Virus record (IMG/VR): IMGVR_UViG_3300036816_000007
Coordinates: 1,839 to 65,838 of that record
Reading direction: 5' to 3' (one strand)
Length of the DNA stretch: 64,000 nt
Origin: a virus
The translations under genes and the position numbers were made by a program. How positions within the stretch are numbered: position 1 is the stretch's first letter; each line of letters opens with the position of its first letter. The notes below the pieces were generated by a model that had not been told where the DNA came from, made no database searches, and saw nothing but the letters and a program-made list of their open reading frames with translations. Positions 1 through 64,000 of the stretch are shown here, piece by piece.

Positions 1-169
1 GTGGTCTTCTATGGCTCCGCAGGCGGGCGTAATAATGCGGAAGTATCTAGGGTTGAACACGGATAAGTACGTGGACCCGACGTTGCCGGAACGGATGCGG
101 AATCTATAGTTGTCGGAATTACGCGTCCAAGGTATAATTGGGTATATTTACCTAAGCGGAGGTGTGCGG

Positions 170-739
170 TTGAATAAGAAATTATTAATACTGTTTGGTC
201 TAGTTTTTGTTATTATTTCCGGATGTAGCGGCACGTCAAAATTTGATGAACTGAAAGCCCAAGCCGAGACTCACTATGCAAACGGAGACTACATATCGGC
301 GCTTGCCGTTTATGATAAGGCACTCGACGAAAAAGAGGACGCGGAGGTTAGAACCGAGGCAACCCGCATCAAAGGCGAGGTCGACCGTATTAAGGAAGTT
401 ACGCGAATGTACAACGGAATCAAGGACGCGGGCACTTCCGCCAAGAACATTTATACTCCAGCAGAAGCAGTTGAGTATGCGCAGACTATTAATAAGATAC
501 TAGCTGAGATGGAAGCCTTCGATGTCTCCTCAAACGATAATCCAGGATTCTATATAAGTCAGCTCGTTAAATCCAGCGACTTCACGAATGCAAAGATTAA
601 TACGGGGCTCCTTGAAGTAAACCAATCGCTAGGTATATCCGATAAGAACGCGTACGAAGCAACGCAGGAATTAATAACGGAAATGGACGCGCTATTAAAT
701 AAGTACGAATTACACAAAGGATTCGCAGCGGTCCAATAA
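170..739 (+). CDS. putative lipoprotein (moron or flanking gene)
   Basis: Part of track ORF 110..739. GGAGG lies 7 nt upstream of TTG at 170. The N-terminus LNKKLLILFGLVFVIISGC has a signal peptide and an ISGC lipobox. The gene is on the opposite strand to the phage genes. Confidence 0.6.
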   Translation: MNKKLLILFGLVFVIISGCSGTSKFDELKAQAETHYANGDYISALAVYDKALDEKEDAEVRTEATRIKGEVDRIKEVTRMYNGIKDAGTSAKNIYTPAEAVEYAQTINKILAEMEAFDVSSNDNPGFYISQLVKSSDFTNAKINTGLLEVNQSLGISDKNAYEATQELITEMDALLNKYELHKGFAAVQ

Positions 740-743
740 ACGC

Positions 744-790
744 AAAAATGGCGCAGCCCTCTACGGAATCACTCCCGCGAGAACTGCGCC
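744..790. terminator. stem-loop between the convergent lipoprotein and holin genes
   Basis: The 7-bp stem GGCGCAG (750-756) pairs with CTGCGCC (784-790). Read on the minus strand it is followed by ATTTTTG; read on the plus strand, by TCCTTTCATT. The loop is large (27 nt). Confidence 0.45.
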
Positions 791-805
791 TCCTTTCATT
801 ACGTA

Positions 806-982
806 CTATTCCGTTTTCTTAAACGTAGAGTATACGCCACTGCCGATCAATGCGTATGTTACGAGATCAACTCCGATTTGCCACGTACCGAAGTCGGGCG
901 CGACGTTATACTTTTCGAGCACTTGATACGCAAGCCCTACTGCTGCCGCGATGAACAGCGGATTAGTTAATCGTTTCTTCAT
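806..982 (-). CDS. holin, phi-LC3 / Phage_holin_1-like (58 aa, below the ORF-track cutoff)
   Basis: Hand translation gives MKKRLTNPLFIAAAVGLAYQVLEKYNVAPDFGTWQIGVDLVTYALIGSGVYSTFKKTE. It has two hydrophobic segments. The ATG lies 1 nt after the endolysin stop, and the SD AAGGAGGG sits inside the endolysin 3' end. Confidence 0.55.
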   Translation of the reverse strand: MKKRLTNPLFIAAAVGLAYQVLEKYNVAPDFGTWQIGVDLVTYALIGSGVYSTFKKTE

Positions 983-983
983 A

Positions 984-1622
984 TTATACGCCCTCCTTCG
1001 TAATCGTCACCGTTTTAGTTTTCGAATCCCACATTACCTTCGCGCCTAGTGCTTCCGCTACTGCGCGTACAGGTACGTAGGTAACGCCCTCTTCAACGTA
1101 ACCCTCTCCGACTTTCTTTCCGCCAACATTGACGGTTGCTTTTACGTCCTTCTTCACTTCCGCATCTCCCTTCGCTTCATTCCCGTAATAAGTACGCAAG
1201 TACTCAGTAGGCTCGACAACTCCGGACTCTGTTGCGGTATACCCATATTGAGGCGTGCAGGCTTTCCGTACTTCGTAATGAAGGTGTGGTCCCGTCGAAA
1301 CTCCCGTACTTCCTTGCTTGCCGACTTCCTGTCCACGTTTAACTCGCTGGCCGACCGTAACTGCAGCCGATGATAAATGCGCGTATACGTGTAGGAATCC
1401 TTTGTCGTCTTTGACCGCGACTGTGATCCCGTAGCCTCCAAAGCCTGATCCGGTAGCGCCCATCTTCGCGTGGAGGACTTCCCCCGCAACAAACGCATAA
1501 ATCGGCCCCGTTGCCGGACTGACTACGAGGTCTACCCCTCTGTGAAACTTCTTCGTCTTATGAACCGGATGAATACGGTATCCGAACGGACTTGTCAACC
1601 GATAACTTTCGAATGGATTCAT
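984..1622 (-). CDS. endolysin: M23 metallopeptidase with a C-terminal Cu-amine-oxidase-N1-like wall-binding domain
   Basis: M23 motifs HRGVDL and HLHYEV are present. The C-terminus VNVGGKKVGEGYVEEGVTYVPVRAVAEALGAKVMWDSKTKTVTITK matches the Cu_amine_oxidN1 pattern. Confidence 0.85.
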   Translation of the reverse strand: MNPFESYRLTSPFGYRIHPVHKTKKFHRGVDLVVSPATGPIYAFVAGEVLHAKMGATGSGFGGYGITVAVKDDKGFLHVYAHLSSAAVTVGQRVKRGQEVGKQGSTGVSTGPHLHYEVRKACTPQYGYTATESGVVEPTEYLRTYYGNEAKGDAEVKKDVKATVNVGGKKVGEGYVEEGVTYVPVRAVAEALGAKVMWDSKTKTVTITKEGV

Positions 1623-1623
1623 A

Positions 1624-1932
1624 TTAACGCTCCCCTTTCATTACGGATTTGATTTCCGTTACATCCAGCGACAGACCTTCGTACTGAGACGCCAACGTTT
1701 CGAACCTTCCCGTTAGATCCTCGGCCAATCGCATAAGACGTTCCTCTCTCCGCAGCGCGTCCGAATACATCTGATCCTCGCGCTCTTTGGCGGCGGCCAA
1801 CATACGGTCTTCCCGCGCCTTACCGTCGTCCTGTATACGCGCCATCTGACGCCAAAGTAAGAATCCGACAACGACGAATAGGACCGCAAATAGGCCCTCC
1901 TTAATCGCGCTATTAAATACCGCTTGCTCCAT
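1624..1932 (-). CDS. BhlA/UviB-like holin-family protein
   Basis: Internal start MEQAVFNSAIKEGLFAVLFVVVGFLLW is preceded by GGAGG. The protein has one N-terminal TM segment followed by a charged coiled coil, as in BhlA. Confidence 0.65.
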   Translation of the reverse strand: MEQAVFNSAIKEGLFAVLFVVVGFLLWRQMARIQDDGKAREDRMLAAAKEREDQMYSDALRREERLMRLAEDLTGRFETLASQYEGLSLDVTEIKSVMKGER

Positions 1933-2113
1933 CGGCCGCCTCCGTTTCCGCCTCAATCTGCGCTAGTGCCGTTCCGATTTCGTGATCTATTGCGCGGAGT
2001 ATATCCGCTTGACTGTCCGGATGGTATGCGAGGATTGCGGAGATGACTGCGGACAATTCCGGAACAGGTTGCGCCAGGTCTATCGTACATTCGAGTAACG
2101 TGCGTGATTTCAT
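1913..2113 (-). CDS. hypothetical protein, first gene of the lysis cassette
   Basis: Track ORF with an AGGAGG SD. Its end overlaps the BhlA-like start. Confidence 0.5.
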   Translation of the reverse strand: MKSRTLLECTIDLAQPVPELSAVISAILAYHPDSQADILRAIDHEIGTALAQIEAETEAADGASGI

Positions 2114-2169
2114 TTACTGCGCCTCCTATCGTGTGGTAAATTTATCTAAAAACTACGAGGTGTACCCGC

Positions 2170-2499
2170 TTGAAAACGTCTGACAAAATACTCCGCCATC
2201 TCAGCGCGAATGGCCGTACGTCCCATAAAACGTTATGTGACGAATTATTTAGCGGAGATGAAACGAAGTTCCGCGAATCACTTGCGTATCTGGAATCGAA
2301 AGGCTTCGTCAAATCGCGCCTATCAGATCAACGCACGTTACATACGTGTTTCTCTACGATTACTGATGCCGGCCTTGCGCAGCCCCTCGTAGAGAAAGAT
2401 GAGAAGTCCGCATCCAGACGGCAGTTCATCCGAGAAGTGACGATCGCCCTAATAAGCGCGGTTGCCGGAGCAGTCGTCGGTTACTTTTTAGGCTCCTAA
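2170..2499 (+). CDS. membrane-anchored winged-helix DNA-binding protein (moron)
   Basis: TTG start lies 7 nt after GAGGTG. The N-terminus is MarR-like wHTH (KILRHLSANGRTSHKTLCDEL...LAYLESKGFV). The C-terminal segment IALISAVAGAVVGYFLG is hydrophobic. It is a plus-strand gene between the tail and lysis genes. Confidence 0.55.
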   Translation: MKTSDKILRHLSANGRTSHKTLCDELFSGDETKFRESLAYLESKGFVKSRLSDQRTLHTCFSTITDAGLAQPLVEKDEKSASRRQFIREVTIALISAVAGAVVGYFLGS

Positions 2500-2588
2500 A
2501 ACAACGCCGTGAGGACGTAGGTAACAACAAGTGACGCGGAGAACGATATCCCGGCAATCGTAAGCTCGCGGCGAAATCTTTTATCCAT
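2496..2588 (-). CDS. possible 30-aa membrane peptide
   Basis: GGAGGAAAACGT precedes the ATG. The peptide MDKRFRRELTIAGISFSASLVVTYVLTALF has one TM segment. It overlaps the 3' end of the plus-strand gene by 4 nt. Confidence 0.3.
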   Translation of the reverse strand: MDKRFRRELTIAGISFSASLVVTYVLTALF

Positions 2589-2614
2589 ACGTTTTCCTCC
2601 GTTTCTACACAACG

Positions 2615-2643
2615 CAAATAAGGCCCCACCGATTGGCGAGACC
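2615..2643 (-). terminator. rho-independent terminator candidate after 2661..3221
   Basis: The minus strand reads GGTCTCGCCAATCGGTGGGGCC, a 9-bp stem with G-U pairs, followed by TTATTTG. Confidence 0.45.
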
Positions 2644-2660
2644 CTAGCGTAATTACTCGT

Positions 2661-3221
2661 TTATTTAAGCGCGGCGAGTGCGGCTTCTGCTTGCGCGATA
2701 TCTGCGTTGGCTTTCGCAATAGCCTCTTCATACTCATTGAGCGCGTCTGTTCGATCCGAATATGTCGAAGGTTCCATACCCATGGACTTATAATTCTCGA
2801 TCTCAGCAGCGATCCGATCCCGACCTTCTGTTCGAGGTTTGAGTATGTTACTCTCAATAACGCTTATCGTTTCTTGCAGCCTTTCCTTCGACCATCCCGT
2901 GTACTTAGTATCGGAAGTCTCCGTACTTACTTCTGCCTGTTTGGTTGAGTCCTCTACGTCGCTTGTCGTAACTGTAATAGTTTTTCCGCTCACTTTGATA
3001 TCCGCCCCTAACGCCTCAGATATTCCGCGAACAGGTACGTTAGCTTTCCCGTCGATAACCGCGCCTTTATCCGCGAGCTTTTTACCGTCAACAATAACGG
3101 TATATTCTCCAGTTACCTTTTTACCGACGAGTGACTTAACGCTGTCCGCAAATGCACCGGCAGTTGTCGAAAGAACGAATCCGATCAATATACCGCCGGC
3201 AATGTATGCTACTTTTTTCAT
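2661..3221 (-). CDS. secreted protein with a Cu-amine-oxidase-N1-like domain and a coiled-coil C-terminus
   Basis: Signal peptide MKKVAYIAGGILIGFVLSTTAGAFA. The domain VIVDGKKLADKGAVIDGKANVPVRGISEALGADIKVSGKTITV is paralogous to the endolysin C-terminus. Confidence 0.7.
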   Translation of the reverse strand: MKKVAYIAGGILIGFVLSTTAGAFADSVKSLVGKKVTGEYTVIVDGKKLADKGAVIDGKANVPVRGISEALGADIKVSGKTITVTTSDVEDSTKQAEVSTETSDTKYTGWSKERLQETISVIESNILKPRTEGRDRIAAEIENYKSMGMEPSTYSDRTDALNEYEEAIAKANADIAQAEAALAALK

Positions 3222-3271
3222 GCTTAACCCCTCCGCGAATTGGTGTATGGTTCATATTTCCTATACTACCA

Positions 3272-5422
3272 TTACGCGGAGGTTGTTGTGAAGGTTCCGC
3301 CACCCGTTCCTGGCTGGTTCTGGGCATTTCCGTGATTATGGTGCGCGGTGGTGACTTGGTGAGTGTGTCCTGCTGGAGATTTTGAGTTGACTGCACTCCA
3401 TAGAGAGTCGATCTGTGCCTGTAATCCATTAATCTGGTCAATCTGCAACCTATTCGTAAAGCTGACAGTTCCCTGCAACGTTATGGACCCACTCAACGCA
3501 CCTAAACGCAAATTGCTCGTACCCATCACGTGTAATTCGTTAGACACCGCATATATCAAGCCCTGCGATTGGCTTGACGTGTTATAGTACGTATGTCCGC
3601 TAATATTCGCGGAAGGGTTCGTGCCTAACGTAACGCGGCGCGCTCCTAACGAATCGTAGAATACGAAACCGTCCGGATCGAGCTCGATACGCTCACCGCT
3701 TGTTGCCGTTCGAATACGCGCACCTGTAATCGTACTGCCCGACGTAATATCCCCGCGAAACTCACCGCTCTGTGCCACCATGTGACCGCTGGAATTGACG
3801 GTAAATACACCGTTGCCGACGTTAATCGACGCGCCGACGATCGCGCCATTCGTAAAGTTAGACGAAAAGATATTCGCAGAGTTAGCGGTCAAGCGGTTCG
3901 CCGTAACGTTGCCCGCCATATCTACGCGGAACGGTGCGGAGTTAAACACCGCGTGTCCTGCCGCGATCCCGTTCGTATTTATCTGCGTGACGTTGTTGCC
4001 TGCGCCGATGAGCAACGATACGAAGCTACCGAGCTGGCCGACGATGGCAGGCGCCGCTATTCCGTTCGCATTAATCGCAGTCATTGCGGTAGCTCCGCCG
4101 TCCTTACTGAAAATGATCCCGTTGGACGTCATAATGACTTGATTGCGCGCGTCCGTCTTATCCTGGAGGACGATACCGCGCGTATCATATTTAATCTCCG
4201 TTTTCGAGTTGTGTACGTCATTGACCGCAGCCTTCGCAAACGCCTCGAATACTTCCGTCCGGATCGTCCCGTTACTAATCAGGTTGCTGACGATATTCTT
4301 CGCTTTCTCAAGGTCCGCGATAATGTCCGTCATGTCACGCAGCATCACGTTAGCAATCGTAACCTGCGAATGCTGTTCGTTACTGTACGGATACTCGATG
4401 AGCTCCGTAATACGCGCGGTTATTCCGTTCATGCCGAGCGCGGGGTCTACGCAAGTCACTGTATCGCCGAGGTCGGGCGCCGGCTCCGCGCTATCTAGCT
4501 TGTGTATGTCCGCAGCCGATACGGAGATTTCCAGCGCCGGTACTTCACTCTCGCGCAGGGCCTTACGCTGTGCTTCGAGTAAATCCGAGTACGTCGTAAT
4601 ATTCTGATCGATGAGCTCGCCGTCGTAGAACGCGTTAACGTCGGTCGCCCAATACTGCGCGTATGGCGATATCAAGTAGTTGACCGCGAGGTTTCCGTTA
4701 ACAATCGCGCCAGGAACGGAATTGAGTAGCGTCCTCTCATCCGCAGTCAGCATCGACGCAGGCTGTCCGATTAGTGTCCGGCCGTCTTTCATTTGCGCGT
4801 GCATCCGCGTAACTAACGTATTCGTATCGTCCTTAAACGAAGAGGATACGATGTTCTTGCGGATACGATACTGCAAGCCCTTGTCTACGCCGATCTTCTT
4901 ACGCAAATGGATCACGTAATTATCCGGCTCGACCTCCGCGCCATACATCGAAATTACGGCGTTCAGCGCTTCGAGTGCGTTGCCGCGTCCGAAGTCCTTA
5001 ACGTCGTGTAGCGGAAACGTATCGTCGATCGAGAACGTGTACTTACCGCCAGTGGCCGCGCTAATCGCCGTGGTAAGCTGCGAGATGTGGACGCCGTAAG
5101 CTTCGGAGATATACGACGCGTACGGATACTTATAGTCCGCGAGTTTGAACATAACGTGTGAGCACTCGATGCTTGCGGTCAACTTACGTCCATCACGCGT
5201 ACGGCTCCGGCTGTTAACGATGTAGTATTGGCCGCGCTCATCTTTAACGTGTCCTTTGAGTACGATCTTATCGAGATAGTCCGCAGACGACATCGGCACC
5301 AGGAAGGACAGCGAATAGTCCGAATTAATCCGCCTTGTCCGCTGAATATCGTATGCGTCAACGAGAATGCCGATACGCTTGCGATTCTTATCGTACGATT
5401 CGAGATATTTCTTTTGCGCCAA
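3272..5422 (-). CDS. tail-associated protein (Tal-like; phage minor structural protein / prophage-tail N-terminal region)
   Basis: 716 aa. The N-terminus YLESYDKNRKRIGILVDAYDIQRTRRINSDYSLSFLVPM is typical of the TIGR01665/Prophage_tail family. The gene sits at the end of the tail module. Confidence 0.75.
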   Translation of the reverse strand: MAQKKYLESYDKNRKRIGILVDAYDIQRTRRINSDYSLSFLVPMSSADYLDKIVLKGHVKDERGQYYIVNSRSRTRDGRKLTASIECSHVMFKLADYKYPYASYISEAYGVHISQLTTAISAATGGKYTFSIDDTFPLHDVKDFGRGNALEALNAVISMYGAEVEPDNYVIHLRKKIGVDKGLQYRIRKNIVSSSFKDDTNTLVTRMHAQMKDGRTLIGQPASMLTADERTLLNSVPGAIVNGNLAVNYLISPYAQYWATDVNAFYDGELIDQNITTYSDLLEAQRKALRESEVPALEISVSAADIHKLDSAEPAPDLGDTVTCVDPALGMNGITARITELIEYPYSNEQHSQVTIANVMLRDMTDIIADLEKAKNIVSNLISNGTIRTEVFEAFAKAAVNDVHNSKTEIKYDTRGIVLQDKTDARNQVIMTSNGIIFSKDGGATAMTAINANGIAAPAIVGQLGSFVSLLIGAGNNVTQINTNGIAAGHAVFNSAPFRVDMAGNVTANRLTANSANIFSSNFTNGAIVGASINVGNGVFTVNSSGHMVAQSGEFRGDITSGSTITGARIRTATSGERIELDPDGFVFYDSLGARRVTLGTNPSANISGHTYYNTSSQSQGLIYAVSNELHVMGTSNLRLGALSGSITLQGTVSFTNRLQIDQINGLQAQIDSLWSAVNSKSPAGHTHQVTTAHHNHGNAQNQPGTGGGTFTTTSA

Positions 5423-5442
5423 AGTTGCGCCTCCTTTCCGCG

Positions 5443-5964
5443 TTAGTAGAGATACTTGTCGCGATGCGTTACGCGAGTCCGGACAGTGCGCGCCGCTTCC
5501 GTATCACGGTACGTAATCTTATTCGCTCCATAGACGAGATCGAAGAAATCGCCGGTCATTAAGTGAAGCGCAGTATCTCCGTTAATCGTCACCGTTTGCC
5601 GCTTCGTATCAATTACGATAACGTCGCCGGGTTTGAAGTCGCCACTATACGCAATTTCGTTTACATGCGCGTGTGTTACGTTTACTACGAAATCCGTCGC
5701 CGTAGTTATAGACGCGCCAAATAACCGCTCGCGGACTAATTGCGCAAGCAGTTCGGTTGCTGTCGATATCTCCGCGTACATCGCCATCTCGCGGGTAAAT
5801 TCCGCAGATAGGTCCGTCGCGCTTTCGAACGTAACCGTAACGGGAAAGTCCACGCTGATTCGCGTAGACAAGTCCGTTGCTGATTCGACAGTTACTGTAA
5901 AGAGCGCCTCGAACGAGAGTGTCCGGTTAAAAGGAGCCCGGTTAAATGGCGCTCGATTAAACAT
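5443..5964 (-). CDS. tail protein carrying the C-terminal signature of siphovirus distal tail (Dit) proteins
   Basis: The C-terminus GDFKPGDVIVIDTKRQTVTINGDTALHLMTGDFFDLVYGANKITYRD...THRDKYLY matches the Sipho_tail C-terminal pattern. The N-terminus has an FNRAP tandem repeat. The start overlaps the upstream stop (ATGTTTAA). Confidence 0.6.
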   Translation of the reverse strand: MFNRAPFNRAPFNRTLSFEALFTVTVESATDLSTRISVDFPVTVTFESATDLSAEFTREMAMYAEISTATELLAQLVRERLFGASITTATDFVVNVTHAHVNEIAYSGDFKPGDVIVIDTKRQTVTINGDTALHLMTGDFFDLVYGANKITYRDTEAARTVRTRVTHRDKYLY

Positions 5965-6187
5965 CGGACTTGCCGCCCGCCGTCTCCGCGTATTCCTCTT
6001 CCGTGATCCAACCGTTAGTGAGAGCGCGGTCGAGGTCCACCTTGTTGTACGTGGTGGATGCGTACTCTTTAACCGGCGCGATGTAGGCGGGTATGATGTC
6101 CGGAAATGACTTCGTACCGTGGCGGAAGATTGCGGTTGAGTACGCGACTTTAAGCGAATTGATTATCGTTGCTGACGCTGTTCCCAT
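5957..6187 (-). CDS. XkdX-family-like small protein
   Basis: The motif LDRALTNGWITEEEYAETAGG resembles the XkdX signature. The gene is located after the fibre genes. Confidence 0.55.
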   Translation of the reverse strand: MGTASATIINSLKVAYSTAIFRHGTKSFPDIIPAYIAPVKEYASTTYNKVDLDRALTNGWITEEEYAETAGGKSDV

Positions 6188-6493
6188 TTACGCAGCACCT
6201 CCGTTAGCTAACGTTTCCCACAAGTCGATGACAGCGAGATTAAGCGCGGCTGTTTCCGCTTCGGCTGCGGATAGGCGCGCTTTAATCTCCGTTAATCCTT
6301 CGGCTGGCGTACCTTGCTCTGAATCAGATTTCAACGATTCGTCCAACACCGCTTTCCCGTCTTGCCAACGATAATAACCAGCATTGATTCCAATGGGAAG
6401 GGGTGTAGGAATGTCCACTTCTTGGTATCCATTGTATTCATACTCAATAATGTCCCGGATGATGTTTCCGTCCGATTTGATATAAAATTTCAC
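6188..6493 (-). CDS. hypothetical fibre-associated protein (XkdW-like position)
   Basis: 101 aa. It lies directly between the fibre gene and the XkdX-like gene. Its C-terminal helix is LSAAEAETAALNLAVIDLWE. Confidence 0.45.
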   Translation of the reverse strand: MKFYIKSDGNIIRDIIEYEYNGYQEVDIPTPLPIGINAGYYRWQDGKAVLDESLKSDSEQGTPAEGLTEIKARLSAAEAETAALNLAVIDLWETLANGGAA

Positions 6494-6503
6494 AGGGCAC
6501 CTC

Positions 6504-8357
6504 CTATTGAATTAGAGCGATAATCTTGCGGCTATCTCCGGCCGATCCTCCCTCTTTTGCGTAACCAATGACCCCAACATCTGTCTCTAACATAAGAGCA
6601 ACAATGTTACCTACCTTTGCGACTTTTTCGCTGGGTATTTTGAATACATTTACAAATGGAGCGCTATTAGAAGCAAGCGCCAAGTAACTTCCGTCAGGAG
6701 TTATCGCTAATCGGTTTGCAGATTGGCTCTTTGCATCTCTTGAATCAGTAGCCCGGTACATCTGATCTCCTCGTTGGCTATATGTTAGAATGTCTGGACT
6801 GTTGTTAGACTGGACTAAAAATAATTTCATTTTGCTTGGATGATACACAGCATCCGATGATTGAACAGGAGTTTTAGTCTGAGTATCAGGAACTTTATTA
6901 AAAACGTCTCCAGCACGCTTATATGTTGTTAAAGTAGCTCCGCCGAAATGCGTAACCGTTAGATAATTTTCGTCATATGAGAAATCAAGACCTCCACCTA
7001 GTCCAGGAGGAACTATAGAAGGGTCTGTAATCTTTGACAATACGTCACCTGAACGTTTGTAAATCAAGATATACGGGGCTACTGTGTAAGAAATTGCTAT
7101 GAATACACCCGAAGGTGAGATCGCAATATTTCTAGGTGCGCTAGAGAGCGGATTAACACTTGGGTCAGCCAGTTTTGTGAACGTATCACCAGTGCGCTTG
7201 TACACCATGAAGTAAGGTGCGACACTGAGTATCATGTAGATGTACGTCCCATCGTTAGCAGCGCGGAGGTATGCAATTGATCCGCCGGGTAACACTGTTG
7301 GGTCAGGTAACTTGGTAAACGTATCACCCGAACGCTTATAGATCATAAGGTAAGGCGCAACACCAATCCCTACATAAAGGTAATCAGCGTTTGGAGAAAA
7401 TGCTAAGGCGTTGGGTAATCCTCCAGGCAGAACGCTTGGATTTGCCAATTTAGTGAACACGTCGCCTGAGCGCTTGTATATCAACAGAAACGGAGTAGCA
7501 TTCGATCCTACAACCATGTAATCGTTTGTCATAGCTATTCCGATGCTCGCCGCAGGAGGCGCTGTCGAGAGCGCGGGCAACAGTTCTATTGGCGGAGTAT
7601 ACATCCTCACCATATCCCCTTGTGCGATATCTTCACTGTAGGTGACGGTCACTTCCGTCTGACCAGGTATTTTCACCTCCCCGCCGCCGCTATCTGCTAA
7701 AAAATCCGATCCTACTTTACGGAAGGTGTAGGGCTTCCCAACCAGTAGATCACCAGCTGCGTAGAAACTACCGTCCTGTTTTTTAAGTGGTGACGCACCT
7801 AATCCATTGATATTAAGCGTCGCTCCAGCGGCATTTGTTACGTGTGGCACAATCGTGATTCCAAATCCGTCCGGTAGCGCTGTAGGCGCAGGACTTAGCG
7901 TAGCGACATATGCCGATGCAGTTCCCGTAGTAACCGCGTATCCTGGCTGACGTATATAATTCGCAGTAACAGCGCTAATCTTTTCGTCGGTGTACGTGTT
8001 AGCACCGCCTAAAGCGTCGTCCGCGTATCCCTGCGCCCTGACGAGAGCATCCGCAATATTAGCGCGTCCCGCCTCGTAGTCATACGCGGTATGATTCCGC
8101 GCCGCCTGCGTTCCTGCCGCCCACCCTTTCGCTGTACCTTCGAATCCACGCGTACATCCAGTGAGCGTATTGCCCGTTTTCCCCGTATAGCGGATTGTCT
8201 CCGCAGTCTCATCGCTTCCCACCGTCACGAGGTTCGGAGCGGCCGGAAGCTTAGACGCATCCAGTACGTCAATACTCGTTGCGGATGCGTTAATATCTGC
8301 GGCGAGCTCCGTTCCCGGGGAATTAATCATCGCAGCGTACATCGGTAATTGCGCCAT
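6504..8357 (-). CDS. tail fibre / receptor-binding protein with a C-terminal beta-propeller
   Basis: The N-terminus IDVLDASKLPAAPNLVTVGSDETAETIRYTGKTGNTLTGCTRGFEGT is typical of Bacillales phage fibre N-termini. The C-terminal half has seven ~46-aa repeats. Confidence 0.75.
   Translation of the reverse strand: MAQLPMYAAMINSPGTELAADINASATSIDVLDASKLPAAPNLVTVGSDETAETIRYTGKTGNTLTGCTRGFEGTAKGWAAGTQAARNHTAYDYEAGRANIADALVRAQGYADDALGGANTYTDEKISAVTANYIRQPGYAVTTGTASAYVATLSPAPTALPDGFGITIVPHVTNAAGATLNINGLGASPLKKQDGSFYAAGDLLVGKPYTFRKVGSDFLADSGGGEVKIPGQTEVTVTYSEDIAQGDMVRMYTPPIELLPALSTAPPAASIGIAMTNDYMVVGSNATPFLLIYKRSGDVFTKLANPSVLPGGLPNALAFSPNADYLYVGIGVAPYLMIYKRSGDTFTKLPDPTVLPGGSIAYLRAANDGTYIYMILSVAPYFMVYKRTGDTFTKLADPSVNPLSSAPRNIAISPSGVFIAISYTVAPYILIYKRSGDVLSKITDPSIVPPGLGGGLDFSYDENYLTVTHFGGATLTTYKRAGDVFNKVPDTQTKTPVQSSDAVYHPSKMKLFLVQSNNSPDILTYSQRGDQMYRATDSRDAKSQSANRLAITPDGSYLALASNSAPFVNVFKIPSEKVAKVGNIVALMLETDVGVIGYAKEGGSAGDSRKIIALIQ
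6587..7565 (-). repeat. seven tandem ~46-aa blade-like repeats inside the fibre gene (approximate limits)
   Basis: A recurring motif appears seven times with decay: APY(L/F/I)(M/L)(I/V)YKR(S/T)GD(T/V)FTKL.DP(S/T)V.P. Confidence 0.7.
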
Positions 8358-8369
8358 CTAATCGCCTCC

Positions 8370-8768
8370 TTAGTTCGTAAACTTAACGGATGTTCCGTCC
8401 TTGAGAAACCGCGGCTTATCGCCAGTTTGGATCGTACGCGGATTGTCTACCGCTTTGGACCATAAAAGATCCCCGCCAGTCAACGCGCTTCTTAGCCCGA
8501 TATGTGTAACGAGGCCCCAATCCGCAGTCGCCGTGGGAAACTCGATATCCGCCGCGTTTTTAACCGTTTGATTGCCGCCTTCAAGCGTAGGGGCCGCGAA
8601 AGTAATCGGAATCCGTACGTAGCTGCCTCCGGTTACTTCCGAGCCTGTATCCGCCGGAGTGGGATCGGATTTATATAACGCGAGGTAAATCGTGGTGGGC
8701 GCGGTATATGGTACATTGCGCAACACATGGTTAAAGATAGCTGCCGATAGCTTATTCGAAATGTTCAA
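8370..8768 (-). CDS. conserved phage protein of the fibre cassette (function unknown)
   Basis: 132 aa. The pattern GGSYVRIPITFAAP...NAADIEFPTATADWGLVTHIGLRSALTGGDLL recalls a family that I remember as being found next to phage fibre genes. Confidence 0.5.
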   Translation of the reverse strand: MNISNKLSAAIFNHVLRNVPYTAPTTIYLALYKSDPTPADTGSEVTGGSYVRIPITFAAPTLEGGNQTVKNAADIEFPTATADWGLVTHIGLRSALTGGDLLWSKAVDNPRTIQTGDKPRFLKDGTSVKFTN

Positions 8769-8779
8769 ACTAACGCCTC

Positions 8780-9322
8780 CTAAAGTGTGTATTCGTTCGT
8801 AATGCGGAACCCGCGAATCGTTGTCGTGCCCGTATTCGTCAGCGTAATAACCGGCTGTGCGTTAACATCGGCCGCCGAGTCAACCGTTATCGTTTCGGGC
8901 GATTTCGTAATCTCAACTTCCGTCACCTTTTCCGCGCCAGTCGGCCACGGATCGTTCATCTTGAGCGCGATATTAACTTCGCGACTACCGACAGCTCCGA
9001 GCGCAAGCGTCCCGTTATAAACCGCGCGGTAATACTTGCCGGGCATATCCGCAAACTCCAGCGTCAGCTCTCCGCGCTTGGCGTTAAATATCTGCGCGAG
9101 TTTCGCAAGTGTGGCGTGGAATTGCGCGCCTGGCGTCGTAATAAACAGCGTCATATCAATCGTGCGAGCTCCGTATGTGCTGCCGAAATCGAGCAATCCG
9201 TCCGTATCCGCGAGCTTCACGGTGTACTCGTCAGACTCCGGTAAAACAGGAAGACGCCGCTCAAGGAGAGCAGCGCCTATTGACGAAAGCCATACGTTAT
9301 TCACTTTTACATCGTAGTTCAA
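8780..9322 (-). CDS. distal tail protein, N-terminal-domain type (phage tail family protein)
   Basis: It lies immediately after the tape measure and overlaps it by 4 nt. The sequence NNVWLSSIGAALLERRLPVLPESDEYTVKL...ELTLEFADMPGKYYRAVY fits the phage tail component N-terminal domain. It ends at ...IRGFRITNEYTL. Confidence 0.7.
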   Translation of the reverse strand: MNYDVKVNNVWLSSIGAALLERRLPVLPESDEYTVKLADTDGLLDFGSTYGARTIDMTLFITTPGAQFHATLAKLAQIFNAKRGELTLEFADMPGKYYRAVYNGTLALGAVGSREVNIALKMNDPWPTGAEKVTEVEITKSPETITVDSAADVNAQPVITLTNTGTTTIRGFRITNEYTL

Positions 9323-12300
9323 CGCGTTTTCACCCCCTGCGTTTGGAGACGTTGGGCAACGCGGGCACGCTCGTCATACATAGTCGCAACGTCCGCTTTA
9401 TCCGCGAGTGTGACGTCGCTGACGGACATATCGAACTGGTTTATGACTTGCGTTGGTGCCGCCGCAGTTGTTTCGGAAGGACCGGTCGCAATCATCCGGA
9501 AGAGGTTGCCGATTTGCGCGTCATTCAGAATCATTTCACCAGCGTGCGCGATTACCGGTACAGCGGAACCCGGCGCGCCTTGAACAACTCCGCCGACTTT
9601 AAACTGCTGTAGCTTGCCGGTATCCTTGTCGATTCCGTAGAGATTACGCAATTCCTCGTTACGGGCCGTCAGTCGCGCCATCTCTGCTGTATCGCCCGAA
9701 GCCTTAGCCGCTGCCCATGCGTCTTTGTTCGCGTTGTACTCCGTTAAGTCTCCGTTTGTACCAGCCGAAGGAACTCCGGTACTTAGCGTAGCCATCTTCG
9801 CGTTGTATTGCGTGACGAACGAGTCCAGTGACGCGAGGATCGTAGCGTTAGCTTCCGCGTTGGCATTCGTACGGAACTCCGAGATTGCCGCTTCGATAAA
9901 CTTGACGTCGTCCGCGTGGTTATCGAACGCATCTTTCAGCGCATCGTACTGGCGCTGCGTCTCCGTTTTCTCATCGTCAAAGGCGGACAAACGCGTATCC
10001 TTCTCGTCCTGTAGCGCGGCCTTCTGCGATTCGAGATCCCGTTTGCGGAGTTCGCGGTCGTGCTCGAGCTCCATGCGCGCTACTTCTTTGATCAGGTCTT
10101 CGCGCTCCTGGATACCGTCCGGACCTACCGCGGAAGCCAGTAAGTCGATACGCGCCAGCTTCTCGGAACGTTGCGTCTCCCAATCCGCGTCGGAATTGAA
10201 CTCGGCTTCCTTCGCAAGCAGTGCGTCAAGCGCCGCAATCTTCTCATCCTGCGCGGAGACATACGCCTTCTTGCGCTCCTCAATCGCAGCGAGATCGGCC
10301 TTTAGCGCGGCGTCTACGTTGGACTTCTCCGTCTTCAGGAGATTATCCGCGAGCTTCTGCGTTTCGGTAACGAGTTTCTTGCGCAGGTTATACAGTTGAT
10401 CCTCCGCCTTCTCGTAATAGTCCGAATCCTTTTCGTGGCGATCACGAACACGCGTCCATGCGTCGATCTTCATCTGCGTGATTTCGAGTTCGGATTTGCC
10501 GGCGGTTTCCATACGGCGCTCTTCCTTACTGATCCACTTTTCGGAGGCAGAGTACGCGTCGGCTACCGCTTTCTCCTGCGCCTTGACGAGCTCTTTGCGC
10601 GCCTTGTAAAGCGACTCGTCCGCATCCTTATACTGATCGGAGTCCTTTTTATAGCGGTCACGTACGCGAGTGAGGGCGGCGATCTTCATTTCGGCGACGG
10701 CAACTTCGGATTTACCGGAATCTTGCATACGGCGCTCCTCTTTATCGATCCAGGTTACGGAAAAGTCATAGCGTGATTTAACGCTATCTTCCTGCAGGCG
10801 CTTGAGTTGCAAATTTAGTGTCCGCGCGTCTTCTACCGTTTCCTTGAGGTGCTGCGCGTGAGCTTTCCGCAACTTTTCGTATGCCTTAATCTGCTGATCC
10901 GCGGACCAATCGTACATGTCCGCTTGATAACGGATCGTGGCGAGGTCCGCGTTATACGCTTTTTCGCGGAGGTCTTTTGCGACTTCGGCTGCGGACTTCT
11001 CTTTCTTGGCTTTCGGGGTTTTCGCCTTCTTGCCTGCCGCTTTCTTCGTTTTGTCTTCCCGAAGGCTAATACCTGATCCGCTCTTTGCGGGAGCATAGGC
11101 AGCGCCAGAAGTTAGAGACTCTTTAGCACGCGCAATTTCCAACGCAGCTTGCTCCGCCTTAACCTGCTTCTCGTACGCCTGATTAAGTTGCTCCTCCGCG
11201 CCCCCATTTGCGAACTTCTCAAACGATTTGTTGACACTAACTCCACCAACAGCAGTGACGTTTTTCGCAAAGGGAGCCGACTGTACGCCAGCAACTGCGC
11301 TCATAGCTTTCGCTAGACTCTCCAGGTTACTGATCTGCGCGGCAATAGACGCTTTGTTTGCGTTTGCCATCGCCTGCAGATTGTCTATATAAGCGTTAGC
11401 TGCCGCGGCAGATTGATCGATAAATGAACGTTCAGCCGCAATATGCTCTCCGATAATATCAACGTTCTGAATGCGAATGCGGCCGGATTCATCCATTTTT
11501 GCGTTGAGATCCGGATATTGCTTACGTAACTGTTCCGTAGTATTAATGAGTTCTTGTTTCTGCGCGTCATCAAGTTTCTGCGCGGACGAGAGCTCGTTAT
11601 ACTTCGAAAGTAGCGCCTCCATCGATTCAACCTTACGGTACTTAGCAGCAAGGTCTGCGATCTCTGCCTCTTTCATTTGAAGTAGCGCCGGAGTAGATTC
11701 GTTTATCGCGTCGTTCATCATCGCTAACTTGCGGGTCGCATCCTCTACGCCGTCGTATCCCATCGTCCGAAGCTTATCGTCCATGTCCGCCAACTCTTCG
11801 TTGATGTCGATCATCTCGTCGAGTAAAGCTGGAGTCCCCAGCCCTTGCTCCTGTAACGATTCAATCTCGTTTAGGCGAGACTGTAACTCGGCCCTTTCCG
11901 CAAGAACTGTATTAAGCTCCGTCGTCTGCTCCTGTAACTCCTGAACCTGTGCAACCGTTCGGTCCATTGGCGATTGAGCCAGCGTATTGTTTAACTGGCG
12001 CTGTGCCTCGTCATGTTTGCGCACGGCATCCGCAGCTTCGTTATTGCTTGAAATAAGTGCAGTAACTCCCGCTGCTACTAAGCCGAGTACGACAGATAGC
12101 GTAAGCAAAATCGGATTCGTCACCGTCAACAATTTAAACGCGAGTGATATCGCGCCAATAGCTGCGGCCAATCCCAGTCCAACAGTGGTCGCAGTCGTGA
12201 ACGCTATGATTGCGTTCTGCAGGACCGGGTCCATATTGTTGAATCCGAGAAGTAGCGCGGAAACACCCTCCGCAACACTCCGGATAACCGGCGCAAATTT

Positions 12301-13602
12301 ATCACCTACCGTAATACCAACCGCCTCAAGCGCGGACTGTAACTCCTGAATCGCGCCGTTTAACGTATCCATTTGCGTGTCTGCAATCTGCGCTGCCGTT
12401 CCTCCCGCGTTGTTCAACTCTTCCGTAAACGATTCGAGATCGGATTGCCCCGCCTTTATGAGCGTCAGGAATCCGGAAGCAGCCTCTTGGCCGGCGACGA
12501 TGCTTGCGGCTTGGGCACGCTGCGCCTCCGTTAAGTTGCCGAACCCTTTTTCGAACTGTCCGATAATATTCGCAAACGGGAGGAAGTTGCCGGCCGCATC
12601 CGTCACGCTGACTCCGAGTTGCTTCATGACATACGCGACTTCGTTCGTTGGACTTGCGAGCCTCAACATGATTGCGCGGAGTTGAGTACCGGCCATCTCG
12701 CCTTGAATACCCGCGTCGGACAATTTCGCAACGGCTGCGGATGCCTCTTCGATGCTGACACCGAGGTTTGCCGCGATCGGAGCGATGTACTTCATTCCCA
12801 GGCCCAACTGCTCAATGTTTGTGTTGGAGTTCGTCATTGTTTTAGCCATAACGTCGACTACGCTACTTGTTTCGCTGGCATCCAACTGGAAGCCCGTAAG
12901 GATATTCGATGCAATATCCGCAGTACGCGCGAGTTCCATCTGCCCCGCTGCTGCGAGGTTCAGTACGCCGGGCATCGCGGCCATAATTTCGTTTGTCTTA
13001 AATCCCGCCATTGCGAGGAAGCTCTGAGCATCAGCTGCTTGCCCCGACGTAAATACCGTTGTAGCTCCGAGGTCAATCGACTGCTGCCGTAGCTTCTCGA
13101 ACTCTTCACCGGTCGCGCCTGTTATCGCCTTGACTTTCGCCATGGATTGCTCGAAAGTTGCCGCAGTTTGAACGGCCTTTGTGATAACAACAGCCATTGC
13201 TGCCCCAAGCGCACCGTACGCAAGTCCGAGCTGCTTAACTTCCGCGCTGACTCCGTTGGTTGCTTTCGCATTCCGCTCCATCTCGCCTGTTATCTTCGCA
13301 ATCTCCGTACTACTTGCGCCAAGACGTTTCATCTCCGCGGATACCGCTTCGAGTTGTTTCCGCAATAGCTCCGGATTAGCCCTACGCAAGCTAGCGTTGA
13401 TCTTCTCAATCTGCGCAGCGGAAGCGCCAACTTCGGATAGCCGCGTATTAAGCGCAGAAAAAGAAGAGGACGCCGATTTTCCGGCATCCCCGAGTTCCTT
13501 CGCTTTAGTTTTCGCGCGGTCAATCGCTTGATTATATCCGCTGACGTCCGCAGTAATCGTTGCGCGGATTCCTCCAACATCTACCGTACTAATCGCTATC
13601 AC
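9319..13602 (-). CDS. tail tape measure protein
   Basis: 1427 aa with a TP901-type core (AMAKVKAITGATGEEFEKLRQQSIDLGATTVFTSGQAADAQSFLAMAGF), TM segments and long coiled coils. It sits after the G/GT chaperone genes. Confidence 0.9.
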   Translation of the reverse strand: MIAISTVDVGGIRATITADVSGYNQAIDRAKTKAKELGDAGKSASSSFSALNTRLSEVGASAAQIEKINASLRRANPELLRKQLEAVSAEMKRLGASSTEIAKITGEMERNAKATNGVSAEVKQLGLAYGALGAAMAVVITKAVQTAATFEQSMAKVKAITGATGEEFEKLRQQSIDLGATTVFTSGQAADAQSFLAMAGFKTNEIMAAMPGVLNLAAAGQMELARTADIASNILTGFQLDASETSSVVDVMAKTMTNSNTNIEQLGLGMKYIAPIAANLGVSIEEASAAVAKLSDAGIQGEMAGTQLRAIMLRLASPTNEVAYVMKQLGVSVTDAAGNFLPFANIIGQFEKGFGNLTEAQRAQAASIVAGQEAASGFLTLIKAGQSDLESFTEELNNAGGTAAQIADTQMDTLNGAIQELQSALEAVGITVGDKFAPVIRSVAEGVSALLLGFNNMDPVLQNAIIAFTTATTVGLGLAAAIGAISLAFKLLTVTNPILLTLSVVLGLVAAGVTALISSNNEAADAVRKHDEAQRQLNNTLAQSPMDRTVAQVQELQEQTTELNTVLAERAELQSRLNEIESLQEQGLGTPALLDEMIDINEELADMDDKLRTMGYDGVEDATRKLAMMNDAINESTPALLQMKEAEIADLAAKYRKVESMEALLSKYNELSSAQKLDDAQKQELINTTEQLRKQYPDLNAKMDESGRIRIQNVDIIGEHIAAERSFIDQSAAAANAYIDNLQAMANANKASIAAQISNLESLAKAMSAVAGVQSAPFAKNVTAVGGVSVNKSFEKFANGGAEEQLNQAYEKQVKAEQAALEIARAKESLTSGAAYAPAKSGSGISLREDKTKKAAGKKAKTPKAKKEKSAAEVAKDLREKAYNADLATIRYQADMYDWSADQQIKAYEKLRKAHAQHLKETVEDARTLNLQLKRLQEDSVKSRYDFSVTWIDKEERRMQDSGKSEVAVAEMKIAALTRVRDRYKKDSDQYKDADESLYKARKELVKAQEKAVADAYSASEKWISKEERRMETAGKSELEITQMKIDAWTRVRDRHEKDSDYYEKAEDQLYNLRKKLVTETQKLADNLLKTEKSNVDAALKADLAAIEERKKAYVSAQDEKIAALDALLAKEAEFNSDADWETQRSEKLARIDLLASAVGPDGIQEREDLIKEVARMELEHDRELRKRDLESQKAALQDEKDTRLSAFDDEKTETQRQYDALKDAFDNHADDVKFIEAAISEFRTNANAEANATILASLDSFVTQYNAKMATLSTGVPSAGTNGDLTEYNANKDAWAAAKASGDTAEMARLTARNEELRNLYGIDKDTGKLQQFKVGGVVQGAPGSAVPVIAHAGEMILNDAQIGNLFRMIATGPSETTAAAPTQVINQFDMSVSDVTLADKADVATMYDERARVAQRLQTQGVKTR
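10396..10770 (-). repeat. internal tandem duplication (2 x ~207 nt / 69 aa) in the tape measure gene
   Basis: WIDKEERRMQDSGKSEVAVAEMKIAALTRVRDRYKKDSDQYKDADESLYKARKELV aligns with WISKEERRMETAGKSELEITQMKIDAWTRVRDRHEKDSDYYEKAEDQLYNLRKKLV. The Trp codons are 207 nt apart. Confidence 0.8.
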
Positions 13603-13608
13603 CTCTCC

Positions 13609-14291
13609 TTATCGTCCGTGCCGTAGCTGCCTCCGCATGGCTTCGAATCCTGATTCGTCAAACTCCGCTTTAGCTGCGGTATTAAAGCCGGCCCGTTCTC
13701 GCAAGCTGCCTACGAGTTTCTTCATGTCGTCGCCGGTCGAGTGCTGAACAGATAGTGACGTAAGCCAGTCCTCCGCATCGACTTTCCGCTTAGATTCGAG
13801 CGCGGTAAAAATGTCCATGACGAAATAGCCCGTTTCGAACTCAACTTGCGTCTTGCCGAGACGAACCGCGCACTCTATGAAAAACTCGTCAATTGTTACT
13901 CTGCGTTCGGCGCGTCCGGAGTCTGTTTCGCTACTACTCCCGCCAGGTTCAGGACGCCTCGCCCGTTTTTTAACAGTTCACCGAAGTTATTCTCTTTCGC
14001 CACCGCGCCGTAGAACGCAATCAATTCGTCAATGGACGCGTTCTTTTCGATGTGCTCCTCGTCAATGCCCGTCAGGACGGCCGTCACGCGCACGATATCG
14101 TCGAAGGATTCGCGGATTGCTGCAACGAAATAAGCCGCCTTGTCTCCGGGAGCAGCGGTCATTACACTCACGATGAGTTGCGGTACTGCGTGGATGCTAT
14201 CGAATAGGTCGCGCCATTGTGCAATCGTGATCTTGCGCGGAGTTACCGTCTTGCCACCGATCTTGTATTTGTTAGCGCCGATTAATCGCAA
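13609..14291 (-). CDS. tail assembly chaperone, -1 frameshift fusion product (GT-like)
   Basis: After a -1 slip at AAAAAAC, the reading frame runs without a stop into track ORF 13609..13818. I checked this by hand translation. Confidence 0.7.
13896..14291 (-). CDS. tail assembly chaperone (G-like)
   Basis: 131 aa, located between the major tail and tape measure genes. It contains the slippery heptamer near its 3' end. Confidence 0.75.
   Translation of the reverse strand: MRLIGANKYKIGGKTVTPRKITIAQWRDLFDSIHAVPQLIVSVMTAAPGDKAAYFVAAIRESFDDIVRVTAVLTGIDEEHIEKNASIDELIAFYGAVAKENNFGELLKNGRGVLNLAGVVAKQTPDAPNAE
13966..13972 (-). promoter_or_regulatory. programmed -1 ribosomal frameshift slippery heptamer A_AAA_AAC
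   Basis: The minus strand reads CTG TTA AAA AAC GGG. The heptamer is in the X_XXY_YYZ register of the G frame. Confidence 0.7.
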
Positions 14292-14356
14292 TATTATCGC
14301 CTCCGTTAAAGTAAAAAGACGACTCCGAAGAGCCGCCCCGTATATTTGTCGCGCTA

Positions 14357-14887
14357 TTAAGGTGTTGCCGTGATTGTTTCGTCGCCCAACACCGCAACTA
14401 CGCCGTCCTCGTCCGGAGTCGAACGCAGAGTAACGTTAGTGATCCGTTCGTTTTCGTTGTCATACGCGTAGCTCAGGTCCGTCTCGGAGTACGCGAGTGG
14501 CAGCGTAACCCAGAAGTTCGGATCGTTGAGCTTCGCAAGCGGTTTGATTACGGCTTTCTTCGCGGTATCGATCAAGTTCATGCCGACGCCCGTTTTAATC
14601 TCGATCTTCGAATCCGTACCGTCAGTTACGACAGAGGCGCCGGTCATGATCTTCGGAATAACGGTCAGCTCATACTCTGCGAACGGAATAGTAACGCTGC
14701 AGTTACGGCCCGTAATCCTTTTGCCGACGATTGTCTCGCCCGTTTGGTCCGTCAGTTGATCTCGGTAAGTCGTTTCGGTTGTGAACGATACACCACCGAT
14801 CGTAGTTTCAAACGTTACCTTACTGACTCCGTCGCCATATTCGACGATAGCTGGGCCGAGCTCAATCTTGGAAAAGTTTTGTGCCAT
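14357..14887 (-). CDS. major tail protein
   Basis: Internal start MAQNFSKIELGP follows GAGGAGGA. The protein is 176 aa and beta-rich, and lies upstream of the chaperones. The track ORF extends further 5' without an SD. Confidence 0.7.
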   Translation of the reverse strand: MAQNFSKIELGPAIVEYGDGVSKVTFETTIGGVSFTTETTYRDQLTDQTGETIVGKRITGRNCSVTIPFAEYELTVIPKIMTGASVVTDGTDSKIEIKTGVGMNLIDTAKKAVIKPLAKLNDPNFWVTLPLAYSETDLSYAYDNENERITNVTLRSTPDEDGVVAVLGDETITATP

Positions 14888-14914
14888 TAATAGAATCCTC
14901 CTCGTATTTGGACA

Positions 14915-14945
14915 ACAAAAAAGGCCGCCCACTAAGAGCTGCCTT
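14915..14945 (-). terminator. weak hairpin plus T-run upstream of the major tail gene
   Basis: The minus strand reads AAGGC(N15)GCCTT followed by TTTTTTG. The stem is only 5 bp. Confidence 0.3.
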
Positions 14946-15318
14946 AAATCGTTGTCAATGTGAAATTTAATGAATACATCGTGCGATCGTTCGCGTCCTT
15001 GCCGAGATATATCGGAGAGGACTGATTCGCGCGACATTTAACTACGCGGACAGTCCCGAAGTAAAACTCGCCCCTACTCGCCAGATCCTCGTATATCGCG
15101 TCAGCTATTTGCGTAGCCTTGGCCGATGATTTAGCGCGCACCAACACTTGAAACGCTGGCCTTCGCTTACTCGTCCACTCACTCGGTTCGTATCCGCCAC
15201 TCATACGTACATATGCGCAGTCGTCCGGATTGCCTGACGCGAACTCGTTTGCAACGTAAGTAAACGGAACAGCTACGCGCAGATACGCAGTGATATCCGG
15301 CACTCCTAAAATCGCCAC
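14944..15318 (-). CDS. tail terminator / tail completion protein
   Basis: 124 aa, located directly upstream of the major tail gene in the neck cluster. Confidence 0.55.
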   Translation of the reverse strand: MAILGVPDITAYLRVAVPFTYVANEFASGNPDDCAYVRMSGGYEPSEWTSKRRPAFQVLVRAKSSAKATQIADAIYEDLASRGEFYFGTVRVVKCRANQSSPIYLGKDANDRTMYSLNFTLTTI

Positions 15319-15722
15319 TATTCCGCCATCCCCTTCCGTATCGCATCCGCAATCATGCGTTGATACTGCGCGGCATGCTGCGTTAACGGATCTTCGAGGT
15401 ACTTCGGCTTGGTTCCGGGCGTAGTCGGATTCTTGAACGTATCCATTTCGTGGACTATTAACGCATAGTTAACGCGATCCCCACTACTCCCCCGCTCAGT
15501 TGCGTTAAAGTAAACTTCGCCAGTTACTCCGGTCGGGCTTACGGTCACGCGCTTACCTGACGTCTCACGAAGCGTACCCTTGTCAAGCGGAGCCTCTTCG
15601 CGTGAAATACGCAATAATTCGTCGGTCGCGTCATGCATTCCGAGAACCGCAGCAGCCTGAACGTTATCTTTCGAAAAGTCCAGCGCTTTAAAGAATCCGC
15701 CCATATCGAACTCAAGCGACAT
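15318..15722 (-). CDS. HK97 gp10-family neck protein
   Basis: The sequence NVQAAAVLGMHDATDELLRISREEAPLDKGTLRETS...YALIVHE fits the gp10-family pattern. Its start/stop codons overlap those of both neighbouring genes. Confidence 0.6.
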   Translation of the reverse strand: MSLEFDMGGFFKALDFSKDNVQAAAVLGMHDATDELLRISREEAPLDKGTLRETSGKRVTVSPTGVTGEVYFNATERGSSGDRVNYALIVHEMDTFKNPTTPGTKPKYLEDPLTQHAAQYQRMIADAIRKGMAE

Positions 15723-16057
15723 TACACGTTCACCTCCGTTAATGCGGGCTTACCGCCGAACCACCGTTTTACGCTTATCGAAATGGGTGTGTACGTTATC
15801 GTCCGCATGTTTTCGTCGGTGTACGTAAGCCTGTCGGAGATATCAATGCGCGGAAGCTTATCGAACAGGAACGCGCCGACACTGGCGACTTCTTCTCCGC
15901 GGCTATTACGTACGAGTTTAACGCCTTCGGAAAAGCGGCATTTCGCTTCGTAATCGTCTCCGTAAATTGGTTCGTTGTAATCCGGATCATTGCCGAGAAA
16001 AGGCGATATAATGACGGTCTGACGCAGCGGAATAATCGCCATTACAGCGTCACCCAC
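15722..16057 (-). CDS. head closure / head-tail adaptor protein
   Basis: 111 aa. The call rests on its position between the connector and the gp10-like gene. Confidence 0.5.
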   Translation of the reverse strand: MGDAVMAIIPLRQTVIISPFLGNDPDYNEPIYGDDYEAKCRFSEGVKLVRNSRGEEVASVGAFLFDKLPRIDISDRLTYTDENMRTITYTPISISVKRWFGGKPALTEVNV

Positions 16058-16428
16058 TTCGACGTCTTGCGTCCGATCTTAACGCCATTTTCCGCGCCAA
16101 TAATATCGAGAGCTGCGTCAGGAATCCACGCTTCCTCTCCGTTTTTCGCCCAGTCCTTAAACGTAAAGTTAGCGACGCCGGTCACGCCGAACGACGCGAT
16201 GCCGTGTTGCTGCAACCGGTTCGTGTCGTTAAACGCCGTTGCCAGAGCGTTAGCAAATTCGTATACCGCTGCGTCAGGTATTGTATACTTCGGATATTTG
16301 TTCGTCAGCACGAACGATGCGCGCGTAACAATTCGTTGTTTTTTCGCGTCTTCTGCTTCCGCCCAGTCTTCGATATCGATACAATTCGCGTTGATATATT
16401 CGTCTGCGTCCGTTACTGTAATTGCCAT
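16042..16428 (-). CDS. head-tail connector protein (gp6-like)
   Basis: 128 aa. It is the first neck gene after the capsid block. Confidence 0.5.
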   Translation of the reverse strand: MAITVTDADEYINANCIDIEDWAEAEDAKKQRIVTRASFVLTNKYPKYTIPDAAVYEFANALATAFNDTNRLQQHGIASFGVTGVANFTFKDWAKNGEEAWIPDAALDIIGAENGVKIGRKTSKWVTL

Positions 16429-16443
16429 ACGTTACACCTCCGT

Positions 16444-16689
16444 TTATTTTGCGGAGGACGTAGCGCTAGCTTTGCGCGGTTTGGACGGAGCTTTAGCGGG
16501 CTTTTCTTCCGCGTCTACTTCGTTCACTTGCGCAGGTTCCTCCGGTTCATCTTCTCGCGTAATCCATAGCGGAGCCAACGAGTCTAATAGCGCGATTTTC
16601 TCCGCGTCTTCCGTTTCATACGTTCCAAATGCCGTAAATTCAATGCCGCCGGAAATTACGTAATGCGGCGCGGCTGTATACTTCGCCAC
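16444..16689 (-). CDS. hypothetical head-module protein
   Basis: GTG start after GGAGGTG. The protein has an acidic/Lys-Pro-rich tail. Confidence 0.5.
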   Translation of the reverse strand: MAKYTAAPHYVISGGIEFTAFGTYETEDAEKIALLDSLAPLWITREDEPEEPAQVNEVDAEEKPAKAPSKPRKASATSSAK

Positions 16690-16713
16690 TTTGCGATCAC
16701 CTCCGTTTATTAA

Positions 16714-16731
16714 GGGCGACCGAAGCCGCCC
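16714..16731 (-). terminator. stable UUCG-tetraloop hairpin just after the major capsid gene
   Basis: The minus strand reads GGGCGGC-UUCG-GUCGCCC. It is followed by UUAAUAAA, so there is no strong U-run. It could be an attenuator or an mRNA stabiliser. Confidence 0.45.
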
Positions 16732-16745
16732 ACGTTCTATTGCGA

Positions 16746-17864
16746 TTAGGATACGGTTGTGCTGATGTTTTCGAGGATCGCGATTTTCTCGCCGGCATTC
16801 TTAACGGTAACCCCGTACTCACCACGGATTTGACGAGCCACGAAGTCAGCGCCCGCAATGGAGGCGTCCATATCGTGTACCGCACGGCCATTCAGCGGGT
16901 CGATCGACAGGATGCTGCGGTCGAACATCGCGATTTTGTTTTTCGGGAAGTTTGGATCAACGATGACTGTCGCGACAGAACCGCCTACGATATCAGACAC
17001 GAACGTTTGGATCTTGTGACCAGTAGTCGTATCAGTGCGCTCGGTACGGATTGTGTCGCTAGCGAATTTCGAGATTTGACGCGCACCAGCGGTATTTGTC
17101 AAGATTGTATTTACGGAGCCTCCGCGTTGATACACTTTCTCCGCTAGGTTGTTCAGGAGAGTTGGCGTAATTTCTCCGCCTGCTGCGTTCTCTTTAGCCG
17201 CGCCTTTCTTATCAGCGAAGTACAACAGACCGCCTGTCATGCGCGGAGTTCCAGGCGCGCCATCGATACGGCGGCCGTAGATCAACCAGTCGTTAAGCTC
17301 GCGTTGCAGCTCTTTCAGACGCAATTGAACTTGATAGTTCAACTCGTCATCAACGTTGTAGGTGCGGACAGCTTGTTGCGTTTTGGAAACTGCTGCATAG
17401 CGCTCGATGATTTGTGTAACGTTGTAATCCACGTAACGGTCGTGACCTTCGTCTACGCCGGGTAGTGCCCCTTCCAGTTGCGGACGCGCTACGATACGGA
17501 TTTCGTCACCTGCGGCGATGTCCGCGGCAGTAGTTCCGTCGAATCCACGAACAACTGTGATAACGTCGCCCGCAACAGCGGTGACTTTCAAATACTCTTC
17601 ACCCGCAACAGCAACCGCATTAACGCGGAATTTCAAACCGTCCCCAATAGCGACAGTAATGGATGTGGCGGATGCGGAAGCCACTGCGGCAGCTACCGCA
17701 CGGTTAGAGTTTAGAGAGTCGGACATCCATTCAAACTTCGTTTGATAGAGCGGGGAACTTCCAAGCCCGATCAAACCGAGCAACGTCGGCTCATCATCGA
17801 TGATAAGAGAAATACCTGCTTCGAGCTGGCGTACTTGGTCCTGGAATGAGTAAGTTTTCAACAT
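16746..17864 (-). CDS. major capsid protein
   Basis: 372 aa, placed after the scaffold gene. The motif TKFEWMSDSL and the overall pattern resemble the DUF5309/SU10-type capsid family. Confidence 0.8.
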   Translation of the reverse strand: MLKTYSFQDQVRQLEAGISLIIDDEPTLLGLIGLGSSPLYQTKFEWMSDSLNSNRAVAAAVASASATSITVAIGDGLKFRVNAVAVAGEEYLKVTAVAGDVITVVRGFDGTTAADIAAGDEIRIVARPQLEGALPGVDEGHDRYVDYNVTQIIERYAAVSKTQQAVRTYNVDDELNYQVQLRLKELQRELNDWLIYGRRIDGAPGTPRMTGGLLYFADKKGAAKENAAGGEITPTLLNNLAEKVYQRGGSVNTILTNTAGARQISKFASDTIRTERTDTTTGHKIQTFVSDIVGGSVATVIVDPNFPKNKIAMFDRSILSIDPLNGRAVHDMDASIAGADFVARQIRGEYGVTVKNAGEKIAILENISTTVS

Positions 17865-17904
17865 GTGATTGTTTCCTCCTTAAATTTGGGAAAAGTGGGC
17901 ATAG

Positions 17905-17933
17905 AAAAAGGGCTTGGAATTTTTCCAAAGCCC
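17905..17933 (-). terminator. rho-independent terminator/attenuator between the scaffold and capsid genes
   Basis: The minus strand reads GGGCTTTGG-AAAAATT-CCAAGCCC followed by TTTTTC. Confidence 0.6.
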
Positions 17934-17937
17934 TGAG

Positions 17938-18609
17938 TTACTTGCTTAATTTGTTTGACAGTTCGATTACCTTCGCGAAATCCTTCGACTTCTTCGCGTC
18001 ACTCAATTGTTGCTCGATTGTTCTGCGTTCGTCATCCCCCGGATTATGCTTCGTATCACCGATTGAACTCGGCTTCTTCGGAACATCCGCGAGATACGGT
18101 TTATTCGTTAACAGCGCCTTAACTGCGTCCGCTACGCCAACAGGATTATCGTTATCGTCAACGCTGACTGACGTCAAGTTAGCGAGTATATACGCATCCT
18201 CTAGCGCATCGGCACGCACGTTCAATTCGCGAGCTACCACTTTGAACTCCGCTTTGATAAGGCGCTGGTTAGCGGCTGATAATGCGGCCTCTTTCGCCTG
18301 CTCTGCTTTCTGTGCGCGTTCTAGCGCTTCGGCCTTCTCGGCTTCGAGGCGTTCTGTGACAGACAACTCCGCTCTCTTTCGCTCCTCTTCGGCCTTCTCA
18401 TTTTCGGTAACTTTCGCCTTCAACTCTTCGTAATCCGCGTACTTACTTCGCTCTCTTTTCAGACGGTCCGCGATCAAACGGTCAACTTCGTCCTGGTTAA
18501 ACGCCTTTGGCTGCGGATCAGCCGGTGGATCTTGCGGAGTTGGTGCCGGATTCGGATCGTCTTCTTCTGCGAAAAGTTGCAAGTTCATCGGATACTTAAC
18601 GTTTGTCAT
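17938..18609 (-). CDS. capsid scaffolding protein
   Basis: It has the MNLQLFAEE motif (DUF4355-like) and Glu/Lys-rich coiled coils. It lies upstream of the capsid gene. Confidence 0.7.
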   Translation of the reverse strand: MTNVKYPMNLQLFAEEDDPNPAPTPQDPPADPQPKAFNQDEVDRLIADRLKRERSKYADYEELKAKVTENEKAEEERKRAELSVTERLEAEKAEALERAQKAEQAKEAALSAANQRLIKAEFKVVARELNVRADALEDAYILANLTSVSVDDNDNPVGVADAVKALLTNKPYLADVPKKPSSIGDTKHNPGDDERRTIEQQLSDAKKSKDFAKVIELSNKLSK

Positions 18610-18689
18610 ATCAGTTCCTCCCGCGTTTAAGCGCCGCGTAGCGCATAGTATCCGTCAGTTTAACGACGTATCGTAGGTCGTGCCCAACG

Positions 18690-20969
18690 TTACAGATTAA
18701 CGCGGACAGATTTGCGGAAAATTCCGTAGCCATACGAAAATTCGACCCAAGTGACGCCGTTTGGAGTGGCGTATTGCGCCGATAAGTAGTAATCATCGTT
18801 ACTCTTTTCCGTAACCGTTAGCTTTGCGAATGGGCCAGCGCTTGTCATGACGTCTACTTGGCCAGTTTCAGCTTTGGTAGGGTCGAAGTTTAAAGCCGCA
18901 CGCAAGGTTACCGTTATGGTCGATCCTGCATGTACTGCACTGATCTCTATCTCGTCGCCAGCATGATATGCGAGAGACGAGTTCCAGGCGGTGTTAAATG
19001 CAACCCAACCTTCCGTGTAACCTGCCGGAGCTTTCGGATTATACGGATAAGCGAACTCTTTCGGAGATCCGTCGATTACACCCACAACGTCCTGCAGAAC
19101 GCCTGAGCCGCCGACATAAAATGTAGGCCAACCCTTATCTACGCCTTCGATTTCTTTTGGCCCGTCGTAGCTAAAGTGCATTCCCATCGGATTCCGTCCG
19201 AATGCGTTATCCAGTTGCGCAATACCGATTTCCTTGATGCGTGCTTCTTTTGCCGGATTACTGATTACGCGAGCCGCAGCGTATGCCGCCGAAAGGAATC
19301 CCGTAAGGTTGCCCGGTTCGTTATAGCGGATCATTCCGCCGGTCCACTGATCGGCTTTATACTTCGTACCATCGTTCGGATCAGCGTATTTGCGCAGGTC
19401 CCAAAGGTTATTAGAGCGCGCAATCATAACGTCAACCCAACGGCTAATTTTCTCGCGAGTTCCATTCGGAGCTATTTCCGGATACTTTTCGAGCATATAC
19501 GCTAAGCCTTGAATGGTTACGTACTCGCTCATACGCTGACCTTTCGTCATCGCCGGATCGTCTAAGTCTACGGATTCGACCAACCACTTCGCGTTGTTTA
19601 CCGCCGCGTCCTTGTACTGTTGCGGATTAGCCAAGCCGTCACGTAGAGCCACCTCGTACATAAGCAGGTTCGGACGAATTGCGTAACCGGGCGGCTTTTC
19701 GCCTTTAATACCGCCTATGCTCGGTTGCACTTCGAGCAAGTTGTTATTTGTTGTCAACGTGTGAAATGCTGCTGTCTCGTACCAATGGTAGTTAGACTGT
19801 GGCTCTGCCCACACTTCCACCGCAAAGTCCCGTATCTTGGTGTAAAATGCCGCAGTGACATGCTGCTTAATATCCGGATATAGTGACAAGAAATACGGAA
19901 GCTGTGCCTTAATTAAAGCGTGGTGCTTCTTGCCTTGGTTCTTCCAAAGATCCCAATACCGCAGGACGCCAAATTTCATGAGCCAGATAATGTCGGGCTC
20001 GGTTTGCGTTCGCAGTTCTGTATATTGACTGGTCGCGAGGTTGCTGATCCCCTTTGTCATACGTTCGTACGCGCTCGGATTAGCTTGGTACTGTTGCGTC
20101 AAACTCTCCAATTCAAACGAGAATTGATGACTATCGCGCCAAGCAACGCCATTCTGTCCAACCAAAAACACATCGCTTCGAGACTGATCCATGAATCGGA
20201 GCGTTGGTCCTACGGAAATTCGCTGTGTCCAATACTTTCCGATGCTGAATATATACGACTTGATGCCTGCGCACTCCATATAAAAATCACCGGAGCTCTG
20301 AAATGGCGTAAAGTCGGCGATTTGTCCTTGGACAGTTCCGTTAAAAACGGAAGTATCGTCAGGTTTCGTTTTAATAGCGAAAGGCGTACCGTCTGGAACA
20401 TTCGTAACAGTAGCCCGCTTGGACTTGCGCGCATCGAATCCGGACTGATTCAGATAGATAGCTTGAGTCTCGGTATCCGTTATGCCTGCGCCCATCGGTT
20501 CCGGTCTGTCGCTAGGACTGAACTCGAACCTGATTTGTCCAGCTCTCGTATTGCCAACGTCCGCTTTTACAGCGACCGACATTACCGTACCCGCTTCGGC
20601 TGTTATCGTAGTGAGTTTGAACCATGTCCCACCGTTAATTCTCTGGTTTACAAACTTAACCCAAGTTCCGCCCAGTGATGTAATCGTATACTCTGCCTGC
20701 TCTGTATTTAAGTTACCAGACGGATACCAGGCGTAGACATTGTAAACACCAGTTTTGTCCGCGTAACGGCTCCACTCCGCTGTGTCCCCACGCGTAGATG
20801 AATAGGAAGTGCTTCCGGAATCAAATCCGGTCAAGCTACTCACTAGCCAATTTCCTGTTTCGCGATAGTTCGAGTCACTTCTGAAAATCTTGTAATCCCA
20901 ATTCAATTGTCTACCGCGCTTCATACTCCTTACCGGGACCAAGTGTCGTGATGGTTTAATTCTGCTCAT
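18690..20969 (-). CDS. GH9-like multidomain glycan-binding/hydrolase-like protein
   Basis: 759 aa with three recognisable parts: a golvesin-like N-terminal domain (NWLVSSLTGFDSGSTSYSS...VYNVYAWYPSG...GGTWFKL), a CelD_N-like Ig domain (IYLNQSGFDARKSKRATV) and a GH9-like barrel (FGRNPMGMHFSY; YTEGWVAFNTAWN). The DAGD motif position reads WRDSHQ. Confidence 0.6.
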   Translation of the reverse strand: MSRIKPSRHLVPVRSMKRGRQLNWDYKIFRSDSNYRETGNWLVSSLTGFDSGSTSYSSTRGDTAEWSRYADKTGVYNVYAWYPSGNLNTEQAEYTITSLGGTWVKFVNQRINGGTWFKLTTITAEAGTVMSVAVKADVGNTRAGQIRFEFSPSDRPEPMGAGITDTETQAIYLNQSGFDARKSKRATVTNVPDGTPFAIKTKPDDTSVFNGTVQGQIADFTPFQSSGDFYMECAGIKSYIFSIGKYWTQRISVGPTLRFMDQSRSDVFLVGQNGVAWRDSHQFSFELESLTQQYQANPSAYERMTKGISNLATSQYTELRTQTEPDIIWLMKFGVLRYWDLWKNQGKKHHALIKAQLPYFLSLYPDIKQHVTAAFYTKIRDFAVEVWAEPQSNYHWYETAAFHTLTTNNNLLEVQPSIGGIKGEKPPGYAIRPNLLMYEVALRDGLANPQQYKDAAVNNAKWLVESVDLDDPAMTKGQRMSEYVTIQGLAYMLEKYPEIAPNGTREKISRWVDVMIARSNNLWDLRKYADPNDGTKYKADQWTGGMIRYNEPGNLTGFLSAAYAAARVISNPAKEARIKEIGIAQLDNAFGRNPMGMHFSYDGPKEIEGVDKGWPTFYVGGSGVLQDVVGVIDGSPKEFAYPYNPKAPAGYTEGWVAFNTAWNSSLAYHAGDEIEISAVHAGSTITVTLRAALNFDPTKAETGQVDVMTSAGPFAKLTVTEKSNDDYYLSAQYATPNGVTWVEFSYGYGIFRKSVRVNL

Positions 20970-20983
20970 ACCTCACGCCCTCC

Positions 20984-21580
20984 TTAGCGTTTAACTCCGA
21001 TAAATCGTATGGTAATGCTTCCAGTCGTTGGCGCGGCAGATGCTTTATACGCGAGAGAAAAGGCGCCATCAATATTGAATCGAGTTTCAAAAAGATGATC
21101 AGGTGATTTCACTTTTTTAGTTCCTGCAGCGTTTGACTTCGGGGCCATCTCGTTCAGGAAGAATACGCCACTATTTGCGGCCGCCTTCTTAGGAACGACC
21201 CAACTATACGCATCATCTGTCGCTACCGTAGTGGAAAATATCCCGATCGTGTCGTCTTCAAATACAGCTGGAGCAGTGTTCCAAGGCACAACTCGCAAAT
21301 CCTGATCTAGTCCGTTGAAAACTTGGATCACGTAGCGTTTGTACTTAAGCAAACTAGGCAATGCAACTGTCTTGGCATTCCCGTCTCTAACTTGCTCGCT
21401 GGTTAGTAAAGTAATAATTTCGATCGGATCAGTCTCTGTGTTGGTGCCTGTACCTGTTGTTCCTCCTGCTTGTTTAACTGGAAGCATCTCTCCTGAGTTG
21501 ATAAAATCTGCGCCTTGAATATCGACGGGCACAACAACTGAGCTGCCGGCTAGGGTCACACCATTGTCTGTAATACGCAT
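20984..21580 (-). CDS. hypothetical beta-rich protein
   Basis: 198 aa with an AAGGAGG SD. It is part of the 3-gene block between the MuF-like and scaffold genes. Confidence 0.55.
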   Translation of the reverse strand: MRITDNGVTLAGSSVVVPVDIQGADFINSGEMLPVKQAGGTTGTGTNTETDPIEIITLLTSEQVRDGNAKTVALPSLLKYKRYVIQVFNGLDQDLRVVPWNTAPAVFEDDTIGIFSTTVATDDAYSWVVPKKAAANSGVFFLNEMAPKSNAAGTKKVKSPDHLFETRFNIDGAFSLAYKASAAPTTGSITIRFIGVKR

Positions 21581-21583
21581 CGA

Positions 21584-21847
21584 TTACCGCGCCTCCTTGC
21601 CGGCAACGATTTGGTAGAATCCAGATGCTACGATTTCAATCCGGTCAAAGGGGGCAAGCGACCATTCGATACTTTGTCCGTCTTTCATCACGAAATTACT
21701 TACGATGACATACCTTTGGTTTTTCACTGTAAACGTTAAATCTGCGCCACTCTTGTTGTTAAGGAACAGCGCCGTAGCTGTCGTACCCAATTCCACCGTC
21801 TTATTCGTAGTCGCCGTAGTTGCCTCTATCACGCGTTTCTCTGCCAC
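21584..21847 (-). CDS. hypothetical small beta-rich protein
   Basis: 87 aa with a GTG start after GGAGGAGG. Confidence 0.5.
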   Translation of the reverse strand: MAEKRVIEATTATTNKTVELGTTATALFLNNKSGADLTFTVKNQRYVIVSNFVMKDGQSIEWSLAPFDRIEIVASGFYQIVAGKEAR

Positions 21848-22690
21848 CTAAATACCTCCTCCGATATTTTCCGGACTTCTTACCGGAGACAGTACGTGAC
21901 GGCAACGTGGATGGAATATTTCGCGGCGAGGTAGGAAGCCAACGTACGGATACTCTCCAGGAGCGTCCGGAATTAATTTGACGATGCGCCCCTCCCATTG
22001 AGCACACGCATCGTTTGCGCCATGACTTGATATCCTGGCGTAAAAAGCGCCTCGTCCGATCGCTTCGTTCATCGTTGCGTCTCGGTGCGCGGCGTTAAGT
22101 TTCGTTCGTGTTACGGTATCGACGTATACTTCCGGCTTCCAGCGTCGTCCTGCTGCGTCTATAATGCCGGTGTCCGTCGCTTGGCCGAGTGTCTTACGGA
22201 TGCCCGCGAGTGTGTCCGCGTTTATCGTACGGCGACCGTTAATGCCTGACGCCATGTTAGCGCGGAAAGACTCTGCGGTAGCTTGGCGAACAGCCTGACG
22301 TACACGGCGGTCGATATTTTGCGTAACCGCAAGTAAATCCGCCTGCGTATCCGCGATTGCCGACGCTACGAGCTCGCGGTTGATCCGGTTAAATTTAACG
22401 ATCTTCTCCGCATCTGCCAACGTACTAGCGACGCCTAGTTCGACGATTGCCCGCGCTATTCCATCCGTTGCTGCTTTCGGTACATACTCCGCAACCCAGG
22501 CGGCCGACTCCGCGTTCAGATCACGCAAAATAGCCGCAATCTCAGCGAGAGCGGCCTTTGCATGTGCGCGTGATATGTCGGATACATCAAGGCGTGATAG
22601 TTCCGTGGCTATTGCCAGGATTCCGCGTTTATATGCGTTAACGAGACGGTTGATATCGCGGTCATAGTTCGGATCAGGAATCCGCGCCAT
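21848..22690 (-). CDS. minor head protein (Mu F / SPP1 gp7 family)
   Basis: The C-terminus FHPRCRHVLSPV and the position directly after the portal gene support the call. Confidence 0.75.
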   Translation of the reverse strand: MARIPDPNYDRDINRLVNAYKRGILAIATELSRLDVSDISRAHAKAALAEIAAILRDLNAESAAWVAEYVPKAATDGIARAIVELGVASTLADAEKIVKFNRINRELVASAIADTQADLLAVTQNIDRRVRQAVRQATAESFRANMASGINGRRTINADTLAGIRKTLGQATDTGIIDAAGRRWKPEVYVDTVTRTKLNAAHRDATMNEAIGRGAFYARISSHGANDACAQWEGRIVKLIPDAPGEYPYVGFLPRREIFHPRCRHVLSPVRSPENIGGGI

Positions 22691-24249
22691 TATACGATGA
22701 CCTCGTTAAATATTTCGCTATCGACCGTTCCGTTAACGCGTTTCTCATCGTCGTCAATACGGCGTAGCATTTCTTCCGCAAGCTTATCGTCAACTCCGTC
22801 GAGGTATTTAACCGCGTCGCTAACGGACATTGTCGGTTTGGCTCCGGTTCGGATGCTCGCAACCTCAGCGGCTTCTTTCTCATCACGCGGCAGTCCATCA
22901 CGCCAGTTAATCCGCGGATAAATCGGCTCGTACGGTTCGAAGTCCGGAACACCATCATTTGCGTAGTTTTCGAGCTGCATCGCGGTCCAAATCGCCTCAC
23001 GAAGCGCCTTATCAACATGTGCGCGTATCCGGTTGACTTTCGCCAGGATCGGCATGAACCGCGCTTTAATTGCACCGGAATCCGTATGTGAGGTACCGGT
23101 GCCCCCTTTATCCGCGGCAAGCGTAGTACCGAACAGCCATTGCGGCGTTTCGCTCATTTGATAGACGAGGCCGAGAAGGACATCGAGTTCCTTAAATGCG
23201 CCGTCAAGCTGCGAATTCCACGTCATATACCCCGGCACTACGTCGTCTTTGCTGACTTCGATGTACTTACCGCCAAAACGTACGGCATTCTCGTCGCTTT
23301 CATCAACTTCCGGTCCGTATGCAGTTGGGTCACTGTGCTTCCACAGAATGTAATCGATTTGTACGAGTCGGTCGTTAATCGCGGCCAGCACGCTCTCAAG
23401 CTTCTCTATGCCGCTGATTCCTTCCCATCGGTCATCCACGCTCTTATACGGAATGTGATGTACAAGTAAGCGGTCAGTTCCGGTCGGTACTACGTCTACA
23501 TCGCGTCCGGTATCTACGGCATCGCCAATCGTAAATGTCGCAATTGGAACGCCCCACTGGTCGTTAACGCCTTTATCTTCGAGTTTAAAACGCTCATACA
23601 GGATGTATCCCGGTACATGACGCTCGACCACGAGGTATGGCGTATAGCTTCGATCAATTCCCGAGATAAATCGTACGATGCGTCCGTTCGGCTCTTCCAC
23701 CCAATCGATCCATGCGATATTGAACGCTTTGAACTTCTTACGTGATCCGTTCGATAGCTCCGGGAAGACGATGTTCGCCGGTACCGCTTCAATAATTGGC
23801 TCAAGTTCCGTTTCTGGCGCAGGTAATCCGAGTGCTTCCGTCTCACTAACGTCTGCGCGCGTACCGAAATACGTCTTGAGATACGAGTCGCCGCGGTAAC
23901 CTCCGCCGATGACGAGCTCGTGTGTAGCTTGAACCAAATCGTTCTCCTCAACGATGGAATCAAGCCGTTCCTGCTCGCGGCTGCCTGCGCCTGTTCCGCT
24001 TTCAAACGTTGGCGGCTCACCGGTTAGTAGATCCGCGGGCTTCGTCAGCAAAATATCCATCAAGTTCACCGCGATAAATAACGTTTGGAGCTGCGGCGCG
24101 TGCGGAGTGTCTTGTAAAAGTGATGCCGCTCTGTCATAGATCTCAGGATGGCGACCGTCGAAGATGATGCGTCCACGTTTATATCGGGCCAGGCGTGGAA
24201 TATCCTCCTCCGGCGGGTACTGCGATCCTGTCGTAAATATTCGTGCCAT
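22690..24249 (-). CDS. portal protein
   Basis: ~519 aa. The call rests on its position and on the N-terminus YPPEEDIPRLARYKRGRIIFDGRH. The ATG at 24249 follows AGGAGGA. Confidence 0.8.
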   Translation of the reverse strand: MARIFTTGSQYPPEEDIPRLARYKRGRIIFDGRHPEIYDRAASLLQDTPHAPQLQTLFIAVNLMDILLTKPADLLTGEPPTFESGTGAGSREQERLDSIVEENDLVQATHELVIGGGYRGDSYLKTYFGTRADVSETEALGLPAPETELEPIIEAVPANIVFPELSNGSRKKFKAFNIAWIDWVEEPNGRIVRFISGIDRSYTPYLVVERHVPGYILYERFKLEDKGVNDQWGVPIATFTIGDAVDTGRDVDVVPTGTDRLLVHHIPYKSVDDRWEGISGIEKLESVLAAINDRLVQIDYILWKHSDPTAYGPEVDESDENAVRFGGKYIEVSKDDVVPGYMTWNSQLDGAFKELDVLLGLVYQMSETPQWLFGTTLAADKGGTGTSHTDSGAIKARFMPILAKVNRIRAHVDKALREAIWTAMQLENYANDGVPDFEPYEPIYPRINWRDGLPRDEKEAAEVASIRTGAKPTMSVSDAVKYLDGVDDKLAEEMLRRIDDDEKRVNGTVDSEIFNEVIV

Positions 24250-24532
24250 CAATGTCCTCCTCTCCGCTCAGTATTGCTCGAATTATTCCAACACGTTCCA
24301 ATCGTTTTGGATCGACTTCGCCACGCAAATGCGCAGCAAGCTCAGACCAGAACAAAAAGCCCAGCGCGACCATACGGTGTTGGCGAGAGCCTGCGTTTAA
24401 CGTTGCTAGATGCTCTCGTAAAGCCCGATTCTTCTGTGCTGAGAATGTTGCCCACTTGTCCGAGTCAGTTCGCTTCACCTGCGTCAGGTATTCGTTCTCT
24501 ATCGACATCCAGTAGCTGGTTAAGTCAAACAT
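24179..24532 (-). CDS. hypothetical protein between TerL and the portal
   Basis: Start MFDLTSYW lies 9 nt after GGGAGGAG. The 3' end overlaps the portal start out of frame by about 70 nt. Confidence 0.5.
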   Translation of the reverse strand: MFDLTSYWMSIENEYLTQVKRTDSDKWATFSAQKNRALREHLATLNAGSRQHRMVALGFLFWSELAAHLRGEVDPKRLERVGIIRAILSGEEDIDGTNIYDRIAVPAGGGYSTPGPI

Positions 24533-24549
24533 AGCAATCGCTCCTCCCG

Positions 24550-26250
24550 TTACATCCACTTCGGCTTATTCTTGACTCTATTCTTGCCCGTCTTTGCAAT
24601 ACTTACGGCTTGCTCAAGGGCATCCGGCAAGTCATCGTGCGAGCCTGTGCCGTAATATTCGAACTGTTCAAGCAAAAGCGTATGTTTCCGTGAAAATTGA
24701 ATAGCGCCACTCTCGATATCCGGGAGCAGCGCCTCTATACGGAGCTCTTTACGACTCCGTTGGTGTATTTCCTTAACGCGGGTACTAGCCGGATATCCTG
24801 CGGCTCTCAGCGCCTCTTTCAGCTTCTGTACGAAGAACTCCTGCGCCGCCTGAGCCTCCGCAGCGATTCCATTCGGCTGATAGCGCATAACCTTCTCGAC
24901 GATGACGCGAATAAACTCGTCAGGCTTAACGCGCTCACCGTACGCATCGATAACGTACTTCGTTCCGGTCTTCTTGTGGCGTGCGATCGTAACAATGGCG
25001 GAATAGTCTCCGCGCTGTTTACCCATCGCAAAGTCAACGCCCATGTATACGTCAAATACGTTAGCTGGCGGAGGATATTGCGTTAGGAGTTCACGAACAT
25101 CCGCGCTATCCCAATACGTAAATGACTCCGGATTGAATATCATCGATTCCTCATCGACCGGATTGTTCATGTACTCCGTATTGAACGCCTTCGCTCCGTT
25201 ATCCCATTTCCACGCCATCAACTTCCATATTGGCTGTGCTTCCGGCCATAGTACTACGGCTCCTCGGTCCATTTCCTTGCGATTAGCTTCGTAAAGGGCT
25301 CGTGCGTCCCTAGCGCGTTCATCTTTCGGTCTGTCCGGATCTTTATAGACGAGATGGCACGCTTCCCATAAGTCCATACGCGCGGGCCATTCGATAATCG
25401 CGCGGTAGACACGGCTCTTAAAATCCGAACGGTTGTATAAAACGTCAACAAGGAGCGCTTCGTGATGGACCGTTGTTCCCATGTAGATAAACGCGGTCTT
25501 CTTGCCGCGCGGATCTCCGAGAGGTACGACAGTCTGTGCGAACCAATCCTTGAGCTTCTTCCGTAGTTCCGGAGTCGCCGCGTTAGACTTGATATCTTCC
25601 AAGTCGTCACATACGATCAAATCCGGCCGCACACCGTTCCAGTTACGTCCACGGAGCGCCTGGCCCGTTGAGGCAGCCTCTACCTTCGTAAGCAGCCGTT
25701 TCGTACCATCTTCGCGCGGTTCCCATGCGATAAACTCCGATGAGTTATCTTTCGGATTCTCTTGTTGCTTCGGACTCAGTAACGGACCGAAGTCCGCACG
25801 TAACTTCGCGTTACTCTTGAGCTGCATCGCAATCCAATCGAGGTTGGCGGATGATACCGCAGGCGTCTCCGATATGATGATCTCGTATTTACGCTTTCGA
25901 TACGTAATCTCCCGTATCGGCATCGCCTTGGATAAATACGTTGATTTAGCGTGAGATCGGGGCGCCGCCTCCGCTACCTTATCGTTTGTATGAACGTTGC
26001 TTACATCGTCCATAAGCGCGCAGATTTCACGGTGAAAATCAGGAGCTTCGTCGTACTCCGTAATATCAAACCCGTCCCAGTTTCCGTCGTTGCCGGGATT
26101 CCGCGCATCTGAGAAGTATTCTAGCGCAAATTCGATAAGATTCGTTTCGCAGCGGTGTACCCGTTCTAGGCGCTCATATTCCGCAAGCTGTGCGTCAATA
26201 TCCGCCGCGTCATCCGCTGAAAGGTCGGCGATATCTACGCCTTCAAGCAC
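24550..26250 (-). CDS. terL: terminase large subunit
   Basis: Walker-A-like AAPRSHAKSTYLS, Walker-B-like LIVCDDLED and a C-terminal nuclease region. The 5' end is uncertain (see findings). Confidence 0.85.
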   Translation of the reverse strand: MLEGVDIADLSADDAADIDAQLAEYERLERVHRCETNLIEFALEYFSDARNPGNDGNWDGFDITEYDEAPDFHREICALMDDVSNVHTNDKVAEAAPRSHAKSTYLSKAMPIREITYRKRKYEIIISETPAVSSANLDWIAMQLKSNAKLRADFGPLLSPKQQENPKDNSSEFIAWEPREDGTKRLLTKVEAASTGQALRGRNWNGVRPDLIVCDDLEDIKSNAATPELRKKLKDWFAQTVVPLGDPRGKKTAFIYMGTTVHHEALLVDVLYNRSDFKSRVYRAIIEWPARMDLWEACHLVYKDPDRPKDERARDARALYEANRKEMDRGAVVLWPEAQPIWKLMAWKWDNGAKAFNTEYMNNPVDEESMIFNPESFTYWDSADVRELLTQYPPPANVFDVYMGVDFAMGKQRGDYSAIVTIARHKKTGTKYVIDAYGERVKPDEFIRVIVEKVMRYQPNGIAAEAQAAQEFFVQKLKEALRAAGYPASTRVKEIHQRSRKELRIEALLPDIESGAIQFSRKHTLLLEQFEYYGTGSHDDLPDALEQAVSIAKTGKNRVKNKPKWM

Positions 26251-26441
26251 GTCAAGTAGCGCGGAAAGCTCGTTAAGCCTTGCCGCGCGTTCGTCTCTTC
26301 CGATCCATTTACCGTTAGTCCATGCGATAGATACCGCCCCCCTTCGTAGTTACGTTGAAATTGCGTAGATTTAGCGTGTTTAGGCGCTGACCCTAACGGA
26401 TACACTCCGAACGGGTGAAACGCGCTAATTACACGGTGATT

Positions 26442-26543
26442 TTACGTGATTAGATAGCGTATTAACTTTCCGATAGCCACCGCGCACGTCAATATCGCCA
26501 GTACGACGCCTAAATCCGTGATCTCGCGTTTGAATCGAGCCAT
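26442..26543 (-). CDS. possible 33-aa membrane peptide
   Basis: GGAGG lies 9 nt upstream of the ATG. The peptide MARFKREITDLGVVLAILTCAVAIGKLIRYLIT has one TM segment. Confidence 0.35.
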   Translation of the reverse strand: MARFKREITDLGVVLAILTCAVAIGKLIRYLIT

Positions 26544-26617
26544 GCCGCATCGCCTCCGTAAAGTCCAAAGTTAAAATTTGATACGCGGATTGTAAATGTA
26601 CCAGATGCGGCGGCCGA

Positions 26618-26665
26618 CGAAGGGGGCCTTGGGGGGGGTCACGCCAGCACCGCCGCCCCTCTTCG
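26618..26665. other. GC-rich imperfect inverted repeat with a G8 run
   Basis: CGAAGGGGGC (26618-26627) pairs with GCCCC-T-CTTCG (26655-26665). An alternative pairing is GCGGCGG with CCGCCGC. Confidence 0.5.
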
Positions 26666-26684
26666 CAACCACTCCGTTTATTCA

Positions 26685-26985
26685 TCCGCAATGCATAATC
26701 GTAACGATCCCGTTTAATCACGGATATGCACGGACATGTGCACAAAATCCCGTATACGGTGCAATAGTCCGCTCCGCAAACCCGCGCCACGCCTACGTTT
26801 ATTTACGCTGCATAAACGCGCCTTATACATCGCATATGCATTTCCAGTTATTAACGCGTACAACCCGCGCCGTTATGCGGATTATGCCCGTTAGTAGCTG
26901 GAAGGTTATACGGTCATTTCCCGTACCCTTCCGCGCTGTTTATAATGCCGATATACAGCCGAAAATAGGCGTTATGCATAAACCG
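26685..26985. repeat. dispersed TATGC(A)-type motif cluster in the TerS-TerL gap
   Basis: Instances: AATGCATAA, ATATGCAC, CTGCATAAAC, ATATGCAT, TTATGCGG, TTATGCCC and TTATGCATAAAC. There is no credible ORF in this region. Confidence 0.5.
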
Positions 26986-27125
26986 TCGCACTATAACGTA
27001 GTGAAGCGTTGAGGTGGCGGAAAGTTTCGGGGAGGGTGCGCGGGACGGGCGCGTTGTAGATAAAACGGAGGCTCAGTCGGACTCGGTCGCCTACCCTCGC
27101 GCATCTCCCTTCATATAATGGCGCA

Positions 27126-27518
27126 CTAATCCGCCTCGTCCGACTTCACCCGTTTTATCGTACTAATCCGCTGCATCAACGCATCCAGATCGGTTGCTCC
27201 ATTATCCTTCGTTTCCACTTCGACCTTATCCGTAAGCAATCCGTTAATCTGTAGCGCAAGCTTTGCCATAGCTGCGTTACCATCCCGCATAGCAATCGTA
27301 GATAGCGAGTCGATAAGTTCCGGTAACTTGTCTTGGCTATTGCGAACCATCTGACGTTTTAACTCCGCTTCGAATACGGGGTTCTTCTTCCACTCGAATA
27401 GCGTTGATCGGTGTACTCCGATAATCTCCGCAAGCTCATCGTATGTCTTACCACCACGCTTAGGTTGCGCCATCCACGCTATTGCATCGTGTTGTTCCTG
27501 CGTTAATTGCTTCGCCAT
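27126..27518 (-). CDS. terS: terminase small subunit (HTH type)
   Basis: The N-terminal HTH KTYDELAEIIGVHRSTLFEWKKNP and the position at the head of the packaging genes support the call. Confidence 0.6.
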   Translation of the reverse strand: MAKQLTQEQHDAIAWMAQPKRGGKTYDELAEIIGVHRSTLFEWKKNPVFEAELKRQMVRNSQDKLPELIDSLSTIAMRDGNAAMAKLALQINGLLTDKVEVETKDNGATDLDALMQRISTIKRVKSDEAD

Positions 27519-27600
27519 TACTACGTTCTCCTTCCGTTAAATAAGCGCTAATAACGCGCCTTCCTACGCTCAGGCAAGGCGTAAGATAGACGCGCTAATA

Positions 27601-27771
27601 TTACGTTGATTCTGCGTATTCAGCGAGTGGGTATTGAATGAGAGTGGCGCTCCCGTTACTTCCGCCCCTAACGCAGTACCAGAAAATACCGTTGTTATAT
27701 TCGATGTTATCTACGTTAAGTTTACGCTCCTTTGCGATCTTCTTTCGTAGATCGTCCGTATTAAGCGCCAC
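27601..27771 (-). CDS. hypothetical 56-aa protein (below the track cutoff)
   Basis: The GTG start overlaps the upstream TAG (TAGTG). Hand translation gives VALNTDDLRKKIAKERKLNVDNIEYNNGIFWYCVRGGSNGSATLIQYPLAEYAEST. Confidence 0.45.
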   Translation of the reverse strand: MALNTDDLRKKIAKERKLNVDNIEYNNGIFWYCVRGGSNGSATLIQYPLAEYAEST

Positions 27772-27980
27772 TACTTACGCCTCCAATCGTTAATATCATC
27801 GATCCACATTACGATAATAAACAGCGCGTACACATACGGATTAAGCGCAGTAACCGCCAAGTCTTTCGTTACAGTTACGAGGTCATTGCGTTCTCTAATT
27901 GCAATCGGAATATAGTACGCTAATACTAGGAGCACCAACGCAATATGAACGCCTAAGATAACGAATAGTACGGTTAACAT
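27771..27980 (-). CDS. small membrane protein (2 TM)
   Basis: The sequence MLTVLFVILGVHIALVLLVLAYYIPIAI...YVYALFIIVMWI shows two hydrophobic segments. Confidence 0.6.
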   Translation of the reverse strand: MLTVLFVILGVHIALVLLVLAYYIPIAIRERNDLVTVTKDLAVTALNPYVYALFIIVMWIDDINDWRRK

Positions 27981-28231
27981 ACGCTCACTCTCTCACGTTC
28001 CATAAGCGCCATTAAACCGTTGTGTAGCGAAGCAATATCGTCTACTCGCGCTACAACTTCTCCGTTCTCATATACGATGAAGATGCGGTAACCTTCGTCT
28101 CTGAGCGATGTGATTGCGCCGTGGATAGCGATTCGTGATGCGAATCCAGTTACGTCAAGTCCGTGTGCATAATCGAAACCTTCGTACTTACCGCATACTA
28201 AACGATACATATACGTTCTCCCTCCGCTCAC
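27974..28231 (-). CDS. hypothetical protein, first gene after non-coding element A
   Basis: 85 aa with a GGAGGGAG SD. Confidence 0.55.
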   Translation of the reverse strand: MSGGRTYMYRLVCGKYEGFDYAHGLDVTGFASRIAIHGAITSLRDEGYRIFIVYENGEVVARVDDIASLHNGLMALMERERVSVC

Positions 28232-28348
28232 TTAGCGTTCGCTTAACGTAAGTGAACCGCGTTATTTAATCTTTGACTACATGAGGTACTTCGAAGAGTA
28301 TGCTTCATGTTTCTTGCAGACAAGGGTTTTAGCTCAAAGAATGCTTCG

Positions 28349-28460
28349 TCACTGCGTTCCTAGCTCCATCGCCTGGCGGCTCTGGAACATATAATTGATT
28401 ACGCGTTATACCTTTACCTTAATGATCCCGCGAGGTTTAGTTTGCGAAGCAAAATCAACC
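28349..28460 (-). promoter_or_regulatory. conserved non-coding element, copy A (candidate structured leader RNA or regulatory site)
   Basis: It shares three blocks at identical spacing with 61990..62101. The core is a 34-nt block with one mismatch (28426-28459), which forms a hairpin with a compensatory base change. Confidence 0.6.
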
Positions 28461-28576
28461 GAAGCGGTGGACCTCGTTCTTTTCCGTTTCTTGTTACGTA
28501 GTTATACAAGATAAAGAGTTGTTCAAGCCCTAAAACGGCGGAATCCCGCGTCGCTCTAAGGCCGAAGCCACTTTTG

Positions 28577-28627
28577 AACTATGCAATATTTGATAGGTAA
28601 AACGCTCTAACTATGCAATATTTGATA
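28577..28627. repeat. two perfect 19-bp direct repeats AACTATGCAATATTTGATA, 32 bp apart (iteron/operator-like)
   Basis: The copies are at 28577-28595 and 28609-28627, starting 6 nt past the stop of 28634..29512. Confidence 0.8.
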
Positions 28628-28633
28628 CCCCCT

Positions 28634-29512
28634 CTAGAAGGGAAGATCCGTATCGTCCAGCCCGTGACCACTTTCGGAAGCCTTACGGTGCTGTTCGAAG
28701 TCATAACGCAAAGCCTGCGTATACTCATCGTCATCGAATTTCTGACGGTACATCACGTCTGGATTCACCTTGATTACGGTAACTCCCAACGATTCAGAAC
28801 GCATAATAAAGCCGTTCTTACTCAGCTCCCGTAACCCTCTCCGCACGGTCTGGTCATCTACGCCTAGAAAGCGCGCGAGTGACGCCTGCGTGATAACGTC
28901 GAGTTTGTCCGCTTTCCGCTCGTCTGGATTCGTACATAAGTAACAAAGCCGATAGTGGAAAAACGGAATCATGCAATATAAAAGGCCCGCCGCTTGAATC
29001 GAAAGATTCTTAACGTCAGACCTCGTTTTCATTTGATATATCTTTGTAAATGACTCGCCCTGTTTAAGTGCGCGTCCGATCGTGTGATATTCCGGATGGA
29101 TTGCGTATACCTTGCGCCGTCCCTCTTTATCTTCCGTAAGGATTCCGTATTTGACCAACGAAGAAACAATCGTAGCTGTCATACGCGCTGCCTTTCCGAT
29201 AACCTTCGAAATCTCTGCGGTGCCCATGCGCTTTCCGTTAAGGTAAAGGTCACCCGCGTTATCCATGTGCATATACGGAATTAGCTTCATGACCGCGCCC
29301 AACTCGTTAAGCGAAAGCAGCGTTGTCAGGCTGCGCACAGGTTCGTGATAGGACGTAACGTAGTACTTTGTATTACGTTTGCGTGCGTCTTCTCTTGCAG
29401 CGTACTCCCGTTTCCTGGCGATGTCCTCTTCGGAGATAACGTGGAATCCTTCGAGTGGAACCTCGCTAATCCACGTACCATCTGCGTTTTTGCGCGTAAC
29501 AAATTCGCTCAT
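28634..29512 (-). CDS. double winged-helix DNA-binding protein with an SSB-like C-terminal tip (initiator- or regulator-like)
   Basis: Two wHTH-like segments (TAEISKVIGKAARMTATIVSSLVKYGIL and QASLARFLGVDDQTVRRGLRELSKNGFI). The C-terminus is GLDDTDLPF. Confidence 0.55.
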   Translation of the reverse strand: MSEFVTRKNADGTWISEVPLEGFHVISEEDIARKREYAAREDARKRNTKYYVTSYHEPVRSLTTLLSLNELGAVMKLIPYMHMDNAGDLYLNGKRMGTAEISKVIGKAARMTATIVSSLVKYGILTEDKEGRRKVYAIHPEYHTIGRALKQGESFTKIYQMKTRSDVKNLSIQAAGLLYCMIPFFHYRLCYLCTNPDERKADKLDVITQASLARFLGVDDQTVRRGLRELSKNGFIMRSESLGVTVIKVNPDVMYRQKFDDDEYTQALRYDFEQHRKASESGHGLDDTDLPF

Positions 29513-30096
29513 TAGGAAGCACCTCCGGACACCGATAGCCTACGTCTATAAAGAGCTCGCCGGCCCTCTACTCGCTGTAAATTTCGGTCGAGTTCTCGCA
29601 GCCTTCTCGTCAACTCTAGCCACTCCAACATAACGACCTGCTCATCGTATTCGTCTTCCTTGAACCTCTCAAAATCCTCTATTTCTAATATCAGCCAACG
29701 TCTCTCCTCTTCTAGCTGATGCGCAGCTTCCTCTAATTTATCGAGAGTATCGGACACTGCACTTGTGTGTTCTTCAAAATACATCTTATCTCGGTTAAAC
29801 TTCGGTCGTAACTCATTGATAAGGTACGTTTCGTAAACATCCACGTAGAACATGTTACCTGAGCAGTATAACGAAATGCTTGCAATATCCTTGTAAAAAC
29901 GGATGGAGTCTTTCTTACCACTCAGATGCTCGAGCAGCCTACGACCCAGTGAAGAACTTTTACCAACATAAAGACACAGGCCCTCGCTGTTACGTAGTAC
30001 GTACACGCCGGAGATGCCTAGAAAACTTTCACGTCTATTTAAAAATTCCTCTTTGGAAAATTCTTCGCTTTTAGGTAACGTTACAATTACTCCCAT
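29512..30096 (-). CDS. GIY-YIG domain nuclease with a coiled-coil C-terminus
   Basis: GIY-YIG-type motifs GVYVLRNSEGLCLYVGKSSSLGRRLLEH and YETYLINELRPKFN. By eye the segment is AT-rich. Confidence 0.7.
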   Translation of the reverse strand: MGVIVTLPKSEEFSKEEFLNRRESFLGISGVYVLRNSEGLCLYVGKSSSLGRRLLEHLSGKKDSIRFYKDIASISLYCSGNMFYVDVYETYLINELRPKFNRDKMYFEEHTSAVSDTLDKLEEAAHQLEEERRWLILEIEDFERFKEDEYDEQVVMLEWLELTRRLRELDRNLQRVEGRRALYRRRLSVSGGAS

Positions 30097-30214
30097 ACTA
30101 TCGCTCTCCTCTGCGTAATTTCCGACGTCCAGTGAAGTCAGGGAAAGCGAGTGTCGGAGTATCTCGCGTTCGGCCCGTCAGCCTATTCCCATTTACCTTA
30201 TCACCGGTATATCT

Positions 30215-30243
30215 ATATAACCTTGAGATAGCGTAAAATGTAA
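30215..30243 (-). promoter_or_regulatory. sigma-A-type promoter candidate (TTACAT-N17-TTATAT)
   Basis: The minus strand reads TTACATTTTACGCTATCTCAAGGTTATAT. It lies ~120 nt upstream of the GIY-YIG start and just after a terminator. Confidence 0.5.
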
Positions 30244-30288
30244 GGTACTTTGCAGGAATTTCCGCCATTTTATCGAATTTATTTTCGT

Positions 30289-30468
30289 ATGAAAACGTTA
30301 ATTACAGACACCGAATTGCTGGCGGCCGCCCTCGCACAAGTCCGCGTTACTATCTTCGAACCCGGCGGCCACACGATCGCAGATTACGGCGGAATCATCG
30401 AAAAGTACACGCCAGATTACGTTAAGATTGCCGACACGTATTTTAGGCGCGGCAATCTTCGTATTTAA
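30289..30468 (+). CDS. hypothetical 59-aa protein
   Basis: MKTLITDTELLAAALAQVRVTIFEPGGHTIADYGGIIEKYTPDYVKIADTYFRRGNLRI. The SD is poor. The gene converges on the terminator. Confidence 0.4.
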   Translation: MKTLITDTELLAAALAQVRVTIFEPGGHTIADYGGIIEKYTPDYVKIADTYFRRGNLRI

Positions 30469-30483
30469 GGCGCTGGAGACACG

Positions 30484-30507
30484 AAAAAGACCGGATTAGC
30501 TCCGGTC
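30484..30507 (-). terminator. rho-independent terminator ending the small-gene cassette
   Basis: The minus strand reads GACCGG-AGCTAAT-CCGGTC followed by TTTTTCG. Confidence 0.65.
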
Positions 30508-30597
30508 CCTCTTGAATATTATCCGCAATATCTCCCGCCAACTACGCCTAATGCCCGCCTGCCTGACGATCTTCCGCACATCAACGTGCTTTTTCAT
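30496..30597 (-). CDS. possible 33-aa basic peptide
   Basis: GAGGTAAAAACGG precedes the ATG. The peptide is MKKHVDVRKIVRQAGIRRSWREILRIIFKRDRS. The ORF ends in the terminator loop. Confidence 0.3.
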   Translation of the reverse strand: MKKHVDVRKIVRQAGIRRSWREILRIIFKRDRS

Positions 30598-30688
30598 CCG
30601 TTTTTACCTCGACCCACTCACCGCCCGCCGTCCGTACGTAATTCCGCCCACTCATCCGTTTTCCCACCGCAAATATCCGCTTATTCAT
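30581..30688 (-). CDS. possible 35-aa peptide
   Basis: The ATGAATAA start overlaps the upstream stop, and GGAGG lies 9 nt upstream. The peptide is MNKRIFAVGKRMSGRNYVRTAGGEWVEVKTDEKAR. Confidence 0.35.
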   Translation of the reverse strand: MNKRIFAVGKRMSGRNYVRTAGGEWVEVKTDEKAR

Positions 30689-30884
30689 CCGCTAATACCT
30701 CCTTACGCGCTGTATTAAGATTACGTATCTTCGCTATTTTCTGCGCGGGTGTGTAGTCCGCCTGGTTAACGATCGACTCGACTATGCCTACGAATGTTGC
30801 GTGGATCAGCGCCCGGCGTTGGTCAGGCGCATCAGCCTCCGTATAACTGTTGCGTAATAACGACGCATATGTCTCCGTACTCAT
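30681..30884 (-). CDS. hypothetical protein
   Basis: 67 aa. Its start overlaps the stop of 30881..31147 by 4 nt. Confidence 0.55.
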   Translation of the reverse strand: MSTETYASLLRNSYTEADAPDQRRALIHATFVGIVESIVNQADYTPAQKIAKIRNLNTARKEVLADE

Positions 30885-31147
30885 CTACGAGGCACCTCCC
30901 GAAAGTATTCGTTAATCTGGCGCTCGAGTAACGTATGGCCGCGGATAATCCAACGTGGCTCGCCCGTATAAGCGGCCGGCGTTGTCATGCGCGCGATTGC
31001 GAAGTCACGGCGATTAAATCCGAACTTGGCGAAATGCTTGACGCAGATTACGCGTTTGGTAGGCGTATTAGCGTTGCCCGTGCCGGCGCATCCGTAGCAA
31101 GTGTACACGTCGTTATAGCGGCCAGATCCGCCGCAGCGTTCGCACAT
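30881..31147 (-). CDS. DnaJ-type zinc-finger (2 x CxxCxGxG) protein
   Basis: The N-terminus carries CERCGGSG and CYGCAGTG. Confidence 0.6.
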   Translation of the reverse strand: MCERCGGSGRYNDVYTCYGCAGTGNANTPTKRVICVKHFAKFGFNRRDFAIARMTTPAAYTGEPRWIIRGHTLLERQINEYFREVPRR

Positions 31148-31162
31148 AATACTTCCTCCTTG

Positions 31163-31330
31163 TTAACCGAGTACGTTATTAATTTTTTCTTTCGCTTTTG
31201 CAATTGTCTCGTAATTTCCATCAAATAGAGAAGAAATGTAGGGAGCAAGGATTATCCACCCACCGTCAATTAAGTCGGACATTATTACGAAACCTCTGTG
31301 TCGATATAGTCTACTGCTTCGATTTTTCAA
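31163..31330 (-). CDS. hypothetical small protein, first gene of the cassette
   Basis: The track ORF start (GTG at 31375) lies upstream of the predicted -10. AAGGAG is followed 9 nt later by TTG at 31330. The exact start is uncertain. Confidence 0.4.
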   Translation of the reverse strand: MKNRSSRLYRHRGFVIMSDLIDGGWIILAPYISSLFDGNYETIAKAKEKINNVLG

Positions 31331-31346
31331 CTCAACCATCTCCTTT

Positions 31347-31427
31347 GTCCCGTTTAACGTACCACTTATAAACACAGTATATTATGTCCCGTTTAACGTG
31401 TCAATACATTTTGGCACTTTTAACGTG
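31347..31427. promoter_or_regulatory. three operator-like repeats (GTCCCGTTTAACGT x2 and CTTTTAACGTG)
   Basis: The copies are at 31347-31360, 31386-31399 and 31418-31427. The second lies in the spacer of the minus-strand promoter. The third lies over the -35 position of the XRE promoter. Confidence 0.65.
31376..31404 (-). promoter_or_regulatory. near-consensus sigma-A promoter TTGACA-N17-TATACT
   Basis: The minus strand reads TTGACACGTTAAACGGGACATAATATACT. Confidence 0.7.
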
Positions 31428-31468
31428 ACGAATTTTACGCTATACTAAACGTAGGAGGTGGCAATTCA

Positions 31469-31693
31469 ATGTCCACGTATAAAGTCCGCCTCAAGCTCGA
31501 TGAGTTATTGAAAGAGCGCAACATAGGCGATCGCGAATTCGGCCGCTTAACCGGAATACGCCGCACGTCTGTCGGAGAGATGCGCGCTAACAAGACGTTG
31601 CGGCTTCCGCTTGACAATCTCGCTAAAATATGCGAAGTCCTCAGCGTAGAGATAACGGATGTACTCGAGCTAGAAAAAGAGCCGCGCGATTAA
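31469..31693 (+). CDS. XRE-family HTH regulator
   Basis: The HTH pattern is LKERNIGDREFGRLTGIRRTSVGEMRANK. The SD is AGGAGGTG, and a TATACT -10 lies at 31441-31446. The gene is divergent from the cassette promoter. Confidence 0.75.
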   Translation: MSTYKVRLKLDELLKERNIGDREFGRLTGIRRTSVGEMRANKTLRLPLDNLAKICEVLSVEITDVLELEKEPRD

Positions 31694-32424
31694 GCTGCGG
31701 CCTTTTCTTCGTATAGGGGCGGAGTAACTTCCGTAACTACTTCGATTTCATTGACCGCACCCATCTCGTTAATCCAACGCTTGCCAATACCGACGCAGTT
31801 AACGAAAGGCTCCGTAAGTTCGCCGCCGTTTTCGTAGAGGTTATACGTTTTGACTGCGCTAGGCTCCGTATCACGTATATACTGCGCCTGTCGTGCCTCA
31901 TTGCGGATCTTAGCGCCTTGATCTACGCGCCAATGTTCGTAACTACTACGCTTACGTTTCGTCGGCCTACGGTAGTCCTTACCGTCCACTCCGGTTGATT
32001 GTGCGGCTGACTCAGACGTCTCACGGTCACGGCGGAGGCCTAGCTGCCGTTCGGACATAAACGGATATTCCGTATGTGACACTTTGTACGGATTCGGGTC
32101 CGTAATCTCTTCATATAGCGCGAGATCCGTTAAGCGATCCATTAGCGCGGAATCTGCAGGCGTCATGGCCGGACGATCACCGGGGCATCCTTTCGCTTCC
32201 CATTCGCTGATCTTACGATGGTTAAACTCGCCATGCTCCGCGTAATAATCGCGTTGAATCGCCGCAATGACGTACATACGCGTTTCTCTGTCGCGTAGGT
32301 CGTGCGTCTTGCCTCCGAAATCAAACGGAATAGGCGGCGCGCCTTCCGCCTTAAACTGCGTCTCCATCGCGCTCTCCAACGTAGTAACCAATTGCTCCGT
32401 AATCTCGCGGTAAGTTGTCGTCAT
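31690..32424 (-). CDS. hypothetical protein
   Basis: 244 aa. The start overlaps the stop of the sigma-r4-like gene (ATGA). Confidence 0.55.
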   Translation of the reverse strand: MTTTYREITEQLVTTLESAMETQFKAEGAPPIPFDFGGKTHDLRDRETRMYVIAAIQRDYYAEHGEFNHRKISEWEAKGCPGDRPAMTPADSALMDRLTDLALYEEITDPNPYKVSHTEYPFMSERQLGLRRDRETSESAAQSTGVDGKDYRRPTKRKRSSYEHWRVDQGAKIRNEARQAQYIRDTEPSAVKTYNLYENGGELTEPFVNCVGIGKRWINEMGAVNEIEVVTEVTPPLYEEKAAA

Positions 32425-32828
32425 TAAGCCGCCTCCAATTCGATATTTTCCGTATACTCAACGCTAACCTCTCCGTATTCCCAGCGCTTATAGACCTCCG
32501 CCATTTTCTCCGCTGCTGCTTCGATTAATTGCGTAACGGCTTCGCGAGATACGCCCATCTGACGCGCTGCCTCCGCCTGTGTAACGTCAAATCCGTATAC
32601 GAACGCAATGGCTTCCGTTTGCCTATCGGTGAGGGAGGCGGAGCTTATTGCGCTATGCAGATCAACGAGGATGTCACACGCGGCATAATCCCCGCGGAAT
32701 CGTGCCGAGCTAATCCGGTGGCGGTCGCGTAATAGCGCCTTAACTCCGGCCGCGTCATTGAGCGAGTATTTAACGGAATAGCTGCGCGAACCCTTTTCGA
32801 TATCCACTTTAACGTGTCCCATACGCAA
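32424..32828 (-). CDS. sigma-70 region-4-like transcription regulator (ArpU/RinA-like late activator candidate)
   Basis: The sequence LTDRQTEAIAFVYGFDVTQAEAARQMGVSREAVTQLIEAAAEKM fits a region-4 HTH. Confidence 0.55.
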   Translation of the reverse strand: MRMGHVKVDIEKGSRSYSVKYSLNDAAGVKALLRDRHRISSARFRGDYAACDILVDLHSAISSASLTDRQTEAIAFVYGFDVTQAEAARQMGVSREAVTQLIEAAAEKMAEVYKRWEYGEVSVEYTENIELEAA

Positions 32829-32910
32829 ATCCGCTCCCTTTTACGATGAGAAGGCGCAGGCCCGAAAGCCCGCCGCTCCTCTATCGTGAATTTTTCAAAT
32901 ACTTACGTTT

Positions 32911-33108
32911 TCATACGGTGATGCGCGTAATCCCCAACTCGTTCTCTACGTACTGTTCCTCGCAAAATCCGCCGTGTGTCTTCGCACCGCTTGCGTAAGA
33001 TGTAACGGAATGCCCGCGTTCAATCGATTCGCCGCAATAGGCGCAATAACCGACGATATCCAAGCGTTCATCTGGCGGCTGGAAACGGTCAAAACTTGCG
33101 CTCATCAT
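32911..33108 (-). CDS. hypothetical Cys-containing small protein
   Basis: Internal start MMSASF lies 9 nt after GGGGAGG. The motif is CAYCGESIERGH...GGFCEE. Confidence 0.45.
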   Translation of the reverse strand: MMSASFDRFQPPDERLDIVGYCAYCGESIERGHSVTSYASGAKTHGGFCEEQYVENELGITRITV

Positions 33109-33262
33109 CCGCAGCCGCCTCCCCGCTGTCCTCCCACTTCTGCAGCGGAGTCCGATCGTCATATTTGCGTCCTTCTAACGTGTCAATCCGTCCAGCGTAA
33201 TAGCCGGCCTCGTAGCCTTTGCGCCACTCTTCCGCGATGTTAAGCGTAGTTTCCGTGCTCAT
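33089..33262 (-). CDS. hypothetical small protein
   Basis: The ATGA start overlaps the stop of the kinase gene. The protein begins MSTETTLNIAEEWRKGYEAGYYAG. Confidence 0.45.
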   Translation of the reverse strand: MSTETTLNIAEEWRKGYEAGYYAGRIDTLEGRKYDDRTPLQKWEDSGEAAADDERKF

Positions 33263-33840
33263 TCCGGCCAATCACCGCCTAGGAACGCCAGTATTTCGTC
33301 AATCTGGCGGTAGAGGTGCGGAAGGTCACCGTCGTTCGTAATCGTAAAGTCCGCGCTGTATCCGTCAAGCGCCGTCTCCGTGCCGTGCGTAAGGTCGCAG
33401 AGGTTAAAGCGGTCGCCGGACTTAATGGCGCGGTCAATGCGGAGGGCTTCCGGTGCTTCTACGCGGATGAGGACGTAGCCGGCCGCCTTTAGTGCGTCAT
33501 ATTCGTTAGGCTGGCGAACGTCAGTTATTACTGAACGAAAGGCCGCGTGAGGACCGTGCATGTAGAAATCTGCGACGTGCCACGAGGCCACTTCTCCGAC
33601 TCTATCGAGACATTTCCGCACCCAGACGTCAGGATCACGTTCGCGCATCGCCTGGCCGAACCACTGGTATCCTTCGCGCGGCTTCGCGTCAGTCTCGCCG
33701 AACAATTCGTGATAGTAGCGTTTGAGTTCGTCGCCGAATGCGAACGCGGTGTAGCCGTATTTTGACGCGAGATAACGGGCAACTTCGTCCTTGCCGGCGC
33801 GCAGCTTTCCGATCAATCCGATGTTAGGTAACGTAGTCAT
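33259..33840 (-). CDS. deoxynucleoside monophosphate kinase-like P-loop protein
   Basis: P-loop IGLIGKLRAGKDEVARYL. Size and context fit phage dNMP kinases. Confidence 0.55.
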   Translation of the reverse strand: MTTLPNIGLIGKLRAGKDEVARYLASKYGYTAFAFGDELKRYYHELFGETDAKPREGYQWFGQAMRERDPDVWVRKCLDRVGEVASWHVADFYMHGPHAAFRSVITDVRQPNEYDALKAAGYVLIRVEAPEALRIDRAIKSGDRFNLCDLTHGTETALDGYSADFTITNDGDLPHLYRQIDEILAFLGGDWPE

Positions 33841-34049
33841 TCCGCAGTCACCTCCGCCCAGTTATCGCTATCATCAACGTACCACGCGAGTTTGGCGCTT
33901 CTCTCTACGATACCGATTCCGTAAAGATGCGTTTGGCCGCGAAAGTGATATCGGACAGCGCTCTTTGCGTGGCGAACGTCCGTGTACGTCTTATCACGCA
34001 CAATCTCGCCCGTTTCGCGGTTAATAATTGCGTAGAGTGGTCCGACCAT
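33837..34049 (-). CDS. hypothetical protein
   Basis: Internal ATG lies 7 nt after AAGGAGGTG. The track ORF start further upstream overlaps the preceding gene. Confidence 0.5.
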   Translation of the reverse strand: MVGPLYAIINRETGEIVRDKTYTDVRHAKSAVRYHFRGQTHLYGIGIVERSAKLAWYVDDSDNWAEVTAE

Positions 34050-34050
34050 A

Positions 34051-35382
34051 TTACGCCACCTCCTTCCGCGGCTCTGCGCTGTCTGATTCGCGGGAATCAT
34101 CGCTGAGTGTCAGTTTACCGCCTATTAGCTTATTTACGTAGCCAATCGACAGTACGTCCGGGTCCGGTTCAACTTCGGGAACAACGGTGAAGTAAATTTC
34201 GTCATCATCTGTACTCTTAACGATATCTTCGACACGAACCTCCGTAGGACTCGGCGCTTCGAAATACTCCGCAGGAACCGCGAGCCCTAACGCACGTCTC
34301 AGCGCAATCGCGCGGCCAATATGCGAGTTGAATACGTCGCCTGGCGCACATACAGCGCGTCCTGTGAACTCCGGAGTCTTGCCATTGGATGCGTATCGTA
34401 AAAAGGCGAGGGCGGCTACCTTACGTTTCTGACGGTCAACCGCGAACTTAATCGTCACATGGCCGATATCCTCCAGCGCAGGAATCGACTCCCATGCGCC
34501 TGAATTGTCGCCGCGTGCATCCGCAATAAGCTTCGCCACGTCCTCCTTCGCACGCTTAACGATGTCATCACGCTTTCTCTGACGCGCTTCCTTCGCCCGT
34601 TGCGCCAGGTTGGCGGTAACTTCCGCAACTGTGACGGATGTCTTTTGCGCAACTTTAGCGAATGCGTCCGTAGCTACCTGCGCCGTAACGCCTAGGTCAG
34701 AGGAGCGCGGGTTAACAGGCGCAGTCTCCAACGCTGCCACACGTTTCTCAAGCGAAGCCACTCGCGTCGTCAACTTCGCGATAAGCTCGGCCGCTTGGTC
34801 AGACGCGGGCTTGGCGGAGAGAGGTTCGGATACTGGCGCCGGTTGTTGTGCGAATTCTATCGGTTCGAGTACGCGGAAGTCCACGTCATCAATGTACCAT
34901 TGTCCATCAGCGTAATAATCCGCGTTCTCCGTAAGATCAGCGAATACCGTGCGATTTTTAACTCGTTTTACTTTCGCAATATCTCCGGTTTTGTAATAGT
35001 AACCGTTAGAAGAATTGCGACCGTTCACACTTACGACAATCACGCGATCGCCCACCGCAGCTTTCCGATCGACCATACGGAACCTTTCGGCTTCTCCGTC
35101 GCCGTTAGGCGTTTTGATGCGGACGATATCGGTAGGTTCAAGAACATAACAGTTTGCGCGAACATGGTTCTGCCAGCGTCTGGTACCGTCGTTGTCAAAA
35201 AACTCAGCGCCGTCGAGATCGCCACCTCTTACGTTATAAGGTTTGCCTTCGGTAATACCCGGACGATCCGAGTCAAACACGATCCGATCACCAACGCGCG
35301 CCTTCCGCTTAACCTCGCGATATTCACGTTTGATTCCGCCCAAGCTTTCGTCTTTCAATACGGTAATGTTCGTCATATACAA
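34051..35382 (-). CDS. repeat-domain protein, paralog family member 1 (2 SH3-like repeats, coiled coil, C-terminal CAPxDVFN domain)
   Basis: The repeats are YREVKRKARVGDRIVF...CYVLEP and FRMVDRKAAVGDRVIV...FRVLEP. The C-terminus is GRAVCAPGDVFNSHIGRAIALRRALGL. Confidence 0.65.
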   Translation of the reverse strand: MYMTNITVLKDESLGGIKREYREVKRKARVGDRIVFDSDRPGITEGKPYNVRGGDLDGAEFFDNDGTRRWQNHVRANCYVLEPTDIVRIKTPNGDGEAERFRMVDRKAAVGDRVIVVSVNGRNSSNGYYYKTGDIAKVKRVKNRTVFADLTENADYYADGQWYIDDVDFRVLEPIEFAQQPAPVSEPLSAKPASDQAAELIAKLTTRVASLEKRVAALETAPVNPRSSDLGVTAQVATDAFAKVAQKTSVTVAEVTANLAQRAKEARQRKRDDIVKRAKEDVAKLIADARGDNSGAWESIPALEDIGHVTIKFAVDRQKRKVAALAFLRYASNGKTPEFTGRAVCAPGDVFNSHIGRAIALRRALGLAVPAEYFEAPSPTEVRVEDIVKSTDDDEIYFTVVPEVEPDPDVLSIGYVNKLIGGKLTLSDDSRESDSAEPRKEVA

Positions 35383-35399
35383 ATCCGCTCCCTTATCGT

Positions 35400-35819
35400 T
35401 TAGTTTTCGATTTTAACGCGTACTTTCTGGCGGCCGAACTGGCGCGCTTCTTTCTCTGACGCAACTAATACGTCAAGCTTGCGGCCTTTAATCAAACCTC
35501 CGGTGTCTTCCGCAATCGCTGCGATCTCCGTTCCGTCTGCCAAACGGATCGTGAGCGGAGTATGCAGCGGGATCACGCGCTTATCAACGGCCACAACGCG
35601 GCGCCCTTCGTGTGTGATCGTGTTGCGTACGTCGAGTTCCGTGTAAGTAAATCCGCTGCAACCTTCGGAACACATCGCGATATAAGCGGTAGCTTCGTAC
35701 GTTTGCCAAACGTGTTCCTTCGCAAGTTTGCCTGTTACCTGCGAAGTTTTAGCGGACGGTTGCGGCGGTTCTGGCTCGTTCGGTGGGACTCCGTTAACAG
35801 CGCTGATTCCGATAGACAT
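35400..35819 (-). CDS. 3D-domain (MltA/RlpA-like barrel) protein
   Basis: The sequence ATAYIAMCSEGCSGFTYTE...VAVDKRVIPLHTPLTIRL...AEDTGGLIKGRKLDVLVASEKEARQFG fits the 3D domain. An in-frame hydrophobic extension lies upstream without a canonical start. Confidence 0.6.
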   Translation of the reverse strand: MSIGISAVNGVPPNEPEPPQPSAKTSQVTGKLAKEHVWQTYEATAYIAMCSEGCSGFTYTELDVRNTITHEGRRVVAVDKRVIPLHTPLTIRLADGTEIAAIAEDTGGLIKGRKLDVLVASEKEARQFGRQKVRVKIEN

Positions 35820-35854
35820 TGCGATGATGATTTGCGCGATTATACTTAGCGAGA

Positions 35855-36445
35855 TTACTTCGCCTCCTGTCCGCCGAAATGTGCGTCAATTTTAGCGATG
35901 AGGGATGCTCGGGCTTCGGCTGGCGTGATTTTCGTTAACGCGGCTGGCGAGAACCATTCGTAGTCTTCCGACATGACACTTTCTCCTCGCAGACCGTAAA
36001 TATCACGCGAATCGTCGGCACGAGTAATGAGTACGATATCCCCTTCGTCGAAGTCATCGACTGACGTAATATCCGTAACCCGCGCATAATCTCCGACTTT
36101 CAGACGCGATTCCTCGGCGAGCTGCGCTTCGAGTTGCGCGATTTCAGCGGTGAGAATTGCGAGTTGGGTGCGTTTAAGAGCGATAAGCTCCTCCGGTAGC
36201 TTGACTTTGCGGAATAATGTGTCGTCATCGCTATCGTATTTCCAGTAGTCACCGTCGGTATCTTCGTACTCCAAATCCGCGTCTAAAATATCGTAAGTAC
36301 CAAGAGGAGTATACGAGTAACCGTGATCGTGACGAACAATATCTCCCGCAGACGCCGCAACACTCTCGTGCTGAGCTTCATAATACTCACCGTTGTACTC
36401 GATGAATCCTTCGCCTCTGTCTTTTACTCCGATTAATCGCGCCAT
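35855..36445 (-). CDS. repeat-domain protein, paralog family member (1 VGDYARV-type repeat)
   Basis: RLKVGDYARVTDITSVDDFDEGDIVLI matches repeats in 50145..51638. Confidence 0.55.
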   Translation of the reverse strand: MARLIGVKDRGEGFIEYNGEYYEAQHESVAASAGDIVRHDHGYSYTPLGTYDILDADLEYEDTDGDYWKYDSDDDTLFRKVKLPEELIALKRTQLAILTAEIAQLEAQLAEESRLKVGDYARVTDITSVDDFDEGDIVLITRADDSRDIYGLRGESVMSEDYEWFSPAALTKITPAEARASLIAKIDAHFGGQEAK

Positions 36446-36477
36446 CTAATCCGCTCCCTTATCGTTAATTTTCGTTG

Positions 36478-36765
36478 TTAAACGTCGTATTCGTAAAAGT
36501 TAGCTATCCGCAACTCCTCGATCAATAACGTAGCCTCGCGAAGATTAACGCCAGCGCTTTCCGCCATGATTTCGCCGGTCAATACGTCATCCTCCGTTTT
36601 GGCCGCGATGATAACGCCGGTAACTTCGCCAGCTCGCGCCAGTTCCGCATAGCGTTCGAGCAATGCGATGACGGCGGCCTGCGCCTCTTGTTCCGGAGTT
36701 GGGCGCGGTACGAACGGGAGGACTTCGGCGAGCTTGCGTTGGTCATCCGTTTTGACTTCGCTCAT
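36478..36765 (-). CDS. hypothetical protein
   Basis: 95 aa track ORF. Confidence 0.5.
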   Translation of the reverse strand: MSEVKTDDQRKLAEVLPFVPRPTPEQEAQAAVIALLERYAELARAGEVTGVIIAAKTEDDVLTGEIMAESAGVNLREATLLIEELRIANFYEYDV

Positions 36766-36910
36766 CTGCGATCACCTCCGCCGCAATTTGTTTCGCGAGA
36801 ATCCATCCGAGAGTATACGCGATAAATCCCTCAGCCGGCGTCGCGTCAAACATGTGTAGCGCTAGCTGTTGCGCAATTAGTCCGCCAATCAACTCTCCGA
36901 TCAGTCTCAT
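36743..36910 (-). CDS. possible 55-aa membrane protein
   Basis: The ATGA start overlaps the upstream stop. Hand translation gives MRLIGELIGGLIAQQLALHMFDATPAEGFIAYTLGWILAKQIAAEVIADERSQNG. Confidence 0.45.
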   Translation of the reverse strand: MRLIGELIGGLIAQQLALHMFDATPAEGFIAYTLGWILAKQIAAEVIADERSQNG

Positions 36911-37092
36911 TCGGCGCCCTCCTCTTCGGTAACTTCTGTATCACTTACCGCGGTAAATTCCCATTCGACCGGAAAGTCTTCGTTAAACAGCAGGCTCTCA
37001 ATGCGGCAGCACACTTCCATTCCTCCGATATCCGGATTGCGTACTTCGTTCGGGTCATATACGACATAGCCGCGGATTTCAACTCGTTTCAT
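36907..37092 (-). CDS. hypothetical protein
   Basis: 61 aa. It starts directly after the thyX stop. Confidence 0.5.
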   Translation of the reverse strand: MKRVEIRGYVVYDPNEVRNPDIGGMEVCCRIESLLFNEDFPVEWEFTAVSDTEVTEEEGAE

Positions 37093-37869
37093 TTACGCAC
37101 TCTCCTTCGTATCAAAATACGGAGCCAGCCACGGATCAACCTTTACGATCTCATCGCGCAATCTCACAGTTAAATCCGCGATCTCCCATTGAGCACCTCG
37201 CCCCGGCCGTCTCTTCGCGTAGAAATCGAGCAGCGTGCGCAAGTTTCCGGTCATTACTAGATTGCACGCGGCAGCATTCGGTAGGACCATGCGTGCGTCT
37301 TCCGGCGGGACTCCGGCTTCGCGCAGACAGTCGTATGCGCCCTGAGCGTCGGCCATAGCTTGCGTGAAGATAGAAAGCGCGTCGTCTTCGAAAAGAGTTC
37401 CTACATCCGTTTTCTTGTCCGCGGTTACTTTCGGAGGCGTTACGAAACTAAAACCGCCAATCTTATCCGCGGTACCCATCCGGACATAACGTTGACTCTG
37501 CACGCTGAACGATAAGTGACGGTGGCGCGTGAGCTGTGCGAGGAGTGCGCGGCTTACGCCTTCGATCGCGAATGTATACGTGATGTGCTCCAGCGTGGAT
37601 TGGTGTCCGCTTCGTGTTATGTGACGGAACAAACGGTCAGCCTCCGTGCCGCCTTCGCCATCTGACGCCGCGTTTCCGAAGTACTTTTCGCCTTCCTGCG
37701 CGACAATCTCCGTAGGCTTGAGCGGTGAGTAACACGTGCGGATTGCGGTAAGTGCGACTGCGCCACGCTCGTTATATCCGTCGAGATCGTTGACGACAAT
37801 ACCAGCGCCAAGCAACTCCGATTCATACGCAGAATTAATACGTGTATGTGCGATTAATTTAACGTTCAA
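37093..37869 (-). CDS. thyX: FAD-dependent thymidylate synthase
   Basis: The ThyX motif RHRHLSFSVQSQRY is present. Confidence 0.9.
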   Translation of the reverse strand: MNVKLIAHTRINSAYESELLGAGIVVNDLDGYNERGAVALTAIRTCYSPLKPTEIVAQEGEKYFGNAASDGEGGTEADRLFRHITRSGHQSTLEHITYTFAIEGVSRALLAQLTRHRHLSFSVQSQRYVRMGTADKIGGFSFVTPPKVTADKKTDVGTLFEDDALSIFTQAMADAQGAYDCLREAGVPPEDARMVLPNAAACNLVMTGNLRTLLDFYAKRRPGRGAQWEIADLTVRLRDEIVKVDPWLAPYFDTKESA

Positions 37870-37991
37870 TTAGCGTCATCCTTTCGGTCGTAATGTTTGT
37901 GAATTGTAACGAAATTAAATCCGTAACAAGCAAGCGCAATAGCGATACCGAACGAGATAACAAGCGCAGGAAGCGCTAAAAATGGGCTCAT
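37866..37991 (-). CDS. possible 41-aa membrane peptide
   Basis: SD GGAG. The peptide is MSPFLALPALVISFGIAIALACYGFNFVTIHKHYDRKDDAN. Its stop overlaps the thyX TTG start. Confidence 0.45.
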   Translation of the reverse strand: MSPFLALPALVISFGIAIALACYGFNFVTIHKHYDRKDDAN

Positions 37992-38006
37992 ACTTACGTC
38001 AACTCC

Positions 38007-38093
38007 TTATCGTATAATCGTCCGGACTAAGAGCCCGATCCAAACCGTCGTACAGTATGCGGTGATGATTGCGTAGGTGTAGCGTTTAGTCAT
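38007..38093 (-). CDS. possible 28-aa membrane peptide
   Basis: The ATG lies inside AATGAC, overlapping the upstream stop. The peptide is MTKRYTYAIITAYCTTVWIGLLVRTIIR. Confidence 0.35.
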   Translation of the reverse strand: MTKRYTYAIITAYCTTVWIGLLVRTIIR

Positions 38094-38313
38094 TCGTCCA
38101 CTCCTTGCGTTTCGGCTTACCGTCGTGGACCATCCGCTGGAACATAAACTCGCGGAACAGTTCGCGCAATTTCTTGGCGGTGAGGTAACGTTCTAGGAAC
38201 CATACGTATAAATGTACGATCCCTGCGCCAGCGAGTAGTAATAGCGCGATTAATCCGGCGACGCCTAGTGCAATAATTGCGTGATATGCGAAGCCTTGAG
38301 TTAGTGGGTTCAT
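38086..38313 (-). CDS. small membrane protein
   Basis: TM segment AIIALGVAGLIALLLLAGAGIVHLYVWFL. Confidence 0.55.
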   Translation of the reverse strand: MNPLTQGFAYHAIIALGVAGLIALLLLAGAGIVHLYVWFLERYLTAKKLRELFREFMFQRMVHDGKPKRKEWTND

Positions 38314-38711
38314 CCCGCGGCCACCTCACACCTCTGACGTTCAATCTCCGCCTGCAGTAACGGTTCCGGACGGATGAACGTCGGCGGCTTAACGACCTTA
38401 TTCGTAATCGGATCGTAATGGACCGTACCGTCCGGCCATACTTTCGACATGTTCGCGTCATGTACGATATCGAATAGCGCAGCAGGTTTGACGCCGATTT
38501 CTACGAGAGTGCCGAGCGCCAGGTAAATAAGATCGATCATCGCGTCAGCCTGGTCGACGACCGTTTCCGCTTCGTCAAACTCGTTTAACTCTTCGGACAT
38601 GTATAGATAACGCTCCGTGCGGCGTTTCTCCGACATAACCGCGGGCCTATCCGCATGTGGTACGCCGAACTTATCGTGAAACTCGCGAACCATTTCGTAT
38701 TGCTCGTTCAA
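38310..38711 (-). CDS. MazG-like nucleotide pyrophosphohydrolase
   Basis: The sequence MVREFHDKFG...YMSEELNEFDEAETVVDQADAMIDLIYLALG fits the MazG-like EExxE/D pattern. Confidence 0.6.
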   Translation of the reverse strand: MNEQYEMVREFHDKFGVPHADRPAVMSEKRRTERYLYMSEELNEFDEAETVVDQADAMIDLIYLALGTLVEIGVKPAALFDIVHDANMSKVWPDGTVHYDPITNKVVKPPTFIRPEPLLQAEIERQRCEVAAG

Positions 38712-38717
38712 ATACGA

Positions 38718-38849
38718 TCACTCCTTCGTTAATTTCTTCGCGAGCCAATCCGCTACTTTATCGAGCTTGAGCGAATGGGCGAACGCTAGTATAAACGTCT
38801 TCCACGCGGCATTTAATTCAGCGGCAGCTTCCTCGAATGTCTGTTTCAT
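38718..38849 (-). CDS. hypothetical 43-aa protein
   Basis: Internal start MKQTFEE overlaps the upstream stop (ATGA). Confidence 0.4.
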   Translation of the reverse strand: MKQTFEEAAAELNAAWKTFILAFAHSLKLDKVADWLAKKLTKE

Positions 38850-38992
38850 ATCAGCGTCCACACTGCGACCAGCCCCGTAACCACTATCGCAATCGCCGTC
38901 CAATCACGCGCAGCCTGTTCGCGTTCGATACGTTCGGCTGGCGCGGTTCTGACGGTGAATCCGGTCGGCGTGCGTTCGAATTTATACGCCAT
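38846..38992 (-). CDS. possible 48-aa C-tail-anchored protein
   Basis: SD GGAGG. The protein is MAYKFERTPTGFTVRTAPAERIEREQAARDWTAIAIVVTGLVAVWTLI. Confidence 0.45.
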   Translation of the reverse strand: MAYKFERTPTGFTVRTAPAERIEREQAARDWTAIAIVVTGLVAVWTLI

Positions 38993-38997
38993 ACCGA

Positions 38998-39123
38998 TCA
39001 ACCTCCGTTATATTCGCACCAGCATTGCGGGCACATACCGTTTTCTTCCGCCCAGGTACCGACTTCAACTTCGACCCACTCGTAGCAGCCTTCGCATTCA
39101 AATTCGCGTACATCTTCGTCCAT
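38998..39123 (-). CDS. possible 41-aa zinc-ribbon peptide
   Basis: SD AAGGAGG. The peptide is MDEDVREFECEGCYEWVEVEVGTWAEENGMCPQCWCEYNGG. Confidence 0.5.
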   Translation of the reverse strand: MDEDVREFECEGCYEWVEVEVGTWAEENGMCPQCWCEYNGG

Positions 39124-39137
39124 GTTTTGCGCCTCCT

Positions 39138-39287
39138 TTAGCGGTCATATTCGTAGCAGATCGCTACTCTGTCTCCGGACATTACCGCGTATACATTTCG
39201 GTGAGATTCTCCGTCAACGTCTCTTACGCAAACCTCCGCGTCATCCGGAAAGCGTTCGATAAGTTCGATTAGCTCCGCTTTAGTCAC
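39138..39287 (-). CDS. hypothetical 49-aa protein
   Basis: GTG start after GAGGAG. Only the C-terminal part of track ORF 39138..39449 looks protein-like. Confidence 0.45.
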   Translation of the reverse strand: MTKAELIELIERFPDDAEVCVRDVDGESHRNVYAVMSGDRVAICYEYDR

Positions 39288-39397
39288 GCGCTCAGCTCCT
39301 CGATTACGATCTGCCCGCCAATCTCGCGTAGTTGTATATCCGTTGTTAAACGCTGTCCTTGCGGCCGCCATACGAGGATTTGCGCATCGCCAGGCAT
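39284..39397 (-). CDS. possible 37-aa peptide
   Basis: Its stop overlaps the downstream GTG start (GTGA). The SD is weak. Confidence 0.25.
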   Translation of the reverse strand: MPGDAQILVWRPQGQRLTTDIQLREIGGQIVIEELSA

Positions 39398-39420
39398 TTC
39401 TGAACGTATGAGTGCGGTAA

Positions 39421-40332
39421 CTAGTTCGTCTTTGGCCACGCGGCTTCACCGTCCTTAGCGCCTTCTTGCGCGTAGATTGCGTCAGTGTCGTCGATGATAC
39501 TGAAGGTACTTGCGAAGTCCCAACATCCGTTACTGAACCAATAACCCGCTGAGTCTGAGCGCTTCTTCGTGATCGTCCGGATACCGTTATCGTACGGATG
39601 CGATTTACGTTGAACTATCATTCCTACCGTCGGTTCTGCGGGCTTCGGCGCATTCACGAACGCATCCGTCAACGTCAAGCCGAGCGCACGTTCAGCCGCG
39701 ATTACTTTGCCGATGTCTGCGTTAAATACGTCGTCGGGCGCGCACTTTGCGATGCCTACTGCGTCGGGCTTATCCCCGCTCCGTCTCCGTCCCATACGAA
39801 CTAACGCTGTAACCATACGTTTATCGCGGTTAACGTGAAACTCTACGTTATAAAACTTCGTTTTGAACGGACCTTGCGGTAATTCCGCGTTAGGATTCGA
39901 TCCGATCCGCCCCAACTCCGTAACCCTTTCGCGAGCCATTTCGATAACCTTGGCGCGTGTTAACGGAGGTTCGCTAACGCTCTCCTCTACGGTAACCTCC
40001 GCGCTCTTAACCGGTTCGATCTCCGCCAAGTAGCTGCGTACGGCCGGCGCATTGTCGCGGATGAATTGCGCGAAGAGGTCCGGGAGGTTGGCGGTAGATG
40101 ACGCAGGAGTTGCGGTTGGTTCGAGAACTACGTATTCCGAGTGAAAGATGCCTGCGCGACCGTATGCGTTACCTTCCGGATGCTTAACGAATACTCCGTG
40201 AGTTATGTCCGCGCTTTCCACTACGAATTCATCTCCGTTTACATAGCGGCTGTCACAAGCGGCTACGATCTTAACGCGTTCACCTGCGTTGGCTTTGCGT
40301 TGGACTTCGCGGTACTGTTTTACGTTTGACAT
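39421..40332 (-). CDS. repeat-domain protein, paralog family member 2 (1 SH3-like repeat plus C-terminal CAPxDVFN domain)
   Basis: The repeat is YREVQRKANAGERVKIV...YVVLEP. The C-terminus is GIAKCAPDDVFNADIGKVIAAERALGL. Confidence 0.65.
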   Translation of the reverse strand: MSNVKQYREVQRKANAGERVKIVAACDSRYVNGDEFVVESADITHGVFVKHPEGNAYGRAGIFHSEYVVLEPTATPASSTANLPDLFAQFIRDNAPAVRSYLAEIEPVKSAEVTVEESVSEPPLTRAKVIEMARERVTELGRIGSNPNAELPQGPFKTKFYNVEFHVNRDKRMVTALVRMGRRRSGDKPDAVGIAKCAPDDVFNADIGKVIAAERALGLTLTDAFVNAPKPAEPTVGMIVQRKSHPYDNGIRTITKKRSDSAGYWFSNGCWDFASTFSIIDDTDAIYAQEGAKDGEAAWPKTN

Positions 40333-40354
40333 CGTATCATCTCCGTTTCGTTTA

Positions 40355-40387
40355 GTGGGCGGTGCGTGGGCGGTGCGTGGGCGCTGT
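40355..40387. repeat. three tandem 11-bp repeats GTGGGCGGTGC in the 5' leader of 39421..40332
   Basis: The plus strand reads gtgggcggtgc gtgggcggtgc gtgggcgctgt. Confidence 0.85.
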
Positions 40388-40415
40388 GATGCCTTAGTTA
40401 GCGTGTTGTTTGCGC

Positions 40416-40456
40416 CTTATACTTAGATTGACAATCTCCTACCTCCATTCGCACAC
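40416..40456 (-). promoter_or_regulatory. conserved 41-bp promoter-like element, copy 3
   Basis: The minus strand reads GTGTGCGAA-N12-GATTGTCAATCTAAGTATAAG. It lies between a terminator and the next gene. Confidence 0.6.
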
Positions 40457-40474
40457 TTTTCCGTAAATAAATTT

Positions 40475-40507
40475 AAAAAAAAACGGAGCAGCCCGCAGGC
40501 CCTCCGT
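40475..40507 (-). terminator. rho-independent terminator after nrdF
   Basis: The minus strand reads ACGGAGGGCCTGCGGGCTGCTCCGT followed by T9. Confidence 0.75.
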
Positions 40508-40518
40508 TAGTGTCCGTT

Positions 40519-41484
40519 TTATACCGCGAAATCCGCGTCAGTAAGCGGTACTATATTGACCGCCTTCTGATAACCGTTACCCTTTTTCGAAAAGAAATCA
40601 TGTATCTTCGTCGCGGTATTAATTCCGTTAAGTACGATTGGATTGATATCCTCGTCAGGAAAATGCGTAGGCCGTCCGAGGTTCATAAGCGCACGGTTAA
40701 AGTTGTAGCGCAGGAATGGCAACACGTCCTCCTCAAGTCCGATCGGAGCGTATAACTCAACGGTATAGCCCGCCTCATTATCGTAGAGTCTACGCAATAA
40801 CGACGCCACCTCACGGTCGAGCTCCGCTTGTGTTTCCGAAGGTAATTCCGCATATAGTTCGCGCGCCAACGTTCCGACGTACTGTCCGTGTACCGCCTCA
40901 TCGCGCATAATCAAGTCGATAATCTCGCCGCTGGCCGTCATCTTACCGCGTCCTGCGAGTAATAGCGGATAGTAAAAGCCGGAATAGAACAGCGCGGATT
41001 CCAAGAATACGGACGCAACCATCGCCATGTATAAGCGCTCGGGTGACGTGATTGAGCGGTAATATCCGCTGATGATTTCGCCTTTGCGTCGTAAGAACGG
41101 ATTAGATGCGGTCCACTCGAATACGCGGTCGGATTCTTCCGTTGATACGAGCGTTGCGAAGATTGCGCTATAGGACTTGGCGTGGATATGCTCCATCATA
41201 CCCATAAACGCGAGGACCGCCTTTTTCTGCGCGGATTCTACGTGTTGCATAATGAGCGGCATTCCTTCTGCTCCCTGCACTGTGTCTAGGAACGTAAGCC
41301 CTCCGAGCACCATCTTATATACGTCGCGCTCAACGTCGCTTAACGCCAACCACGCCATCTTATCGTCATCTAGCGGGATTTCATGTTCGCGCCAAATCTG
41401 CATAAAGTTTTGATCAAGGAACTCCTCGGAATAGTCATCATCTGGGCGGTTCCAGTTTACGGATTTAAGTACGGTTGTTGTCAT
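40519..41484 (-). CDS. nrdF: ribonucleotide reductase class Ib beta subunit
   Basis: 321 aa of the ferritin-like R2 type, located downstream of nrdE. Confidence 0.85.
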   Translation of the reverse strand: MTTTVLKSVNWNRPDDDYSEEFLDQNFMQIWREHEIPLDDDKMAWLALSDVERDVYKMVLGGLTFLDTVQGAEGMPLIMQHVESAQKKAVLAFMGMMEHIHAKSYSAIFATLVSTEESDRVFEWTASNPFLRRKGEIISGYYRSITSPERLYMAMVASVFLESALFYSGFYYPLLLAGRGKMTASGEIIDLIMRDEAVHGQYVGTLARELYAELPSETQAELDREVASLLRRLYDNEAGYTVELYAPIGLEEDVLPFLRYNFNRALMNLGRPTHFPDEDINPIVLNGINTATKIHDFFSKKGNGYQKAVNIVPLTDADFAV

Positions 41485-41503
41485 ATATTCGTCTCCCTTC
41501 GAT

Positions 41504-43600
41504 TTAGACAGCGCAAGATGTGCATTCGGCTACGGACAGCAGTTTGTTACGTGTATAGTACAGCGACTTTAGTCCGAGTTTGTGTGCGTACAGATAATGG
41601 CGGACAAGTTCGTTTGTTGGCGTTTTGCTGTCTACGTAAAGGATCGTCGATATCCCTTGGTCAACGTGGCGCTGAATTGTCGCAACCATTTCGAGAATCT
41701 TACGCTGATCCATATTGAACGCGCTGGTATACGAAATCATGTTATCACGCGCCAGGAACGGAGCCGGATAATACGTCGTAGAGTTTCCGTACGTGCGCGT
41801 CTCCATTACGTCAGAGATCGGAAGCACCGAGCTCGTTGCGTTCTGTACGTACGAAATGCTTTGCGTAGGTGCGATCGCAAGTCTATACGCGTGCCACAAT
41901 CCGTACTGTTTGACGGCTGCGGCCAAACGTTCCCAATCGTCAGGTCCCGGCAGTTCGATATCCGCGGCTGCGAACAAATCCGCTACCTTTTCGAATTTAG
42001 GACGGAAGTCATTTTCGATATATTGCGTAAAGTACGAGCCATCCGCGTAATCCGAACGGTCAAATCCGTAGAACGTGCCTCCGCGCTCCTGAGCGATCTG
42101 CATCGAACGCTCAATCGAGTAATAGTTAATCGCGGCGAAGAATGCGTCGGCAAACTCGCGGCCAACTTCGGACTGATACGATATGCGATTCTTCATCAGA
42201 TACCCGTGCAGGTTCATTGCGCCGAGTCCTACGCTATGCATCAAATCGTTAGCCTTACGGACGCCGGGCGCATTGGCAATCGCTGTCATATCGGAAACGG
42301 CGGTAAGCGAATCCATTGCGGAATGAACGGCGCGGCGAAGGTCTCCGGATTCCATTGCGGTAACGATGTTGAGTGATGCGAGATTACACGAGATATCGAG
42401 GCCGATTTCGTCCGGTTGTCCGTAGTCGTTGATAATATTAGTTTCCATCAACTGGAAAATTTCAGTGCAGAGGTTTGACATCTTCACCTGACCGACGCCT
42501 TTCAGCGCATGACCTTCGTTCGCGTTCTCCTTGAACATGAGATACGGATATCCCGATTCGAGCTGCGTTGTCGCAATCTTCGTCAGCATGTCACGCGCAC
42601 TTAACTCACGTTTCTTAACAGTCGGATTCGAGACCAACTCGTCATACATTACGCTAATATCCATATCGTCGAGGTGCGTTCCGTACGCTTTGTACACGGT
42701 GTATGGTGCGAATACGTAGTACGGTTCGTTAGTCTCCGCTAGCTCAATAAACTTCGCCGGTACGATAAGTCCGATCGATAACGTTTTGAGGCGCGACCGT
42801 TCATCCGCATTAATCTTCTTCGCGTCGAGTAGTTCCATCACATCCCATCCGAAGATGTTGTAATAGACAGCGCCGCTACCTTTCCGTTGCCCCATTTGAT
42901 CCGCGTATGAGAACGCCATTTCGAGTTGTTTGGCGACCGGAAGAATACCTTTCGCTACGCCTTCCTCTTCCTTAATCGCTTCGCCCCGTCCGCGCAGCTT
43001 CGATAAGTTCAGCGCAACGCCTCCGCCAATCTTCGAAAGCTGCATCGCGGTATTATGTGCGTGTCCGATCGCGTTAAGACTGTCGTCAAGCTCCGTTAGG
43101 AAGCACGATACCATTTCGCCGCGACGCGCTTTACCAGCGTTGAGAAACGTAGGCGTAGCAGGCTGAACTCCGTTAACATAGCCCCATAGTAGCTCGCGCG
43201 CCATCTCGTAATTACCCTGCGCCAGATATAACGCAGTGATTGCGTATCGCTCTTCCGGAGATTCCAGATACGTTTTCTTATCGCGAGTCTTAAGCGCATA
43301 GTCTGTATAGTATTTGAACGCGGCCATATACGAAGCGAATCGCAGGCCAGCATCGTTAGCCATTCGGTGGATCTCCGTTATCTGCTCCGGTGTATATTGC
43401 GCCAATACTTCCGGATAGTAATATCCGTTATCGACCATGTATTGAACGCGAGCCATTGCGGAGTCAAAACGCATCTTGTTATCGCGGATGAAGCGCATGA
43501 ACTCCTCGACGGCCTCCGTATCCTTTTCGAGCTGGTAGAATCCGTCCTTCATTACGGTAACTTCGTTATTGAGTTCGATGTAGTTATAAGTACTAGACAA
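41504..43600 (-). CDS. nrdE: ribonucleotide reductase class Ib alpha subunit
   Basis: 698 aa. It has the active-site motif NLCTEI and the C-terminal CTSCAV pair. No intein-sized insertion is present. Confidence 0.9.
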   Translation of the reverse strand: MSSTYNYIELNNEVTVMKDGFYQLEKDTEAVEEFMRFIRDNKMRFDSAMARVQYMVDNGYYYPEVLAQYTPEQITEIHRMANDAGLRFASYMAAFKYYTDYALKTRDKKTYLESPEERYAITALYLAQGNYEMARELLWGYVNGVQPATPTFLNAGKARRGEMVSCFLTELDDSLNAIGHAHNTAMQLSKIGGGVALNLSKLRGRGEAIKEEEGVAKGILPVAKQLEMAFSYADQMGQRKGSGAVYYNIFGWDVMELLDAKKINADERSRLKTLSIGLIVPAKFIELAETNEPYYVFAPYTVYKAYGTHLDDMDISVMYDELVSNPTVKKRELSARDMLTKIATTQLESGYPYLMFKENANEGHALKGVGQVKMSNLCTEIFQLMETNIINDYGQPDEIGLDISCNLASLNIVTAMESGDLRRAVHSAMDSLTAVSDMTAIANAPGVRKANDLMHSVGLGAMNLHGYLMKNRISYQSEVGREFADAFFAAINYYSIERSMQIAQERGGTFYGFDRSDYADGSYFTQYIENDFRPKFEKVADLFAAADIELPGPDDWERLAAAVKQYGLWHAYRLAIAPTQSISYVQNATSSVLPISDVMETRTYGNSTTYYPAPFLARDNMISYTSAFNMDQRKILEMVATIQRHVDQGISTILYVDSKTPTNELVRHYLYAHKLGLKSLYYTRNKLLSVAECTSCAV

Positions 43601-43946
43601 GCGCGTCCACTCCTTCGGTGAATTTTTGTATGTCGGTAGGCGTGCCCGCCAGTTCGAATTTGCAAACGATCGGCACTCCGTATTGATTCGCTATTTGATC
43701 CGCGGCGAGTGCATAAGCCGGACCGAAATTACGGTTGCCGGACGCAGCCACGCCACGTAAATATTCGTTGTTATGTGCGATAAAAGCGCGTGTCTTGGCC
43801 GGTACCTCTCCGATCTTATCCGTATATGTTACGAGGATAAACGGTTCAGTTACGCGTAGATCCTCCGTTAGCTTTTGCGTAGGATACGGGAGACGCCGCG
43901 CGAATAGGCCGACATTTCCCGTACGTGATGCGTAGACAATTAGCAT
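43593..43946 (-). CDS. nrdI: flavodoxin-like NrdI
   Basis: The N-terminus is MLIVYASRTGNV. The 3' end overlaps the nrdE start by 8 nt. Confidence 0.8.
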   Translation of the reverse strand: MLIVYASRTGNVGLFARRLPYPTQKLTEDLRVTEPFILVTYTDKIGEVPAKTRAFIAHNNEYLRGVAASGNRNFGPAYALAADQIANQYGVPIVCKFELAGTPTDIQKFTEGVDALV

Positions 43947-44098
43947 TATTCGCGCTCGCTCCTCTCGTATATTGCGCGTGCCTCGGCGAGTCTCCGCTCG
44001 TACTTATCCGCAAGCCCTCGGTAGATCACGACGGACCGTTCGAGAGCTGCGATTTCCTGGCGTTGGTGGGCGGCGAGGCGTGCGGCTAGTTCGCTCAT
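43946..44098 (-). CDS. hypothetical 50-aa coiled-coil protein
   Basis: Internal start MSELAARL overlaps the upstream stop (ATGA). Confidence 0.45.
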   Translation of the reverse strand: MSELAARLAAHQRQEIAALERSVVIYRGLADKYERRLAEARAIYERSERE

Positions 44099-44301
44099 TT
44101 CGTCGCTAGGGCGATTAACGTTATGATTGCGATAATCACGAGAAGGAGCGCAATTCCGCCCCAGAATGGCAACGTTACCCACCACCAGGACCACGCGATA
44201 ACTCCCGTCAGTTTCAGCGTTACAAACACTACGCCAAGCAATCCGAATATTCCGATACCACCGTTGTTATTTACGCTTCCGTTGTTGTTCGTCTTTCTCA
44301 T
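44095..44301 (-). CDS. small membrane protein
   Basis: Hydrophobic segments GIGIFGLLGVVFVTLKLTGVIAWSWWWVTLPFWGGIALLLVIIAIITLIAL. Confidence 0.6.
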   Translation of the reverse strand: MRKTNNNGSVNNNGGIGIFGLLGVVFVTLKLTGVIAWSWWWVTLPFWGGIALLLVIIAIITLIALATK

Positions 44302-44840
44302 GCCACATCAGCCTCCGTATCAATTAGATTTTCGCGTATCAAGTACGCCAGAATTACCGCACATGCATCCGCGTCGTCATAACCTGACCGCCATTTGTAC
44401 TCGGAAGGAAGGCGCAGATATTTCCGCACGCCCTCCGCTACGTCCTTCTTCTCCGCTTTCCCGTTGCCCGCTACGAGTTTCTTAACCGTCGTCGGCGCAA
44501 GTACCGGCTTGACTTCGTGGACTTTGTAACCGAACGAATGGAGTGCGCGATCAGCCGCCGCCCATGCGTTAAATATCGTTTGTGTAGCGCGTTTATTTCG
44601 GCCCGCCGTAAAGTCCTCGCGTAATATAATGTCGAACGGCCGATGTGCGTAAACTTGGTGCGCGATAAACGATTCGACGACGACCGAGCGCGTTGCATCG
44701 TTGATATCCGTATCCGTTGCGACTGAGCCTGCGTAAACGAGCGTTGGGATGCGTTCTTTAACGTCGATGACGGCGAGACCGGGCGATAACGACAAGTCGA
44801 GTCCGAGATACCGTTTAGTCTGCGCTTTTGGCTTCGCCAG
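44298..44840 (-). CDS. RuvC-like Holliday junction resolvase, probable non-canonical CTG start
   Basis: Motifs YLGLDLS, VVVESF and YDDADACAVILAY. The first catalytic Asp lies upstream of the track start. AAGGAGGTG lies 7 nt upstream of the in-frame CTG at 44840. Confidence 0.55.
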   Translation of the reverse strand: MAKPKAQTKRYLGLDLSLSPGLAVIDVKERIPTLVYAGSVATDTDINDATRSVVVESFIAHQVYAHRPFDIILREDFTAGRNKRATQTIFNAWAAADRALHSFGYKVHEVKPVLAPTTVKKLVAGNGKAEKKDVAEGVRKYLRLPSEYKWRSGYDDADACAVILAYLIRENLIDTEADVA

Positions 44841-45051
44841 GACTACGCACCTCCTTGAGTAACAAATCGAGATGAGCGCGGAGGATTACGCGCAAAGCAT
44901 CGTCCACTTCCTCGTCTGTATACCCGTCAAGCAACTCTACCGCAATGTCGCGTTCTTCTTCCGTCATGAAATCATCGTACGTATGGCCCGCCTCACTAAG
45001 CGCGGCAAATACCGAGGAGAATACGGTCACGTTCCGTAATTTACTATCCAT
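44815..45051 (-). CDS. hypothetical acidic protein
   Basis: 78 aa track ORF. Confidence 0.5.
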   Translation of the reverse strand: MDSKLRNVTVFSSVFAALSEAGHTYDDFMTEEERDIAVELLDGYTDEEVDDALRVILRAHLDLLLKEVRSPGEAKSAD

Positions 45052-46095
45052 CTACGCAGCCTCCTTCGTTTGGCTCTCCGCTTCCTCTTCTCTTATCCGT
45101 TCAATATCCGCAAGCGCCTCCGCCGGTCCACGCTTCTGCCACTCCGATAATCCAGACCGCTGAACCGCCGCCACTTTACGTCTGAGCGCGTCAATCTCTT
45201 CGTCAGATAAGGACAGCGCAATCGTCCGTTTAAAATCGTTGAATCGCCACTTACCGAGATCCGTCTCAGGCGGCTCGCCTTTGTCTGCGGCGTCTAAGAT
45301 TCCCGCAAAGTGTCCGAGCAAGTCTTCGCGCATCTCATCCGTAATGTACAAGCCGAACGCGGCGATATCCGGATTCTTTTCGAACTCTGCCGGCGTCATA
45401 TCCCACGCTTTCCGTGCGCCATTAACGTAGAGGATTACGTAGAAATCAACGTCGTACATAACTGAGTAGCTGACGCATTGTTTAACGTGGCCTTCTTCCG
45501 GACCATTTCGCATACTGTAGCCGGAGGTTTTAGCGTACGTAGTTTGTTTACTCTTAACTTCGAGACCGACGCGTACTTCACGTCCGAGCTCCGGAATCCA
45601 TACGCGCATAACTCCGTCTGAGGTTCCGAAGAGAGCGAACGTCCGACCCGCGTGCTCAACGATCTTAGACATCTTCGCGAAGTCCTCAAACATCGGCTCG
45701 CCGCGCTCATTGCGATCGAATACAAACGGAGGGTTTTCGCCAGCATACCGCGCATAATGTTTCTCCGCGAAGAGAATATCGCGTTGAATAATATCCCCGA
45801 TGGCCGTTCCTATCCGAGTCTGGCGCCCCTGATTCGGTTGCCGTCCGCGGGATTCCTTCTTAGCTCCGCGTGCCTTTTCGTAGAGACCACGTGGATCTGA
45901 ATCTGCGGCTGACGGAGAGAAATACGGAATGTTCCGCGGCGGCCATACCTTGCGCGATTTGTCCGTGAGGATGTCGCTGTACCAACGGTGAATCTGCGCA
46001 TCCAGCGCGTCGTCATACACTTCTGGCGCGGAATGCCACTCGTTGAGGAATACCGTTAATTGCTCCGCGATTCTATTTGCGATTGTCTGTGTCAA
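45052..46095 (-). CDS. PD-(D/E)XK RecB/Cas4-family nuclease
   Basis: Motifs FGTSDGVMRV, VGLEVKSKQ and QCVSY (D...ExK...QxxxY). Confidence 0.6.
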   Translation of the reverse strand: MTQTIANRIAEQLTVFLNEWHSAPEVYDDALDAQIHRWYSDILTDKSRKVWPPRNIPYFSPSAADSDPRGLYEKARGAKKESRGRQPNQGRQTRIGTAIGDIIQRDILFAEKHYARYAGENPPFVFDRNERGEPMFEDFAKMSKIVEHAGRTFALFGTSDGVMRVWIPELGREVRVGLEVKSKQTTYAKTSGYSMRNGPEEGHVKQCVSYSVMYDVDFYVILYVNGARKAWDMTPAEFEKNPDIAAFGLYITDEMREDLLGHFAGILDAADKGEPPETDLGKWRFNDFKRTIALSLSDEEIDALRRKVAAVQRSGLSEWQKRGPAEALADIERIREEEAESQTKEAA

Positions 46096-46289
46096 TTAAT
46101 CGTCCCCTCTACTCGAATAGTCTCAACCTTAGAAAGCTGCGTATAGAACATATGCCCATCGATTTCGTACGCTAACCATCCGTCATCAACATCCGTAACA
46201 CAGGCGTCTTCAAGTACCCGTTCGTCGTTGTCCCTACCAATCAAGAAAATAGTTACTATCTGTCCGACTAGCTCATCTAAAATATGCAT
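46092..46289 (-). CDS. hypothetical protein
   Basis: 65 aa track ORF. Confidence 0.5.
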   Translation of the reverse strand: MHILDELVGQIVTIFLIGRDNDERVLEDACVTDVDDGWLAYEIDGHMFYTQLSKVETIRVEGTIN

Positions 46290-46934
46290 CTACGCAACCT
46301 CCTTCGGTTGTTTCCGCTCAATCGTCCGCACAATTGCGCCAGGCGGCGTATAAGTCAGCGGCCTCTCCGCGCTATCAACGACGACATTGCGGTATGTGAT
46401 TCCTTTAATTATCGCTTTTGCCTTGAGTACCGCGTATAGCTGCAGCGTAGCCTCCACGTCATTCATAGCGCGATGATGTCCGTTAAGTGCGATTCCATAA
46501 CGTTCGCATGTAGGCGCAAGGCTTGCGTTCTCGTCCGGATCGATTAGGCGGGACATGGCGCGAGTGCAGGCGAACCAGCCCGAAGGAAGACCGTCATATA
46601 TCCGGTCGATAAACGCAAAGTCAAACGGGACATTGTGCGCAATCAGGTTCGAATCTCTGGCGAAGTCCATAACCGAGTCGACCGCGAACCAGTGCCTAGG
46701 AGCACCGCGTAAATCCTCCGTCTTAATTCCGGTCAGGTCCGTGATGAACTCCGGGATTTCGATAACTTCGCCGGCAATCGACGGCAACGCAACGTACGTC
46801 TGGAACCGCCCAATCTCGCGGATGTAACCGCCCGGCCCAACTTCCGCACGGATGGCGGCGATTTCCGTAATGTGGTCGGCGAGCGGATCAAGTCCGGTTG
46901 TTTCGATGTCAAGTACGGTGACGATTTCGTTCAT
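46290..46934 (-). CDS. DEDDh 3'-5' exonuclease (DnaQ/epsilon-like)
   Basis: ExoI LDIETTGLD, ExoII HNVPFDFAF and ExoIII HRAMNDVEAT. Confidence 0.8.
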   Translation of the reverse strand: MNEIVTVLDIETTGLDPLADHITEIAAIRAEVGPGGYIREIGRFQTYVALPSIAGEVIEIPEFITDLTGIKTEDLRGAPRHWFAVDSVMDFARDSNLIAHNVPFDFAFIDRIYDGLPSGWFACTRAMSRLIDPDENASLAPTCERYGIALNGHHRAMNDVEATLQLYAVLKAKAIIKGITYRNVVVDSAERPLTYTPPGAIVRTIERKQPKEVA

Positions 46935-46936
46935 AG

Positions 46937-47281
46937 TTACGCGCTCCTTCCGTAGACGTATTCGACTCTTACGACTTCCTTCGGCACAACTTCGTCAATG
47001 GTAACGGAGAAGTCCATGCCGTCCTGCATCTCAGTTGCGGGAACCTCGCGGCCGATTTGGAAATACGCAACTTCACCGCCATCTTGCGTAACGCGGTATA
47101 CGTCCGTTTTATAATTCGTCCAGCGACCACCGTCCTCAAACGTTGACTCTACGTTTTCTGACGTGTATCCCTTGCGTCTGATGTCCAGGAGCGCGTCAAC
47201 TTCTTCATGCGTCTCATCCCACGCTTCACCTTCGTAACCTTCTCCGATCAATTCGCGTAGCTTCTCAATAACGTTCTCCAT
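46937..47281 (-). CDS. hypothetical protein
   Basis: 114 aa track ORF. Confidence 0.5.
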   Translation of the reverse strand: MENVIEKLRELIGEGYEGEAWDETHEEVDALLDIRRKGYTSENVESTFEDGGRWTNYKTDVYRVTQDGGEVAYFQIGREVPATEMQDGMDFSVTIDEVVPKEVVRVEYVYGRSA

Positions 47282-50113
47282 TTACGCAGCCTCCTTCGAT
47301 TTTGGACGTCCGTTTTCGAAATCCCATGCATCCGGACGAATCTCTTCCATCCAGCGTGGTTCGATTACTGTATCGCAGTCAAGCGGGCAGGCAAACGTTG
47401 CGGTATTCGTCATGATATCGGTATACAACGCGACCGTCTCTTCCGTAATCTGATCGGTAGGAGCCGCGTGTTTCTGCTCATCGTGAAGGGTCAGCGTAAA
47501 TTCCCACCCGCGAGCTACTGTCAGTTCGTAATAGCTTCGGATCATACATAGCTTGAGTACGTTCGCGCCGCTACCTTGAATTTCGTGATTGAACGCTGCT
47601 CTTTCGTCGCGTCCTGTTAATCTGATGAGTTGCCAGAACTCGTCGCGCAATCTTTTTAACCTACCGGCTTTTTTAGCGAGATATGGGTCGTCCTTGCCCG
47701 TAATGCCCACAAGTTGCATCAACGATTTAAGACGCTGCCAGTTCTTGCGATATTCCGGAAACCTCCGTTTCTGTCCCCACAACGTCGCCGTCCATCCGTA
47801 CTTGCGGAGATGTTCGAATGACGCGTTGACCATCGTACTGAAACCCGGAAGGATCTCGTCGAATTTCCCGTACGCACTCTTCGCCTGTTCCGGCGTTACC
47901 CCGCGCTTGACCGCAGTCTTAACGAACTGATCCTCAGCTTGACCGTAACCTTTCGCAAGGAACATATCTTTCGTTAGCTTACGGTATGGAACCGCCGTCA
48001 ACCCGTTCTTATACGCCTTTTCGAAACATAGATCGCGGTCGACTTCGAACATGATTGACGCGAACTCTACGTAAGGGTCGAGTCCTCTACGGTACATGTC
48101 CGCGAATATCTCATCGCCATGTTCGACGGCCATTTTATGCGCTTGGAGGCGCGGCTCGATCGAGGATAAGTCGCTGCCGAGAAACGTATGTCCTGGCGGC
48201 GGCTTAAACGTCATACGGACACGTTCGCCTTCCTTTGTTCGAGCTGGTATATTTTGTAAGTTGGTCCCCTTTGCTACGGATTTCTCCGCGCATTCAACGA
48301 GCTTCCGCATCGTATCGAGATAGTTTTCGTCGGTTACCGGACCTGACCGGATGTCATTCGGCTTCCCGCTATATCCTTTCGAGGAGTAACGTCCGGTCGA
48401 AACCATATCGAGCTGCGTATGCAATCGCCCGTCTACGTCGAGAGCCTTCGGTATTTTGTCTACGTAAGTGTTCAGCAGCTTTTCGTACGCGGACACGTTT
48501 GCCAACGGTTTGAGCGCTTCCTCTTCCTCGTAGTAACGTTCGAGAACGTCCTTGGATACCGCGCGCTCTTTCTTCTTGTCCTTAACGATTTGCTTCGTAC
48601 GGTCTTCAATTCCGAGATGATCGTAAATTAAATACCGCAGATGATTATCGTTTGTGAACGAGAACTCCGTTACGTTTAATGGCGCGTGCTCATCGTCGGC
48701 TGGCGCTAAATCCTCCGCCTGTAGTTGCGCAAGTCTCTCGACGGCGCTCGTATATTTCTTGAGCGACGTTTTACCGGCGGATTCACATTCCGCGATTATT
48801 ACGCGTTGCTTTGCCTGCGCTTCTTCATTCCGCGCAATTCTACGGCGCTGTTTATCGATCCAATCCGTTACCTTCGCGGAGTATAATGCGCGGTCCATCT
48901 TGCGTAAGAACTCCGAATCAGTTACGCCATAAGCTTCGATAACATCCGCCTGGGCTTGCGCTAGTTTCGGACGGAGTTCATCGCCAAGCGCCTGCAGATC
49001 GTCGAGATCAATTACGAAGCCCGTGCGCTCGATATTAACGTTGACCTCCGATAAATATTGCGTAATCTCGAAGAAGGACATCGCCAAGTTATCCGTTGCG
49101 ACAATGTTATCGATCTGCCAGCGCGTCAACCACCAGCCTTTGAGTACGTCCCATATCGCGTAGATTCCGACGACTTCGATCGGATGAAGCATCGGTGACT
49201 CCTTCGAGAAAAGATCCTCAAAGGTTGTATCCGGAGCCTCTACGCCGATAATCGATTTATACTTCGTTATGAGCGGCTTCAAAGCGTAAGTGTCTTCGTT
49301 GTCATTAAGCGTTCTTTGCGCAGCTACGGAGTCATATCGAATACCCTGCGGCTCTAGCCCGTCATTAAGCAACATCGCTAAGTCAAACTCCGCGTTATGA
49401 AACGATTTAATTTGCGACGGCAACGACATGAACTTTGCGATAGCTCCGAGCGCCTTTGACCGCGTGCATTGCTTCTCGCCCGTCAGATGTCCGTATGCTA
49501 CGTAATATCCTTCGTTGAGTAGCGGAAGCCATACGGAGTAGCCGCCGGTCAAGTCGAGCATCTTGTCGAGTCCGGATGTTTCCGTATCCCATACGGTAAG
49601 TGATTCCGCGTCTGGAATATCGATACCACGTTCGGCTAGCTTCCGTTTAATCAACGTGTCATTGAAGAGCACGAAGACATTACGGAACCACTCGTCATCC
49701 TTCTGCAGACGCACTTCCTCACGTAATCTCGCGATCATCTTCGGTAACTCCGCGTCATCCGTAATAATGTGGAAGTTATCCGGCTTGGACCGCAGTGTCT
49801 CCGCTACCTTATCCGCGCGCTCATCCGTCTGCTTTTGCCGTTGTAGTTGTTCAGCAGCGCGGATTACGTCTTCCTTCGTTACTTGGCCGCCGGAGGTACG
49901 GAGATTCGGACGATTTCCTGTTTCGCCCGATAATCCTTCGACTAGCTCACGTTGCTTATCCGATAGCGACATCCGCAGTACGCGTTCGATCGCCTCTTCG
50001 TCCGTCTCCTGCGCAGCCTTCTTGCGTTTAGCCGCGTCTGCCACACGTTCCGCCGCTCCGTCATCCGCTGGCGGCCGCAAGTTTAACGTTAATTTTGGCG
50101 CGATATGCGTCAC
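47282..50113 (-). CDS. polA: family A DNA polymerase with a 3'-5' exonuclease domain
   Basis: Exo motif VWDTETSGL, motif A GSDLSSIEPRL, motif B-like RKLTKDMFLAKGYG and motif C LTLHDE. Confidence 0.85.
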   Translation of the reverse strand: MTHIAPKLTLNLRPPADDGAAERVADAAKRKKAAQETDEEAIERVLRMSLSDKQRELVEGLSGETGNRPNLRTSGGQVTKEDVIRAAEQLQRQKQTDERADKVAETLRSKPDNFHIITDDAELPKMIARLREEVRLQKDDEWFRNVFVLFNDTLIKRKLAERGIDIPDAESLTVWDTETSGLDKMLDLTGGYSVWLPLLNEGYYVAYGHLTGEKQCTRSKALGAIAKFMSLPSQIKSFHNAEFDLAMLLNDGLEPQGIRYDSVAAQRTLNDNEDTYALKPLITKYKSIIGVEAPDTTFEDLFSKESPMLHPIEVVGIYAIWDVLKGWWLTRWQIDNIVATDNLAMSFFEITQYLSEVNVNIERTGFVIDLDDLQALGDELRPKLAQAQADVIEAYGVTDSEFLRKMDRALYSAKVTDWIDKQRRRIARNEEAQAKQRVIIAECESAGKTSLKKYTSAVERLAQLQAEDLAPADDEHAPLNVTEFSFTNDNHLRYLIYDHLGIEDRTKQIVKDKKKERAVSKDVLERYYEEEEALKPLANVSAYEKLLNTYVDKIPKALDVDGRLHTQLDMVSTGRYSSKGYSGKPNDIRSGPVTDENYLDTMRKLVECAEKSVAKGTNLQNIPARTKEGERVRMTFKPPPGHTFLGSDLSSIEPRLQAHKMAVEHGDEIFADMYRRGLDPYVEFASIMFEVDRDLCFEKAYKNGLTAVPYRKLTKDMFLAKGYGQAEDQFVKTAVKRGVTPEQAKSAYGKFDEILPGFSTMVNASFEHLRKYGWTATLWGQKRRFPEYRKNWQRLKSLMQLVGITGKDDPYLAKKAGRLKRLRDEFWQLIRLTGRDERAAFNHEIQGSGANVLKLCMIRSYYELTVARGWEFTLTLHDEQKHAAPTDQITEETVALYTDIMTNTATFACPLDCDTVIEPRWMEEIRPDAWDFENGRPKSKEAA

Positions 50114-50144
50114 TCCCTTCGCTCAGTTTACGTGAAGCTTGCGG

Positions 50145-51638
50145 TTACGCGGCGTCCACCTCCTCTACAACATCGTCCGCAGATCGGTCGAAGCGTTGTT
50201 CTACTGGCACAACTAGTCGATGGCTCGTCGCACGGTCACTACATGCGTTCCATTGCGGTTTGCTCGGCCACTTAACGACAATCCGGTCGCCTTCTACGCT
50301 CGCAACTTCCGCGAATCCGAGGTGCTCGCTTCCGATGAACGACGTTAAGTCTCCGCGTTTATACTCATTCACCTTACGCCCGATCGCGGCCCATTTCGCT
50401 TCTTCCGCTTGCTTGCGTTCGATCTCCGCGATTTCGGCTGCGGTGAGTTTTACGATCTGTTCTGGTTGGGCATAACCTCGATGTCCGTTCTCGGTGCGCT
50501 TAATCCGAAAGTCCCCGTCAGAATCCACAGGCTCATCAACGGTGCATACATCTCCGTTACTGAATCCGTTGCGCAAATACTCGCCTGCTCCGCTAATAAG
50601 TTTTACGTAATCACCTACGCTGAATTGCGCGTTGAGAGCTGCGCGTTTAGCGGCAGCCACTTCTTCGTCAGTTGCGCGGACTACGTGTTGCGGCAGAGCT
50701 AAACGCAGGTCTCCGCTTTTAACGAACTTAATGCCATAAGGAGCTGCGAAGTCGTGTTCGTTAACTTCCGTAATCTCAACGATTTCTCCAGTCATTCCGT
50801 TGTTCATCGCAAACGTAACGTTAACGACTCGCGCATAATCCCCGACGGCCAGGCGCTCAGGTTTCGCAGGCTCCGCGGACTTCGTTACCGGTTCGAGTAC
50901 GACGTATTCGCGAACTCCTTCAAAGTCCGGCGAGATAAGCCCGTTAAATACTCGCTCATCTACTGACCAGATATCTCCGACCGAGTCTACCGTTTTCACC
51001 GTAAACTCTTCGCCGACGAAGACGCTACCCTTCTTTCTCGATTGCGGATGGATAGCGACAACTTTAATCCGCTCACCTACGTTAGCTTTCCGTTTAACCT
51101 CGCGATATTGTGGCGTTTTCTCCTCCGCAACCTTCTCGTAGACTTCGAAATCGTCTCCGCAAGTGTCATATTCCTCGCCAGCTTCGTCAAAAATCTGCGC
51201 GTCCCCGCTCGTATCGACTCTACTGACAATATACATCTCGCCCAATGTCGCATTTTCCGAGTATTCTTCGTCATCAAAGCGTGTAAACTTAATCGCATCA
51301 CCTTCGCGGGCATCGCGGTCGACTTTGCGCCAGGTTGCGCCTTCGAACGTGATAGTGTCGGACGCGTTTACGCTAACTTGTTCGGAGATGGGCGCGTAGA
51401 CTTCGAAATCATCTCCGGCGGTTCCGTATCTGTCTCCGTCTTCATCGGTAATGTACGGATAACCACCGTCGCTTACGCCTTCTACCACGTAGAACGCTCC
51501 ATCACGTACGTAGCTCGGAAGATGCGCGTCGTCGAACCGGATAATATCGCCTACCTGCGCCTTGCGGTCAACTTTGCGATAAGTTACGTCGCCCACCGTT
51601 ACTTCTACTGCCGGAATTACCACGTTAAGTTTCGCCAT
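50145..51638 (-). CDS. repeat-domain protein, paralog family member 3 (about 6 tandem SH3-like repeats)
   Basis: The repeats begin VTYRKVDRKAQVGDIIRF, ATWRKVDRDAREGDAIKF, PQYREVKRKANVGERIKV, RLAVGDYARVVNV and FSVGDYVKLIS. Confidence 0.65.
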   Translation of the reverse strand: MAKLNVVIPAVEVTVGDVTYRKVDRKAQVGDIIRFDDAHLPSYVRDGAFYVVEGVSDGGYPYITDEDGDRYGTAGDDFEVYAPISEQVSVNASDTITFEGATWRKVDRDAREGDAIKFTRFDDEEYSENATLGEMYIVSRVDTSGDAQIFDEAGEEYDTCGDDFEVYEKVAEEKTPQYREVKRKANVGERIKVVAIHPQSRKKGSVFVGEEFTVKTVDSVGDIWSVDERVFNGLISPDFEGVREYVVLEPVTKSAEPAKPERLAVGDYARVVNVTFAMNNGMTGEIVEITEVNEHDFAAPYGIKFVKSGDLRLALPQHVVRATDEEVAAAKRAALNAQFSVGDYVKLISGAGEYLRNGFSNGDVCTVDEPVDSDGDFRIKRTENGHRGYAQPEQIVKLTAAEIAEIERKQAEEAKWAAIGRKVNEYKRGDLTSFIGSEHLGFAEVASVEGDRIVVKWPSKPQWNACSDRATSHRLVVPVEQRFDRSADDVVEEVDAA

Positions 51639-51713
51639 TAATGAGTTTCCCCTTTTCGTGGGCTGTCCGTTGGGACCTCCGCCCGGTCTTGCGTAAACCT
51701 TCGCTCACTTACG

Positions 51714-52133
51714 TTATGCCGCCGCAACCAGTCCGCGATTCAACGCCAACGATAGCTCTACCCAGCGCTCACTAGCGGTTGCTTCCCGCGCCCAGTATTC
51801 GCCGAGCATGCGGTTCTCGAACATGAACACGCGCGGCATTTCGCCATCGACCGCCCAAACGCCAATTACGTAATCAGCATCGGATAAATCGTACGTTGTT
51901 CCGTTACCTTTCCGTGCATAGACTACGAGGTCGCCGCCGCGATCCATCCGTTGGCGCACCGTCTTCACCTGAATCTTAGCGTATTCTCCGTTAATCGGAT
52001 CACGCGCCAGGATATCGTAAGCTTCGTCCGTCTCCGCCTTGTGTACGGTCCATCCGTTAGCTAACAGCGCAAGACGCGCCGCCAGCTCCGAATACTTTCC
52101 GGTGATTTCCGTTACATGTGCGATATAAACCAC
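51714..52133 (-). CDS. small PD-(D/E)XK-like endonuclease
   Basis: The sequence SELAARLALLANGWTVHKAETDEAYDILARD...KIQVKT fits the E...D...(E/Q)xK pattern. Confidence 0.45.
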   Translation of the reverse strand: MVYIAHVTEITGKYSELAARLALLANGWTVHKAETDEAYDILARDPINGEYAKIQVKTVRQRMDRGGDLVVYARKGNGTTYDLSDADYVIGVWAVDGEMPRVFMFENRMLGEYWAREATASERWVELSLALNRGLVAAA

Positions 52134-52169
52134 TCCTCTTCGTTATTTTGCGGGCTTGTAAGTTGCGTT

Positions 52170-52958
52170 TTAGAACGGAAATTCTTCTTCGAGAATTTCA
52201 GGCGCGTCGCTATCCGAAGGAGCTGGCGCGGTGTTAGCGTTCGCGCCGATCGAGAGTCCGAGGCGTCCGATATCAAAGCCCGCGATTACGAGATTCTTAA
52301 CCTGTTCATCTTCCTTCGCGACATAGAGGCACGTTTCGAACGTTTCGAAATCGAACGGAGTCTCGCCAGCCTTATCGAAATTGGCGCGTTCTTTTTCCGT
52401 CAGGTCTTCGTCCATATCGAGGATCGGCGACAGGCTTACGACAGTGTTCGTAGATGATCCGGTCTTAGAAATCTCAAACGCGAGACGATCGAGTTTCTTC
52501 TCGTACTTCTTGATTGCCGCGAATACTCCGGCTGCCTGCTTCGGTGTCAAGTCGATAACAATATCCGCGCCATCTTCAAGGTTGCCGAAGGCCACGAGAT
52601 ACTTCGGTTTTCCTTTGTACAAGTACGCTTGCTTACGGATTTCCTCCGCTCCAGACTCATCTCCGCCATCCTTCGCTTTCTTCGCGTCGGCATACAAAAG
52701 GTCAGCCGCACGGTCCCATACGGAAGGATTCGCTGTTACGTAACCTTTGTCGTTACGAGTCGCGGGATTCTCCGGTACGAACGTATTGACCTTACCGAAC
52801 ATTCCGAAGCCGAAGTACTCAACGGAATCCTCAACGGATTTTACGCGGACTTTGTAAGTTGTGCCAGAAGTGAACGGTACAAGCGCGGAGCTTGGCGTAT
52901 CCTTATCGGCTTGAGCATTGGCAACAGCGGCGGCACCTTTTTTCGTAAACATCGACAT
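52170..52958 (-). CDS. putative ssDNA-binding protein (gp2.5-like, acidic tail ending in Phe)
   Basis: 262 aa with the C-terminus DSDAPEILEEEFPF, located in the replication module. Fold not verified. Confidence 0.45.
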   Translation of the reverse strand: MSMFTKKGAAAVANAQADKDTPSSALVPFTSGTTYKVRVKSVEDSVEYFGFGMFGKVNTFVPENPATRNDKGYVTANPSVWDRAADLLYADAKKAKDGGDESGAEEIRKQAYLYKGKPKYLVAFGNLEDGADIVIDLTPKQAAGVFAAIKKYEKKLDRLAFEISKTGSSTNTVVSLSPILDMDEDLTEKERANFDKAGETPFDFETFETCLYVAKEDEQVKNLVIAGFDIGRLGLSIGANANTAPAPSDSDAPEILEEEFPF

Positions 52959-53051
52959 TCGATCACGTTCCTTTTCGGTTTATTTTCGGGTCGCAATTCC
53001 TACGCCCGCTGCACGGCACTAACCGGATGTTTACACAGTTAATACCGCGCA

Positions 53052-53090
53052 GCCGACGAAGGTGTCGGCAATCATGCGCTATTTAAATAG
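53052..53090. promoter_or_regulatory. hairpin GCCGAC-N6-GTCGGC and the perfect 12-bp palindrome CTATTTAAATAG
   Basis: The hairpin is at 53052-53069 and the palindrome at 53079-53090, in the gap upstream of the SSB-like gene. Confidence 0.4.
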
Positions 53091-53103
53091 GAAATGATAC
53101 GGT

Positions 53104-53640
53104 TCAAATTACAGCGGCATAACTTTCGGCCGCCTTCAACACATCGCGTCTAACGCGGTTTATATCGCGTTCAACCTCTGTTATCCGCATAGTCAGCGCG
53201 TTAACTCTCGCATGGCACGCGTTACGCTTCGCCTCCGATCGCGCACCTAATGCCGATGCTCGTAATTCGCAGACTTCCGTTTCCATCCGCGTACGTAATT
53301 CGAGGAGCTTGCGTTCTTCCTGTAGGGCGCGCCGCTTGTGCTTGCGCAGCTCCTTATCCGCCAGCCTTTCGATGACCCCGCGCCACTCTTTTTGGACGCT
53401 CGCTTCCCGCACGGTGATTACCGCGTTATCCGCAATGGCTACGAAGATAACGACTTTGCCTGACGTATATGCGCGGCGCATCTTGCCGGAGTCATCCGGG
53501 ATACATCCGATAAATGACGCGGCATCGAGTTTCTGCGCAAGCCATTCGGTGATTTGTACGTCGCTGCCGCGGACATTAAACCGTTCACGGGCGCGCTTAA
53601 TTGCGTGCGAAGTTGCGGACCATCTCAGCGGAGTTTTCAC
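53104..53640 (-). CDS. hypothetical coiled-coil protein
   Basis: 178 aa track ORF. Confidence 0.55.
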   Translation of the reverse strand: MKTPLRWSATSHAIKRARERFNVRGSDVQITEWLAQKLDAASFIGCIPDDSGKMRRAYTSGKVVIFVAIADNAVITVREASVQKEWRGVIERLADKELRKHKRRALQEERKLLELRTRMETEVCELRASALGARSEAKRNACHARVNALTMRITEVERDINRVRRDVLKAAESYAAVI

Positions 53641-53831
53641 GCAATCACCCGTCCTCTCCGCAAAGTGCGCGCATCAATATAATCCGCGGAGTCTTCGTAC
53701 TCTGCGGCTGCACCGTTGTACCAAACGTCAGGGTAGCGGCGAGATTGCGGGAGAGAAATATTAAGAAAACGTGAAACTTCCGTGTTAGACGAACGTAAAT
53801 TATTAGCAAGGGCGCGTTTCAAGGCGGCCAC
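53637..53831 (-). CDS. hypothetical protein
   Basis: 64 aa with a TTG start after GGAGGTG. Confidence 0.45.
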   Translation of the reverse strand: MAALKRALANNLRSSNTEVSRFLNISLPQSRRYPDVWYNGAAAEYEDSADYIDARTLRRGRVIA

Positions 53832-53975
53832 CTCCGGGTATAATATAGTTAGATAGCGTTGACAAGCGTTATCAACCGTGGTAACATGCTAATTGTGAGT
53901 TATACAAGTTACCAATGATTTACAACATACATAATGTATCTGGATTGTTTAATTGTTAAGAAAGTATGATATACT

Positions 53976-54025
53976 CTTTTTGAGCAAAGGTCGGGCTTCA
54001 TGCCTGAAACTCCGACCGTGCTTTT
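53976..54025. terminator. bidirectional stem-loop after the sigma-like gene
   Basis: GGTCGG (53989-53994) pairs with CCGACC (54012-54017). It is flanked by TTTGCTC on the minus strand and GTGCTTTT on the plus strand. Confidence 0.5.
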
Positions 54026-54030
54026 AAAGG

Positions 54031-54657
54031 TTAAACAGCTAGGTATTCGTTAACATCTCCGAAACGATTAGCGTCGTATCCGCGAGATAATTTTCGAAGC
54101 TTGCGTTTAACAAACTCGTGATGCATTCCTAGCGCTTTAGCGAGCGCCGTGATGGAATCGTGTTGCGGAAACTGCGATACAATTAGCGTTGTATCGTTGT
54201 CGACCTTAGCTGGGTCAATCAGGGAGACGATCAGTTGGCGCTGGTCGTCTTCTTTTTTGCGTAATTGGCTTAAGACATCTTCTTCTAAGTTGTAGTTATC
54301 CACGACGTCGGATGTTGGCGCATCCTCGTCATGATTTGTAATATCTATAGTTAGCGCGTTCCTTTTCCGGTATGACTTAGCACTTTTTATAAAATTTATT
54401 GTGGCGTTTTTTAATGCAGTGGACATCGCTTTTGTGAAGTCCAGCACGTCGGGCTCCCTACTTAGCTTAAGTATGACTGCGTTGAAAACTCCATCCGCAT
54501 CACTCTCATCTCCCCAACCACTTCGGACTAACCTTCCCCGATTAACTTTGTCGAAGATGTGCTTTGCCTCGTGGTACAGTTCGCTGAAGGAATCATCACT
54601 GGGATTTAGTTTGTAAGCAATCGCCAGTCTATTTAGTTTCGTTATGTTCATTCTCAT
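54031..54657 (-). CDS. sigma-70-family-like factor (regions 2 and 4)
   Basis: Region-2-like FSELYHEAKHIFDKV...DADGVFNAVILKL and a C-terminal HTH ITALAKALGMHHEFVKRKLRKL. By eye the segment is AT-rich. Confidence 0.5.
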   Translation of the reverse strand: MRMNITKLNRLAIAYKLNPSDDSFSELYHEAKHIFDKVNRGRLVRSGWGDESDADGVFNAVILKLSREPDVLDFTKAMSTALKNATINFIKSAKSYRKRNALTIDITNHDEDAPTSDVVDNYNLEEDVLSQLRKKEDDQRQLIVSLIDPAKVDNDTTLIVSQFPQHDSITALAKALGMHHEFVKRKLRKLSRGYDANRFGDVNEYLAV

Positions 54658-54670
54658 TCTCCTCTCGGGC

Positions 54671-54711
54671 CTTATACTTAAATTGACAACCTGCTATCCT
54701 CGTTCGCACAC
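54671..54711 (-). promoter_or_regulatory. conserved 41-bp promoter-like element, copy 2
   Basis: The minus strand reads GTGTGCGAA-N12-GGTTGTCAATTTAAGTATAAG. It ends 13 nt before the sigma-like start codon region. Confidence 0.6.
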
Positions 54712-54727
54712 TTTTTGAAGAAAAATA

Positions 54728-54736
54728 TGTTAAAAT
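54728..54736 (+). promoter_or_regulatory. extended -10 (TGTTAAAAT) for the XRE gene at 54777
   Basis: A TGn plus TAAAAT element lies ~40 nt upstream of the ATG. Confidence 0.45.
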
Positions 54737-54776
54737 GTTTTTGTACCATCTGTAACACGTTGGAGGCATAGTAGTT

Positions 54777-55010
54777 ATGGGACTCTACCCCGGAGATTGC
54801 CGCCTCCAATACTTACTCGATCGTGCAGGTATGTCTCAAGCTGAACTGTCACGGCGTACAGGTCTTAGTCCTCAGTATATAAACGGACTAATTAATGAAC
54901 GCTGGAAAAAAGGAATAATGAAGTTAGACAAGGCCAGGCTTATTTGTGCTGTCCTAAAGATTGATAATCCCTTTGACCTTTATGAGTGGAGAGCTGAGAA
55001 GCCTGACTGA
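54777..55010 (+). CDS. XRE-family HTH regulator
   Basis: The HTH pattern is LLDRAGMSQAELSRRTGLSPQYINGLINE. The SD is GGAGG. The gene is divergent from the sigma-like gene. Confidence 0.75.
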   Translation: MGLYPGDCRLQYLLDRAGMSQAELSRRTGLSPQYINGLINERWKKGIMKLDKARLICAVLKIDNPFDLYEWRAEKPD

Positions 55011-55093
55011 TTGAGATTGTATTATGTAGCGGCGTACGTCGGACTAACCTCCGCGTACCCGCAAATATACGCACTATTGCGTACTTCCTGATA

Positions 55094-56095
55094 TTACATT
55101 ATTTGACGATACGTGTCGATACTATGTTGCGCCTTTACGAATATATTTCGTCTAACAGCGCCAGCAACCGTATTCCTCACCGACTCCTCATCGCCGACCT
55201 CGTTCGCATCCTTCGCGCCATTCGACCACCTCACGTCATACAACTCGCAGTATCCACGCATCTTAGCCGCAATCTCTTCGCGTAGCTTCTCGCCGGCCGC
55301 GTCATTATCCGTTCCCAGAACGAGCTCACTTACGGGAGACATCCGCAGCATCTCCGCCTGGTTATCCGTAAACGTAGATCCGCCGACCGCAACCGCAGGT
55401 ATTCCGCAGCTCCACAGATATAACGCGTCCGTTTCGGATTCAACGATAACAACTCGTTCGATTTTCCGCGCATAAACGAGGTGTATCCCGTATATCATGT
55501 TACGGACAGGTGCGCCGCCCTTCGCATACCAGAACGCCTTACTCCATGTCGCCCGCCACTTTGCGTTGATTATCGTACCGTCTGGCGCGTGCCATGGCAT
55601 TACTACCGCGTTCTTGTCGTTATCGTAACCGCAGTTAAATGCGCGCTGCACTTCCGGATCGATTCCGCGTCCAGTTAGATACGGGACCGCTACGGACTTA
55701 TACGCGCTCACATCGATCGGTTGCGGCTTAGGTGGCGGACCCGGCGGTACGAGTTTAATCCGGAGTTTAGGCGGACCATCTTCGCTCACATCGCCGGTCG
55801 TCAACTCTTCGCGCGCCTCTTCGTATGTTATGTTGCGAAGGAACGCGTAAAGCTTAACGGGACCTCCGCGAGCCCATTCCGGGTCATTAGCGCCCGAGTC
55901 ACGCCAGCAACCAAAGTCGGCCGAATCTGGATCGATAATTACGCTGAATGATGGCGTCTTATCTGCTCGGTTGCCAAACGGTGATGAAGCGTTTAACCGA
56001 CCGCGAGTATTCGGTTGGACATTGCGCCAGTCGTACGCGCCGATTGCGGCTAAGAACATGTCAACGTTTATAACATTAGTCAAGGTTCTGTTCAC
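55094..56095 (-). CDS. dnaG: DnaG-like primase (TOPRIM) with a degenerate zinc-binding motif
   Basis: TOPRIM motifs VVIVESETDAL and LGTDNDAAGEK. The N-terminal SSPFGNRADKTPSF...FGCWRDSG lacks most CHC2 ligands. Confidence 0.75.
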   Translation of the reverse strand: MNRTLTNVINVDMFLAAIGAYDWRNVQPNTRGRLNASSPFGNRADKTPSFSVIIDPDSADFGCWRDSGANDPEWARGGPVKLYAFLRNITYEEAREELTTGDVSEDGPPKLRIKLVPPGPPPKPQPIDVSAYKSVAVPYLTGRGIDPEVQRAFNCGYDNDKNAVVMPWHAPDGTIINAKWRATWSKAFWYAKGGAPVRNMIYGIHLVYARKIERVVIVESETDALYLWSCGIPAVAVGGSTFTDNQAEMLRMSPVSELVLGTDNDAAGEKLREEIAAKMRGYCELYDVRWSNGAKDANEVGDEESVRNTVAGAVRRNIFVKAQHSIDTYRQIM

Positions 56096-56147
56096 CCTTC
56101 CTATTGCTCACTTATGCAAAACGTGGTATAGTTCTATTTATCAACCA

Positions 56148-56200
56148 ATATTCAAAATGAATATCGGCCTGAAACCTATACTAATCTTCGATTTGAATAT
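56148..56200. promoter_or_regulatory. operator-like sites: palindrome ATATTCA-AAA-TGAATAT plus a third TGAATAT half-site
   Basis: The palindrome is at 56148-56164 and the half-site at 56194-56200, abutting the -35 of the primase promoter. Confidence 0.6.
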
Positions 56201-56206
56201 TGTCAA
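56178..56206 (-). promoter_or_regulatory. sigma-A promoter TTGACA-N17-TAGTAT for the primase operon
   Basis: The minus strand reads TTGACAATATTCAAATCGAAGATTAGTAT. A plus-strand TATACT overlaps the same bases. Confidence 0.65.
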
Positions 56207-56218
56207 GGAGGAAAAACG

Positions 56219-56434
56219 GTGACGTCAGAAATCATTTCTCAGCGAATTACATCCCTACTAGAGCGTGATAACATCCAACAAAAGCAGCTTGCTGAGTTCT
56301 TGGAAATGCATCCTGCAACACTGAATGGATACATGAAAGGTCGCCGCGATTTTCCTGTTACTGTTATACTTAACATCGCTAACTACTTCACGGTATCAAC
56401 TGACTACATATTGGGAAGAACTGACAAAGCATAA
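56219..56434 (+). CDS. XRE-family HTH regulator
   Basis: The HTH pattern is LLERDNIQQKQLAEFLEMHPATLNGYMKG. The GTG start follows AAGGAGG. Confidence 0.75.
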   Translation: MTSEIISQRITSLLERDNIQQKQLAEFLEMHPATLNGYMKGRRDFPVTVILNIANYFTVSTDYILGRTDKA

Positions 56435-56441
56435 GCGGTAA

Positions 56442-57800
56442 TCAAAAACCGCTCACGCTCGCAAACTGTTCCGCCTGCACCTGCGTATCCAACTCGCGCA
56501 CCACTCCGTAATTCGGCAGGTATACGATTTCAACGCGGGTGTCTTCGCCGCCATTACGTCCCTTCTTGATCCATACCGCTCCGCGCCCTTCCTTATTCAA
56601 CGTATCTACGCCGAGTAGGTTCGTAGCGTCTTCGAGTATGGCCTTCGTCTTCTTAACTTCCGCACGCTTAGGCGCAACTAATTCGCGCTCACCTTCCGCG
56701 TTCTCTTCGTCTTTAACCTCGTCCGCCTGCGTAACAACGTGTACAACGCTCTTTAACCGTCCGGCCATCCGCCGCAGCTTCTTCGATGTTTCCGCAACGT
56801 CACCGCCAGCAGTCCGCGAGGTGTTCGCTTCGAAATCCATCAAGTATATCGGATCGACTACGACAACGTCCGCATCCACTTCGATAATGTCCGATTCCAG
56901 ATTCGTTATGCCGCGGTTGATAAATCCTTCGCTATCTGTTGCGCGGAGTAGTATCTTGCCCGGAATGATTTCGTTAAGCGCCGCGACAAACTGTTCAAGT
57001 CCGCGTTCGTACGCGTCATCCAATTTCCCCATCAGCATCCGCTTGTTGTCGAATCCGACCGTATAATCCACGCCGTCAATTCGCTCAACTGTACCGCTGA
57101 CTCTCGCGGAGATAGACGAGTAAGCACGCGCCATCCATTCGAACGTGCTCATTTCGAGTATCCACAGTAGAACGACCGCGCCTTGGAACGCAGATTCAAG
57201 CGCCTCCTCCATTACGATAACGGATTTACCGCGGCCTGACCGCCCGTACCATGCGTACATGTTTCCGGAAAGGTAGCCGCCGATCGCTTCGTTAACAGTT
57301 TCGAATTTGCTCCGCCAAATCTTAAACGAGGTGCCGGACTTACGTGCGCGGTACTCTATAAGAAACTGTTCGCCCGATGTGGAAATATCCGTAATCTTCG
57401 GAACGCTTGTTCGTGTTTTAATCTTAATCTCATTGGTCCGCTCCGTCAACCTATTAATGAAAGATTCTGTCGACATTTCGCCGAATTCTCGTTCCAGGTC
57501 CGGACTATTTAATAATGCGGCCAATTCGCGCTTACCTGTTGCATCCTTTAGCTCGCCCGCTAAGTACTCGAACGAATCCGTAACCTCTGGTATATGTGTT
57601 ATGTTTCTCACGTTTGCGGAGAACGTTGCGTAAGATGGCGCAGCTCCGCCATTTTCTGACGCGTATTTAACAATGAAATCGTAAGCCTCGCGTTCGGCCG
57701 GCGTTGGGAAGTCCGATCGCTTTACGTTATACTTCGCGAGGGCCTGCGTTGAGCCTTCGTCAATTAACTTAGATAGCAACTGTTGACCTGTAACCGCCAT
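56442..57800 (-). CDS. dnaB: replicative DNA helicase (DnaB family)
   Basis: Walker A YGRSGRGKSV and Walker B VVVVDPIYLM. 452 aa, with no intein-sized insertion. Confidence 0.85.
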   Translation of the reverse strand: MAVTGQQLLSKLIDEGSTQALAKYNVKRSDFPTPAEREAYDFIVKYASENGGAAPSYATFSANVRNITHIPEVTDSFEYLAGELKDATGKRELAALLNSPDLEREFGEMSTESFINRLTERTNEIKIKTRTSVPKITDISTSGEQFLIEYRARKSGTSFKIWRSKFETVNEAIGGYLSGNMYAWYGRSGRGKSVIVMEEALESAFQGAVVLLWILEMSTFEWMARAYSSISARVSGTVERIDGVDYTVGFDNKRMLMGKLDDAYERGLEQFVAALNEIIPGKILLRATDSEGFINRGITNLESDIIEVDADVVVVDPIYLMDFEANTSRTAGGDVAETSKKLRRMAGRLKSVVHVVTQADEVKDEENAEGERELVAPKRAEVKKTKAILEDATNLLGVDTLNKEGRGAVWIKKGRNGGEDTRVEIVYLPNYGVVRELDTQVQAEQFASVSGF

Positions 57801-57907
57801 GTATATACACCTCCAGTTTTACACCGCCATGATAGATATCGTCAAATCCCGTTTTAGGACGATTTTCCCTCTTGACAAGGAAAATATAGTTCGACACCAA
57901 TTCCAAT

Positions 57908-58066
57908 TTACGTAATTAATTGGACAGATTTAGGTAAAAAGTGGTCCGAAATATGATTGTCAATCAGATTGTCAAGTCGCATTTTGTCGAAGTCCGTGTC
58001 GATTGCGTTAACAGCGTAATTGTCCAACTCCCGAATGCTCCCGTTTTCGCCGTTTTTCGTTTTCAC
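57908..58066 (-). CDS. hypothetical 52-aa protein with (L/I)DN repeats (below the track cutoff)
   Basis: The GTGA start overlaps the stop of the loader gene. Hand translation gives MKTKNGENGSIRELDNYAVNAIDTDFDKMRLDNLIDNHISDHFLPKSVQLIT. Confidence 0.5.
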   Translation of the reverse strand: MKTKNGENGSIRELDNYAVNAIDTDFDKMRLDNLIDNHISDHFLPKSVQLIT

Positions 58067-58839
58067 GCTCTTTTTAACCCGCGATGACTAATTCCGACAA
58101 ACTCTCGTTCGATACAGCGGTCCCGAATCCGGTCTATTAATCGCGGCGTAGTTTCGCGTAACACCGTGCCGAGGTCTTTCAGCTCGACGTTGCTCGTATA
58201 TACCGTAACTAAGTCATTTGTTACACGGTAATTAATAACGCTGTGTAAATCGCTGCGGAATCCCTCGGTATCGTCACGCACACCTATATCGTCAAGCACC
58301 GCAAATGGGGCGGATTTAGCGTGCTGCATTTGGGCGTAATATTGGCGCGCTGCTGGCTCCGCAATGTCGTCCGGTACTTTGGGTCGGTTGAACTCCGTAT
58401 AGAGCGTTTGCCACGCGTTTACATCGAGAAAATATGCTGGCCGATCCAACGCTTGCCTGTTGCGCTGGATTGATCCGATATAATGTCGCGTAATGTATTC
58501 GCCGATGAGTGCGGCCGCCGTCGTAGTCTTACCGGTGCCGGGCCCCGCGCTATAAAAGTACAGCGATTTGATCGGTTCCTCCGGATTATCTTCGAATTGG
58601 CGTGCGAATGTCTTGACGTACGCATCCAAAGCGCGGTATATCGACGCCTGGTCCGTCCGTGCGGGCGAATTGGCGAGTGTTAAGCCGAGATATCCCGACG
58701 GTAAGTTTGCCGCGCCTACACGTCCACCTGCGCCATTTAATCCGTGCGTTGCGATATACGATCCGCAGAGCTTCGTACATTGCGCGGAGTCGGCTAGCGA
58801 ACAGTGCTGCGCGAGTATGCAGTTTTTAGCGTTGGACAT
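58063..58839 (-). CDS. DnaC/DnaI-like helicase loader (AAA+)
   Basis: Walker A SAGPGTGKTT, Walker B FAVLDDIG and a Cys-rich N-terminus CILAQHCSLADSAQCTKLCGSY. Confidence 0.75.
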   Translation of the reverse strand: MSNAKNCILAQHCSLADSAQCTKLCGSYIATHGLNGAGGRVGAANLPSGYLGLTLANSPARTDQASIYRALDAYVKTFARQFEDNPEEPIKSLYFYSAGPGTGKTTTAAALIGEYITRHYIGSIQRNRQALDRPAYFLDVNAWQTLYTEFNRPKVPDDIAEPAARQYYAQMQHAKSAPFAVLDDIGVRDDTEGFRSDLHSVINYRVTNDLVTVYTSNVELKDLGTVLRETTPRLIDRIRDRCIEREFVGISHRGLKRA

Positions 58840-58933
58840 TTGCGTTCCTCCTAACTGTAGCGTATTTGAATCGGATTAACGCACACTCTACGCCTGATTT
58901 ACGGATGATTTTCGTACGTTTATAGTGGGCGCG

Positions 58934-59368
58934 TTAAAATAAATCGATAATCTCATCGTCTGTAAATACGTTGTTATCCGCACTATCACCGCAATACTCC
59001 GCCTGTTTCGATGCACGCGCCTGTTCCGCTAAAACTTGCGGCATTATACGTGGGAGAAGATACGCAATTAGAAATCCCGCCGTCAATTGCGGATACTGCG
59101 GCGTAGGTTTATACTCACGGAATGCTCGCGTTATTGTCTCGCGTAGGGCTGACGGACCATATTGCGTTAGTGCCCGCTTGATTACGCCTTGTTCGAATGC
59201 CCAGCCGCGCAATGGAATATACGTCTCCACTCCGAATTGCTCGCGGTTGATATCGGTAACCATTGCGTGGACAGTCGGCGTTTTCCATTCGTCTAGCGGA
59301 AGGTTGCGCCAGTCCTTGCGCATTTCGGACGTGATCTGCGGCTTCGGCGGTTTCTTAGCGCGTGGCAT
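58934..59368 (-). CDS. hypothetical replication-module protein with an acidic tail ending in Phe
   Basis: Internal start MPRAKKPPKP lies 8 nt after GGAGGTG. The C-terminus is TDDEIIDLF. Confidence 0.5.
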   Translation of the reverse strand: MPRAKKPPKPQITSEMRKDWRNLPLDEWKTPTVHAMVTDINREQFGVETYIPLRGWAFEQGVIKRALTQYGPSALRETITRAFREYKPTPQYPQLTAGFLIAYLLPRIMPQVLAEQARASKQAEYCGDSADNNVFTDDEIIDLF

Positions 59369-59831
59369 CGGCGGACACCTCCGTATTAAGTTTCCGTACA
59401 TGTTCCCGCGCTCCTTGGATAACGTAATCCGTCCCGCTAGACAGCCCCGTTTGTTGAATCCTTCCGTCATCCGGCGCGGAGACTAGCGCCCTGAGCCAGC
59501 GGTGAGACTCCGTTACGTCATCGTATACGGGCGGCGTCGAATCCAGCGCGTCCTTTGCCGTCTGTGCGCAAGTGGACCCACGCATGTCAATTCCGCCGTA
59601 TGTCGCGATCTGAGCGAGTACCGCGCGTAACCGTTCAACCTCCGCCTCAGCCGCGATCGCCCTGCGCAATGCTTCCGACCAACCCTCATCAGCCTCCTCG
59701 AAATAATGCCGCGGACATCCCTCGTCTGGATAATCTGCTCGATAACCTCCGCCCTCATCGTAGTACACTCCGCGGACAGATTCGCATAGCGCAAGATCCG
59801 CGTGTAAATCCCGCTTAATTTCCGTTGTCAT
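59355..59831 (-). CDS. hypothetical protein
   Basis: Internal start MTTEIKRDL lies 8 nt after GGAGGTG. Confidence 0.5.
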   Translation of the reverse strand: MTTEIKRDLHADLALCESVRGVYYDEGGGYRADYPDEGCPRHYFEEADEGWSEALRRAIAAEAEVERLRAVLAQIATYGGIDMRGSTCAQTAKDALDSTPPVYDDVTESHRWLRALVSAPDDGRIQQTGLSSGTDYVIQGAREHVRKLNTEVSADATR

Positions 59832-59988
59832 CTCGTTGACACCTCCGTAGTATAAGTGGACTAGCGTATTTTGGTAAAACGTCATATTCGGGCATATTCA
59901 ACCGTATCTGGTCCTATTCCGTCATTTCTTTTCCGGATCTGAGCATATGGACCTTAGTATTGCTCGATATTGCTCCGGATTCCGCATT

Positions 59989-60375
59989 TTAAGCGTTCAC
60001 TCCTTCGATTTTGACGCCGGCCATATCAAGCGCGTACTCAATCCCGTCAGCAAACGCGTCATCCTCCTCGTGGGTATTATAGTGTCCGATTCCGCCTCGA
60101 TGTTTGAGATAAGCGTCCGTAAGTTCCCGTTCCAACTCCGCCCGCTTCTCTTCCTCCGACATCTCCCGCGTATACCCGTTAACCAGCGCGGCCAGTAACG
60201 TGTCGAACGGAATGGAACATAGCGCCTTTACTGTCGGGTCCGTAGTTAGACCGTTACCAAGTAAGTCCAATATGTTCTCGTTCGTATATTTAAACGTATC
60301 ACTGCGCAACGCCTCGATCGCATCCGCAACCTCTGCGGGAATAGTCGGTCTCACTACGTTACTCATTCGCGTCAT
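59989..60375 (-). CDS. hypothetical protein
   Basis: Track ORF. The start is ambiguous between the two ATGs at 60375 and 60366. Confidence 0.5.
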   Translation of the reverse strand: MTRMSNVVRPTIPAEVADAIEALRSDTFKYTNENILDLLGNGLTTDPTVKALCSIPFDTLLAALVNGYTREMSEEEKRAELERELTDAYLKHRGGIGHYNTHEEDDAFADGIEYALDMAGVKIEGVNA

Positions 60376-60440
60376 CTCCTCCGTTTTGTTTGCGATAATA
60401 TTCGATGATATCGTCGATTGTTTCGAATGTTGGTGCGTTG

Positions 60441-60728
60441 TTAGATTGGTTCATTTGCGTTAATCCTCCGTGTTATATCGTTCCTTACGTCACCTACCGT
60501 AATTATTCCGCTTCTAATTAGATCGGTCCGACTCGAATACGATTGGAATCCGCATAGGTGCTGCGTTTCTTCCGATTCGATTGCGCGGATAATTTCGATG
60601 TCAGTATCGTTGAATCCGAGGCTGCGGAGATACTCGGTTTCCTCACGTTCGATCCTCGTGATGATATCCTGTGCGCGTTTAATTTCTTCCGGTGTCGGCG
60701 CGAATGCTTTGCGGAAATCTGCGAACAT
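60441..60728 (-). CDS. hypothetical protein
   Basis: 95 aa track ORF. Confidence 0.5.
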   Translation of the reverse strand: MFADFRKAFAPTPEEIKRAQDIITRIEREETEYLRSLGFNDTDIEIIRAIESEETQHLCGFQSYSSRTDLIRSGIITVGDVRNDITRRINANEPI

Positions 60729-60732
60729 GGCG

Positions 60733-61077
60733 TCACTCCTCCGTTGCTAATTTCGCGATGATGGCCGCGAGTCCGATCGCTTCTGGAAACGTAGATTTCT
60801 GTACTATTACGCGCGCGCTACCGTCAATTCCATTTATGCGAACACCGTACGTAGTCTTTCGCCCGGGGATACGCGCAACTTCAATGTAAGGATGGCGTTC
60901 GAATATAGGCCAAGCGTCGGGGATTACGGTCGTATAGTACGGTATCAAAACGCGCACTTCGTTAACCTCTCGAAAGTTGCCGAACGCAACTCCGCCAAAG
61001 ATTTCCCGCTCGATCCACGCGTCCCTCTCACGTGCTGACATTCCGTCCCACTTTGCGATGATTTCTTCTCGTTTCAT
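60733..61077 (-). CDS. hypothetical protein (phage ABA-sandwich-domain-like)
   Basis: The N-terminus RERDAWIEREIFG resembles the family motif. Confidence 0.4.
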   Translation of the reverse strand: MKREEIIAKWDGMSARERDAWIEREIFGGVAFGNFREVNEVRVLIPYYTTVIPDAWPIFERHPYIEVARIPGRKTTYGVRINGIDGSARVIVQKSTFPEAIGLAAIIAKLATEE

Positions 61078-61154
61078 ATAGCCATCCCTCCCGTAATTTA
61101 ACCGTGATATTAGCGCCTTTCCTCCGCACTCTACCGAATACCCTCCGCCTACCC

Positions 61155-61505
61155 CTACGCGCCTAATTTAACGGTAAACTCAGGCGATAAGCCAGCGTTA
61201 ACAGCCGTAAGTATCACCGCCGTCGTTTCGCGGATCGCTGCGCCAAGTTCCGTCAGGTTCGTTACGTCAAACTCCGCGGCCGTTCGTATCCTCACGCTAT
61301 CGATAAGCGCAGTCAGGCCGGCGGTTGTCAGCGGGTAATACCCGATCTCATCCCAACGTTCGCGTATCGGCGGGGGCTCCGCGCCTTCAACCGCTTTATA
61401 TCCGGGCGCCTTCGTAGGGTCTACTAGTTTGCGCTGCAGGACGATGAAGTTGTGCGCGTCCGTTTTGAGTGCGTAATTTTGCGTGATTTTAACGTTGTTT
61501 AACAT
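61155..61505 (-). CDS. hypothetical protein
   Basis: 116 aa track ORF. Confidence 0.5.
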   Translation of the reverse strand: MLNNVKITQNYALKTDAHNFIVLQRKLVDPTKAPGYKAVEGAEPPPIRERWDEIGYYPLTTAGLTALIDSVRIRTAAEFDVTNLTELGAAIRETTAVILTAVNAGLSPEFTVKLGA

Positions 61506-61632
61506 GTGGAAACACCTCCGGCATATTTGTGACGAGCGACGCGTAATCGACGTAAATCCACGCGATTATTACGGTGATAGCAAGGAGATAAGCGATGAGG
61601 ATTGCGGTGAGTCTGCGGTCTGAGCGCGTCAT
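61489..61632 (-). CDS. small membrane protein (47 aa)
   Basis: The ATGA start overlaps the upstream stop. TM segment LTAILIAYLLAITVIIAWIYV. Confidence 0.45.
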   Translation of the reverse strand: MTRSDRRLTAILIAYLLAITVIIAWIYVDYASLVTNMPEVFPHVKQR

Positions 61633-61943
61633 AGGCGACCGTCCCACGCTCGGAATGCGTCGATGGCGGCGGACTTGCGTTCTATCCGCGGCAGAATGTC
61701 GTTCGTATAGTCTCCGCACACTCTCCGCGAAATTGAGATGTAGTCCGGATTGTCGGCGTCATATACTCCGTAGCCATCGTAAAATTTACCGTAAGCTACC
61801 GAAGCAAATCCGAAAAGCCTACGTCGTACGAACAGTCTGACGAAAACGTGCTTACCGCCGTCCTCGCAACGTTTAATCATAACGCGATACCTCGTGCCGT
61901 CTTCGGCAATGACAGGAAATTTCGTGAGTTTGCGGTTTGACAT
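61629..61943 (-). CDS. hypothetical protein, first gene after non-coding element B
   Basis: 104 aa with a GGAGGAA SD. Confidence 0.55.
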   Translation of the reverse strand: MSNRKLTKFPVIAEDGTRYRVMIKRCEDGGKHVFVRLFVRRRLFGFASVAYGKFYDGYGVYDADNPDYISISRRVCGDYTNDILPRIERKSAAIDAFRAWDGRL

Positions 61944-61989
61944 AACGTGATTCCTCCGATTCTTTTATAAGTGCGTATATGCTCGCGAT

Positions 61990-62101
61990 TCACTTCGTTC
62001 ATACTCGCCGTCGCCTTTGGCTCCGTATCATCTACCGCGCGGATAAATATGTTCTTATCTAATTCGTCCCGCGAAGTTTAGTTTGCGAAGCAAAATCAAC
62101 T
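61990..62101 (-). promoter_or_regulatory. conserved non-coding element, copy B
   Basis: It has the same three blocks as 28349..28460 at identical spacing. The 34-nt core is at 62067-62100. Confidence 0.6.
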
Positions 62102-62243
62102 GAGTGGTAATGTTATATCTAGTTCTTAGTGGCTCTTGTTAAAGGTGGTTATAGTTAGTGTGACGTCTACCAAGTCGGGACCTACCGTGTTGAGGTTTGC
62201 AGACACGGTTGCCTTAGACGCATGTTCACGTTGAACGCCCGCC

Positions 62244-62663
62244 TTACCCACTCTCCAACGCCGCCGGCTCCGCATCAAATATCGCAAGCTGACTGATCGG
62301 CAGCACCGTATAGCGCGTATTCTGCCACGTCCCCTTCGGCGCTCTATCTTTTATTGCGCGGATAACTGGACGCCCATTCCAGCGGTACTCCGTAAGCCTG
62401 CGAACGTACTTATTCGCCGTCGTCCGGTTGACTCCGAGGAACCGCGCTATTTGCTCCTGCGTTGGATAACAGTTGCCGGCCGCATCCATAAACGAAGCGA
62501 TTACGCAAAGCGTCGTCCAGTTCTGTGCGCCCATGTCCGCAATGAGTCCGGCTTTGGCGGCGTCGACGTACATCTTAACGAAGATTCGCGTTTCAGTTGC
62601 GCCGGATGTGACGGAGTATTCCGTTTGGGATTCGACGCTGATGAGGCGTTGAGTTTCCGACAT
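62244..62663 (-). CDS. winged-helix DNA-binding protein (replication-organiser/regulator-like)
   Basis: The sequence CYPTQEQIARFLGVNRTTANKYVRRLTEYRW fits a wHTH. Confidence 0.55.
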   Translation of the reverse strand: MSETQRLISVESQTEYSVTSGATETRIFVKMYVDAAKAGLIADMGAQNWTTLCVIASFMDAAGNCYPTQEQIARFLGVNRTTANKYVRRLTEYRWNGRPVIRAIKDRAPKGTWQNTRYTVLPISQLAIFDAEPAALESG

Positions 62664-63571
62664 TATGCTGCGTCCTCCTTTCGTGGTTCCAGGGTAGATA
62701 TGAACGCCTCCATGTCTTCGATTAAATCGCGCCTTCCTACACGACTTAGCGCGTTGTATAACGTTGATACATGAAGTACTCTCGCAAACCTATGCGTAAA
62801 TGGGTCACGTTTGCCGAGCGCGTAGTACACGGTTAGACTGTCGGTGTGACTTGCGTATTTCTCTAACGTACGTGACCGCGTATCGTATATCGTCCATGCG
62901 CTAAGTTTAGCGTCGATCCACTGCGTTCCGTTGACGATAAAATCCGGTATACAGTCACCTATTTTTAAATGATACTTAACCTCGGTGTATAGACAAGGTA
63001 ACAGTTCCGCAAGCTTTCGCTCGAAGTCTAAGCCACTACCGATTGACCTCCTCCCACCGTAATTGCGATTGAGCGCGAATTCATACGACAACCGATACGC
63101 TTTTAGGTAAGCGCCGTAAGTTACGTAATGCTTCCGTATATAACCATATACTTGCGGAAATCTTCGTCGTAATACACCGTCAGGTAGGTGGTCAAAAGGA
63201 AACTGCTCTCGATAAAAATCATCTAGCGCGTCAATTTCCGTTTCCCTCCTGTGTTTTTCTGTTAATCTACGGAAGGCTAAGTCATCCAAGTCGTAAAGGG
63301 ACTTAATATGCTTGGCGTCGAATGTTTCTTTTACGATGTAGTTTTCCGCTATCTCAAAACAGCGGTACAACTCAACATCAAGGGGTCTTCCTGCGCAGCT
63401 TTCGATTCCGTACTCACGCAAAGCGTCCCAATATCCGCCGAACGCTCGTTTGCTTTGATGACGTAGAGCATCGTATTCCCGCGCAGGTAATTCCTTCGAA
63501 ATCCGTGCTACATTAACACCTGCATCAATCAGATCATCTATCTGGCTAAAGACTTTTTCCTTCGCGTTCAT
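62663..63571 (-). CDS. hypothetical early protein with a possible C-terminal PD-(D/E)XK motif
   Basis: The C-terminal pattern is GLDFERKLAELL...CIPDFIVNGTQWIDAKLS. It is the first gene after element copy 1. Confidence 0.4.
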   Translation of the reverse strand: MNAKEKVFSQIDDLIDAGVNVARISKELPAREYDALRHQSKRAFGGYWDALREYGIESCAGRPLDVELYRCFEIAENYIVKETFDAKHIKSLYDLDDLAFRRLTEKHRRETEIDALDDFYREQFPFDHLPDGVLRRRFPQVYGYIRKHYVTYGAYLKAYRLSYEFALNRNYGGRRSIGSGLDFERKLAELLPCLYTEVKYHLKIGDCIPDFIVNGTQWIDAKLSAWTIYDTRSRTLEKYASHTDSLTVYYALGKRDPFTHRFARVLHVSTLYNALSRVGRRDLIEDMEAFISTLEPRKEDAA

Positions 63572-63593
63572 GTATCGTCTCCTTTCTGATTCG

Positions 63594-63635
63594 CTTTATA
63601 ATAAGATTGACAACCTCAACCGGATGTTCGCACAA
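63594..63635 (-). promoter_or_regulatory. conserved promoter-like element, copy 1
   Basis: The minus strand reads TTGTGCGAA-N12-GGTTGTCAATCTTATTATAAAG. It lies between a terminator and the gene start at 63571. Confidence 0.6.
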
Positions 63636-63642
63636 TTTACGC

Positions 63643-63680
63643 AAAAAAAAATAACGCACGCCTCCGAAGAGACATGCGTT
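63643..63680 (-). terminator. rho-independent terminator upstream of the early operon
   Basis: The minus strand reads AACGCA-N16-TGCGTT followed by A-T9. Confidence 0.6.
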
Positions 63681-63725
63681 TGTGTTATTTCATTATATGC
63701 GCTATTATGTTTATCAGCTAAATGA

Positions 63726-63833
63726 CCGATAAGTTTACGTTAAAATTGCGCGGAGATTCGGACAGTTTACCGGAACAACGTCCGCATAGTTTATCGGAAT
63801 CTCGCGACCAACGGCCGATAAGTTTACGCGAAC
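63726..63833. repeat. four operator/iteron-like AGTTTA(C/T)(C/G)G repeats, including two perfect 14-mers CCGATAAGTTTACG
   Basis: The AGTTTA cores begin at 63732, 63764, 63788 and 63821. The 14-mers are at 63726-63739 and 63815-63828. Confidence 0.75.
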
Positions 63834-63876
63834 AATCGTTCTAGTCATCGTCTGAAAACGTTGATCCAGCGGGCTT

Positions 63877-64000
63877 TCAGGACACCTTATGCTCAATTCT
63901 CAGCTTGTCAGCAACCATCGCGATGAATTCCGAATTCGTCGGTTTCGATTTGCTGATGTTAATCGTATAGCCAAACAGGTGGCTGATGCTGTCGATGTTG
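63877..64000 (-). CDS. XRE-type HTH regulator, C-terminal part (5' end outside the window)
   Basis: The partial translation [40 protein letters not shown] fits an HTH_3 pattern. Confidence 0.4.

Follow-up and report, generated by a model that had tools for sequence, protein, structure and literature searches.

A mobile gene pair encoding a putative GH9-like glycanase at the MuF/scaffold junction of a probable Paenibacillus phage

The three genes that lie between the MuF-like and scaffold genes of the phage genome analysed here are not one unit, as the initial annotation had treated them. Instead, p198 and p759 form a mobile pair, and p87 is associated with the insertion slot and diverges with the phage backbone. 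Based on its sequence and modelled structure, p759 appears to be a multidomain, very divergent GH9-fold glycanase, and the most likely role of the pair is to aid passage through the sugar coat of the host rather than to take part in capsid building.

The locus and its operon setting

The window (that is, the whole 64,000-nt stretch of viral DNA analysed) probably represents a siphovirus of about 65 kb with an SPP1-like head operon and a likely virulent lifestyle, and its host is probably Paenibacillus. The features around the insertion are as follows.

21848-22690, minus strand: MuF/Phage_min_cap2, a short MuF2-type minor capsid protein (PF06152, E 1.8e-15; phrog_4611, E 2.5e-49); left-hand boundary of the slot
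21584-21847, minus strand: p87, open reading frame of 87 aa with a GTG start right after the MuF stop
20984-21580, minus strand: p198, open reading frame of 198 aa
18690-20969, minus strand: p759, open reading frame of 759 aa
18610-18689, minus strand: conserved leader of about 75 nt abutting the scaffold start upstream; right-hand boundary of the slot
17938-18609, minus strand: scaffold protein gene, directly downstream of the slot (phrog_2303, E 3.1e-22)
16746-17864: SU10-type MCP, downstream of the scaffold gene

The three open reading frames are exactly as first annotated, and the good SD sequences reported for them are indeed strong (GGAGGAGG ahead of p87, AAGGAGG ahead of both p198 and p759), with intergenic gaps of 0 nt (MuF-p87), 3 nt (p87-p198) and 14 nt (p198-p759). 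The scaffold gene matches Pfam Phage_scaffold at E 1.6e-7 and 31.9 bits, under the cutoff of 35. The leader before it is kept in relatives both with and without inserts and can form two short hairpins of weak energy (-4.7 kcal/mol); two compensatory variants fall in the second of them. A consensus scan, which phage-specific promoters would escape, revealed no credible minus-strand promoter or terminator inside or flanking the cassette, and total counts were at or under shuffle expectation.

In base composition, p198 (GC 0.46, GC3 0.41) is somewhat below the neighbouring genes (about 0.52 and 0.55), and p759 (0.49 and 0.53) is near their values. Both are real genes under purifying selection, since their dN/dS values are low (0.05-0.07 for p759, 0.07-0.085 for p198) and comparable to that of MuF (0.07).

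Domains and fold of p759

Five segments could be delimited in p759, all on the minus strand.

20874-20969, minus strand: N-terminal tail, aa 1-32, disordered (pLDDT 37-38) and very basic (pI 11.7), with three PxRxL-like repeats
20550-20873, minus strand: Golvesin_C beta-sandwich, aa 33-140, putative carbohydrate-binding module (Pfam PF25275)
20259-20471, minus strand: CelD_N Ig-like domain, aa 167-237 (Pfam PF02927)
18954-20237, minus strand: helical GH9-like (alpha/alpha)6 core, aa 245-672 (secondary structure, pLDDT, Foldseek, invariant columns, profile-profile alignment)
18693-18947, minus strand: C-terminal beta-sandwich, aa 675-759, eight strands (pLDDT 88-96)

The golvesin-like N-terminal domain and the CelD_N domain proposed in the initial annotation both score over their Pfam thresholds (Golvesin_C: E 1.9e-15, 57.5 bits vs. 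a cutoff of 31.6; CelD_N: E 9.6e-7, 29.9 bits vs. 24.6). A sequence match between Golvesin_C and the CBM35 of an exo-glucosaminidase (2vzp) falls short of significance. For the Ig domain, the family profile of p759 finds counterparts in GH9 structures (6gdt, E 1e-5; 3h7l, E 1.4e-4). The CelD_N Ig-like domain is the characteristic N-terminal domain of one GH9 subgroup. The basic tail is kept in all p198-paired copies.

The evidence for a GH9-like core comes from the fold and from profile-profile comparison, not from Pfam. The AF2 model of p759 (pLDDT 87.8, pTM 0.83) returned GH9 enzymes, nearly all of them Ig-bearing, as all of its top 14 Foldseek matches in the PDB (E 1e-12 to 5e-9; TM 0.48-0.59, normalised to the target), and the p759 family aligned to verified GH9 sequences at E 5e-5 over 333 columns. 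Pfam GH9 (PF00759), on the other hand, did not match p759 at E<=1 and matched only 2 of the 43 family members, at E 0.005, and none of the NCBIfam models matches p759. Hence, the absence of GH9 similarity by HMM search, which had been named in advance as telling against the GH9 reading, is formally what Pfam gives, and it is overridden by the fold and profile-profile evidence.

In placing a CelD_N Ig domain ahead of an (alpha/alpha)6 barrel, p759 follows the domain order of Ig-bearing GH9 enzymes such as CbhA of C. thermocellum (1ut9), CelA of A. acidocaldarius (3gzk), the Vibrio/Photobacterium exo-beta-D-glucosaminidases (3h7l/5dgr/6gdt) and a Paenibacillus xanthanase (6fhn). Nonetheless, p759 shares only ~12% identity with GH9 and adds the Golvesin_C and C-terminal beta-sandwich domains, and its family has invariant motifs of its own (WRDSHQFSFE, TKGQRMSEY).

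Catalytic residues

The invariant core motifs of the family are WRD279SHQFSFE, TKGQRMSEY, FGRNP and GYTE653GWVAFNTAWN. The stretches that the initial annotation had quoted are all found in p759: IYLNQSGFDARKSKRATV, WRDSHQ (residues 277-282), FGRNPMGMHFSY and YTEGWVAFNTAWN, the last containing E653. The altered DAGD position is thus present as annotated. In the profile-profile alignment, the G(R/D)NP motif aligns and D279 falls on D55 of T. fusca E4 (the helper Asp, i.e., the first Asp of DAGD), whereas the column of the catalytic base, E4 D58, is a gap in the p759 family, followed by Q282, and the GH9 HHR motif (PHHRxxH) is absent from the family, the region aligning to a gap or unrelated residues. 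E653, which is invariant, as is Y651, lies at or beside the position of the catalytic acid: the profile-profile alignment places it two columns off E4 E424 (NEVAxDYNA), whereas an ungapped register would instead pair E653 with E424, F658 with Y and N659 with N. Structure prediction, suggested earlier for checking the catalytic residues, yielded a confident GH9-like fold but a poorly modelled WRDSHQ loop (pLDDT <50 at residues 273-280).

It is possible that the missing base Asp and HHR motif mean a different chemistry, or that binding may be the main function. Under the latter hypothesis, the GH9-like core would have lost hydrolysis and p759 would act, with its Golvesin_C and Ig domains, as a lectin that holds released phage in the matrix or masks receptors; the gap at D58 with Q282 replacing the neighbouring residue, the absent HHR motif, the lack of a Pfam GH9 match and the low-confidence loop are all consistent with this. 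We consider it improbable, however, because the same motifs do not vary in the secreted cellular homologs, which bear CBMs and a dockerin and lie in sugar-utilisation loci, a setting in which one expects an enzyme, and because D279, E653 and Y651 are invariant. Other (alpha/alpha)6 families, moreover, act with non-canonical bases.

WRDSHQ had also been taken as a reason to doubt the activity of the phage copy. It is no sign of decay in that copy, however: W-R-D-S-H-Q occupies the DAGD position in 43/43 family sequences, secreted cellular enzymes included, and decay specific to the phage is therefore rejected. About 45 invariant positions are common to p759 and the secreted cellular homologs, and the family is rich in invariant Arg and Lys.

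The enzyme family in cells and in other phages

In species-representative bacterial genomes, 222 relatives of the enzyme were found across phyla. The cellular copies are situated in carbohydrate-utilisation loci, and the long homologs bear signal peptides, CBMs and a dockerin. We thus trace the enzyme to a bacterial family of wide distribution, in which the long members are secreted; p759 and the other phage copies have no signal peptide.

In other Firmicutes (pro)phages, relatives lie at the end of tail modules, next to Phage_tail_C/fibre-like proteins and just before the holin, in agreement with the earlier remark that such enzymes normally sit in tail modules. This position is the classic site of virion-bound depolymerases and counts against a soluble enzyme. 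Accordingly, p759 might combine with p198, whose jelly-roll would be a knob and whose flexible N-terminus an arm, into an accessory structure (a fibre or a decoration) attached to the tail or the capsid; there it would bind and cut the host polysaccharide at adsorption, as tailspike depolymerases do. The tail module of the window itself contains no recognisable depolymerase, and in L027 the enzyme comes with an fn3 domain and, at its N-terminus, a coiled-coil-like segment; both observations would fit. Arguing the other way, p759 lies outside the tail module, between MuF and scaffold, has an (alpha/alpha)6 barrel as opposed to the usual trimeric beta-helix of tailspikes, and lacks the short N-terminal segments of the tail-module copies; its N-terminus is a disordered basic tail with no recognisable virion-anchor domain, and is constant across backbones instead of co-varying with them. 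Neither p198 nor p759 matches a PHROG structural family, and an identical pair would have to fit at least four virion architectures that are unrelated to one another. We therefore regard a virion-bound depolymerase or adhesin as a real possibility, though not a probable one.

The tail-module copies, just upstream of holin and endolysin, also suggest that the enzyme could assist lysis from inside, degrading, after the holin/endolysin breach, a layer (of capsule or of a secondary cell-wall polymer) that would otherwise hold progeny back, with a logic like that of mycobacteriophage LysB. The absence of a signal peptide and the late operon position would fit, and the many invariant Arg/Lys residues may suit an anionic wall polymer. 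In the window, however, the holin/M23 endolysin cassette (984-1956) is about 17 kb away from p759, and nothing indicates that the host requires such a step; we find this role quite unlikely, although it overlaps largely with the explanation favoured below, differing only in timing and target.

The partner proteins p198 and p87

The initial annotation saw no recognisable motif in the two smaller proteins, and no family matches were found for either. p198 begins with a flexible, acidic stretch (aa 1-47), in which a VDIQG...E.LPV motif is conserved, and continues as a jelly-roll beta-sandwich (aa ~50-198; AF2 pLDDT ~85 over the folded part). Its model has no significant match among PDB folds; the weak, non-significant ones include capsid-associated jelly-rolls, which would be in line with a virion location. 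Only 13 homologs were found among 5.8 billion proteins and none in 185,579 species-representative genomes, and every homolog examined lies directly upstream of a 756-760-aa family member. That is, p198 is an obligate, phage-only partner of the enzyme.

The weak remote homologs of p198 have a C-terminal YKAxxAPTxGxLTIxFxG motif in common. One of them, P0147, has a coiled-coil N-terminus that we judged fibre-like, which would favour a virion-bound pair over a soluble enzyme; its only support from the tools is a set of weak PHROG hits to the N-terminal parts of longer phage proteins that have either no known function or one other than a fibre.

p87 is a small beta-rich protein, the first gene of the MuF/scaffold slot and not part of the mobile pair, with no database relatives beyond its own cluster. 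In the relative L007, identity is 50% for its homolog, 90-93% for the pair that follows and only 27-64% for the flanking genes. Three further relatives (L008-L010) have in its place an 84-aa protein that aligns full-length with p87 (E 5e-4) and is followed by different cargo, and in two carriers of the pair (L001/L002) p87 is not next to it.

The mobile pair and the insertion slot

Wherever the genomic context was examined, a p198-like gene had a 756-760-aa gene as its neighbour, and these contexts cover at least four backbones: the SU10-MCP siphovirus, a Terminase_3/Phage_cap_E myovirus (L001), an HK97/ClpP type (L002, L033, L035 and the P0005 contig) and a GpA-terminase type (L034). Mostly, and in at least three other backbones, the pair lies upstream of the terminase, outside head modules. 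An NJ tree groups the p198-paired forms into a single clade, in which the head-slot copies branch from among those located before the terminase. Since the pair can move between phages whose capsids are unrelated, its position in a head module is weak evidence for a capsid role. Although p759 contains an Ig domain, the occurrence of the pair with SU10-type, Phage_cap_E and HK97-type capsids argues against a lattice-specific (Hoc-like) interaction.

That the three genes are an insertion in the head module, as first annotated, is upheld by nine relatives, six metagenomic (L011-L015, L018) and three cultured (Tripp, KLEB27-1, Lietuvens), in which MuF abuts scaffold directly. In five others (L008-L010, L016, L027) the slot holds other cargo. 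L027 carries a second lineage of the enzyme family, captured independently in the same slot and without any p87-like gene, and a GH43-like gene is also among the cargo found there.

The MuF next to the slot is classed as a 'short MuF' after PMC5576092: it is 280 aa long, with the MuF2 domain only and then a stop codon, and the cargo is encoded by separate open reading frames. MuF polymorphic toxins (Jamet et al. 2017, PMC5576092) similarly have variable cargo linked 3' of the MuF domain gene and a small open reading frame after MuF. By analogy with them, p198 and p759 might be capsid-internal or portal-associated cargo, encoded right after MuF in a gene group headed by p87, loaded into the head and ejected with the DNA. 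MuF proteins often bear variable C-terminal cargo domains (PMC5576092), the phrog_4611 profile is 710 positions long (this MuF spans only 5-273), the slot repeatedly holds enzyme-like cargo behind a p87-like gene, and the very basic tail of p759 could bind DNA. Yet there is no fusion to MuF, the L027 enzyme does without a p87-like gene, the same pair occurs far from MuF in other phages, with Phage_portal plus ClpP or GpA systems, and the cargo is glycanase-like, not a toxin, of a secreted, CBM-bearing type with no obvious cytoplasmic target. We consider ejected head cargo very improbable.

The organisation of the locus has a parallel in SPP1, where three moron genes (gp8-10) of unknown function break the late structural gene order (PMC6316719); the gene numbering suggests that they lie between gp7 (MuF) and gp11 (scaffold). 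In both cases, accessory genes interrupt an SPP1-like late structural order and vary in presence among relatives; the cassette, in addition, occurs in unrelated phages. The likeness is drawn from position and organisation. In SPP1, the segment has transcription signals of its own on either side and includes oriR, whereas no separate signals were found for the cassette, whose cargo is a large multidomain enzyme with a partner.

Proposed function

The reading that we favour, and to which we give about an even chance, is that a permissive 'moron' slot, bounded by the MuF stop and the scaffold leader, has received a two-layer insertion, and that the pair provides a host-derived accessory glycanase, made late and freed at lysis, by analogy with PghP/LevP of Bacillus phage phiNIT1. 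With no credible promoter or terminator of their own in the consensus scan and no signal peptide, p198 and p759 would be made late alongside the head proteins, would probably form a complex, and p759, as a soluble, non-virion protein, would meet its substrate only upon cell lysis. It would then bind and cleave a polysaccharide of the host surface or matrix (EPS, capsule or a cell-wall glycopolymer), and progeny phage would thereby gain access to neighbouring cells.

Soluble, host-derived, burst-released depolymerases have precedent in Bacillales phages (PMC6966330, PMC6316719). PghP/LevP (gp37.1 in SPP1) is likewise host-derived, polymer-degrading accessory cargo without a signal peptide, presumably released at lysis and clearing the way for progeny (PMC6966330, PMC6316719). 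Its folds and substrates, however, are unrelated to those of p759, which, in contrast, lies in a head operon, always has a dedicated partner and would be soluble only by our reading. A simple version of the soluble-enzyme model does not account for the function of p198.

Finally, the two independent captures of the enzyme family, together with the GH43-like gene, mean that the slot itself could matter. In a bolder reading, to which we give little credence, the MuF/scaffold junction would be a dedicated cargo slot, in which a p87-like leader and the portal-associated MuF recruit swappable carbohydrate-active enzymes into or onto the capsid, with p198 acting as an adaptor through which the GH9-like enzyme could be fitted to different virions. 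If this were true, these phages would have heads with an interchangeable glycanase payload, comprising two GH9-like lineages, a GH43-like protein and other unknown cargo.

Three genes in the head operon

The head operon of the window, including the three genes designated p87, p198 and p759 after the lengths of their products (in amino acids), is arranged as follows.

24550-26250, minus strand, TerL
22690-24252, minus strand, SPP1-type portal
21848-22690, minus strand, MuF/Phage_min_cap2, left neighbour of p87
21584-21847, minus strand, p87
20984-21580, minus strand, p198
18690-20969, minus strand, p759
17938-18609, minus strand, scaffold
16746-17864, minus strand, SU10-type major capsid protein

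Three extra genes with good Shine-Dalgarno sequences had been noted between the MuF-like and scaffold genes in the initial annotation, and both the ORF order and the Shine-Dalgarno sequences agree with this: the latter are strong for p87, p198 and p759, with gaps of 0, 3 and 14 nt. The dN/dS values of p759 (0.05-0.07) and p198 (0.07-0.085), computed for the window vs. two relatives, are in the range of that of MuF (0.07), and hence we consider p87, p198 and p759 to be real genes. A consensus scan revealed no credible promoter or terminator belonging to them. The phage itself has a genome of ~65 kb with all genes on one strand, encodes PolA, a helicase, a primase and RNR, and, judging from its closest homologs, we infer Paenibacillus to be its host; a scan of ten large window ORFs detected neither an integrase nor an acyltransferase. 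The major capsid protein (window 16746-17864, minus) is 372 aa long vs. the 292 positions of the SU10_MCP profile, and its residues ~54-159 match tail-fibre PHROGs (phrog_8469, E 1.3e-6), so that it may carry an inserted surface domain.

A GH9-like protein with an altered catalytic site

The golvesin-like and CelD_N-type N-terminal domains initially assigned to p759 both score above the Pfam curated cutoffs (Golvesin_C, aa 33-140, E 1.9e-15; CelD_N, aa 167-237, E 9.6e-7). For the other ~520 residues, nothing matched in Pfam, PHROGs or NCBIfam, the latter two returned nothing for any member of the p759 family, a sequence search of PDB matched nothing outside the Ig domain, and comparison with the BFVD viral structure library gave no whole-fold match. 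The AlphaFold2 model, built with 43 homologs as input, is confident (pLDDT 87.8, pTM 0.83), and its top 14 Foldseek matches in PDB consist entirely of GH9 enzymes, of which nearly all bear an Ig domain at the N-terminus (E 1e-12 to 5e-9, TM 0.48-0.59, ~12% identity), including Vibrio/Photobacterium exo-glucosaminidases, CbhA, a Paenibacillus xanthanase and CelA.

For a profile-profile comparison, the sequence of the T. fusca GH9 enzyme E4 was queried against PDB, where 1js4 matched it at 446/446 residues, and the same output provided four more GH9 sequences, for a comparison set of five. The family core (p759 aa 245-672) aligned to this set with E 5e-5 over 333 columns. In this alignment, FGRNP of the family corresponds to the GH9 GDNP motif, W-R-D279-S-H pairs with W-Y-D55-A-G of E4, the column of the catalytic base D58 is a gap followed by Q282, and the GH9 HHR motif has no counterpart; the invariant E653 is at most two columns away from the catalytic acid E424 and coincides with it exactly in an ungapped register. 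That is, the GH9-like region proposed originally is upheld by fold and by profile-profile comparison but not by the Pfam GH9 model, which matches only 2 of the 43 family members, and weakly, so that p759 is GH9-like in fold and remote ancestry while being outside GH9 as currently modelled. The reported change of the DAGD base position to WRDSHQ is likewise seen here. WRDSHQ is invariant in 43/43 aligned family sequences, as are about 45 other positions, and therefore the altered site is a property of the family; catalytic-site decay in the phage copy is ruled out for the same reason. We think it improbable that p759 acts as a non-catalytic lectin.

The enzyme family in cells and other phages

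The p759 family comprises 358 database relatives, 222 of them in species-representative genomes that span Paenibacillus, gut Clostridia, Betaproteobacteria, Actinomycetes, Bacteroidota, Verrucomicrobiota and Planctomycetota, and its long members have signal peptides plus additional CBM, fn3 or dockerin modules. Two cellular copies are found in a carbohydrate-utilisation context, one (L003) with an AraC regulator, a GH94-type phosphorylase and ABC permeases, the other (L116) with LacI- and AraC-type regulators, and GDSL esterases and GHL10-SLH proteins are encoded near both of these Firmicutes loci. Further, a PF12831-type FAD-dependent oxidoreductase is encoded near the cellular enzyme in 24/80 genome loci (L036-L115), across phyla. 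The oxidoreductase, GHL10-SLH and GDSL esterase neighbours may hint at what the substrate or pathway is. Our literature search found no publication characterising the family. We rejected an identity with a new beta-1,2-glucanase family (PMC12102758), where the "GH9" text matches are to GH94/GH97; the weak fold match of the p759 model to a GH144 structure (Foldseek TM 0.25) also counts against a beta-1,2-glucanase.

Neither tblastn of p759 against 50,697 GenBank phage records nor megablast of the 13-kb head region of the window produced a match, i.e., the family was not found in deposited phage genomes. Elsewhere, a family gene is located between the Phage_tail_C and Tal protein genes of a C. 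pasteurianum prophage, after the baseplate genes of a 53-kb myovirus, in an SPbeta-like phage, and, as the last tail gene followed by a holin, in two IMG/VR siphoviruses. The premise that depolymerases normally sit in tail modules thus holds for this family in other (pro)phages. In the first three of these settings (L019/L020, L021/L022 and L023), the family gene is directly followed by an Acyl_transf_3 gene encoding a membrane acyltransferase (L019:11671-12720, L021:11709-12743, L023:12422-13498), possibly forming a depolymerase plus receptor-modification (superinfection-exclusion) pair.

These tail locations favor a virion-bound role for p198 and p759, as does the tail of the window itself: its module (TMP, Dit, a Gp80-like protein, a beta-propeller protein and Tal) and the BhlA holin and M23 endolysin that follow include no recognisable depolymerase. 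A possibly fibre-like remote homolog of p198 and the repeated filling of the same junction with glycanase-like cargo (both described below) point the same way; on balance, we nonetheless regard a virion-bound role as rather unlikely.

Two other features of this region were noted. The N-terminal (8780-9322, Sipho_tail) and C-terminal (5443-5964, SPP1_Dit) parts of Dit are separate ORFs (window 5443-9322, minus), with the Gp80-like gene (8370-8768), the beta-propeller gene (6504-8357, 617 aa) and ~540 bp without an ORF of 110 aa or more between them, and the separating segment resembles a further insertion, this time within the tail module. The M23-peptidase endolysin (984-1622, minus) and a 186-aa protein (2661-3221, minus) share a Cu_amine_oxidN1-type domain, presumably a cell-wall-binding module.

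A mobile pair and a slot gene

Relatives of p198 are rare, with only 13 among 5.8 billion proteins and none in 185,579 reference genomes, and every homolog examined is encoded directly upstream of a 756-760-aa Golvesin_C+CelD_N protein (the paired forms). The pair occurs in window-type backbones (L005-L007), in a P. illinoisensis myovirus prophage with a Phage_cap_E capsid (L001), in HK97/ClpP-type temperate phages (L002, the P0005 contig, L033 and L035), and in a GpA-terminase phage (L034). In the non-window backbones, it is upstream of the small terminase gene, in several cases near an integrase, and outside the head module. Compared with the window, L007 has 90-93% identity in the pair vs. 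50% in p87 and 27-64% in the flanking genes. Hence, the initial view of the three genes as one inserted unit does not hold: p198 and p759 are a mobile cassette, and p87 belongs to the slot, i.e., the MuF|scaffold junction. The capsid protein of L007 (9785-10765) is only 27% identical to that of the window vs. 50-64% for the neighbouring head genes and 90-93% for the cassette, a pattern that indicates probable mosaic exchange of the capsid gene itself.

This portability is the main argument against a head function, since the same pair is carried by phages with at least three unrelated capsid/portal systems, usually outside the head module. In the NJ tree of the core region, the paired forms are monophyletic, with the head-slot copies of the window type nested inside the pre-terminase copies.

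Recurrent use of the MuF|scaffold junction

In six metagenomic relatives (L011-L015, L018), whose TerL, portal, MuF, scaffold and MCP genes are homologous, MuF directly adjoins the scaffold gene, as it also does in three phages in culture (P. larvae Tripp, Bacillus KLEB27-1 and Sporosarcina Lietuvens), and we take this adjacency as the ancestral state. The right edge of the slot is a ~75-nt conserved leader directly upstream of the scaffold start (window 18610-18689, minus), kept in relatives with or without an insert (equivalents in L005, L007-L011, L014, L018 and L027). Its elements are a CGAC...GTCG hairpin, a TAAACT(G) box that is invariant and, before the Shine-Dalgarno sequence, a second short hairpin with two compensatory variants; the folding energy of the leader is weak (-4.7 kcal/mol). 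It could be a late promoter or translational operator. A structured RNA was rejected, given just two short hairpins, weak energy and no Rfam match.

Other cargo was found at the same junction. L008 and L009 have an 84-aa gene followed by unknowns of 169 aa and 217/224 aa (L008:6012-7425, L009:6844-8260), while in L010 (6844-8785) the 84-aa gene precedes a 335-aa protein that comes close to the GH43 threshold (30.2 bits, cutoff 32.2) and an unknown of 263 aa; the 84-aa protein aligns with p87 over its full length, weakly (E 5e-4). In L016/L017, a LAGLIDADG endonuclease immediately follows MuF, whose alignment here stops at residue 260 (L016:3060-3902). Finally, L027, of the same backbone, has a 1073-aa GH9-like family member in the slot, without p87 or p198, and in the NJ tree its enzyme is separate from the paired forms and clusters with two others, a secreted one from Paenibacillus and the prophage copy from C. 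pasteurianum; the slot has therefore captured the family at least twice. In SPP1, three "moron" genes (gp8-10) interrupt the late structural gene order (PMC6316719), and we infer from the gene numbering that they sit between gene 7 (MuF) and gene 11 (scaffold). The junction studied here would correspond to that known moron slot, in this case repeatedly occupied by glycanase-like cargo.

The partner proteins

In the p198 model, aa 1-47 are flexible and acidic (pI 4.1) and contain a conserved VDIQG...E.LPV motif, while the rest folds as a jelly-roll sandwich; no significant fold match was obtained in PDB. p198 is homologous neither to the tail-module neighbours of other family members nor to the 169-aa slot protein of L008. 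An exhaustive profile search recovered a few weak remote homologs with its motifs, one of which has a coiled-coil N-terminus, judged possibly fibre-like; the computational support for this is limited to weak PHROG matches to the N-terminal parts of longer phage proteins whose function is unknown or other than that of a fibre. The N-terminal profile (aa 1-47, window 21439-21580) also matched 5-18 repeats in giant Calx-beta repeat proteins (1,700-7,500 aa, summed E as low as 1e-19); we set these aside as homologs, the matches being probably compositional, although they could reflect a short beta-repeat motif. For p87, database searches found no relatives, and it is unrelated to the small genes adjoining the pair, or MuF, in L001.

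Residues 1-32 of p759 are very basic (pI 11.7), include three PxRxL-like repeats, and are kept in all paired copies, whatever the backbone. The opposite N-terminal charges, together with the obligate linkage of the two genes, suggest that p198 and p759 may form a complex.

Proposed role and significance

We hypothesize that a host-derived accessory glycanase cassette was inserted into a permissive slot of the late operon, and that its products, lacking a signal peptide, would be synthesized late and set free at lysis, when the enzyme would bind and cleave host surface or matrix polysaccharide to the benefit of the progeny. We give about an even chance to p198+p759 being such a soluble, lysis-released putative glycanase, a mode that would match that of the soluble PghP and LevP enzymes of phage phiNIT1 (PMC6966330, PMC6316719). 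A role as an accessory to lysis appears doubtful, and carriage of the proteins inside the capsid as internal cargo is very improbable.

While phage-borne depolymerases, moron slots and GH9-fold enzymes are already known, three aspects are new: an uncharacterised enzyme family that current models do not cover and whose catalytic centre is remodelled, the strict association of this enzyme with a protein restricted to phages, and its recurrent capture at one head-operon junction. Our results define a widespread carbohydrate-active-type family that combines a GH9 fold, a CelD_N Ig domain and a remodelled active site, whose core is outside Pfam, NCBIfam, PHROGs and all solved structures, and which phages have captured several times. 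The fixed combination of enzyme and phage-only partner in Paenibacillus phages suggests a predicted two-component depolymerase, which, if true, would be unusual and useful for the discovery of biofilm- or EPS-degrading enzymes. The case is also a cautionary one, in that head-operon position need not mean head function. If the enzyme is virion-borne, it would represent a new way of arming capsids; if soluble, it would extend the PghP/LevP paradigm to Paenibacillus polysaccharides.

Follow-up and report, generated by a model that had tools for sequence, protein, structure and literature searches.

A non-coding, RNA-like leader element ahead of the replication and virion genes of a Paenibacillus phage

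The two long operons of a phage assigned to Paenibacillus are each headed by a copy of the same non-coding, RNA-like leader element, one ahead of the replication genes and the other ahead of the virion genes. Judged from sequence comparison and structure prediction, the element is likely to be a functional structure of the sense-strand RNA. Control of transcript elongation resembling that of the nut and put sites, by processive antitermination or anti-pausing, is put forward as a tentative reading held with somewhat less than even confidence. In the proposed model, a modular and structured 5' leader RNA would head both long operons, the element being its conserved portion; this leader would be transcribed on the minus strand, probably from just upstream of each copy, and RNA rather than DNA would be the active form. 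The preliminary description of this DNA had listed a leader RNA, possibly of the antitermination or nut/put type, a site for a phage regulator and a DNA-level element as options; of these, the nut/put-like leader RNA fits best, and the description was partly supported overall.

Genome organization and the two copies of the element

The window (the whole stretch of 64,000 nucleotides that was analysed) covers most of a siphovirus-like genome of about 65 kb in which essentially all genes lie on the minus strand. Along that strand, a short early unit, which encodes a 302-aa protein and a 139-aa HTH_36 protein, is followed by gap B, the middle/replication run, gap A and the late/virion run. The middle run spans about 33 kb of replication and nucleotide-metabolism genes, encoding a DnaC-like loader, DnaB, a primase, a family A DNA polymerase, ribonucleotide reductase and ThyX together with a small, 134-aa sigma-region-4 protein (32424-32828), and it ends with a 292-aa winged-helix protein, after which gap A begins. 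The late run comprises about 28 kb of packaging, head, tail and lysis genes. No DNA-level relatives were found in the GenBank phage set, and the nearest phages by protein similarity are the Paenibacillus larvae phages Tripp and Halcyone and the Bacillus phages Mgbh1 and KLEB27-1. A phage RNA polymerase of the N4 type with a hairpin promoter was considered and rejected, as no large RNAP-like gene was found and the 943-aa ORF encodes a family A DNA polymerase.

Gaps A and B had been described as the two largest gene-free gaps apart from that between terS and terL, which is not clearly the case, since positions 30096-30681 are also nearly without minus-strand ORFs and of comparable size. The first late gene probably starts at the ATG at 28210 behind the SD GGAGGGAG, rather than at the GTG at 28231, which places the end of copy A about 139 nt from its gene; for copy B the distance is 47 nt.

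Both copies lie on the minus strand in non-coding DNA, as had been reported (Table 1). The two gaps have in common a 34-nt core, GTTGATTTTGCTTCGCAAACTAAAC(C/T)TCGCGGGA, and downstream blocks of the form GAGCC-N3/4-GGCGA-YGG and then GAACG-M-AGTGA. A 25-nt core occurs exactly twice in the window and was absent from 100 dinucleotide shuffles, even with three mismatches allowed. The copies agree at 33 of the 34 core positions while sharing almost no bases in the diverged 43-nt spacer, which indicates that the core is under selection. The identical spacing of the blocks (77 nt from the core to GAGCC in both copies) was confirmed, as was the sole substitution in the core, at y (C in copy A, T in copy B), with x being G in copy A and A in copy B. 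The spacer had been put at exactly 43 nt, which holds for both window copies; among relatives it is 43 nt in seven of ten and 44-45 nt in three of ten, and the core-to-block-3 spacing is near-constant despite complete turnover of the spacer sequence. The element had not been assigned by eye to a known RNA family, and a check run against Rfam 15, whose families include EAR and riboswitches, likewise gave no matches in the whole window at gathering thresholds. At E values up to 10, the two gaps returned only chance-level matches to CRISPR repeats, snoRNAs and U4atac, far below the thresholds.

Table 1. Features of the two copies of the element and of their surroundings (window positions).
Feature	Position	Strand	Details
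Copy A	x 28460; 34-nt core 28459-28426; GAGCC 28382; GAACGCAGTGA 28359-28349	minus	43-nt spacer
Copy A hairpin P0/P1	28426..28468	minus	ACCGC-UUC-G GUUGAUUUUGC-UUC-GCAAACUAAAC C-UC-GCGGGA
Copy A downstream CGCG	28402..28405	minus	possible alternative partner (P2) for CGCG 28432-28429
Copy A P3	28363..28388	minus	GUUCCA-GA-GCC-GCCA-GGC-GA-UGGAGC; tandem G.A between two short helices; predicted in MFE
Copy A block 4	28349..28359	minus	GAACGCAGTGA; shared with copy B
Copy B	x 62101; 34-nt core 62100-62067; GAGCC 62023; GAACGAAGTGA 62000-61990	minus	43-nt spacer
Copy B hairpin P0/P1	62067..62108	minus	covariance model 61.0 bits, E 6e-14
Copy B downstream CCGCG	62038..62042	minus	possible P2 partner of CGCGG 62073-62069
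Copy B P3	62009..62025	minus	CG-GA-GCC-AAA-GGC-GA-CG
Copy B block 4	61990..62000	minus	GAACGAAGTGA
HTH_36 DNA-binding protein gene, 139 aa	62244..62663	minus	Pfam PF13730 3e-11; phrog_12720 2.5e-49
Promoter-like array	62111..62159	minus	three A-rich repeats about 17 nt apart; directly upstream of copy B
Winged-helix protein gene, 292 aa	28634..29512	minus	weak wHTH, MarR, RepL and O-like matches
Upstream part of gap A	28531..28627	minus	19-nt direct repeats 28627-28609 and 28595-28577; terminator-like hairpin with a U run, together 28552-28531
Second tandem-G.A hairpin	28226..28242	minus	GC-GA-AC-GCUAA-GU-GA-GC; directly 5' of the first late gene's SD
Intrinsic terminator, middle run	30481..30509	minus	GGACCGGA-gcuaa-UCCGGUCU then UUUUCGU; read directly
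Terminator-like hairpin and 9 T run	40483..40496	minus	between middle-run genes
Terminator-like hairpin, late run	14316..14339	minus	after unannotated 226-aa ORF 14357-15037

Predicted structure of the core hairpin

The core and its flanks, which have the general form ACCGC-UUC-(G GUUGAUUUUGC-loop-GCAAACUAAAC C)-UC-GCGGG, would fold into an outer helix P0 (CCGC/GCGG), an internal loop UUC/UC and an irregular 12-bp stem P1 that carries a purine-purine mismatch and a variable loop. In copy A, P0 pairs CCGC 28467-28464 with GCGG 28431-28428 and P1 extends from x 28460 to y 28434, whereas P0 of copy B contains one A.C (CCAC 62107-62104 with GCGG 62072-62069) and P1 runs from x 62101 to y 62075. 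The copy A hairpin scored 68.6 bits (E 4e-16) with the covariance model. Its 49-nt fold has an MFE of -14.0 kcal/mol (z -3.07), that of the copy B hairpin -7.9 kcal/mol (z -1.06), and the whole element folds with a z of about -1.1; all three are only modestly better than shuffles. The RNAalifold consensus is weak (-4.45 kcal/mol).

The x/y difference between the copies had been taken as a compensatory change. This holds in part: among 24 distinct copies, the x-y pair is G-C in 14, A-U in eight and A.C in two. The two A.C copies, and the association of x with an indel of 1 nt in the left flank, mean that the covariation is not clean. Position 18-37 of P1 is a purine-purine mismatch, G.A or A.G, in every copy, and pair 23-32 is U-A in 16 copies, unpaired in seven and C-G in one (L110). 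Within the family, seven of the 12 P1 pairs are the same in every copy; because most pairs are invariant, the within-family covariation is thin and rests on two pairs.

The hairpin is backed beyond the single x/y change by variation of the loop, replacement of the stem and covariation in P0. The P1 loop occurs as TTC, TAC, TAAC, TACC, TATC, TTTC or TTAC, that is, with 3-4 nt, and the stem is kept. In the related loci L006-L008, the flanks TCGCTTCG ... TCGCGAGACGG are retained around a different and shorter hairpin, GGAAAC-UUC-GUUUCC or GGAAA-UAAA-UUUCC, with complementarity kept, and two further loci (L071 and L077) follow the same plan of helix - UC - helix - UUC - helix - UC - helix. The outer pair of P0 (N and N' in NCGC...GCGN') differs between clades: the window family has C-G, the commonest clade has G-C, the L022 clade and L006-L008 have U-A, and L071 has A-U. 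Across clades, 22 of 31 P0 pairs are complementary vs 13.3 expected from shuffled partners, a comparison uncorrected for phylogeny. When the P0/P1 covariance model was run over 462 kb of related loci, it recovered known members only, plus a weak match in L007 (E 0.11); the reach of the model does not extend to other clades.

These observations bear on a role at the DNA level, in which the element would be an operator or core promoter for a winged-helix or the sigma-region-4 protein, or an extruded hairpin serving, beside initiator-like genes and repeats, as an origin or in single-strand initiation. Such a role is judged improbable. It would accord with the strong sequence conservation and sparse covariation, with the A/T-rich spacer between G+C-rich blocks and with a core that is an imperfect palindrome adjoining promoter-like repeats. 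All five A.C cells, two at x-y and three at P0, would moreover be G.T (G.U in RNA) on the opposite strand; they perhaps reflect two events, and this opposite-strand hint is therefore weak. A DNA site does not readily explain, however, why the loop varies by one base in length and why whole stems are swapped with their complementarity kept. The variable sequence and length of the loop disfavour a dimeric operator in double-stranded DNA, and a palindromic operator for a dimeric protein was rejected, the central spacer being 3 or 4 nt and co-variation with a cognate protein being absent.

The downstream hairpin and the spacer

Downstream of the core, the predicted fold would continue through an A/U-rich stretch of 43-45 nt with an invariant CGCG to a short hairpin, P3, with an invariant tandem G.A. 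Block 3, as previously described, is indeed conserved, but it is a separate tandem-G.A hairpin with clear covariation rather than a linear motif. Its plan is outer helix - GA - GCC - loop - GGC - GA - outer helix. All nine variants compared keep the tandem G.A. Their inner helices read GCC/GGC, GAC/GUC or AC/GU, the neighbouring pair of the outer helix takes four forms (G-C, A-U, U-A or U.G) and the loops have 3-5 nt of any sequence. Five of nine P3 pairs change on both sides, and the five core pairs are paired in all nine variants. The covariation score is 0.315 vs at most 0.087 for slid controls, and none of 500 shuffles reaches 0.315. The U.G pairs of P3 occur on the sense (gene) strand only, and a sense RNA is therefore favoured; the covariation of P3 and the strand of these pairs likewise count against a DNA-level role. 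Block 4 is loosely kept in relatives, where only CG-M-AGT-S-A is retained. The second tandem-G.A hairpin, near the first late gene, has a P3-like design and is conserved in three related loci (L002, L099 and L102).

No significant or consistent structure was seen inside the spacer (mean z -0.32, p 0.19). A CGCG follows CGCGG at a distance of 24-36 nt in all 24 copies. The sole support for the second stem that had been proposed between CGCGG and the downstream CGCG is this invariant, self-complementary tetranucleotide, and its formation would take up bases with which the upstream CCGC pairs in P0. Because CGCG is both self-complementary and invariant, covariation cannot be seen in it. P0 and P2 may be alternatives in a switch, or only one of them may form.

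The possibility of a switch leads to a further reading, in which the element would be a site on the RNA for a regulatory protein acting non-processively, as a local terminator/antiterminator switch built on CCGC, CGCGG and CGCG or in translational control. It has a small chance of being right. In its favour, the three self-complementary CGCG-type segments allow alternative pairings that exclude one another, bases left unpaired or mismatched are conserved, and a tandem-G.A hairpin recurs at the ribosome-binding site of the first late gene. P1 also resembles the RAT hairpins of the BglG/SacY/LicT family, with an imperfect hairpin of about 27-29 nt, a GG..UUG start, an AAACC end, a UGC-loop-GCA top and internal mismatches, and this resemblance was counted in favour of a protein-dependent switch. 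A RAT shares sequence with the 5' arm of a terminator, and only one of the two structures can form at a time (PMC1635312). No stem and U-tract overlap the 3' arm of P1 in either copy, and a RAT antiterminator was excluded because no terminator overlaps the element; the likeness is one of resemblance only. A local switch is also at odds with the leader terminators of relatives, which lie 50-100 nt away, and with a distance to the start codon that varies from 47 to more than 200 nt. Neither an N-like nor any other RNA-binding protein was recognised in the 50-odd phage ORFs scanned.

Upstream genes and promoter candidates

The HTH_36 gene lies immediately upstream of the promoter-like array and copy B, and the gene for the 292-aa winged-helix protein immediately upstream of gap A; PDB sequence searches with both winged-helix proteins gave nothing useful. 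The array of copy B contains a -35-like TTAACA (62142-62137) and a -10-like GATATA (62119-62114) that are 17 nt apart, and the leader of copy B would start at about ATTACC. The A-rich array, which occurs once in the window, is kept behind the HTH_36 gene of about 75 related loci, with sub-consensus -35 and -10 sequences (TTAACW, 17 nt, GATAAA or GATATA); in these loci the leader would start at about AT(T/A)(A/G)C, and the array is the best promoter candidate. No promoter-like sigma-A site was called anywhere in 27900-28900, and in 61700-64000 none fell on the element. TTAACA-17-GATATA upstream of copy B is sub-threshold and is not a canonical sigma-A match. In relatives, the counterpart of the upstream part of gap A keeps two repeats, different in sequence, and a clearer terminator (L099). 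A leader of about 35-95 nt precedes the element in A-type gaps, and any plausible start would lie well upstream of copy A.

The hairpin of copy B, like that of most relatives, would lie only about 5-12 nt after the leader start. 5'-Proximal stem-loops are known mRNA stabilisers in Bacillus, and an effect on RNA stability or processing, in which hairpins would block the 5'-exonuclease RNase J1 or mark an endonuclease cut that leaves a stable 5' end, without any effect on the polymerase, is plausible for copy B and a fairly unlikely reading overall. The placement of the hairpin within a few nucleotides of the probable transcript 5' end is the likeness to the 5'-terminal stabilisers of Bacillus, and the first 50 nt of 23 non-redundant related leaders fold better than shuffles (mean z -1.06, p 0.001). 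A stem alone would suffice for stabilisation, however, whereas both arms, the two mismatches and the UUC/UC loop are conserved in sequence despite the diverged spacers; conservation of the sequence, mismatches and spacing thus goes beyond what stabilisation needs. Copy A is not 5'-terminal. The near-fixed distance of 43-45 nt to P3 and the leader terminators of relatives would also be left unexplained.

Distribution and modularity in related phages

Relatives were gathered by pattern scans of viral, genome and metagenome collections and by a search seeded with the HTH_36 protein. The element is conserved in related genomes, where 24 distinct core copies were found in Paenibacillus and Fontibacillus (pro)phages; the genome matches all lie in chromosomes of these two genera, and the elements are therefore attributed to (pro)phages of that group. 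In six genomes the element is present twice, as a B-type copy ahead of replication/middle genes and an A-type copy ahead of terS and the late genes. Candidate lysogens with both copies are Paenibacillus amylolyticus Lu_Sv_028 (NZ_CP194938), P. tundrae DS1314 and Paenibacillus sp. ACRRY. Mgbh1 does not repeat its leader hairpin before terS, and only a downstream UTR stretch recurs (38316 and 44849); the two-copy layout is therefore specific to the clade of the window.

Every copy is oriented in the same direction as the downstream genes, and a small winged-helix gene lies just upstream of every copy in relatives. Between this gene and the copy, gene-specific short repeats are followed by three A-rich repeats about 16-17 nt apart that end in AAAACATTACCGC. 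One and the same core accompanies at least four unrelated winged-helix proteins, follows at least three or four types of promoter-like repeat and precedes unrelated first genes. A sigma factor as the first gene after the leader was considered; it is found in L070 and L104 but has no homologue in the window, which encodes only the 134-aa sigma-region-4 protein. An HTH_36 protein 91% identical to that of the window occurs in L004 without the core, and an identical core accompanies one of 59% identity. The idea that the core co-varies with the HTH_36 protein encoded upstream was accordingly rejected, and from L004 and the varied winged-helix pairings it follows that the core does not co-vary with the upstream DNA-binding protein.

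For a DNA-level role, it can be said that both copies follow winged-helix genes with nearby direct repeats, one of these genes having weak RepL and O-like matches. Such a role is opposed by the pairing of one core with at least four winged-helix and repeat types, by the absence of the core beside the 91% identical HTH protein in L004 and by the fixed orientation relative to the genes. A replication origin was not indicated by GC skew, which is monotonic, without a turning point, and uninformative.

The two hairpins also part company among relatives: P3 occurs without the core in L004, L009, L064 and L066, and the core without P3 in L005, L010, L070, L091 and L092. By this distribution, the core and P3 are separable modules and the element is modular. 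Leaders are mosaic: unrelated genes can share the same UTR and first codons, and modules have been reshuffled between phages. This mosaicism is what would be expected if the element had no function and were left over from a duplication or a recombination joint, homologous exchange having maintained it as a mosaic boundary. Such an origin is highly improbable in view of the block-wise conservation, the diverged spacer of near-constant length, the pairing kept through substitutions and the maintenance of the two-copy arrangement in six genomes. The element is portable, occurring in the same orientation with varied promoter repeats, winged-helix genes and first genes, and this fits an RNA that acts after initiation. 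A sense-oriented, structured module that heads both operons and is indifferent to promoter and gene points to a post-initiation role at the RNA level.

Terminators and a possible control of elongation

The element itself was rejected as an intrinsic terminator, as P1 is followed by CUCGCGGGA and there is no G+C-rich stem directly followed by a U run; the sole terminator-like call at the element, at 28476-28460 of copy A, is a weak hairpin of six pairs that precedes P1 and has no equivalent in copy B. In four relatives (L091, L092, L101 and L105), a clear intrinsic terminator stands in the late leader between the element and the late genes, 50-100 nt downstream of the element, that of L092 having the form GACAGG-N12-CCUGUC-UUUUUGUUUG. 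In the window, no terminator lies between copy A and the first late gene. Terminator-like sites in the window operons are not enriched vs shuffles, and individual convincing ones exist (Table 1). The leader terminators of the four relatives and the terminators within the window runs point to transcription elongation as the process concerned.

In the proposed mechanism, the nascent leader would act in cis on the RNA polymerase that transcribes it, either alone, as put of HK022 does, or together with some phage or host protein, as lambda nut does. The outcome would be a polymerase that resists intrinsic terminators further down the operon.

Comparison with known leader RNAs

To our knowledge, antitermination by nascent RNA alone is confined to very few systems (HK022 put, EAR, and canT in Tn916-like elements), and we know of no case of RNA-alone processive antitermination from Gram-positive phages. 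Like nutL and nutR of lambda, the present elements would be duplicated leader RNA sites that head two divergently timed operons and combine a small hairpin with a conserved linear sequence. The commonest related leader, CGCTCATATACATTC, resembles the nutR boxA plus spacer, CGCTCTTACACATTC. The window hairpin differs in having 12 bp with mismatches rather than the 5 bp of a GNRA-like boxB. A lambda nut site was rejected, since a boxA-like string is absent from the copies of the window and no N-like, arginine-rich protein was recognised among the 50-odd ORFs scanned.

In HK022, putL and putR are two similar RNAs of about 70 nt, each with two stem-loops and with functional non-canonical A.G pairs (PMC9378689). 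putL lies just after PL and putR about 270 nt after the start of PR, and the target is RNA polymerase, with no protein factor involved (PMC9378689). Terminators are suppressed independently of factors through the beta' zinc-binding domain (PMC9378689). The element resembles put in that two related copies are present per genome (here 28426-28468 and 62067-62108), each heading a long operon behind a putative promoter, with one copy close to the promoter and the other further downstream. A length of about 70-80 nt, conserved non-canonical purine-purine pairs and bulges, and the lack of an evident dedicated protein are further likenesses; of the two stem-loops of put, the first has a supported counterpart in P0/P1 with its purine-purine mismatch. 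In contrast, no sequence or model similarity to put is known, the comparison being drawn from the description of put and Rfam having given no match. The host here is a Gram-positive Paenibacillus and the operons are middle and late, whereas put belongs to E. coli and to two early operons. The second stem is also poorly defined here, and an extra tandem-G.A hairpin lies at a near-fixed distance.

Mobile elements of Firmicutes have cis-acting RNA antiterminators, such as canT of Tn916 (PMC11658703). EAR of the eps operon, canT of Tn916 and conAn of pLS20/ICEBs1 share with the proposed leader RNA that they are cis-acting, orientation-specific RNAs upstream of long operons with internal terminators (PMC11658703). 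They differ from it in that no meaningful Rfam match was obtained even at E = 10 and in that canT is far larger (452 nt as tested). On present evidence the element would work in the manner of nut and put sites, but it is a member of no described family, and in the Rfam searches it resembled no described antiterminator RNA by sequence or model.

Implications

The element could be the first of a new, put-like family of factor-independent RNA polymerase-binding RNAs in Gram-positive phages, with P3 as a second contact or folding element; in this specific form the proposal is speculative and unlikely. With equally little confidence, such a put-like module would follow each winged-helix activator and promoter cassette in a middle-to-late cascade and would confer terminator resistance over about 30 kb. 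Lysogens that could be used for testing exist in public strain collections, and the element may offer a portable read-through part for engineering in Firmicutes. With its compact size of about 45-110 nt and its recurrence at the start of both long operons in a Paenibacillus (pro)phage group, always behind a regulator gene and promoter-like repeats, it is a tractable case in which to study how such phages time and sustain transcription over about 30 kb. Even if its function should be in stability or protein binding, a previously uncatalogued, modular leader-RNA family with a clean tandem-G.A hairpin has been defined.

Transcription units and their genes

Upstream of the early 302-aa gene, several CGTAAACTTATCGG-like boxes occur together with a strong terminator. 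This stretch, in which no canonical sigma-A promoter was called on the minus strand, probably serves as the early control region. A strong intrinsic terminator is also located within the middle gene run, with both the GIY-YIG gene and the 292-aa winged-helix (wHTH) gene lying beyond it. Behind this terminator, a small ORF on the opposite strand looks like a moron; no other clear candidate for a plus-strand gene was seen. The middle operon further encodes a 134-aa protein matching sigma-70 region 4 only (phrog_3512 "sigma factor", PF04545) and two paralogues of unknown function, one of 443 aa and one of 303 aa, each matching phrog_17910, 22171 and 19251. Among related phage loci, L070 and L104 carry a gene for a full-length sigma factor (~230 aa) in first place behind the leader of the copy B type, and in L085 the first gene behind the late leader encodes a small sigma-r4-like protein.

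Coordinates of features in the window and in related loci
Feature	Location	Strand	Sequence or content
Early control region (probable)	63880-63580	minus	CGTAAACTTATCGG-like boxes, terminator
Strong terminator, early	63680-63653	minus	
A-rich triple repeat, ~17 nt spacing	62111-62165	minus	TAACWAGARCCAT type
Leader 3' part and MSNRK codons	61929-61990; L001 2215-2295	minus (window)	
303-aa paralogue	39421-40332	minus	
443-aa paralogue	34051-35382	minus	
134-aa protein	32424-32828	minus	
Strong intrinsic terminator, middle run	30481-30509	minus	
Small ORF	about 30250-30468	plus	
Two 19-nt direct repeats	28627-28609; 28595-28577	minus	TATCAAATATTGCATAGTT
Repeat pairs in relatives	L003 6283-6330; L099 about 5480-5540; L102 about 20-75		
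Second tandem-G.A hairpin	28242-28226	minus	GC-GA-AC-GCUAA-GU-GA-GC
GNRA-tetraloop hairpins	late leaders of L091, L101, L105, L085		CAUCC-GAAA-GGAUG; GGGC-GAAA-GCCC
UTR repeat, Mgbh1 (L086)	31297-31345; 38316-38364; 44849-44897		CCGAAAAATTTTATCGAAAGTGTGCGAAAAAAGAATCGGGAAGTG

Modules of the leaders

The first late gene probably has its true start codon at ATG 28210 rather than at GTG 28231, and its Shine-Dalgarno sequence is directly preceded by the second tandem-G.A hairpin, which is conserved in L002, L099 and L102. At the position of the P3 hairpin of the window, the late leaders of L091, L101, L105 and L085 contain two GNRA-tetraloop hairpins, which are enclosed or followed by an intrinsic terminator in the first three; this pair is a further module of late leaders that is both structured and conserved. 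In the leader of copy B, the 3' part and the first five codons of the following gene (MSNRK) are identical to those of L001, whereas the genes behind them are unrelated (a 104-aa protein in the window versus a different protein in L001), placing a sharp mosaic recombination joint shortly after the start of the first gene. Among the related leaders, the most frequent type (L014-L027, L081 and similar loci) begins with AGCGCTCATATACATTCGCGCGG, resembling the lambda nutR boxA plus spacer, CGCTCTTACACATTC. In Bacillus phage Mgbh1, a UTR stretch of ~45 nt is repeated upstream of gp39, gp52 and gp58 and is a repeated leader element of a related phage, distinct from that of the window.

Regulator genes and their repeats

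On the minus strand of the window, the stop codon of the 292-aa wHTH gene is directly followed by the two 19-nt repeats and then by a terminator-like hairpin. The repeat pair is kept at the same spot in L003, L099 and L102 with entirely different sequences, and such pairs have the appearance of operators or iterons that are each specific to one protein, co-varying with the wHTH protein. The A-rich triple repeat 3' of the HTH_36 gene is conserved in about 75 related contigs (loci L004-L083), and other phages possess different repeat types, TAAAAGAGAAAGATG, TAATAAGAACAAACG and TATAAAGACTTAC, at the same place. Each repeat type is associated with one distinct small wHTH gene, a pattern suggestive of a general "regulator - promoter - leader" cassette and of a middle-to-late activator cascade.

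Follow-up and report, generated by a model that had tools for sequence, protein, structure and literature searches.

The 64,000-nucleotide stretch of viral DNA analyzed here (the window) encodes on its minus strand a 292-residue double winged-helix protein (28634-29512; PHROG 9501, a family of unknown function) that is, with a probability we put at roughly one half, a regulator of the phage's late operon encoded next to its own operator, part of a conserved element that heads the packaging genes. The protein would regulate the operon made up of small ORFs, terS and terL, probably as an upstream activator or gate, and would work jointly with a 134-residue sigma-region-4 protein encoded in synteny with it. 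We infer both the binding of DNA by the 292-residue protein and the direction in which it regulates. In part of its family the protein also ends in a tail resembling the C-terminal tip of SSB, the bacterial protein that binds single-stranded DNA, which may tie the control site to replication.

The start of the gene overlaps the stop codon of an upstream GIY-YIG gene (TAATG), and its own stop codon occupies 28634-28636, immediately after codons for a C-terminus that reads ...ESGHGLDDTDLPF. The AlphaFold2 model of the protein (mean pLDDT 81.6, pTM 0.74) contains two tandem units of helix-turn-helix plus beta-wing, at residues ~56-145 and ~160-250, in agreement with the two winged-helix segments that the initial annotation had recognized in the translation. 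The predicted chain starts with a beta/alpha module, continues with two winged-helix domains that are not identical, and closes with a helix followed by a disordered acidic tail. The tail residues, 283-292, are modeled with low confidence, pLDDT falling below 50 at residues 283-285 and staying low across the last ~12 residues (10-residue block means of 52 and 49). Profile searches of Pfam and the PDB returned winged-helix matches of the regulator type (HTH_24, MarR, TrmB, Crp and SlyA). On the second winged helix Pfam HTH_24 passes its threshold (22.3 bits against a cut-off of 21.9), and Pfam MarR, TrmB and Crp_2 fall 0.2-0.5 bits short of their own cut-offs. MarR, SlyA and TrmB, the best sequence matches of this second domain, nevertheless carry a single winged helix in each chain and act as homodimers on palindromes, whereas the 292-residue protein has two different ones and is accompanied by direct repeats. 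Searches of NCBIfam and PADLOC gave only generic winged-helix and Csa3-type matches; neither Pfam nor the PDB fold search gave a match to SSB or to an OB fold, the AlphaFold2 model consisting of winged helices, and no match to sigma region 4, RinA or ArpU was found in Pfam, PHROG or NCBIfam. The protein is probably a site-specific DNA-binding protein of the phage. The PHROG 9501 family comprises 648 clusters at 50% identity, and a search of a phage collection gave no match to DNA near-identical to the window.

Just 6 nt beyond the stop codon lies the first of two perfect 19-bp direct repeats. Repeat 1, the closer to the stop codon (28609-28627; TATCAAATATTGCATAGTT in the sense of the gene), is identical to repeat 2 (28577-28595), which follows it at a period of 32 bp, or three helical turns; on the plus strand both copies read AACTATGCAATATTTGATA. 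With this spacing two protomers would share one face of the DNA. No third copy exists in the 64 kb at up to 3 mismatches, shuffled sequences giving an expectation of 0.02 matches. All 31 of the 31 related loci have exactly one repeat pair, with a period of 31-33 bp, and the pair is perfect or near-perfect throughout (one mismatch in locus L006); in the 403 kb of window and loci combined there are just 5 other short-range direct repeats that are perfect over 14 bp or more. Across lineages the repeats are asymmetric and 17-26 bp long and show no consistent dyad symmetry. Their sequence co-varies with the recognition helices of the protein: loci grouped by a common repeat sequence have recognition-helix residues in common, in both winged helices. 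The repeats, their period and their distance from the stop codon are thus as first described, and the comparison adds that the pair is conserved and varies together with the protein. We regard it as the putative cognate site of the 292-residue protein.

The repeats are followed on the minus strand by two further conserved features. A box extending from repeat 2 to a bipartite motif (28537-28576; cAAAAGTGGC..CCTTAGAGC..GGGAT..GCC) is also kept in the Bacillus phages KLEB27-1 and phi18-2. The single-copy bipartite motif itself (28501-28536) consists of GTTTT (28536-28532), a 13-nt spacer and CTCTTTATCTT (28518-28508), after which comes a -10-like hexamer, TATAAC (28506-28501). In the form GTTTT-N13-CTCTTATCTT this motif heads the terS/terL operon with the repeats upstream at a near-constant distance. 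GTTTT and CTCTT are 18-19 nt apart (22 loci). Most loci have 58-64 nt from the end of repeat 2 to CTCTT; L013, L015 and L021, with 77-83 nt, have about two turns more. The 64-kb window has the bipartite motif once, as does each of the 22 loci with the pattern, where all matches overlap; no second copy of either the repeats or the motif was found elsewhere. Taken together, repeat 1, repeat 2, the conserved box and GTTTT-N13-CTCTTATCTT appear to form a composite control element of ~130 bp that is present once per genome. We call the bipartite motif promoter-like on its geometry and position; to our knowledge it fits no class of promoter, and a scan for the sigma-70 consensus found no promoter on the gene strand in 28232-28640. 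From the fixed register of the repeats with this single-copy motif we infer that the protein binds at the late promoter region.

Beyond the motif lies the ORF-free leader of the late and packaging operon (28232-28500, minus strand), which in all related loci measures 350-600 nt. Because RNAalifold found 0 conserved pairs in the ~150 nt after the repeats and single-sequence folds of this region disagree (z-scores from -4.9 to +1.7), we do not claim an RNA element; Rfam likewise gave no match at gathering thresholds anywhere in the window. The folds of some loci do contain a terminator-like hairpin between repeat 2 and a T-run, which complicates the activator model.

The late operon opens (27126-28231, minus strand) with three small ORFs (27974-28231, 27771-27980 and 27601-27771) and the gene for the small terminase subunit, terS (27126-27518, minus strand). 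The 292-residue gene stands immediately upstream of this operon in 27 loci, within a conserved order of dNMP kinase, sigma-region-4 protein, p244, a variable stretch, the 292-residue gene, the repeats, the leader, terS and terL. In the window the two conserved syntenic partners are the 134-residue sigma-70 region-4 protein (32424-32828, minus strand; Sigma70_r4) and the 244-residue protein p244 (31690-32424, minus strand; PHROG 13088); phages Tripp, KLEB27-1 and phi18-2 have annotated sigma factors at the matching position. Rearranged loci bear on which of its neighbors the repeat pair belongs with. In phi18-2 an inserted cassette separates the gene from the pair, which is found ~340 nt upstream of terS; in KLEB27-1 a cassette again intervenes, leaving the pair at the operon's head, 3 kb downstream of the gene; and in Clostridium phage FA67 the pair is upstream of the gene, which there precedes an ORF matching the window's terL. 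Judged by these positions, the repeats track the late operon and not the 292-residue gene.

The arrangement resembles that of characterized late regulators in two respects. Late activators of other Gram-positive siphophages are encoded upstream of terS, RinA, ArpU and Alt of TP901-1 having their genes likewise directly upstream of a terS-led late operon, and the repeated sites of Alt and phi29 p4 likewise precede the late start by tens to more than 100 bp, Alt binding repeats at -76 to -32 and p4 binding at -58 to -104 (PMC3152322). The distance from the repeats of the window to any start downstream of them would be ~85-120 bp, long for a simple activator, and this counts against the reading. 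RinA, ArpU, Alt and p4 also have no sequence relationship to the 292-residue protein. RinA and ArpU are ~140 residues long and sigma-region-4-like, a description that fits the neighboring 134-residue gene and not the 292-residue protein; by its size and region-4 match the 134-residue protein would be a late regulator of the RinA/ArpU kind. Unlike the late activators, the 292-residue protein combines two winged helices and an SSB-like tail with exactly one pair of perfect repeats, spaced by three turns. The initial annotation had offered three roles, a second origin, a late switch or a decoy; the conserved element at the head of the late operon and the sigma-region-4 synteny fit the late switch best, and the origin was not supported, as discussed below.

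The C-terminal tip of SSB is the universal bacterial handle that brings repair and restart enzymes to single-stranded DNA. The last ten codons of the 292-residue gene (28637-28666, minus strand) encode HGLDDTDLPF, a disordered acidic tail that resembles the host SSB C-terminus IDISDDDLPF. The protein ends DDTDLPF and thereby has what marks a bacterial SSB terminus, an acidic tip of the D-D-D-[IL]-P-F type after a disordered linker. Chromosomal SSBs of Paenibacillus and Cohnella terminate ...PIDISDDDLPF, and the ten-residue consensus of the phage tails is [FVI][DG][IVL][DT]D[EAD][ED]LP[FY]. The resemblance first proposed for the terminal 4-6 residues thus spans ~10, back to position -9, and includes the hydrophobic/acidic IDI alternation. 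A search for the same tail on homologues found the P[FY] ending in 40 of 41, down to 40% identity. Among 49 distinct tails, position -2 is L in 44 and position -1 is P in all 49, while 27 tails end in F and 22 in Y; YPY and IPF variants are also seen, and one relative ends PDISDDGLPS. Endings of the form [LIMVYF]P[FYW] occur in 21 of 702 six-frame ORFs (at least 60 residues, 30 related loci), every one of them a homologue of the 292-residue protein. The tail is missing from most of the wider family, in which relatives without it still have the repeats, and it appears to be an addition limited to the Paenibacillus-phage branch. The phage has an SSB-tail-bearing protein of its own, of 262 residues, considered as a possible OB-fold SSB, with a confident model (pLDDT 86) and no significant PDB match; co-variation of the two tails was considered and rejected, as LP[FY] is kept on the 292-residue protein where the 262-residue protein ends VNF or INF.

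What the tail shares with the bacterial SSB tip is a disordered acidic C-terminus with an L-P-F/Y end; it differs in being carried by a predicted double-stranded, sequence-specific winged-helix protein without an OB fold and in having a terminal Tyr in nearly half of its variants. The tail would dock into the SSB-tail-binding pocket of a host or phage replication or repair protein, and we propose that the late-operon control site would in this way be tied to replication.

The same components could be read as a secondary origin, at which an iteron-type initiator binds the two repeats and its tail brings in PriA or a helicase to assemble a replisome; we consider this unlikely. The iteron initiators RepE, pi, RepA, lambda O and Inc18 RepE/RepR do share tandem winged helices, asymmetric repeats of ~20 bp and a gene-adjacent site with the system described here, and the modeled tandem domains and asymmetric 17-26 bp direct repeats would suit one monomer per repeat. 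The second winged helix alone gives weak matches to PHROG 'replication initiation O-like' proteins (E-values of 6e-5 to 6e-3), the same domain matches Pfam RepL below the cut-off (19.6 bits), and some BFVD fold matches are named replication initiator or protein O (TM 0.39-0.45). In addition, a family A polymerase is among the phage's gene products, the SSB tail serves replication and repair as a docking peptide, and Inc18 plasmids have oriR directly downstream of repR/repE: the pIP501/pAMbeta1 origin lies just past rep and requires transcription, Pol I and the primosome (PMC4981023). Searches by fold and profile for relatives among Rep, O and DnaD proteins, however, gave generic winged-helix matches only; the top 50 PDB fold matches and the PDB profile matches included no Rep, pi or RepE structure, and Pfam gave no Rep_3 or phage-O match. 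The iteron reading of the initial annotation is therefore not borne out by any specific similarity to Rep, pi, RepE or lambda O. Nor does the site resemble an origin: there are two repeats and no third in 64 kb, the flank has no unwinding element or A+T-rich stretch (GC ~47%), and cumulative GC skew shows no inflection there. The site also lies outside the replication module, whose genes for loader, helicase, primase and polymerase are 25-30 kb away and which includes a phrog_154 'replication initiation protein' of its own (61155-61505). Association of the repeats with the late operon rather than the gene, and absence of the tail from most of the wider family, further count against an origin.

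For the late-operon regulator itself, an alternative concerns the tail only: LP[FY] could be a ClpXP-type degradation tag that sets the lifetime of the protein instead of a docking peptide for SSB partners, which we think improbable. For SsbA of Streptococcus mutans, the three terminal residues, LPF, suffice for degradation by ClpXP, and LPY is tolerated (PMC5143411). The phage tails have just such a C-terminal L-P-F or L-P-Y, their most invariant positions being L, P and F/Y, with F and Y about equally frequent. S. mutans strains differ, however, in whether they recognize LPF, and E. coli and S. gordonii do not recognize it (PMC5143411). The likeness to SSB, moreover, reaches position -9 through the IDI pattern, which a three-residue degron would not need, and the occurrence of YPY and IPF variants also argues against a tag.

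We give still less credence to a fork barrier or switch to late-mode replication, in which the protein, bound to the two phased repeats, would halt forks where the early genes meet the late ones and the tail would recruit restart or recombination factors (PriA, RecG, RecQ and RecJ), so that a stalled fork is turned to concatemer-producing replication upstream of the packaging genes. B. subtilis RTP at its Ter sites offers one comparison. The site does coincide with the early/late boundary, and the repeats do have a direction; SSB-tail partners work at arrested forks (PMC3000357), and G38P of SPP1, bound at the late origin oriR and the other comparison, is proposed to stall the fork and trigger recombination-dependent replication (PMC3485210). 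The case is nevertheless one of analogy and leaves both the register with the bipartite motif and the sigma-region-4 synteny unexplained, and relatives without the tail retain the repeats.

It is very unlikely that the protein is a packaging accessory that helps terminase find repeats within a pac or cos region, even though the element is always upstream of terS/terL and small terminase subunits and lambda Nu1 use (winged) helix-turn-helix domains to bind repeated sites close to their own genes: a separate small terminase is present; terS stands at the right end of the linear record in Tripp and, by terS match, in phi18-2, so that the genome would end after terS, 1-2 kb from the repeats; and the conserved, ORF-free terS-terL gap of 0.6-1.3 kb, which in the window spans 26251-27125, is a better candidate packaging site.

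Assuming a regulator of the late operon, we tentatively suggest, as a possibility short of a probable one, that the tail summons enzymes of the SSB interactome (PriA, RecG, RecQ, RecJ and DnaE) to one duplex site without single-stranded DNA, coupling late transcription or packaging to replication or converting passing forks to concatemer-producing replication. These enzymes are among the SSB-tail interactome of B. subtilis (PMC3000357); S. aureus PriA showed no binding to the SsbA tail peptide in vitro (PMC5531588). Precedent for coupling late transcription to replication by a C-terminal peptide comes from the T4 gp45 clamp with gp33 and gp55 (PMC3152322), and a similar one from N4 SSB with its C-terminal activating region (PMC2784036). 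The T4 and N4 tails have other sequences and bind the sliding clamp or RNA polymerase, whereas the peptide here is that of the SSB tip. A limited literature search returned no relevant paper on phage proteins that mimic the SSB tail and no described case of an SSB handle on a site-specific, duplex-binding phage protein. We know of no transcription factor that uses an SSB tail.

Independently of the tail, the PHROG 9501 family, its two-repeat putative operator and a late-operon control element are now defined for phages of Paenibacillus, Bacillus and Clostridium, a widespread group with uncharacterized late regulation. If the tail is functional, it would represent a natural retargeting of the SSB interactome to a defined locus and would provide Gram-positive siphophages with a simple link from phage replication to late gene expression.

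The minus-strand ORF at 28634-29512 encodes a protein of 292 aa ending in ...ESGHGLDDTDLPF. Its confident AlphaFold2 model (pLDDT 81.6, pTM 0.74, from an alignment of 37 sequences) consists of a short N-terminal beta/alpha module, two helix-turn-helix-plus-wing units spanning residues ~56-145 and ~160-250, then a C-terminal helix (residues 263-281) and a final tail modeled at low confidence. Pfam matches the second winged-helix unit: HTH_24 exceeds its threshold; MarR, TrmB and Crp score slightly under theirs. By sequence, AlphaFold2 and Pfam, the ORF, its tail, the double winged helix and the adjacent repeats all lie where the initial annotation had placed them.

That annotation had likened the tail to the tip of bacterial SSB, a likeness that holds and extends further than proposed. 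In a genome scan, every chromosomal OB-fold SSB recovered from Paenibacillus and Cohnella ended in ...PIDISDDDLPF, an ending typical of Gram-positive SSBs (PMC5531588), and the tail's likeness to the host SSB end covers ~10 residues, reaching beyond the last four into the IDI stretch, where hydrophobic and acidic residues alternate. The consensus of 49 distinct tails is [FVI][DG][IVL][DT]D[EAD][ED]LP[FY]. A protein search gave 41 homologues, the named ones all from Paenibacillus and the others on 57-68 kb contigs; position -1 is always proline in their alignment, and 40 of them, with identities down to 40%, end in P[FY]. One relative ends in PDISDDGLPS. As background, the 702 ORFs with 60 aa or more in 30 related loci include 21 with an [LIMVYF]P[FYW] ending, all of them this protein. 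Farther out the tail is mostly lacking: a profile search over 1.84 billion cluster representatives retrieved 648 relatives, and of the best 150 just two or three clusters, the closest ones, have it, most others ending in a basic stretch. It is also absent from the P. larvae phage Tripp, the Bacillus phages KLEB27-1 and phi18-2, the Clostridium phage FA67 and the related IMG/VR loci L021 and L023-L026. From this distribution the SSB-like tail is a branch-specific addition.

The ten-residue mimicry points to a putative partner that is either a host pocket for the SSB tail or a phage protein reading the same peptide; PriA of S. aureus, however, did not bind the SsbA tail peptide in vitro (PMC5531588). 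A second protein of the phage has a similar end: the 262-aa product of 52170-52958 (minus strand, replication module, PHROG 6883) ends ...PEILEEEFPF, and phenylalanine is the last residue in 120 of 120 listed homologues. Its relatives carry host-SSB-like tails such as IDISDDDLPF in 47 of 80 viral loci and PPVNF in others; its AlphaFold2 model, though confident (pLDDT 86), has no significant fold match in the PDB, and the protein may represent a novel type of SSB-like or hub protein in phages. The tail of the winged-helix protein stays LP[FY] whichever of the two endings these relatives have, which argues that its partner reads a host-type tip. A genuine rival is that the tail is a ClpXP degron, since a C-terminal LPF or LPY acts as one in some strains of S. 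mutans (PMC5143411). There is precedent for late transcription driven by the tail of a replication protein in the T4 gp45 clamp with gp33/gp55 (PMC3152322) and in the C-terminal activating region of N4 SSB (PMC2784036), although the peptides in both differ from the tail described here.

The window is phage DNA in which every gene but one lies on the minus strand. From the replication end, the helicase loader (58063-58839), a DnaB-type helicase (56442-57800), primase (55094-56095) and a family A DNA polymerase (47282-50113) are followed by ribonucleotide reductase and thymidylate synthase, dNMP kinase (33259-33840), a 134-aa protein with sigma-70 region 4 (32424-32828) and a 244-aa protein (31690-32424, PHROG 13088). 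A variable cassette (29512-31690) precedes the winged-helix gene, which is followed by a 400-nt ORF-free stretch containing the repeats (28232-28633), three small ORFs (27601-28231), terS (27126-27518), terL (24550-26250) and, below 24550, large ORFs presumed to be virion genes. By this gene order the winged-helix gene, 25-30 kb away from the replication genes, is the last before the packaging/late operon. The order dNMP kinase, sigma-region-4 protein, 244-aa protein, variable segment, winged-helix gene, repeats, leader, terS and terL recurs in phages of Paenibacillus and Bacillus, and depositors annotated a sigma factor at this locus in Tripp, KLEB27-1 and phi18-2. The 134-aa and 244-aa pair (31690-32828, minus strand), kept upstream in phages of both genera, are probably core late-transcription factors.

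Several other features of this arrangement deserve mention. Within the cassette, the GIY-YIG nuclease gene (29512-30096, minus strand) lies directly upstream of the winged-helix gene, its stop overlapping the next start (TAATG); not all related loci have it (L005, L007 and L008 do), so it looks like a mobile insertion. The sole plus-strand gene encodes an XRE-type (Cro/C1-type HTH) protein (31469-31693) and adjoins a second perfect direct repeat (31346-31360 and 31385-31399; 15 bp, 39-bp period, TGTCCCGTTTAACGT), probably its operator; L001 and L003 have similar repeats with a period of 39-40 bp. A 66-nt unit repeated three times in tandem at 7160-7501 (138-nt spacing, 64-76% identity), within a 617-aa ORF (6504-8357), is probably a repeated protein domain of a tail or fibre gene. 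The ORF-free gap of ~870 bp between terS and terL (26251-27125) measures 0.6-1.3 kb in phages with the same terS type and contains conserved non-coding blocks; as terS occupies the right-hand end of the linear record in Tripp and, by terS match, in phi18-2, this gap probably holds the genome termini, a terminal repeat or the packaging site.

On the gene strand, TATCAAATATTGCATAGTT occurs twice (28627-28609 and 28595-28577) as a perfect 19-bp repeat with a period of 32 bp, beginning 6 nt past the stop codon, as first annotated, and a pair is present in every related locus. Allowing up to three mismatches, the 64 kb contain no third copy (0.02 matches expected in shuffled sequence). In each of the 26 IMG/VR loci there is a perfect direct repeat of 14-26 bp (one mismatch in L006; 17-26 bp except in L011 and L026) with a period of 31-33 bp, starting 1-16 nt past the stop; in Tripp, whose protein is 21% identical, the copies measure 23 bp, their period is 31 bp and the pair begins 6 nt past the stop. 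When perfect short-range repeats of any sequence were scanned for, each locus gave exactly one such pair, and just five further perfect repeats of 14 bp or longer turned up in 403 kb. Apart from a common core, ATAYTGC, the repeat sequence varies between lineages, and in a group comparison, confounded by phylogeny, shared repeats go with shared recognition-helix residues in both winged helices, the covariation predicted for a cognate protein-site pair. The repeats lack consistent dyad symmetry, which fits binding of one two-domain protomer per repeat, the two presumably three helical turns apart on the same DNA face.

The pair is found ~340 nt upstream of terS in phi18-2, on the far side of an inserted cassette whose genes run on the opposite strand, and 3 kb downstream of the gene in KLEB27-1; in FA67 it is upstream of the gene, which directly precedes an ORF matching the window's terL. 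Gene and repeats being split in these phages, the repeats track the head of the late operon rather than the gene's 3' end. Repeat 2 is followed by a composite element kept even in the Bacillus phages: AAAGTGGC..CTTAGAGC..GGGAT..GCC, GTTTT, 13 nt and CTCTTATCTT, usually with a TATAAx-like hexamer next. The spacing hardly varies: GTTTT and CTCTT are 18-19 nt apart (22 loci), and CTCTT lies 58-64 nt from the end of repeat 2 in most loci, a distance ~two helical turns greater in L013, L015 and L021 and, by position, also greater in L009. The window has a single bipartite motif (28536-28508, gene strand), and each of the 22 related loci where the pattern was found likewise has one, counting overlapping matches as one. 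Two invariant blocks at a fixed offset, in single copy at the head of a ~28-kb co-directional operon, are what would be expected of a dedicated late promoter; the motif has no match to the sigma-70 consensus, as a non-canonical, factor-dependent promoter would explain.

Most likely, then, the 292-aa protein would regulate the late operon through the two repeats, together with the sigma-region-4 protein. Gram-positive siphophages typically have a late activator gene (RinA, ArpU, Alt) immediately before terS; RinA has limited similarity to sigma region 4, the repeats bound by Alt lie at -76 to -32, and phi29 p4 binds at -58 to -104 (PMC3152322). A less likely role as a fork barrier or late-replication switch, by analogy with SPP1 G38P at oriR (PMC3485210), would be compatible with such regulation. 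The initial proposal of origin iterons with the 292-aa protein as initiator of a second origin is weak, since the repeats number only two and lack an A+T-rich flank, Pfam, PDB-profile and fold searches gave no Rep or O homology, and a separate match to a replication initiation protein lies inside the replication module. That match, a small ORF at 61155-61505 upstream of the helicase loader (PHROG 154, E = 5e-12), lies near a 38-nt imperfect direct repeat (62009-62046 and 62328-62365; 76% identity, 319 bp apart), and together they are a candidate primary origin region.

Of the initial interpretation, the tail as a real mimic and the repeats as a real site stand; an operator within a control element of the late operon is the best reading of that site, in preference to origin iterons. 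Systems of this kind, in which a late regulator has its operator upstream of terS, are known. New are the family of the 292-aa protein, the arrangement of two repeats three turns apart and in fixed register with a bipartite motif present in single copy and, above all, the graft of an SSB tip onto a predicted duplex-binding protein.
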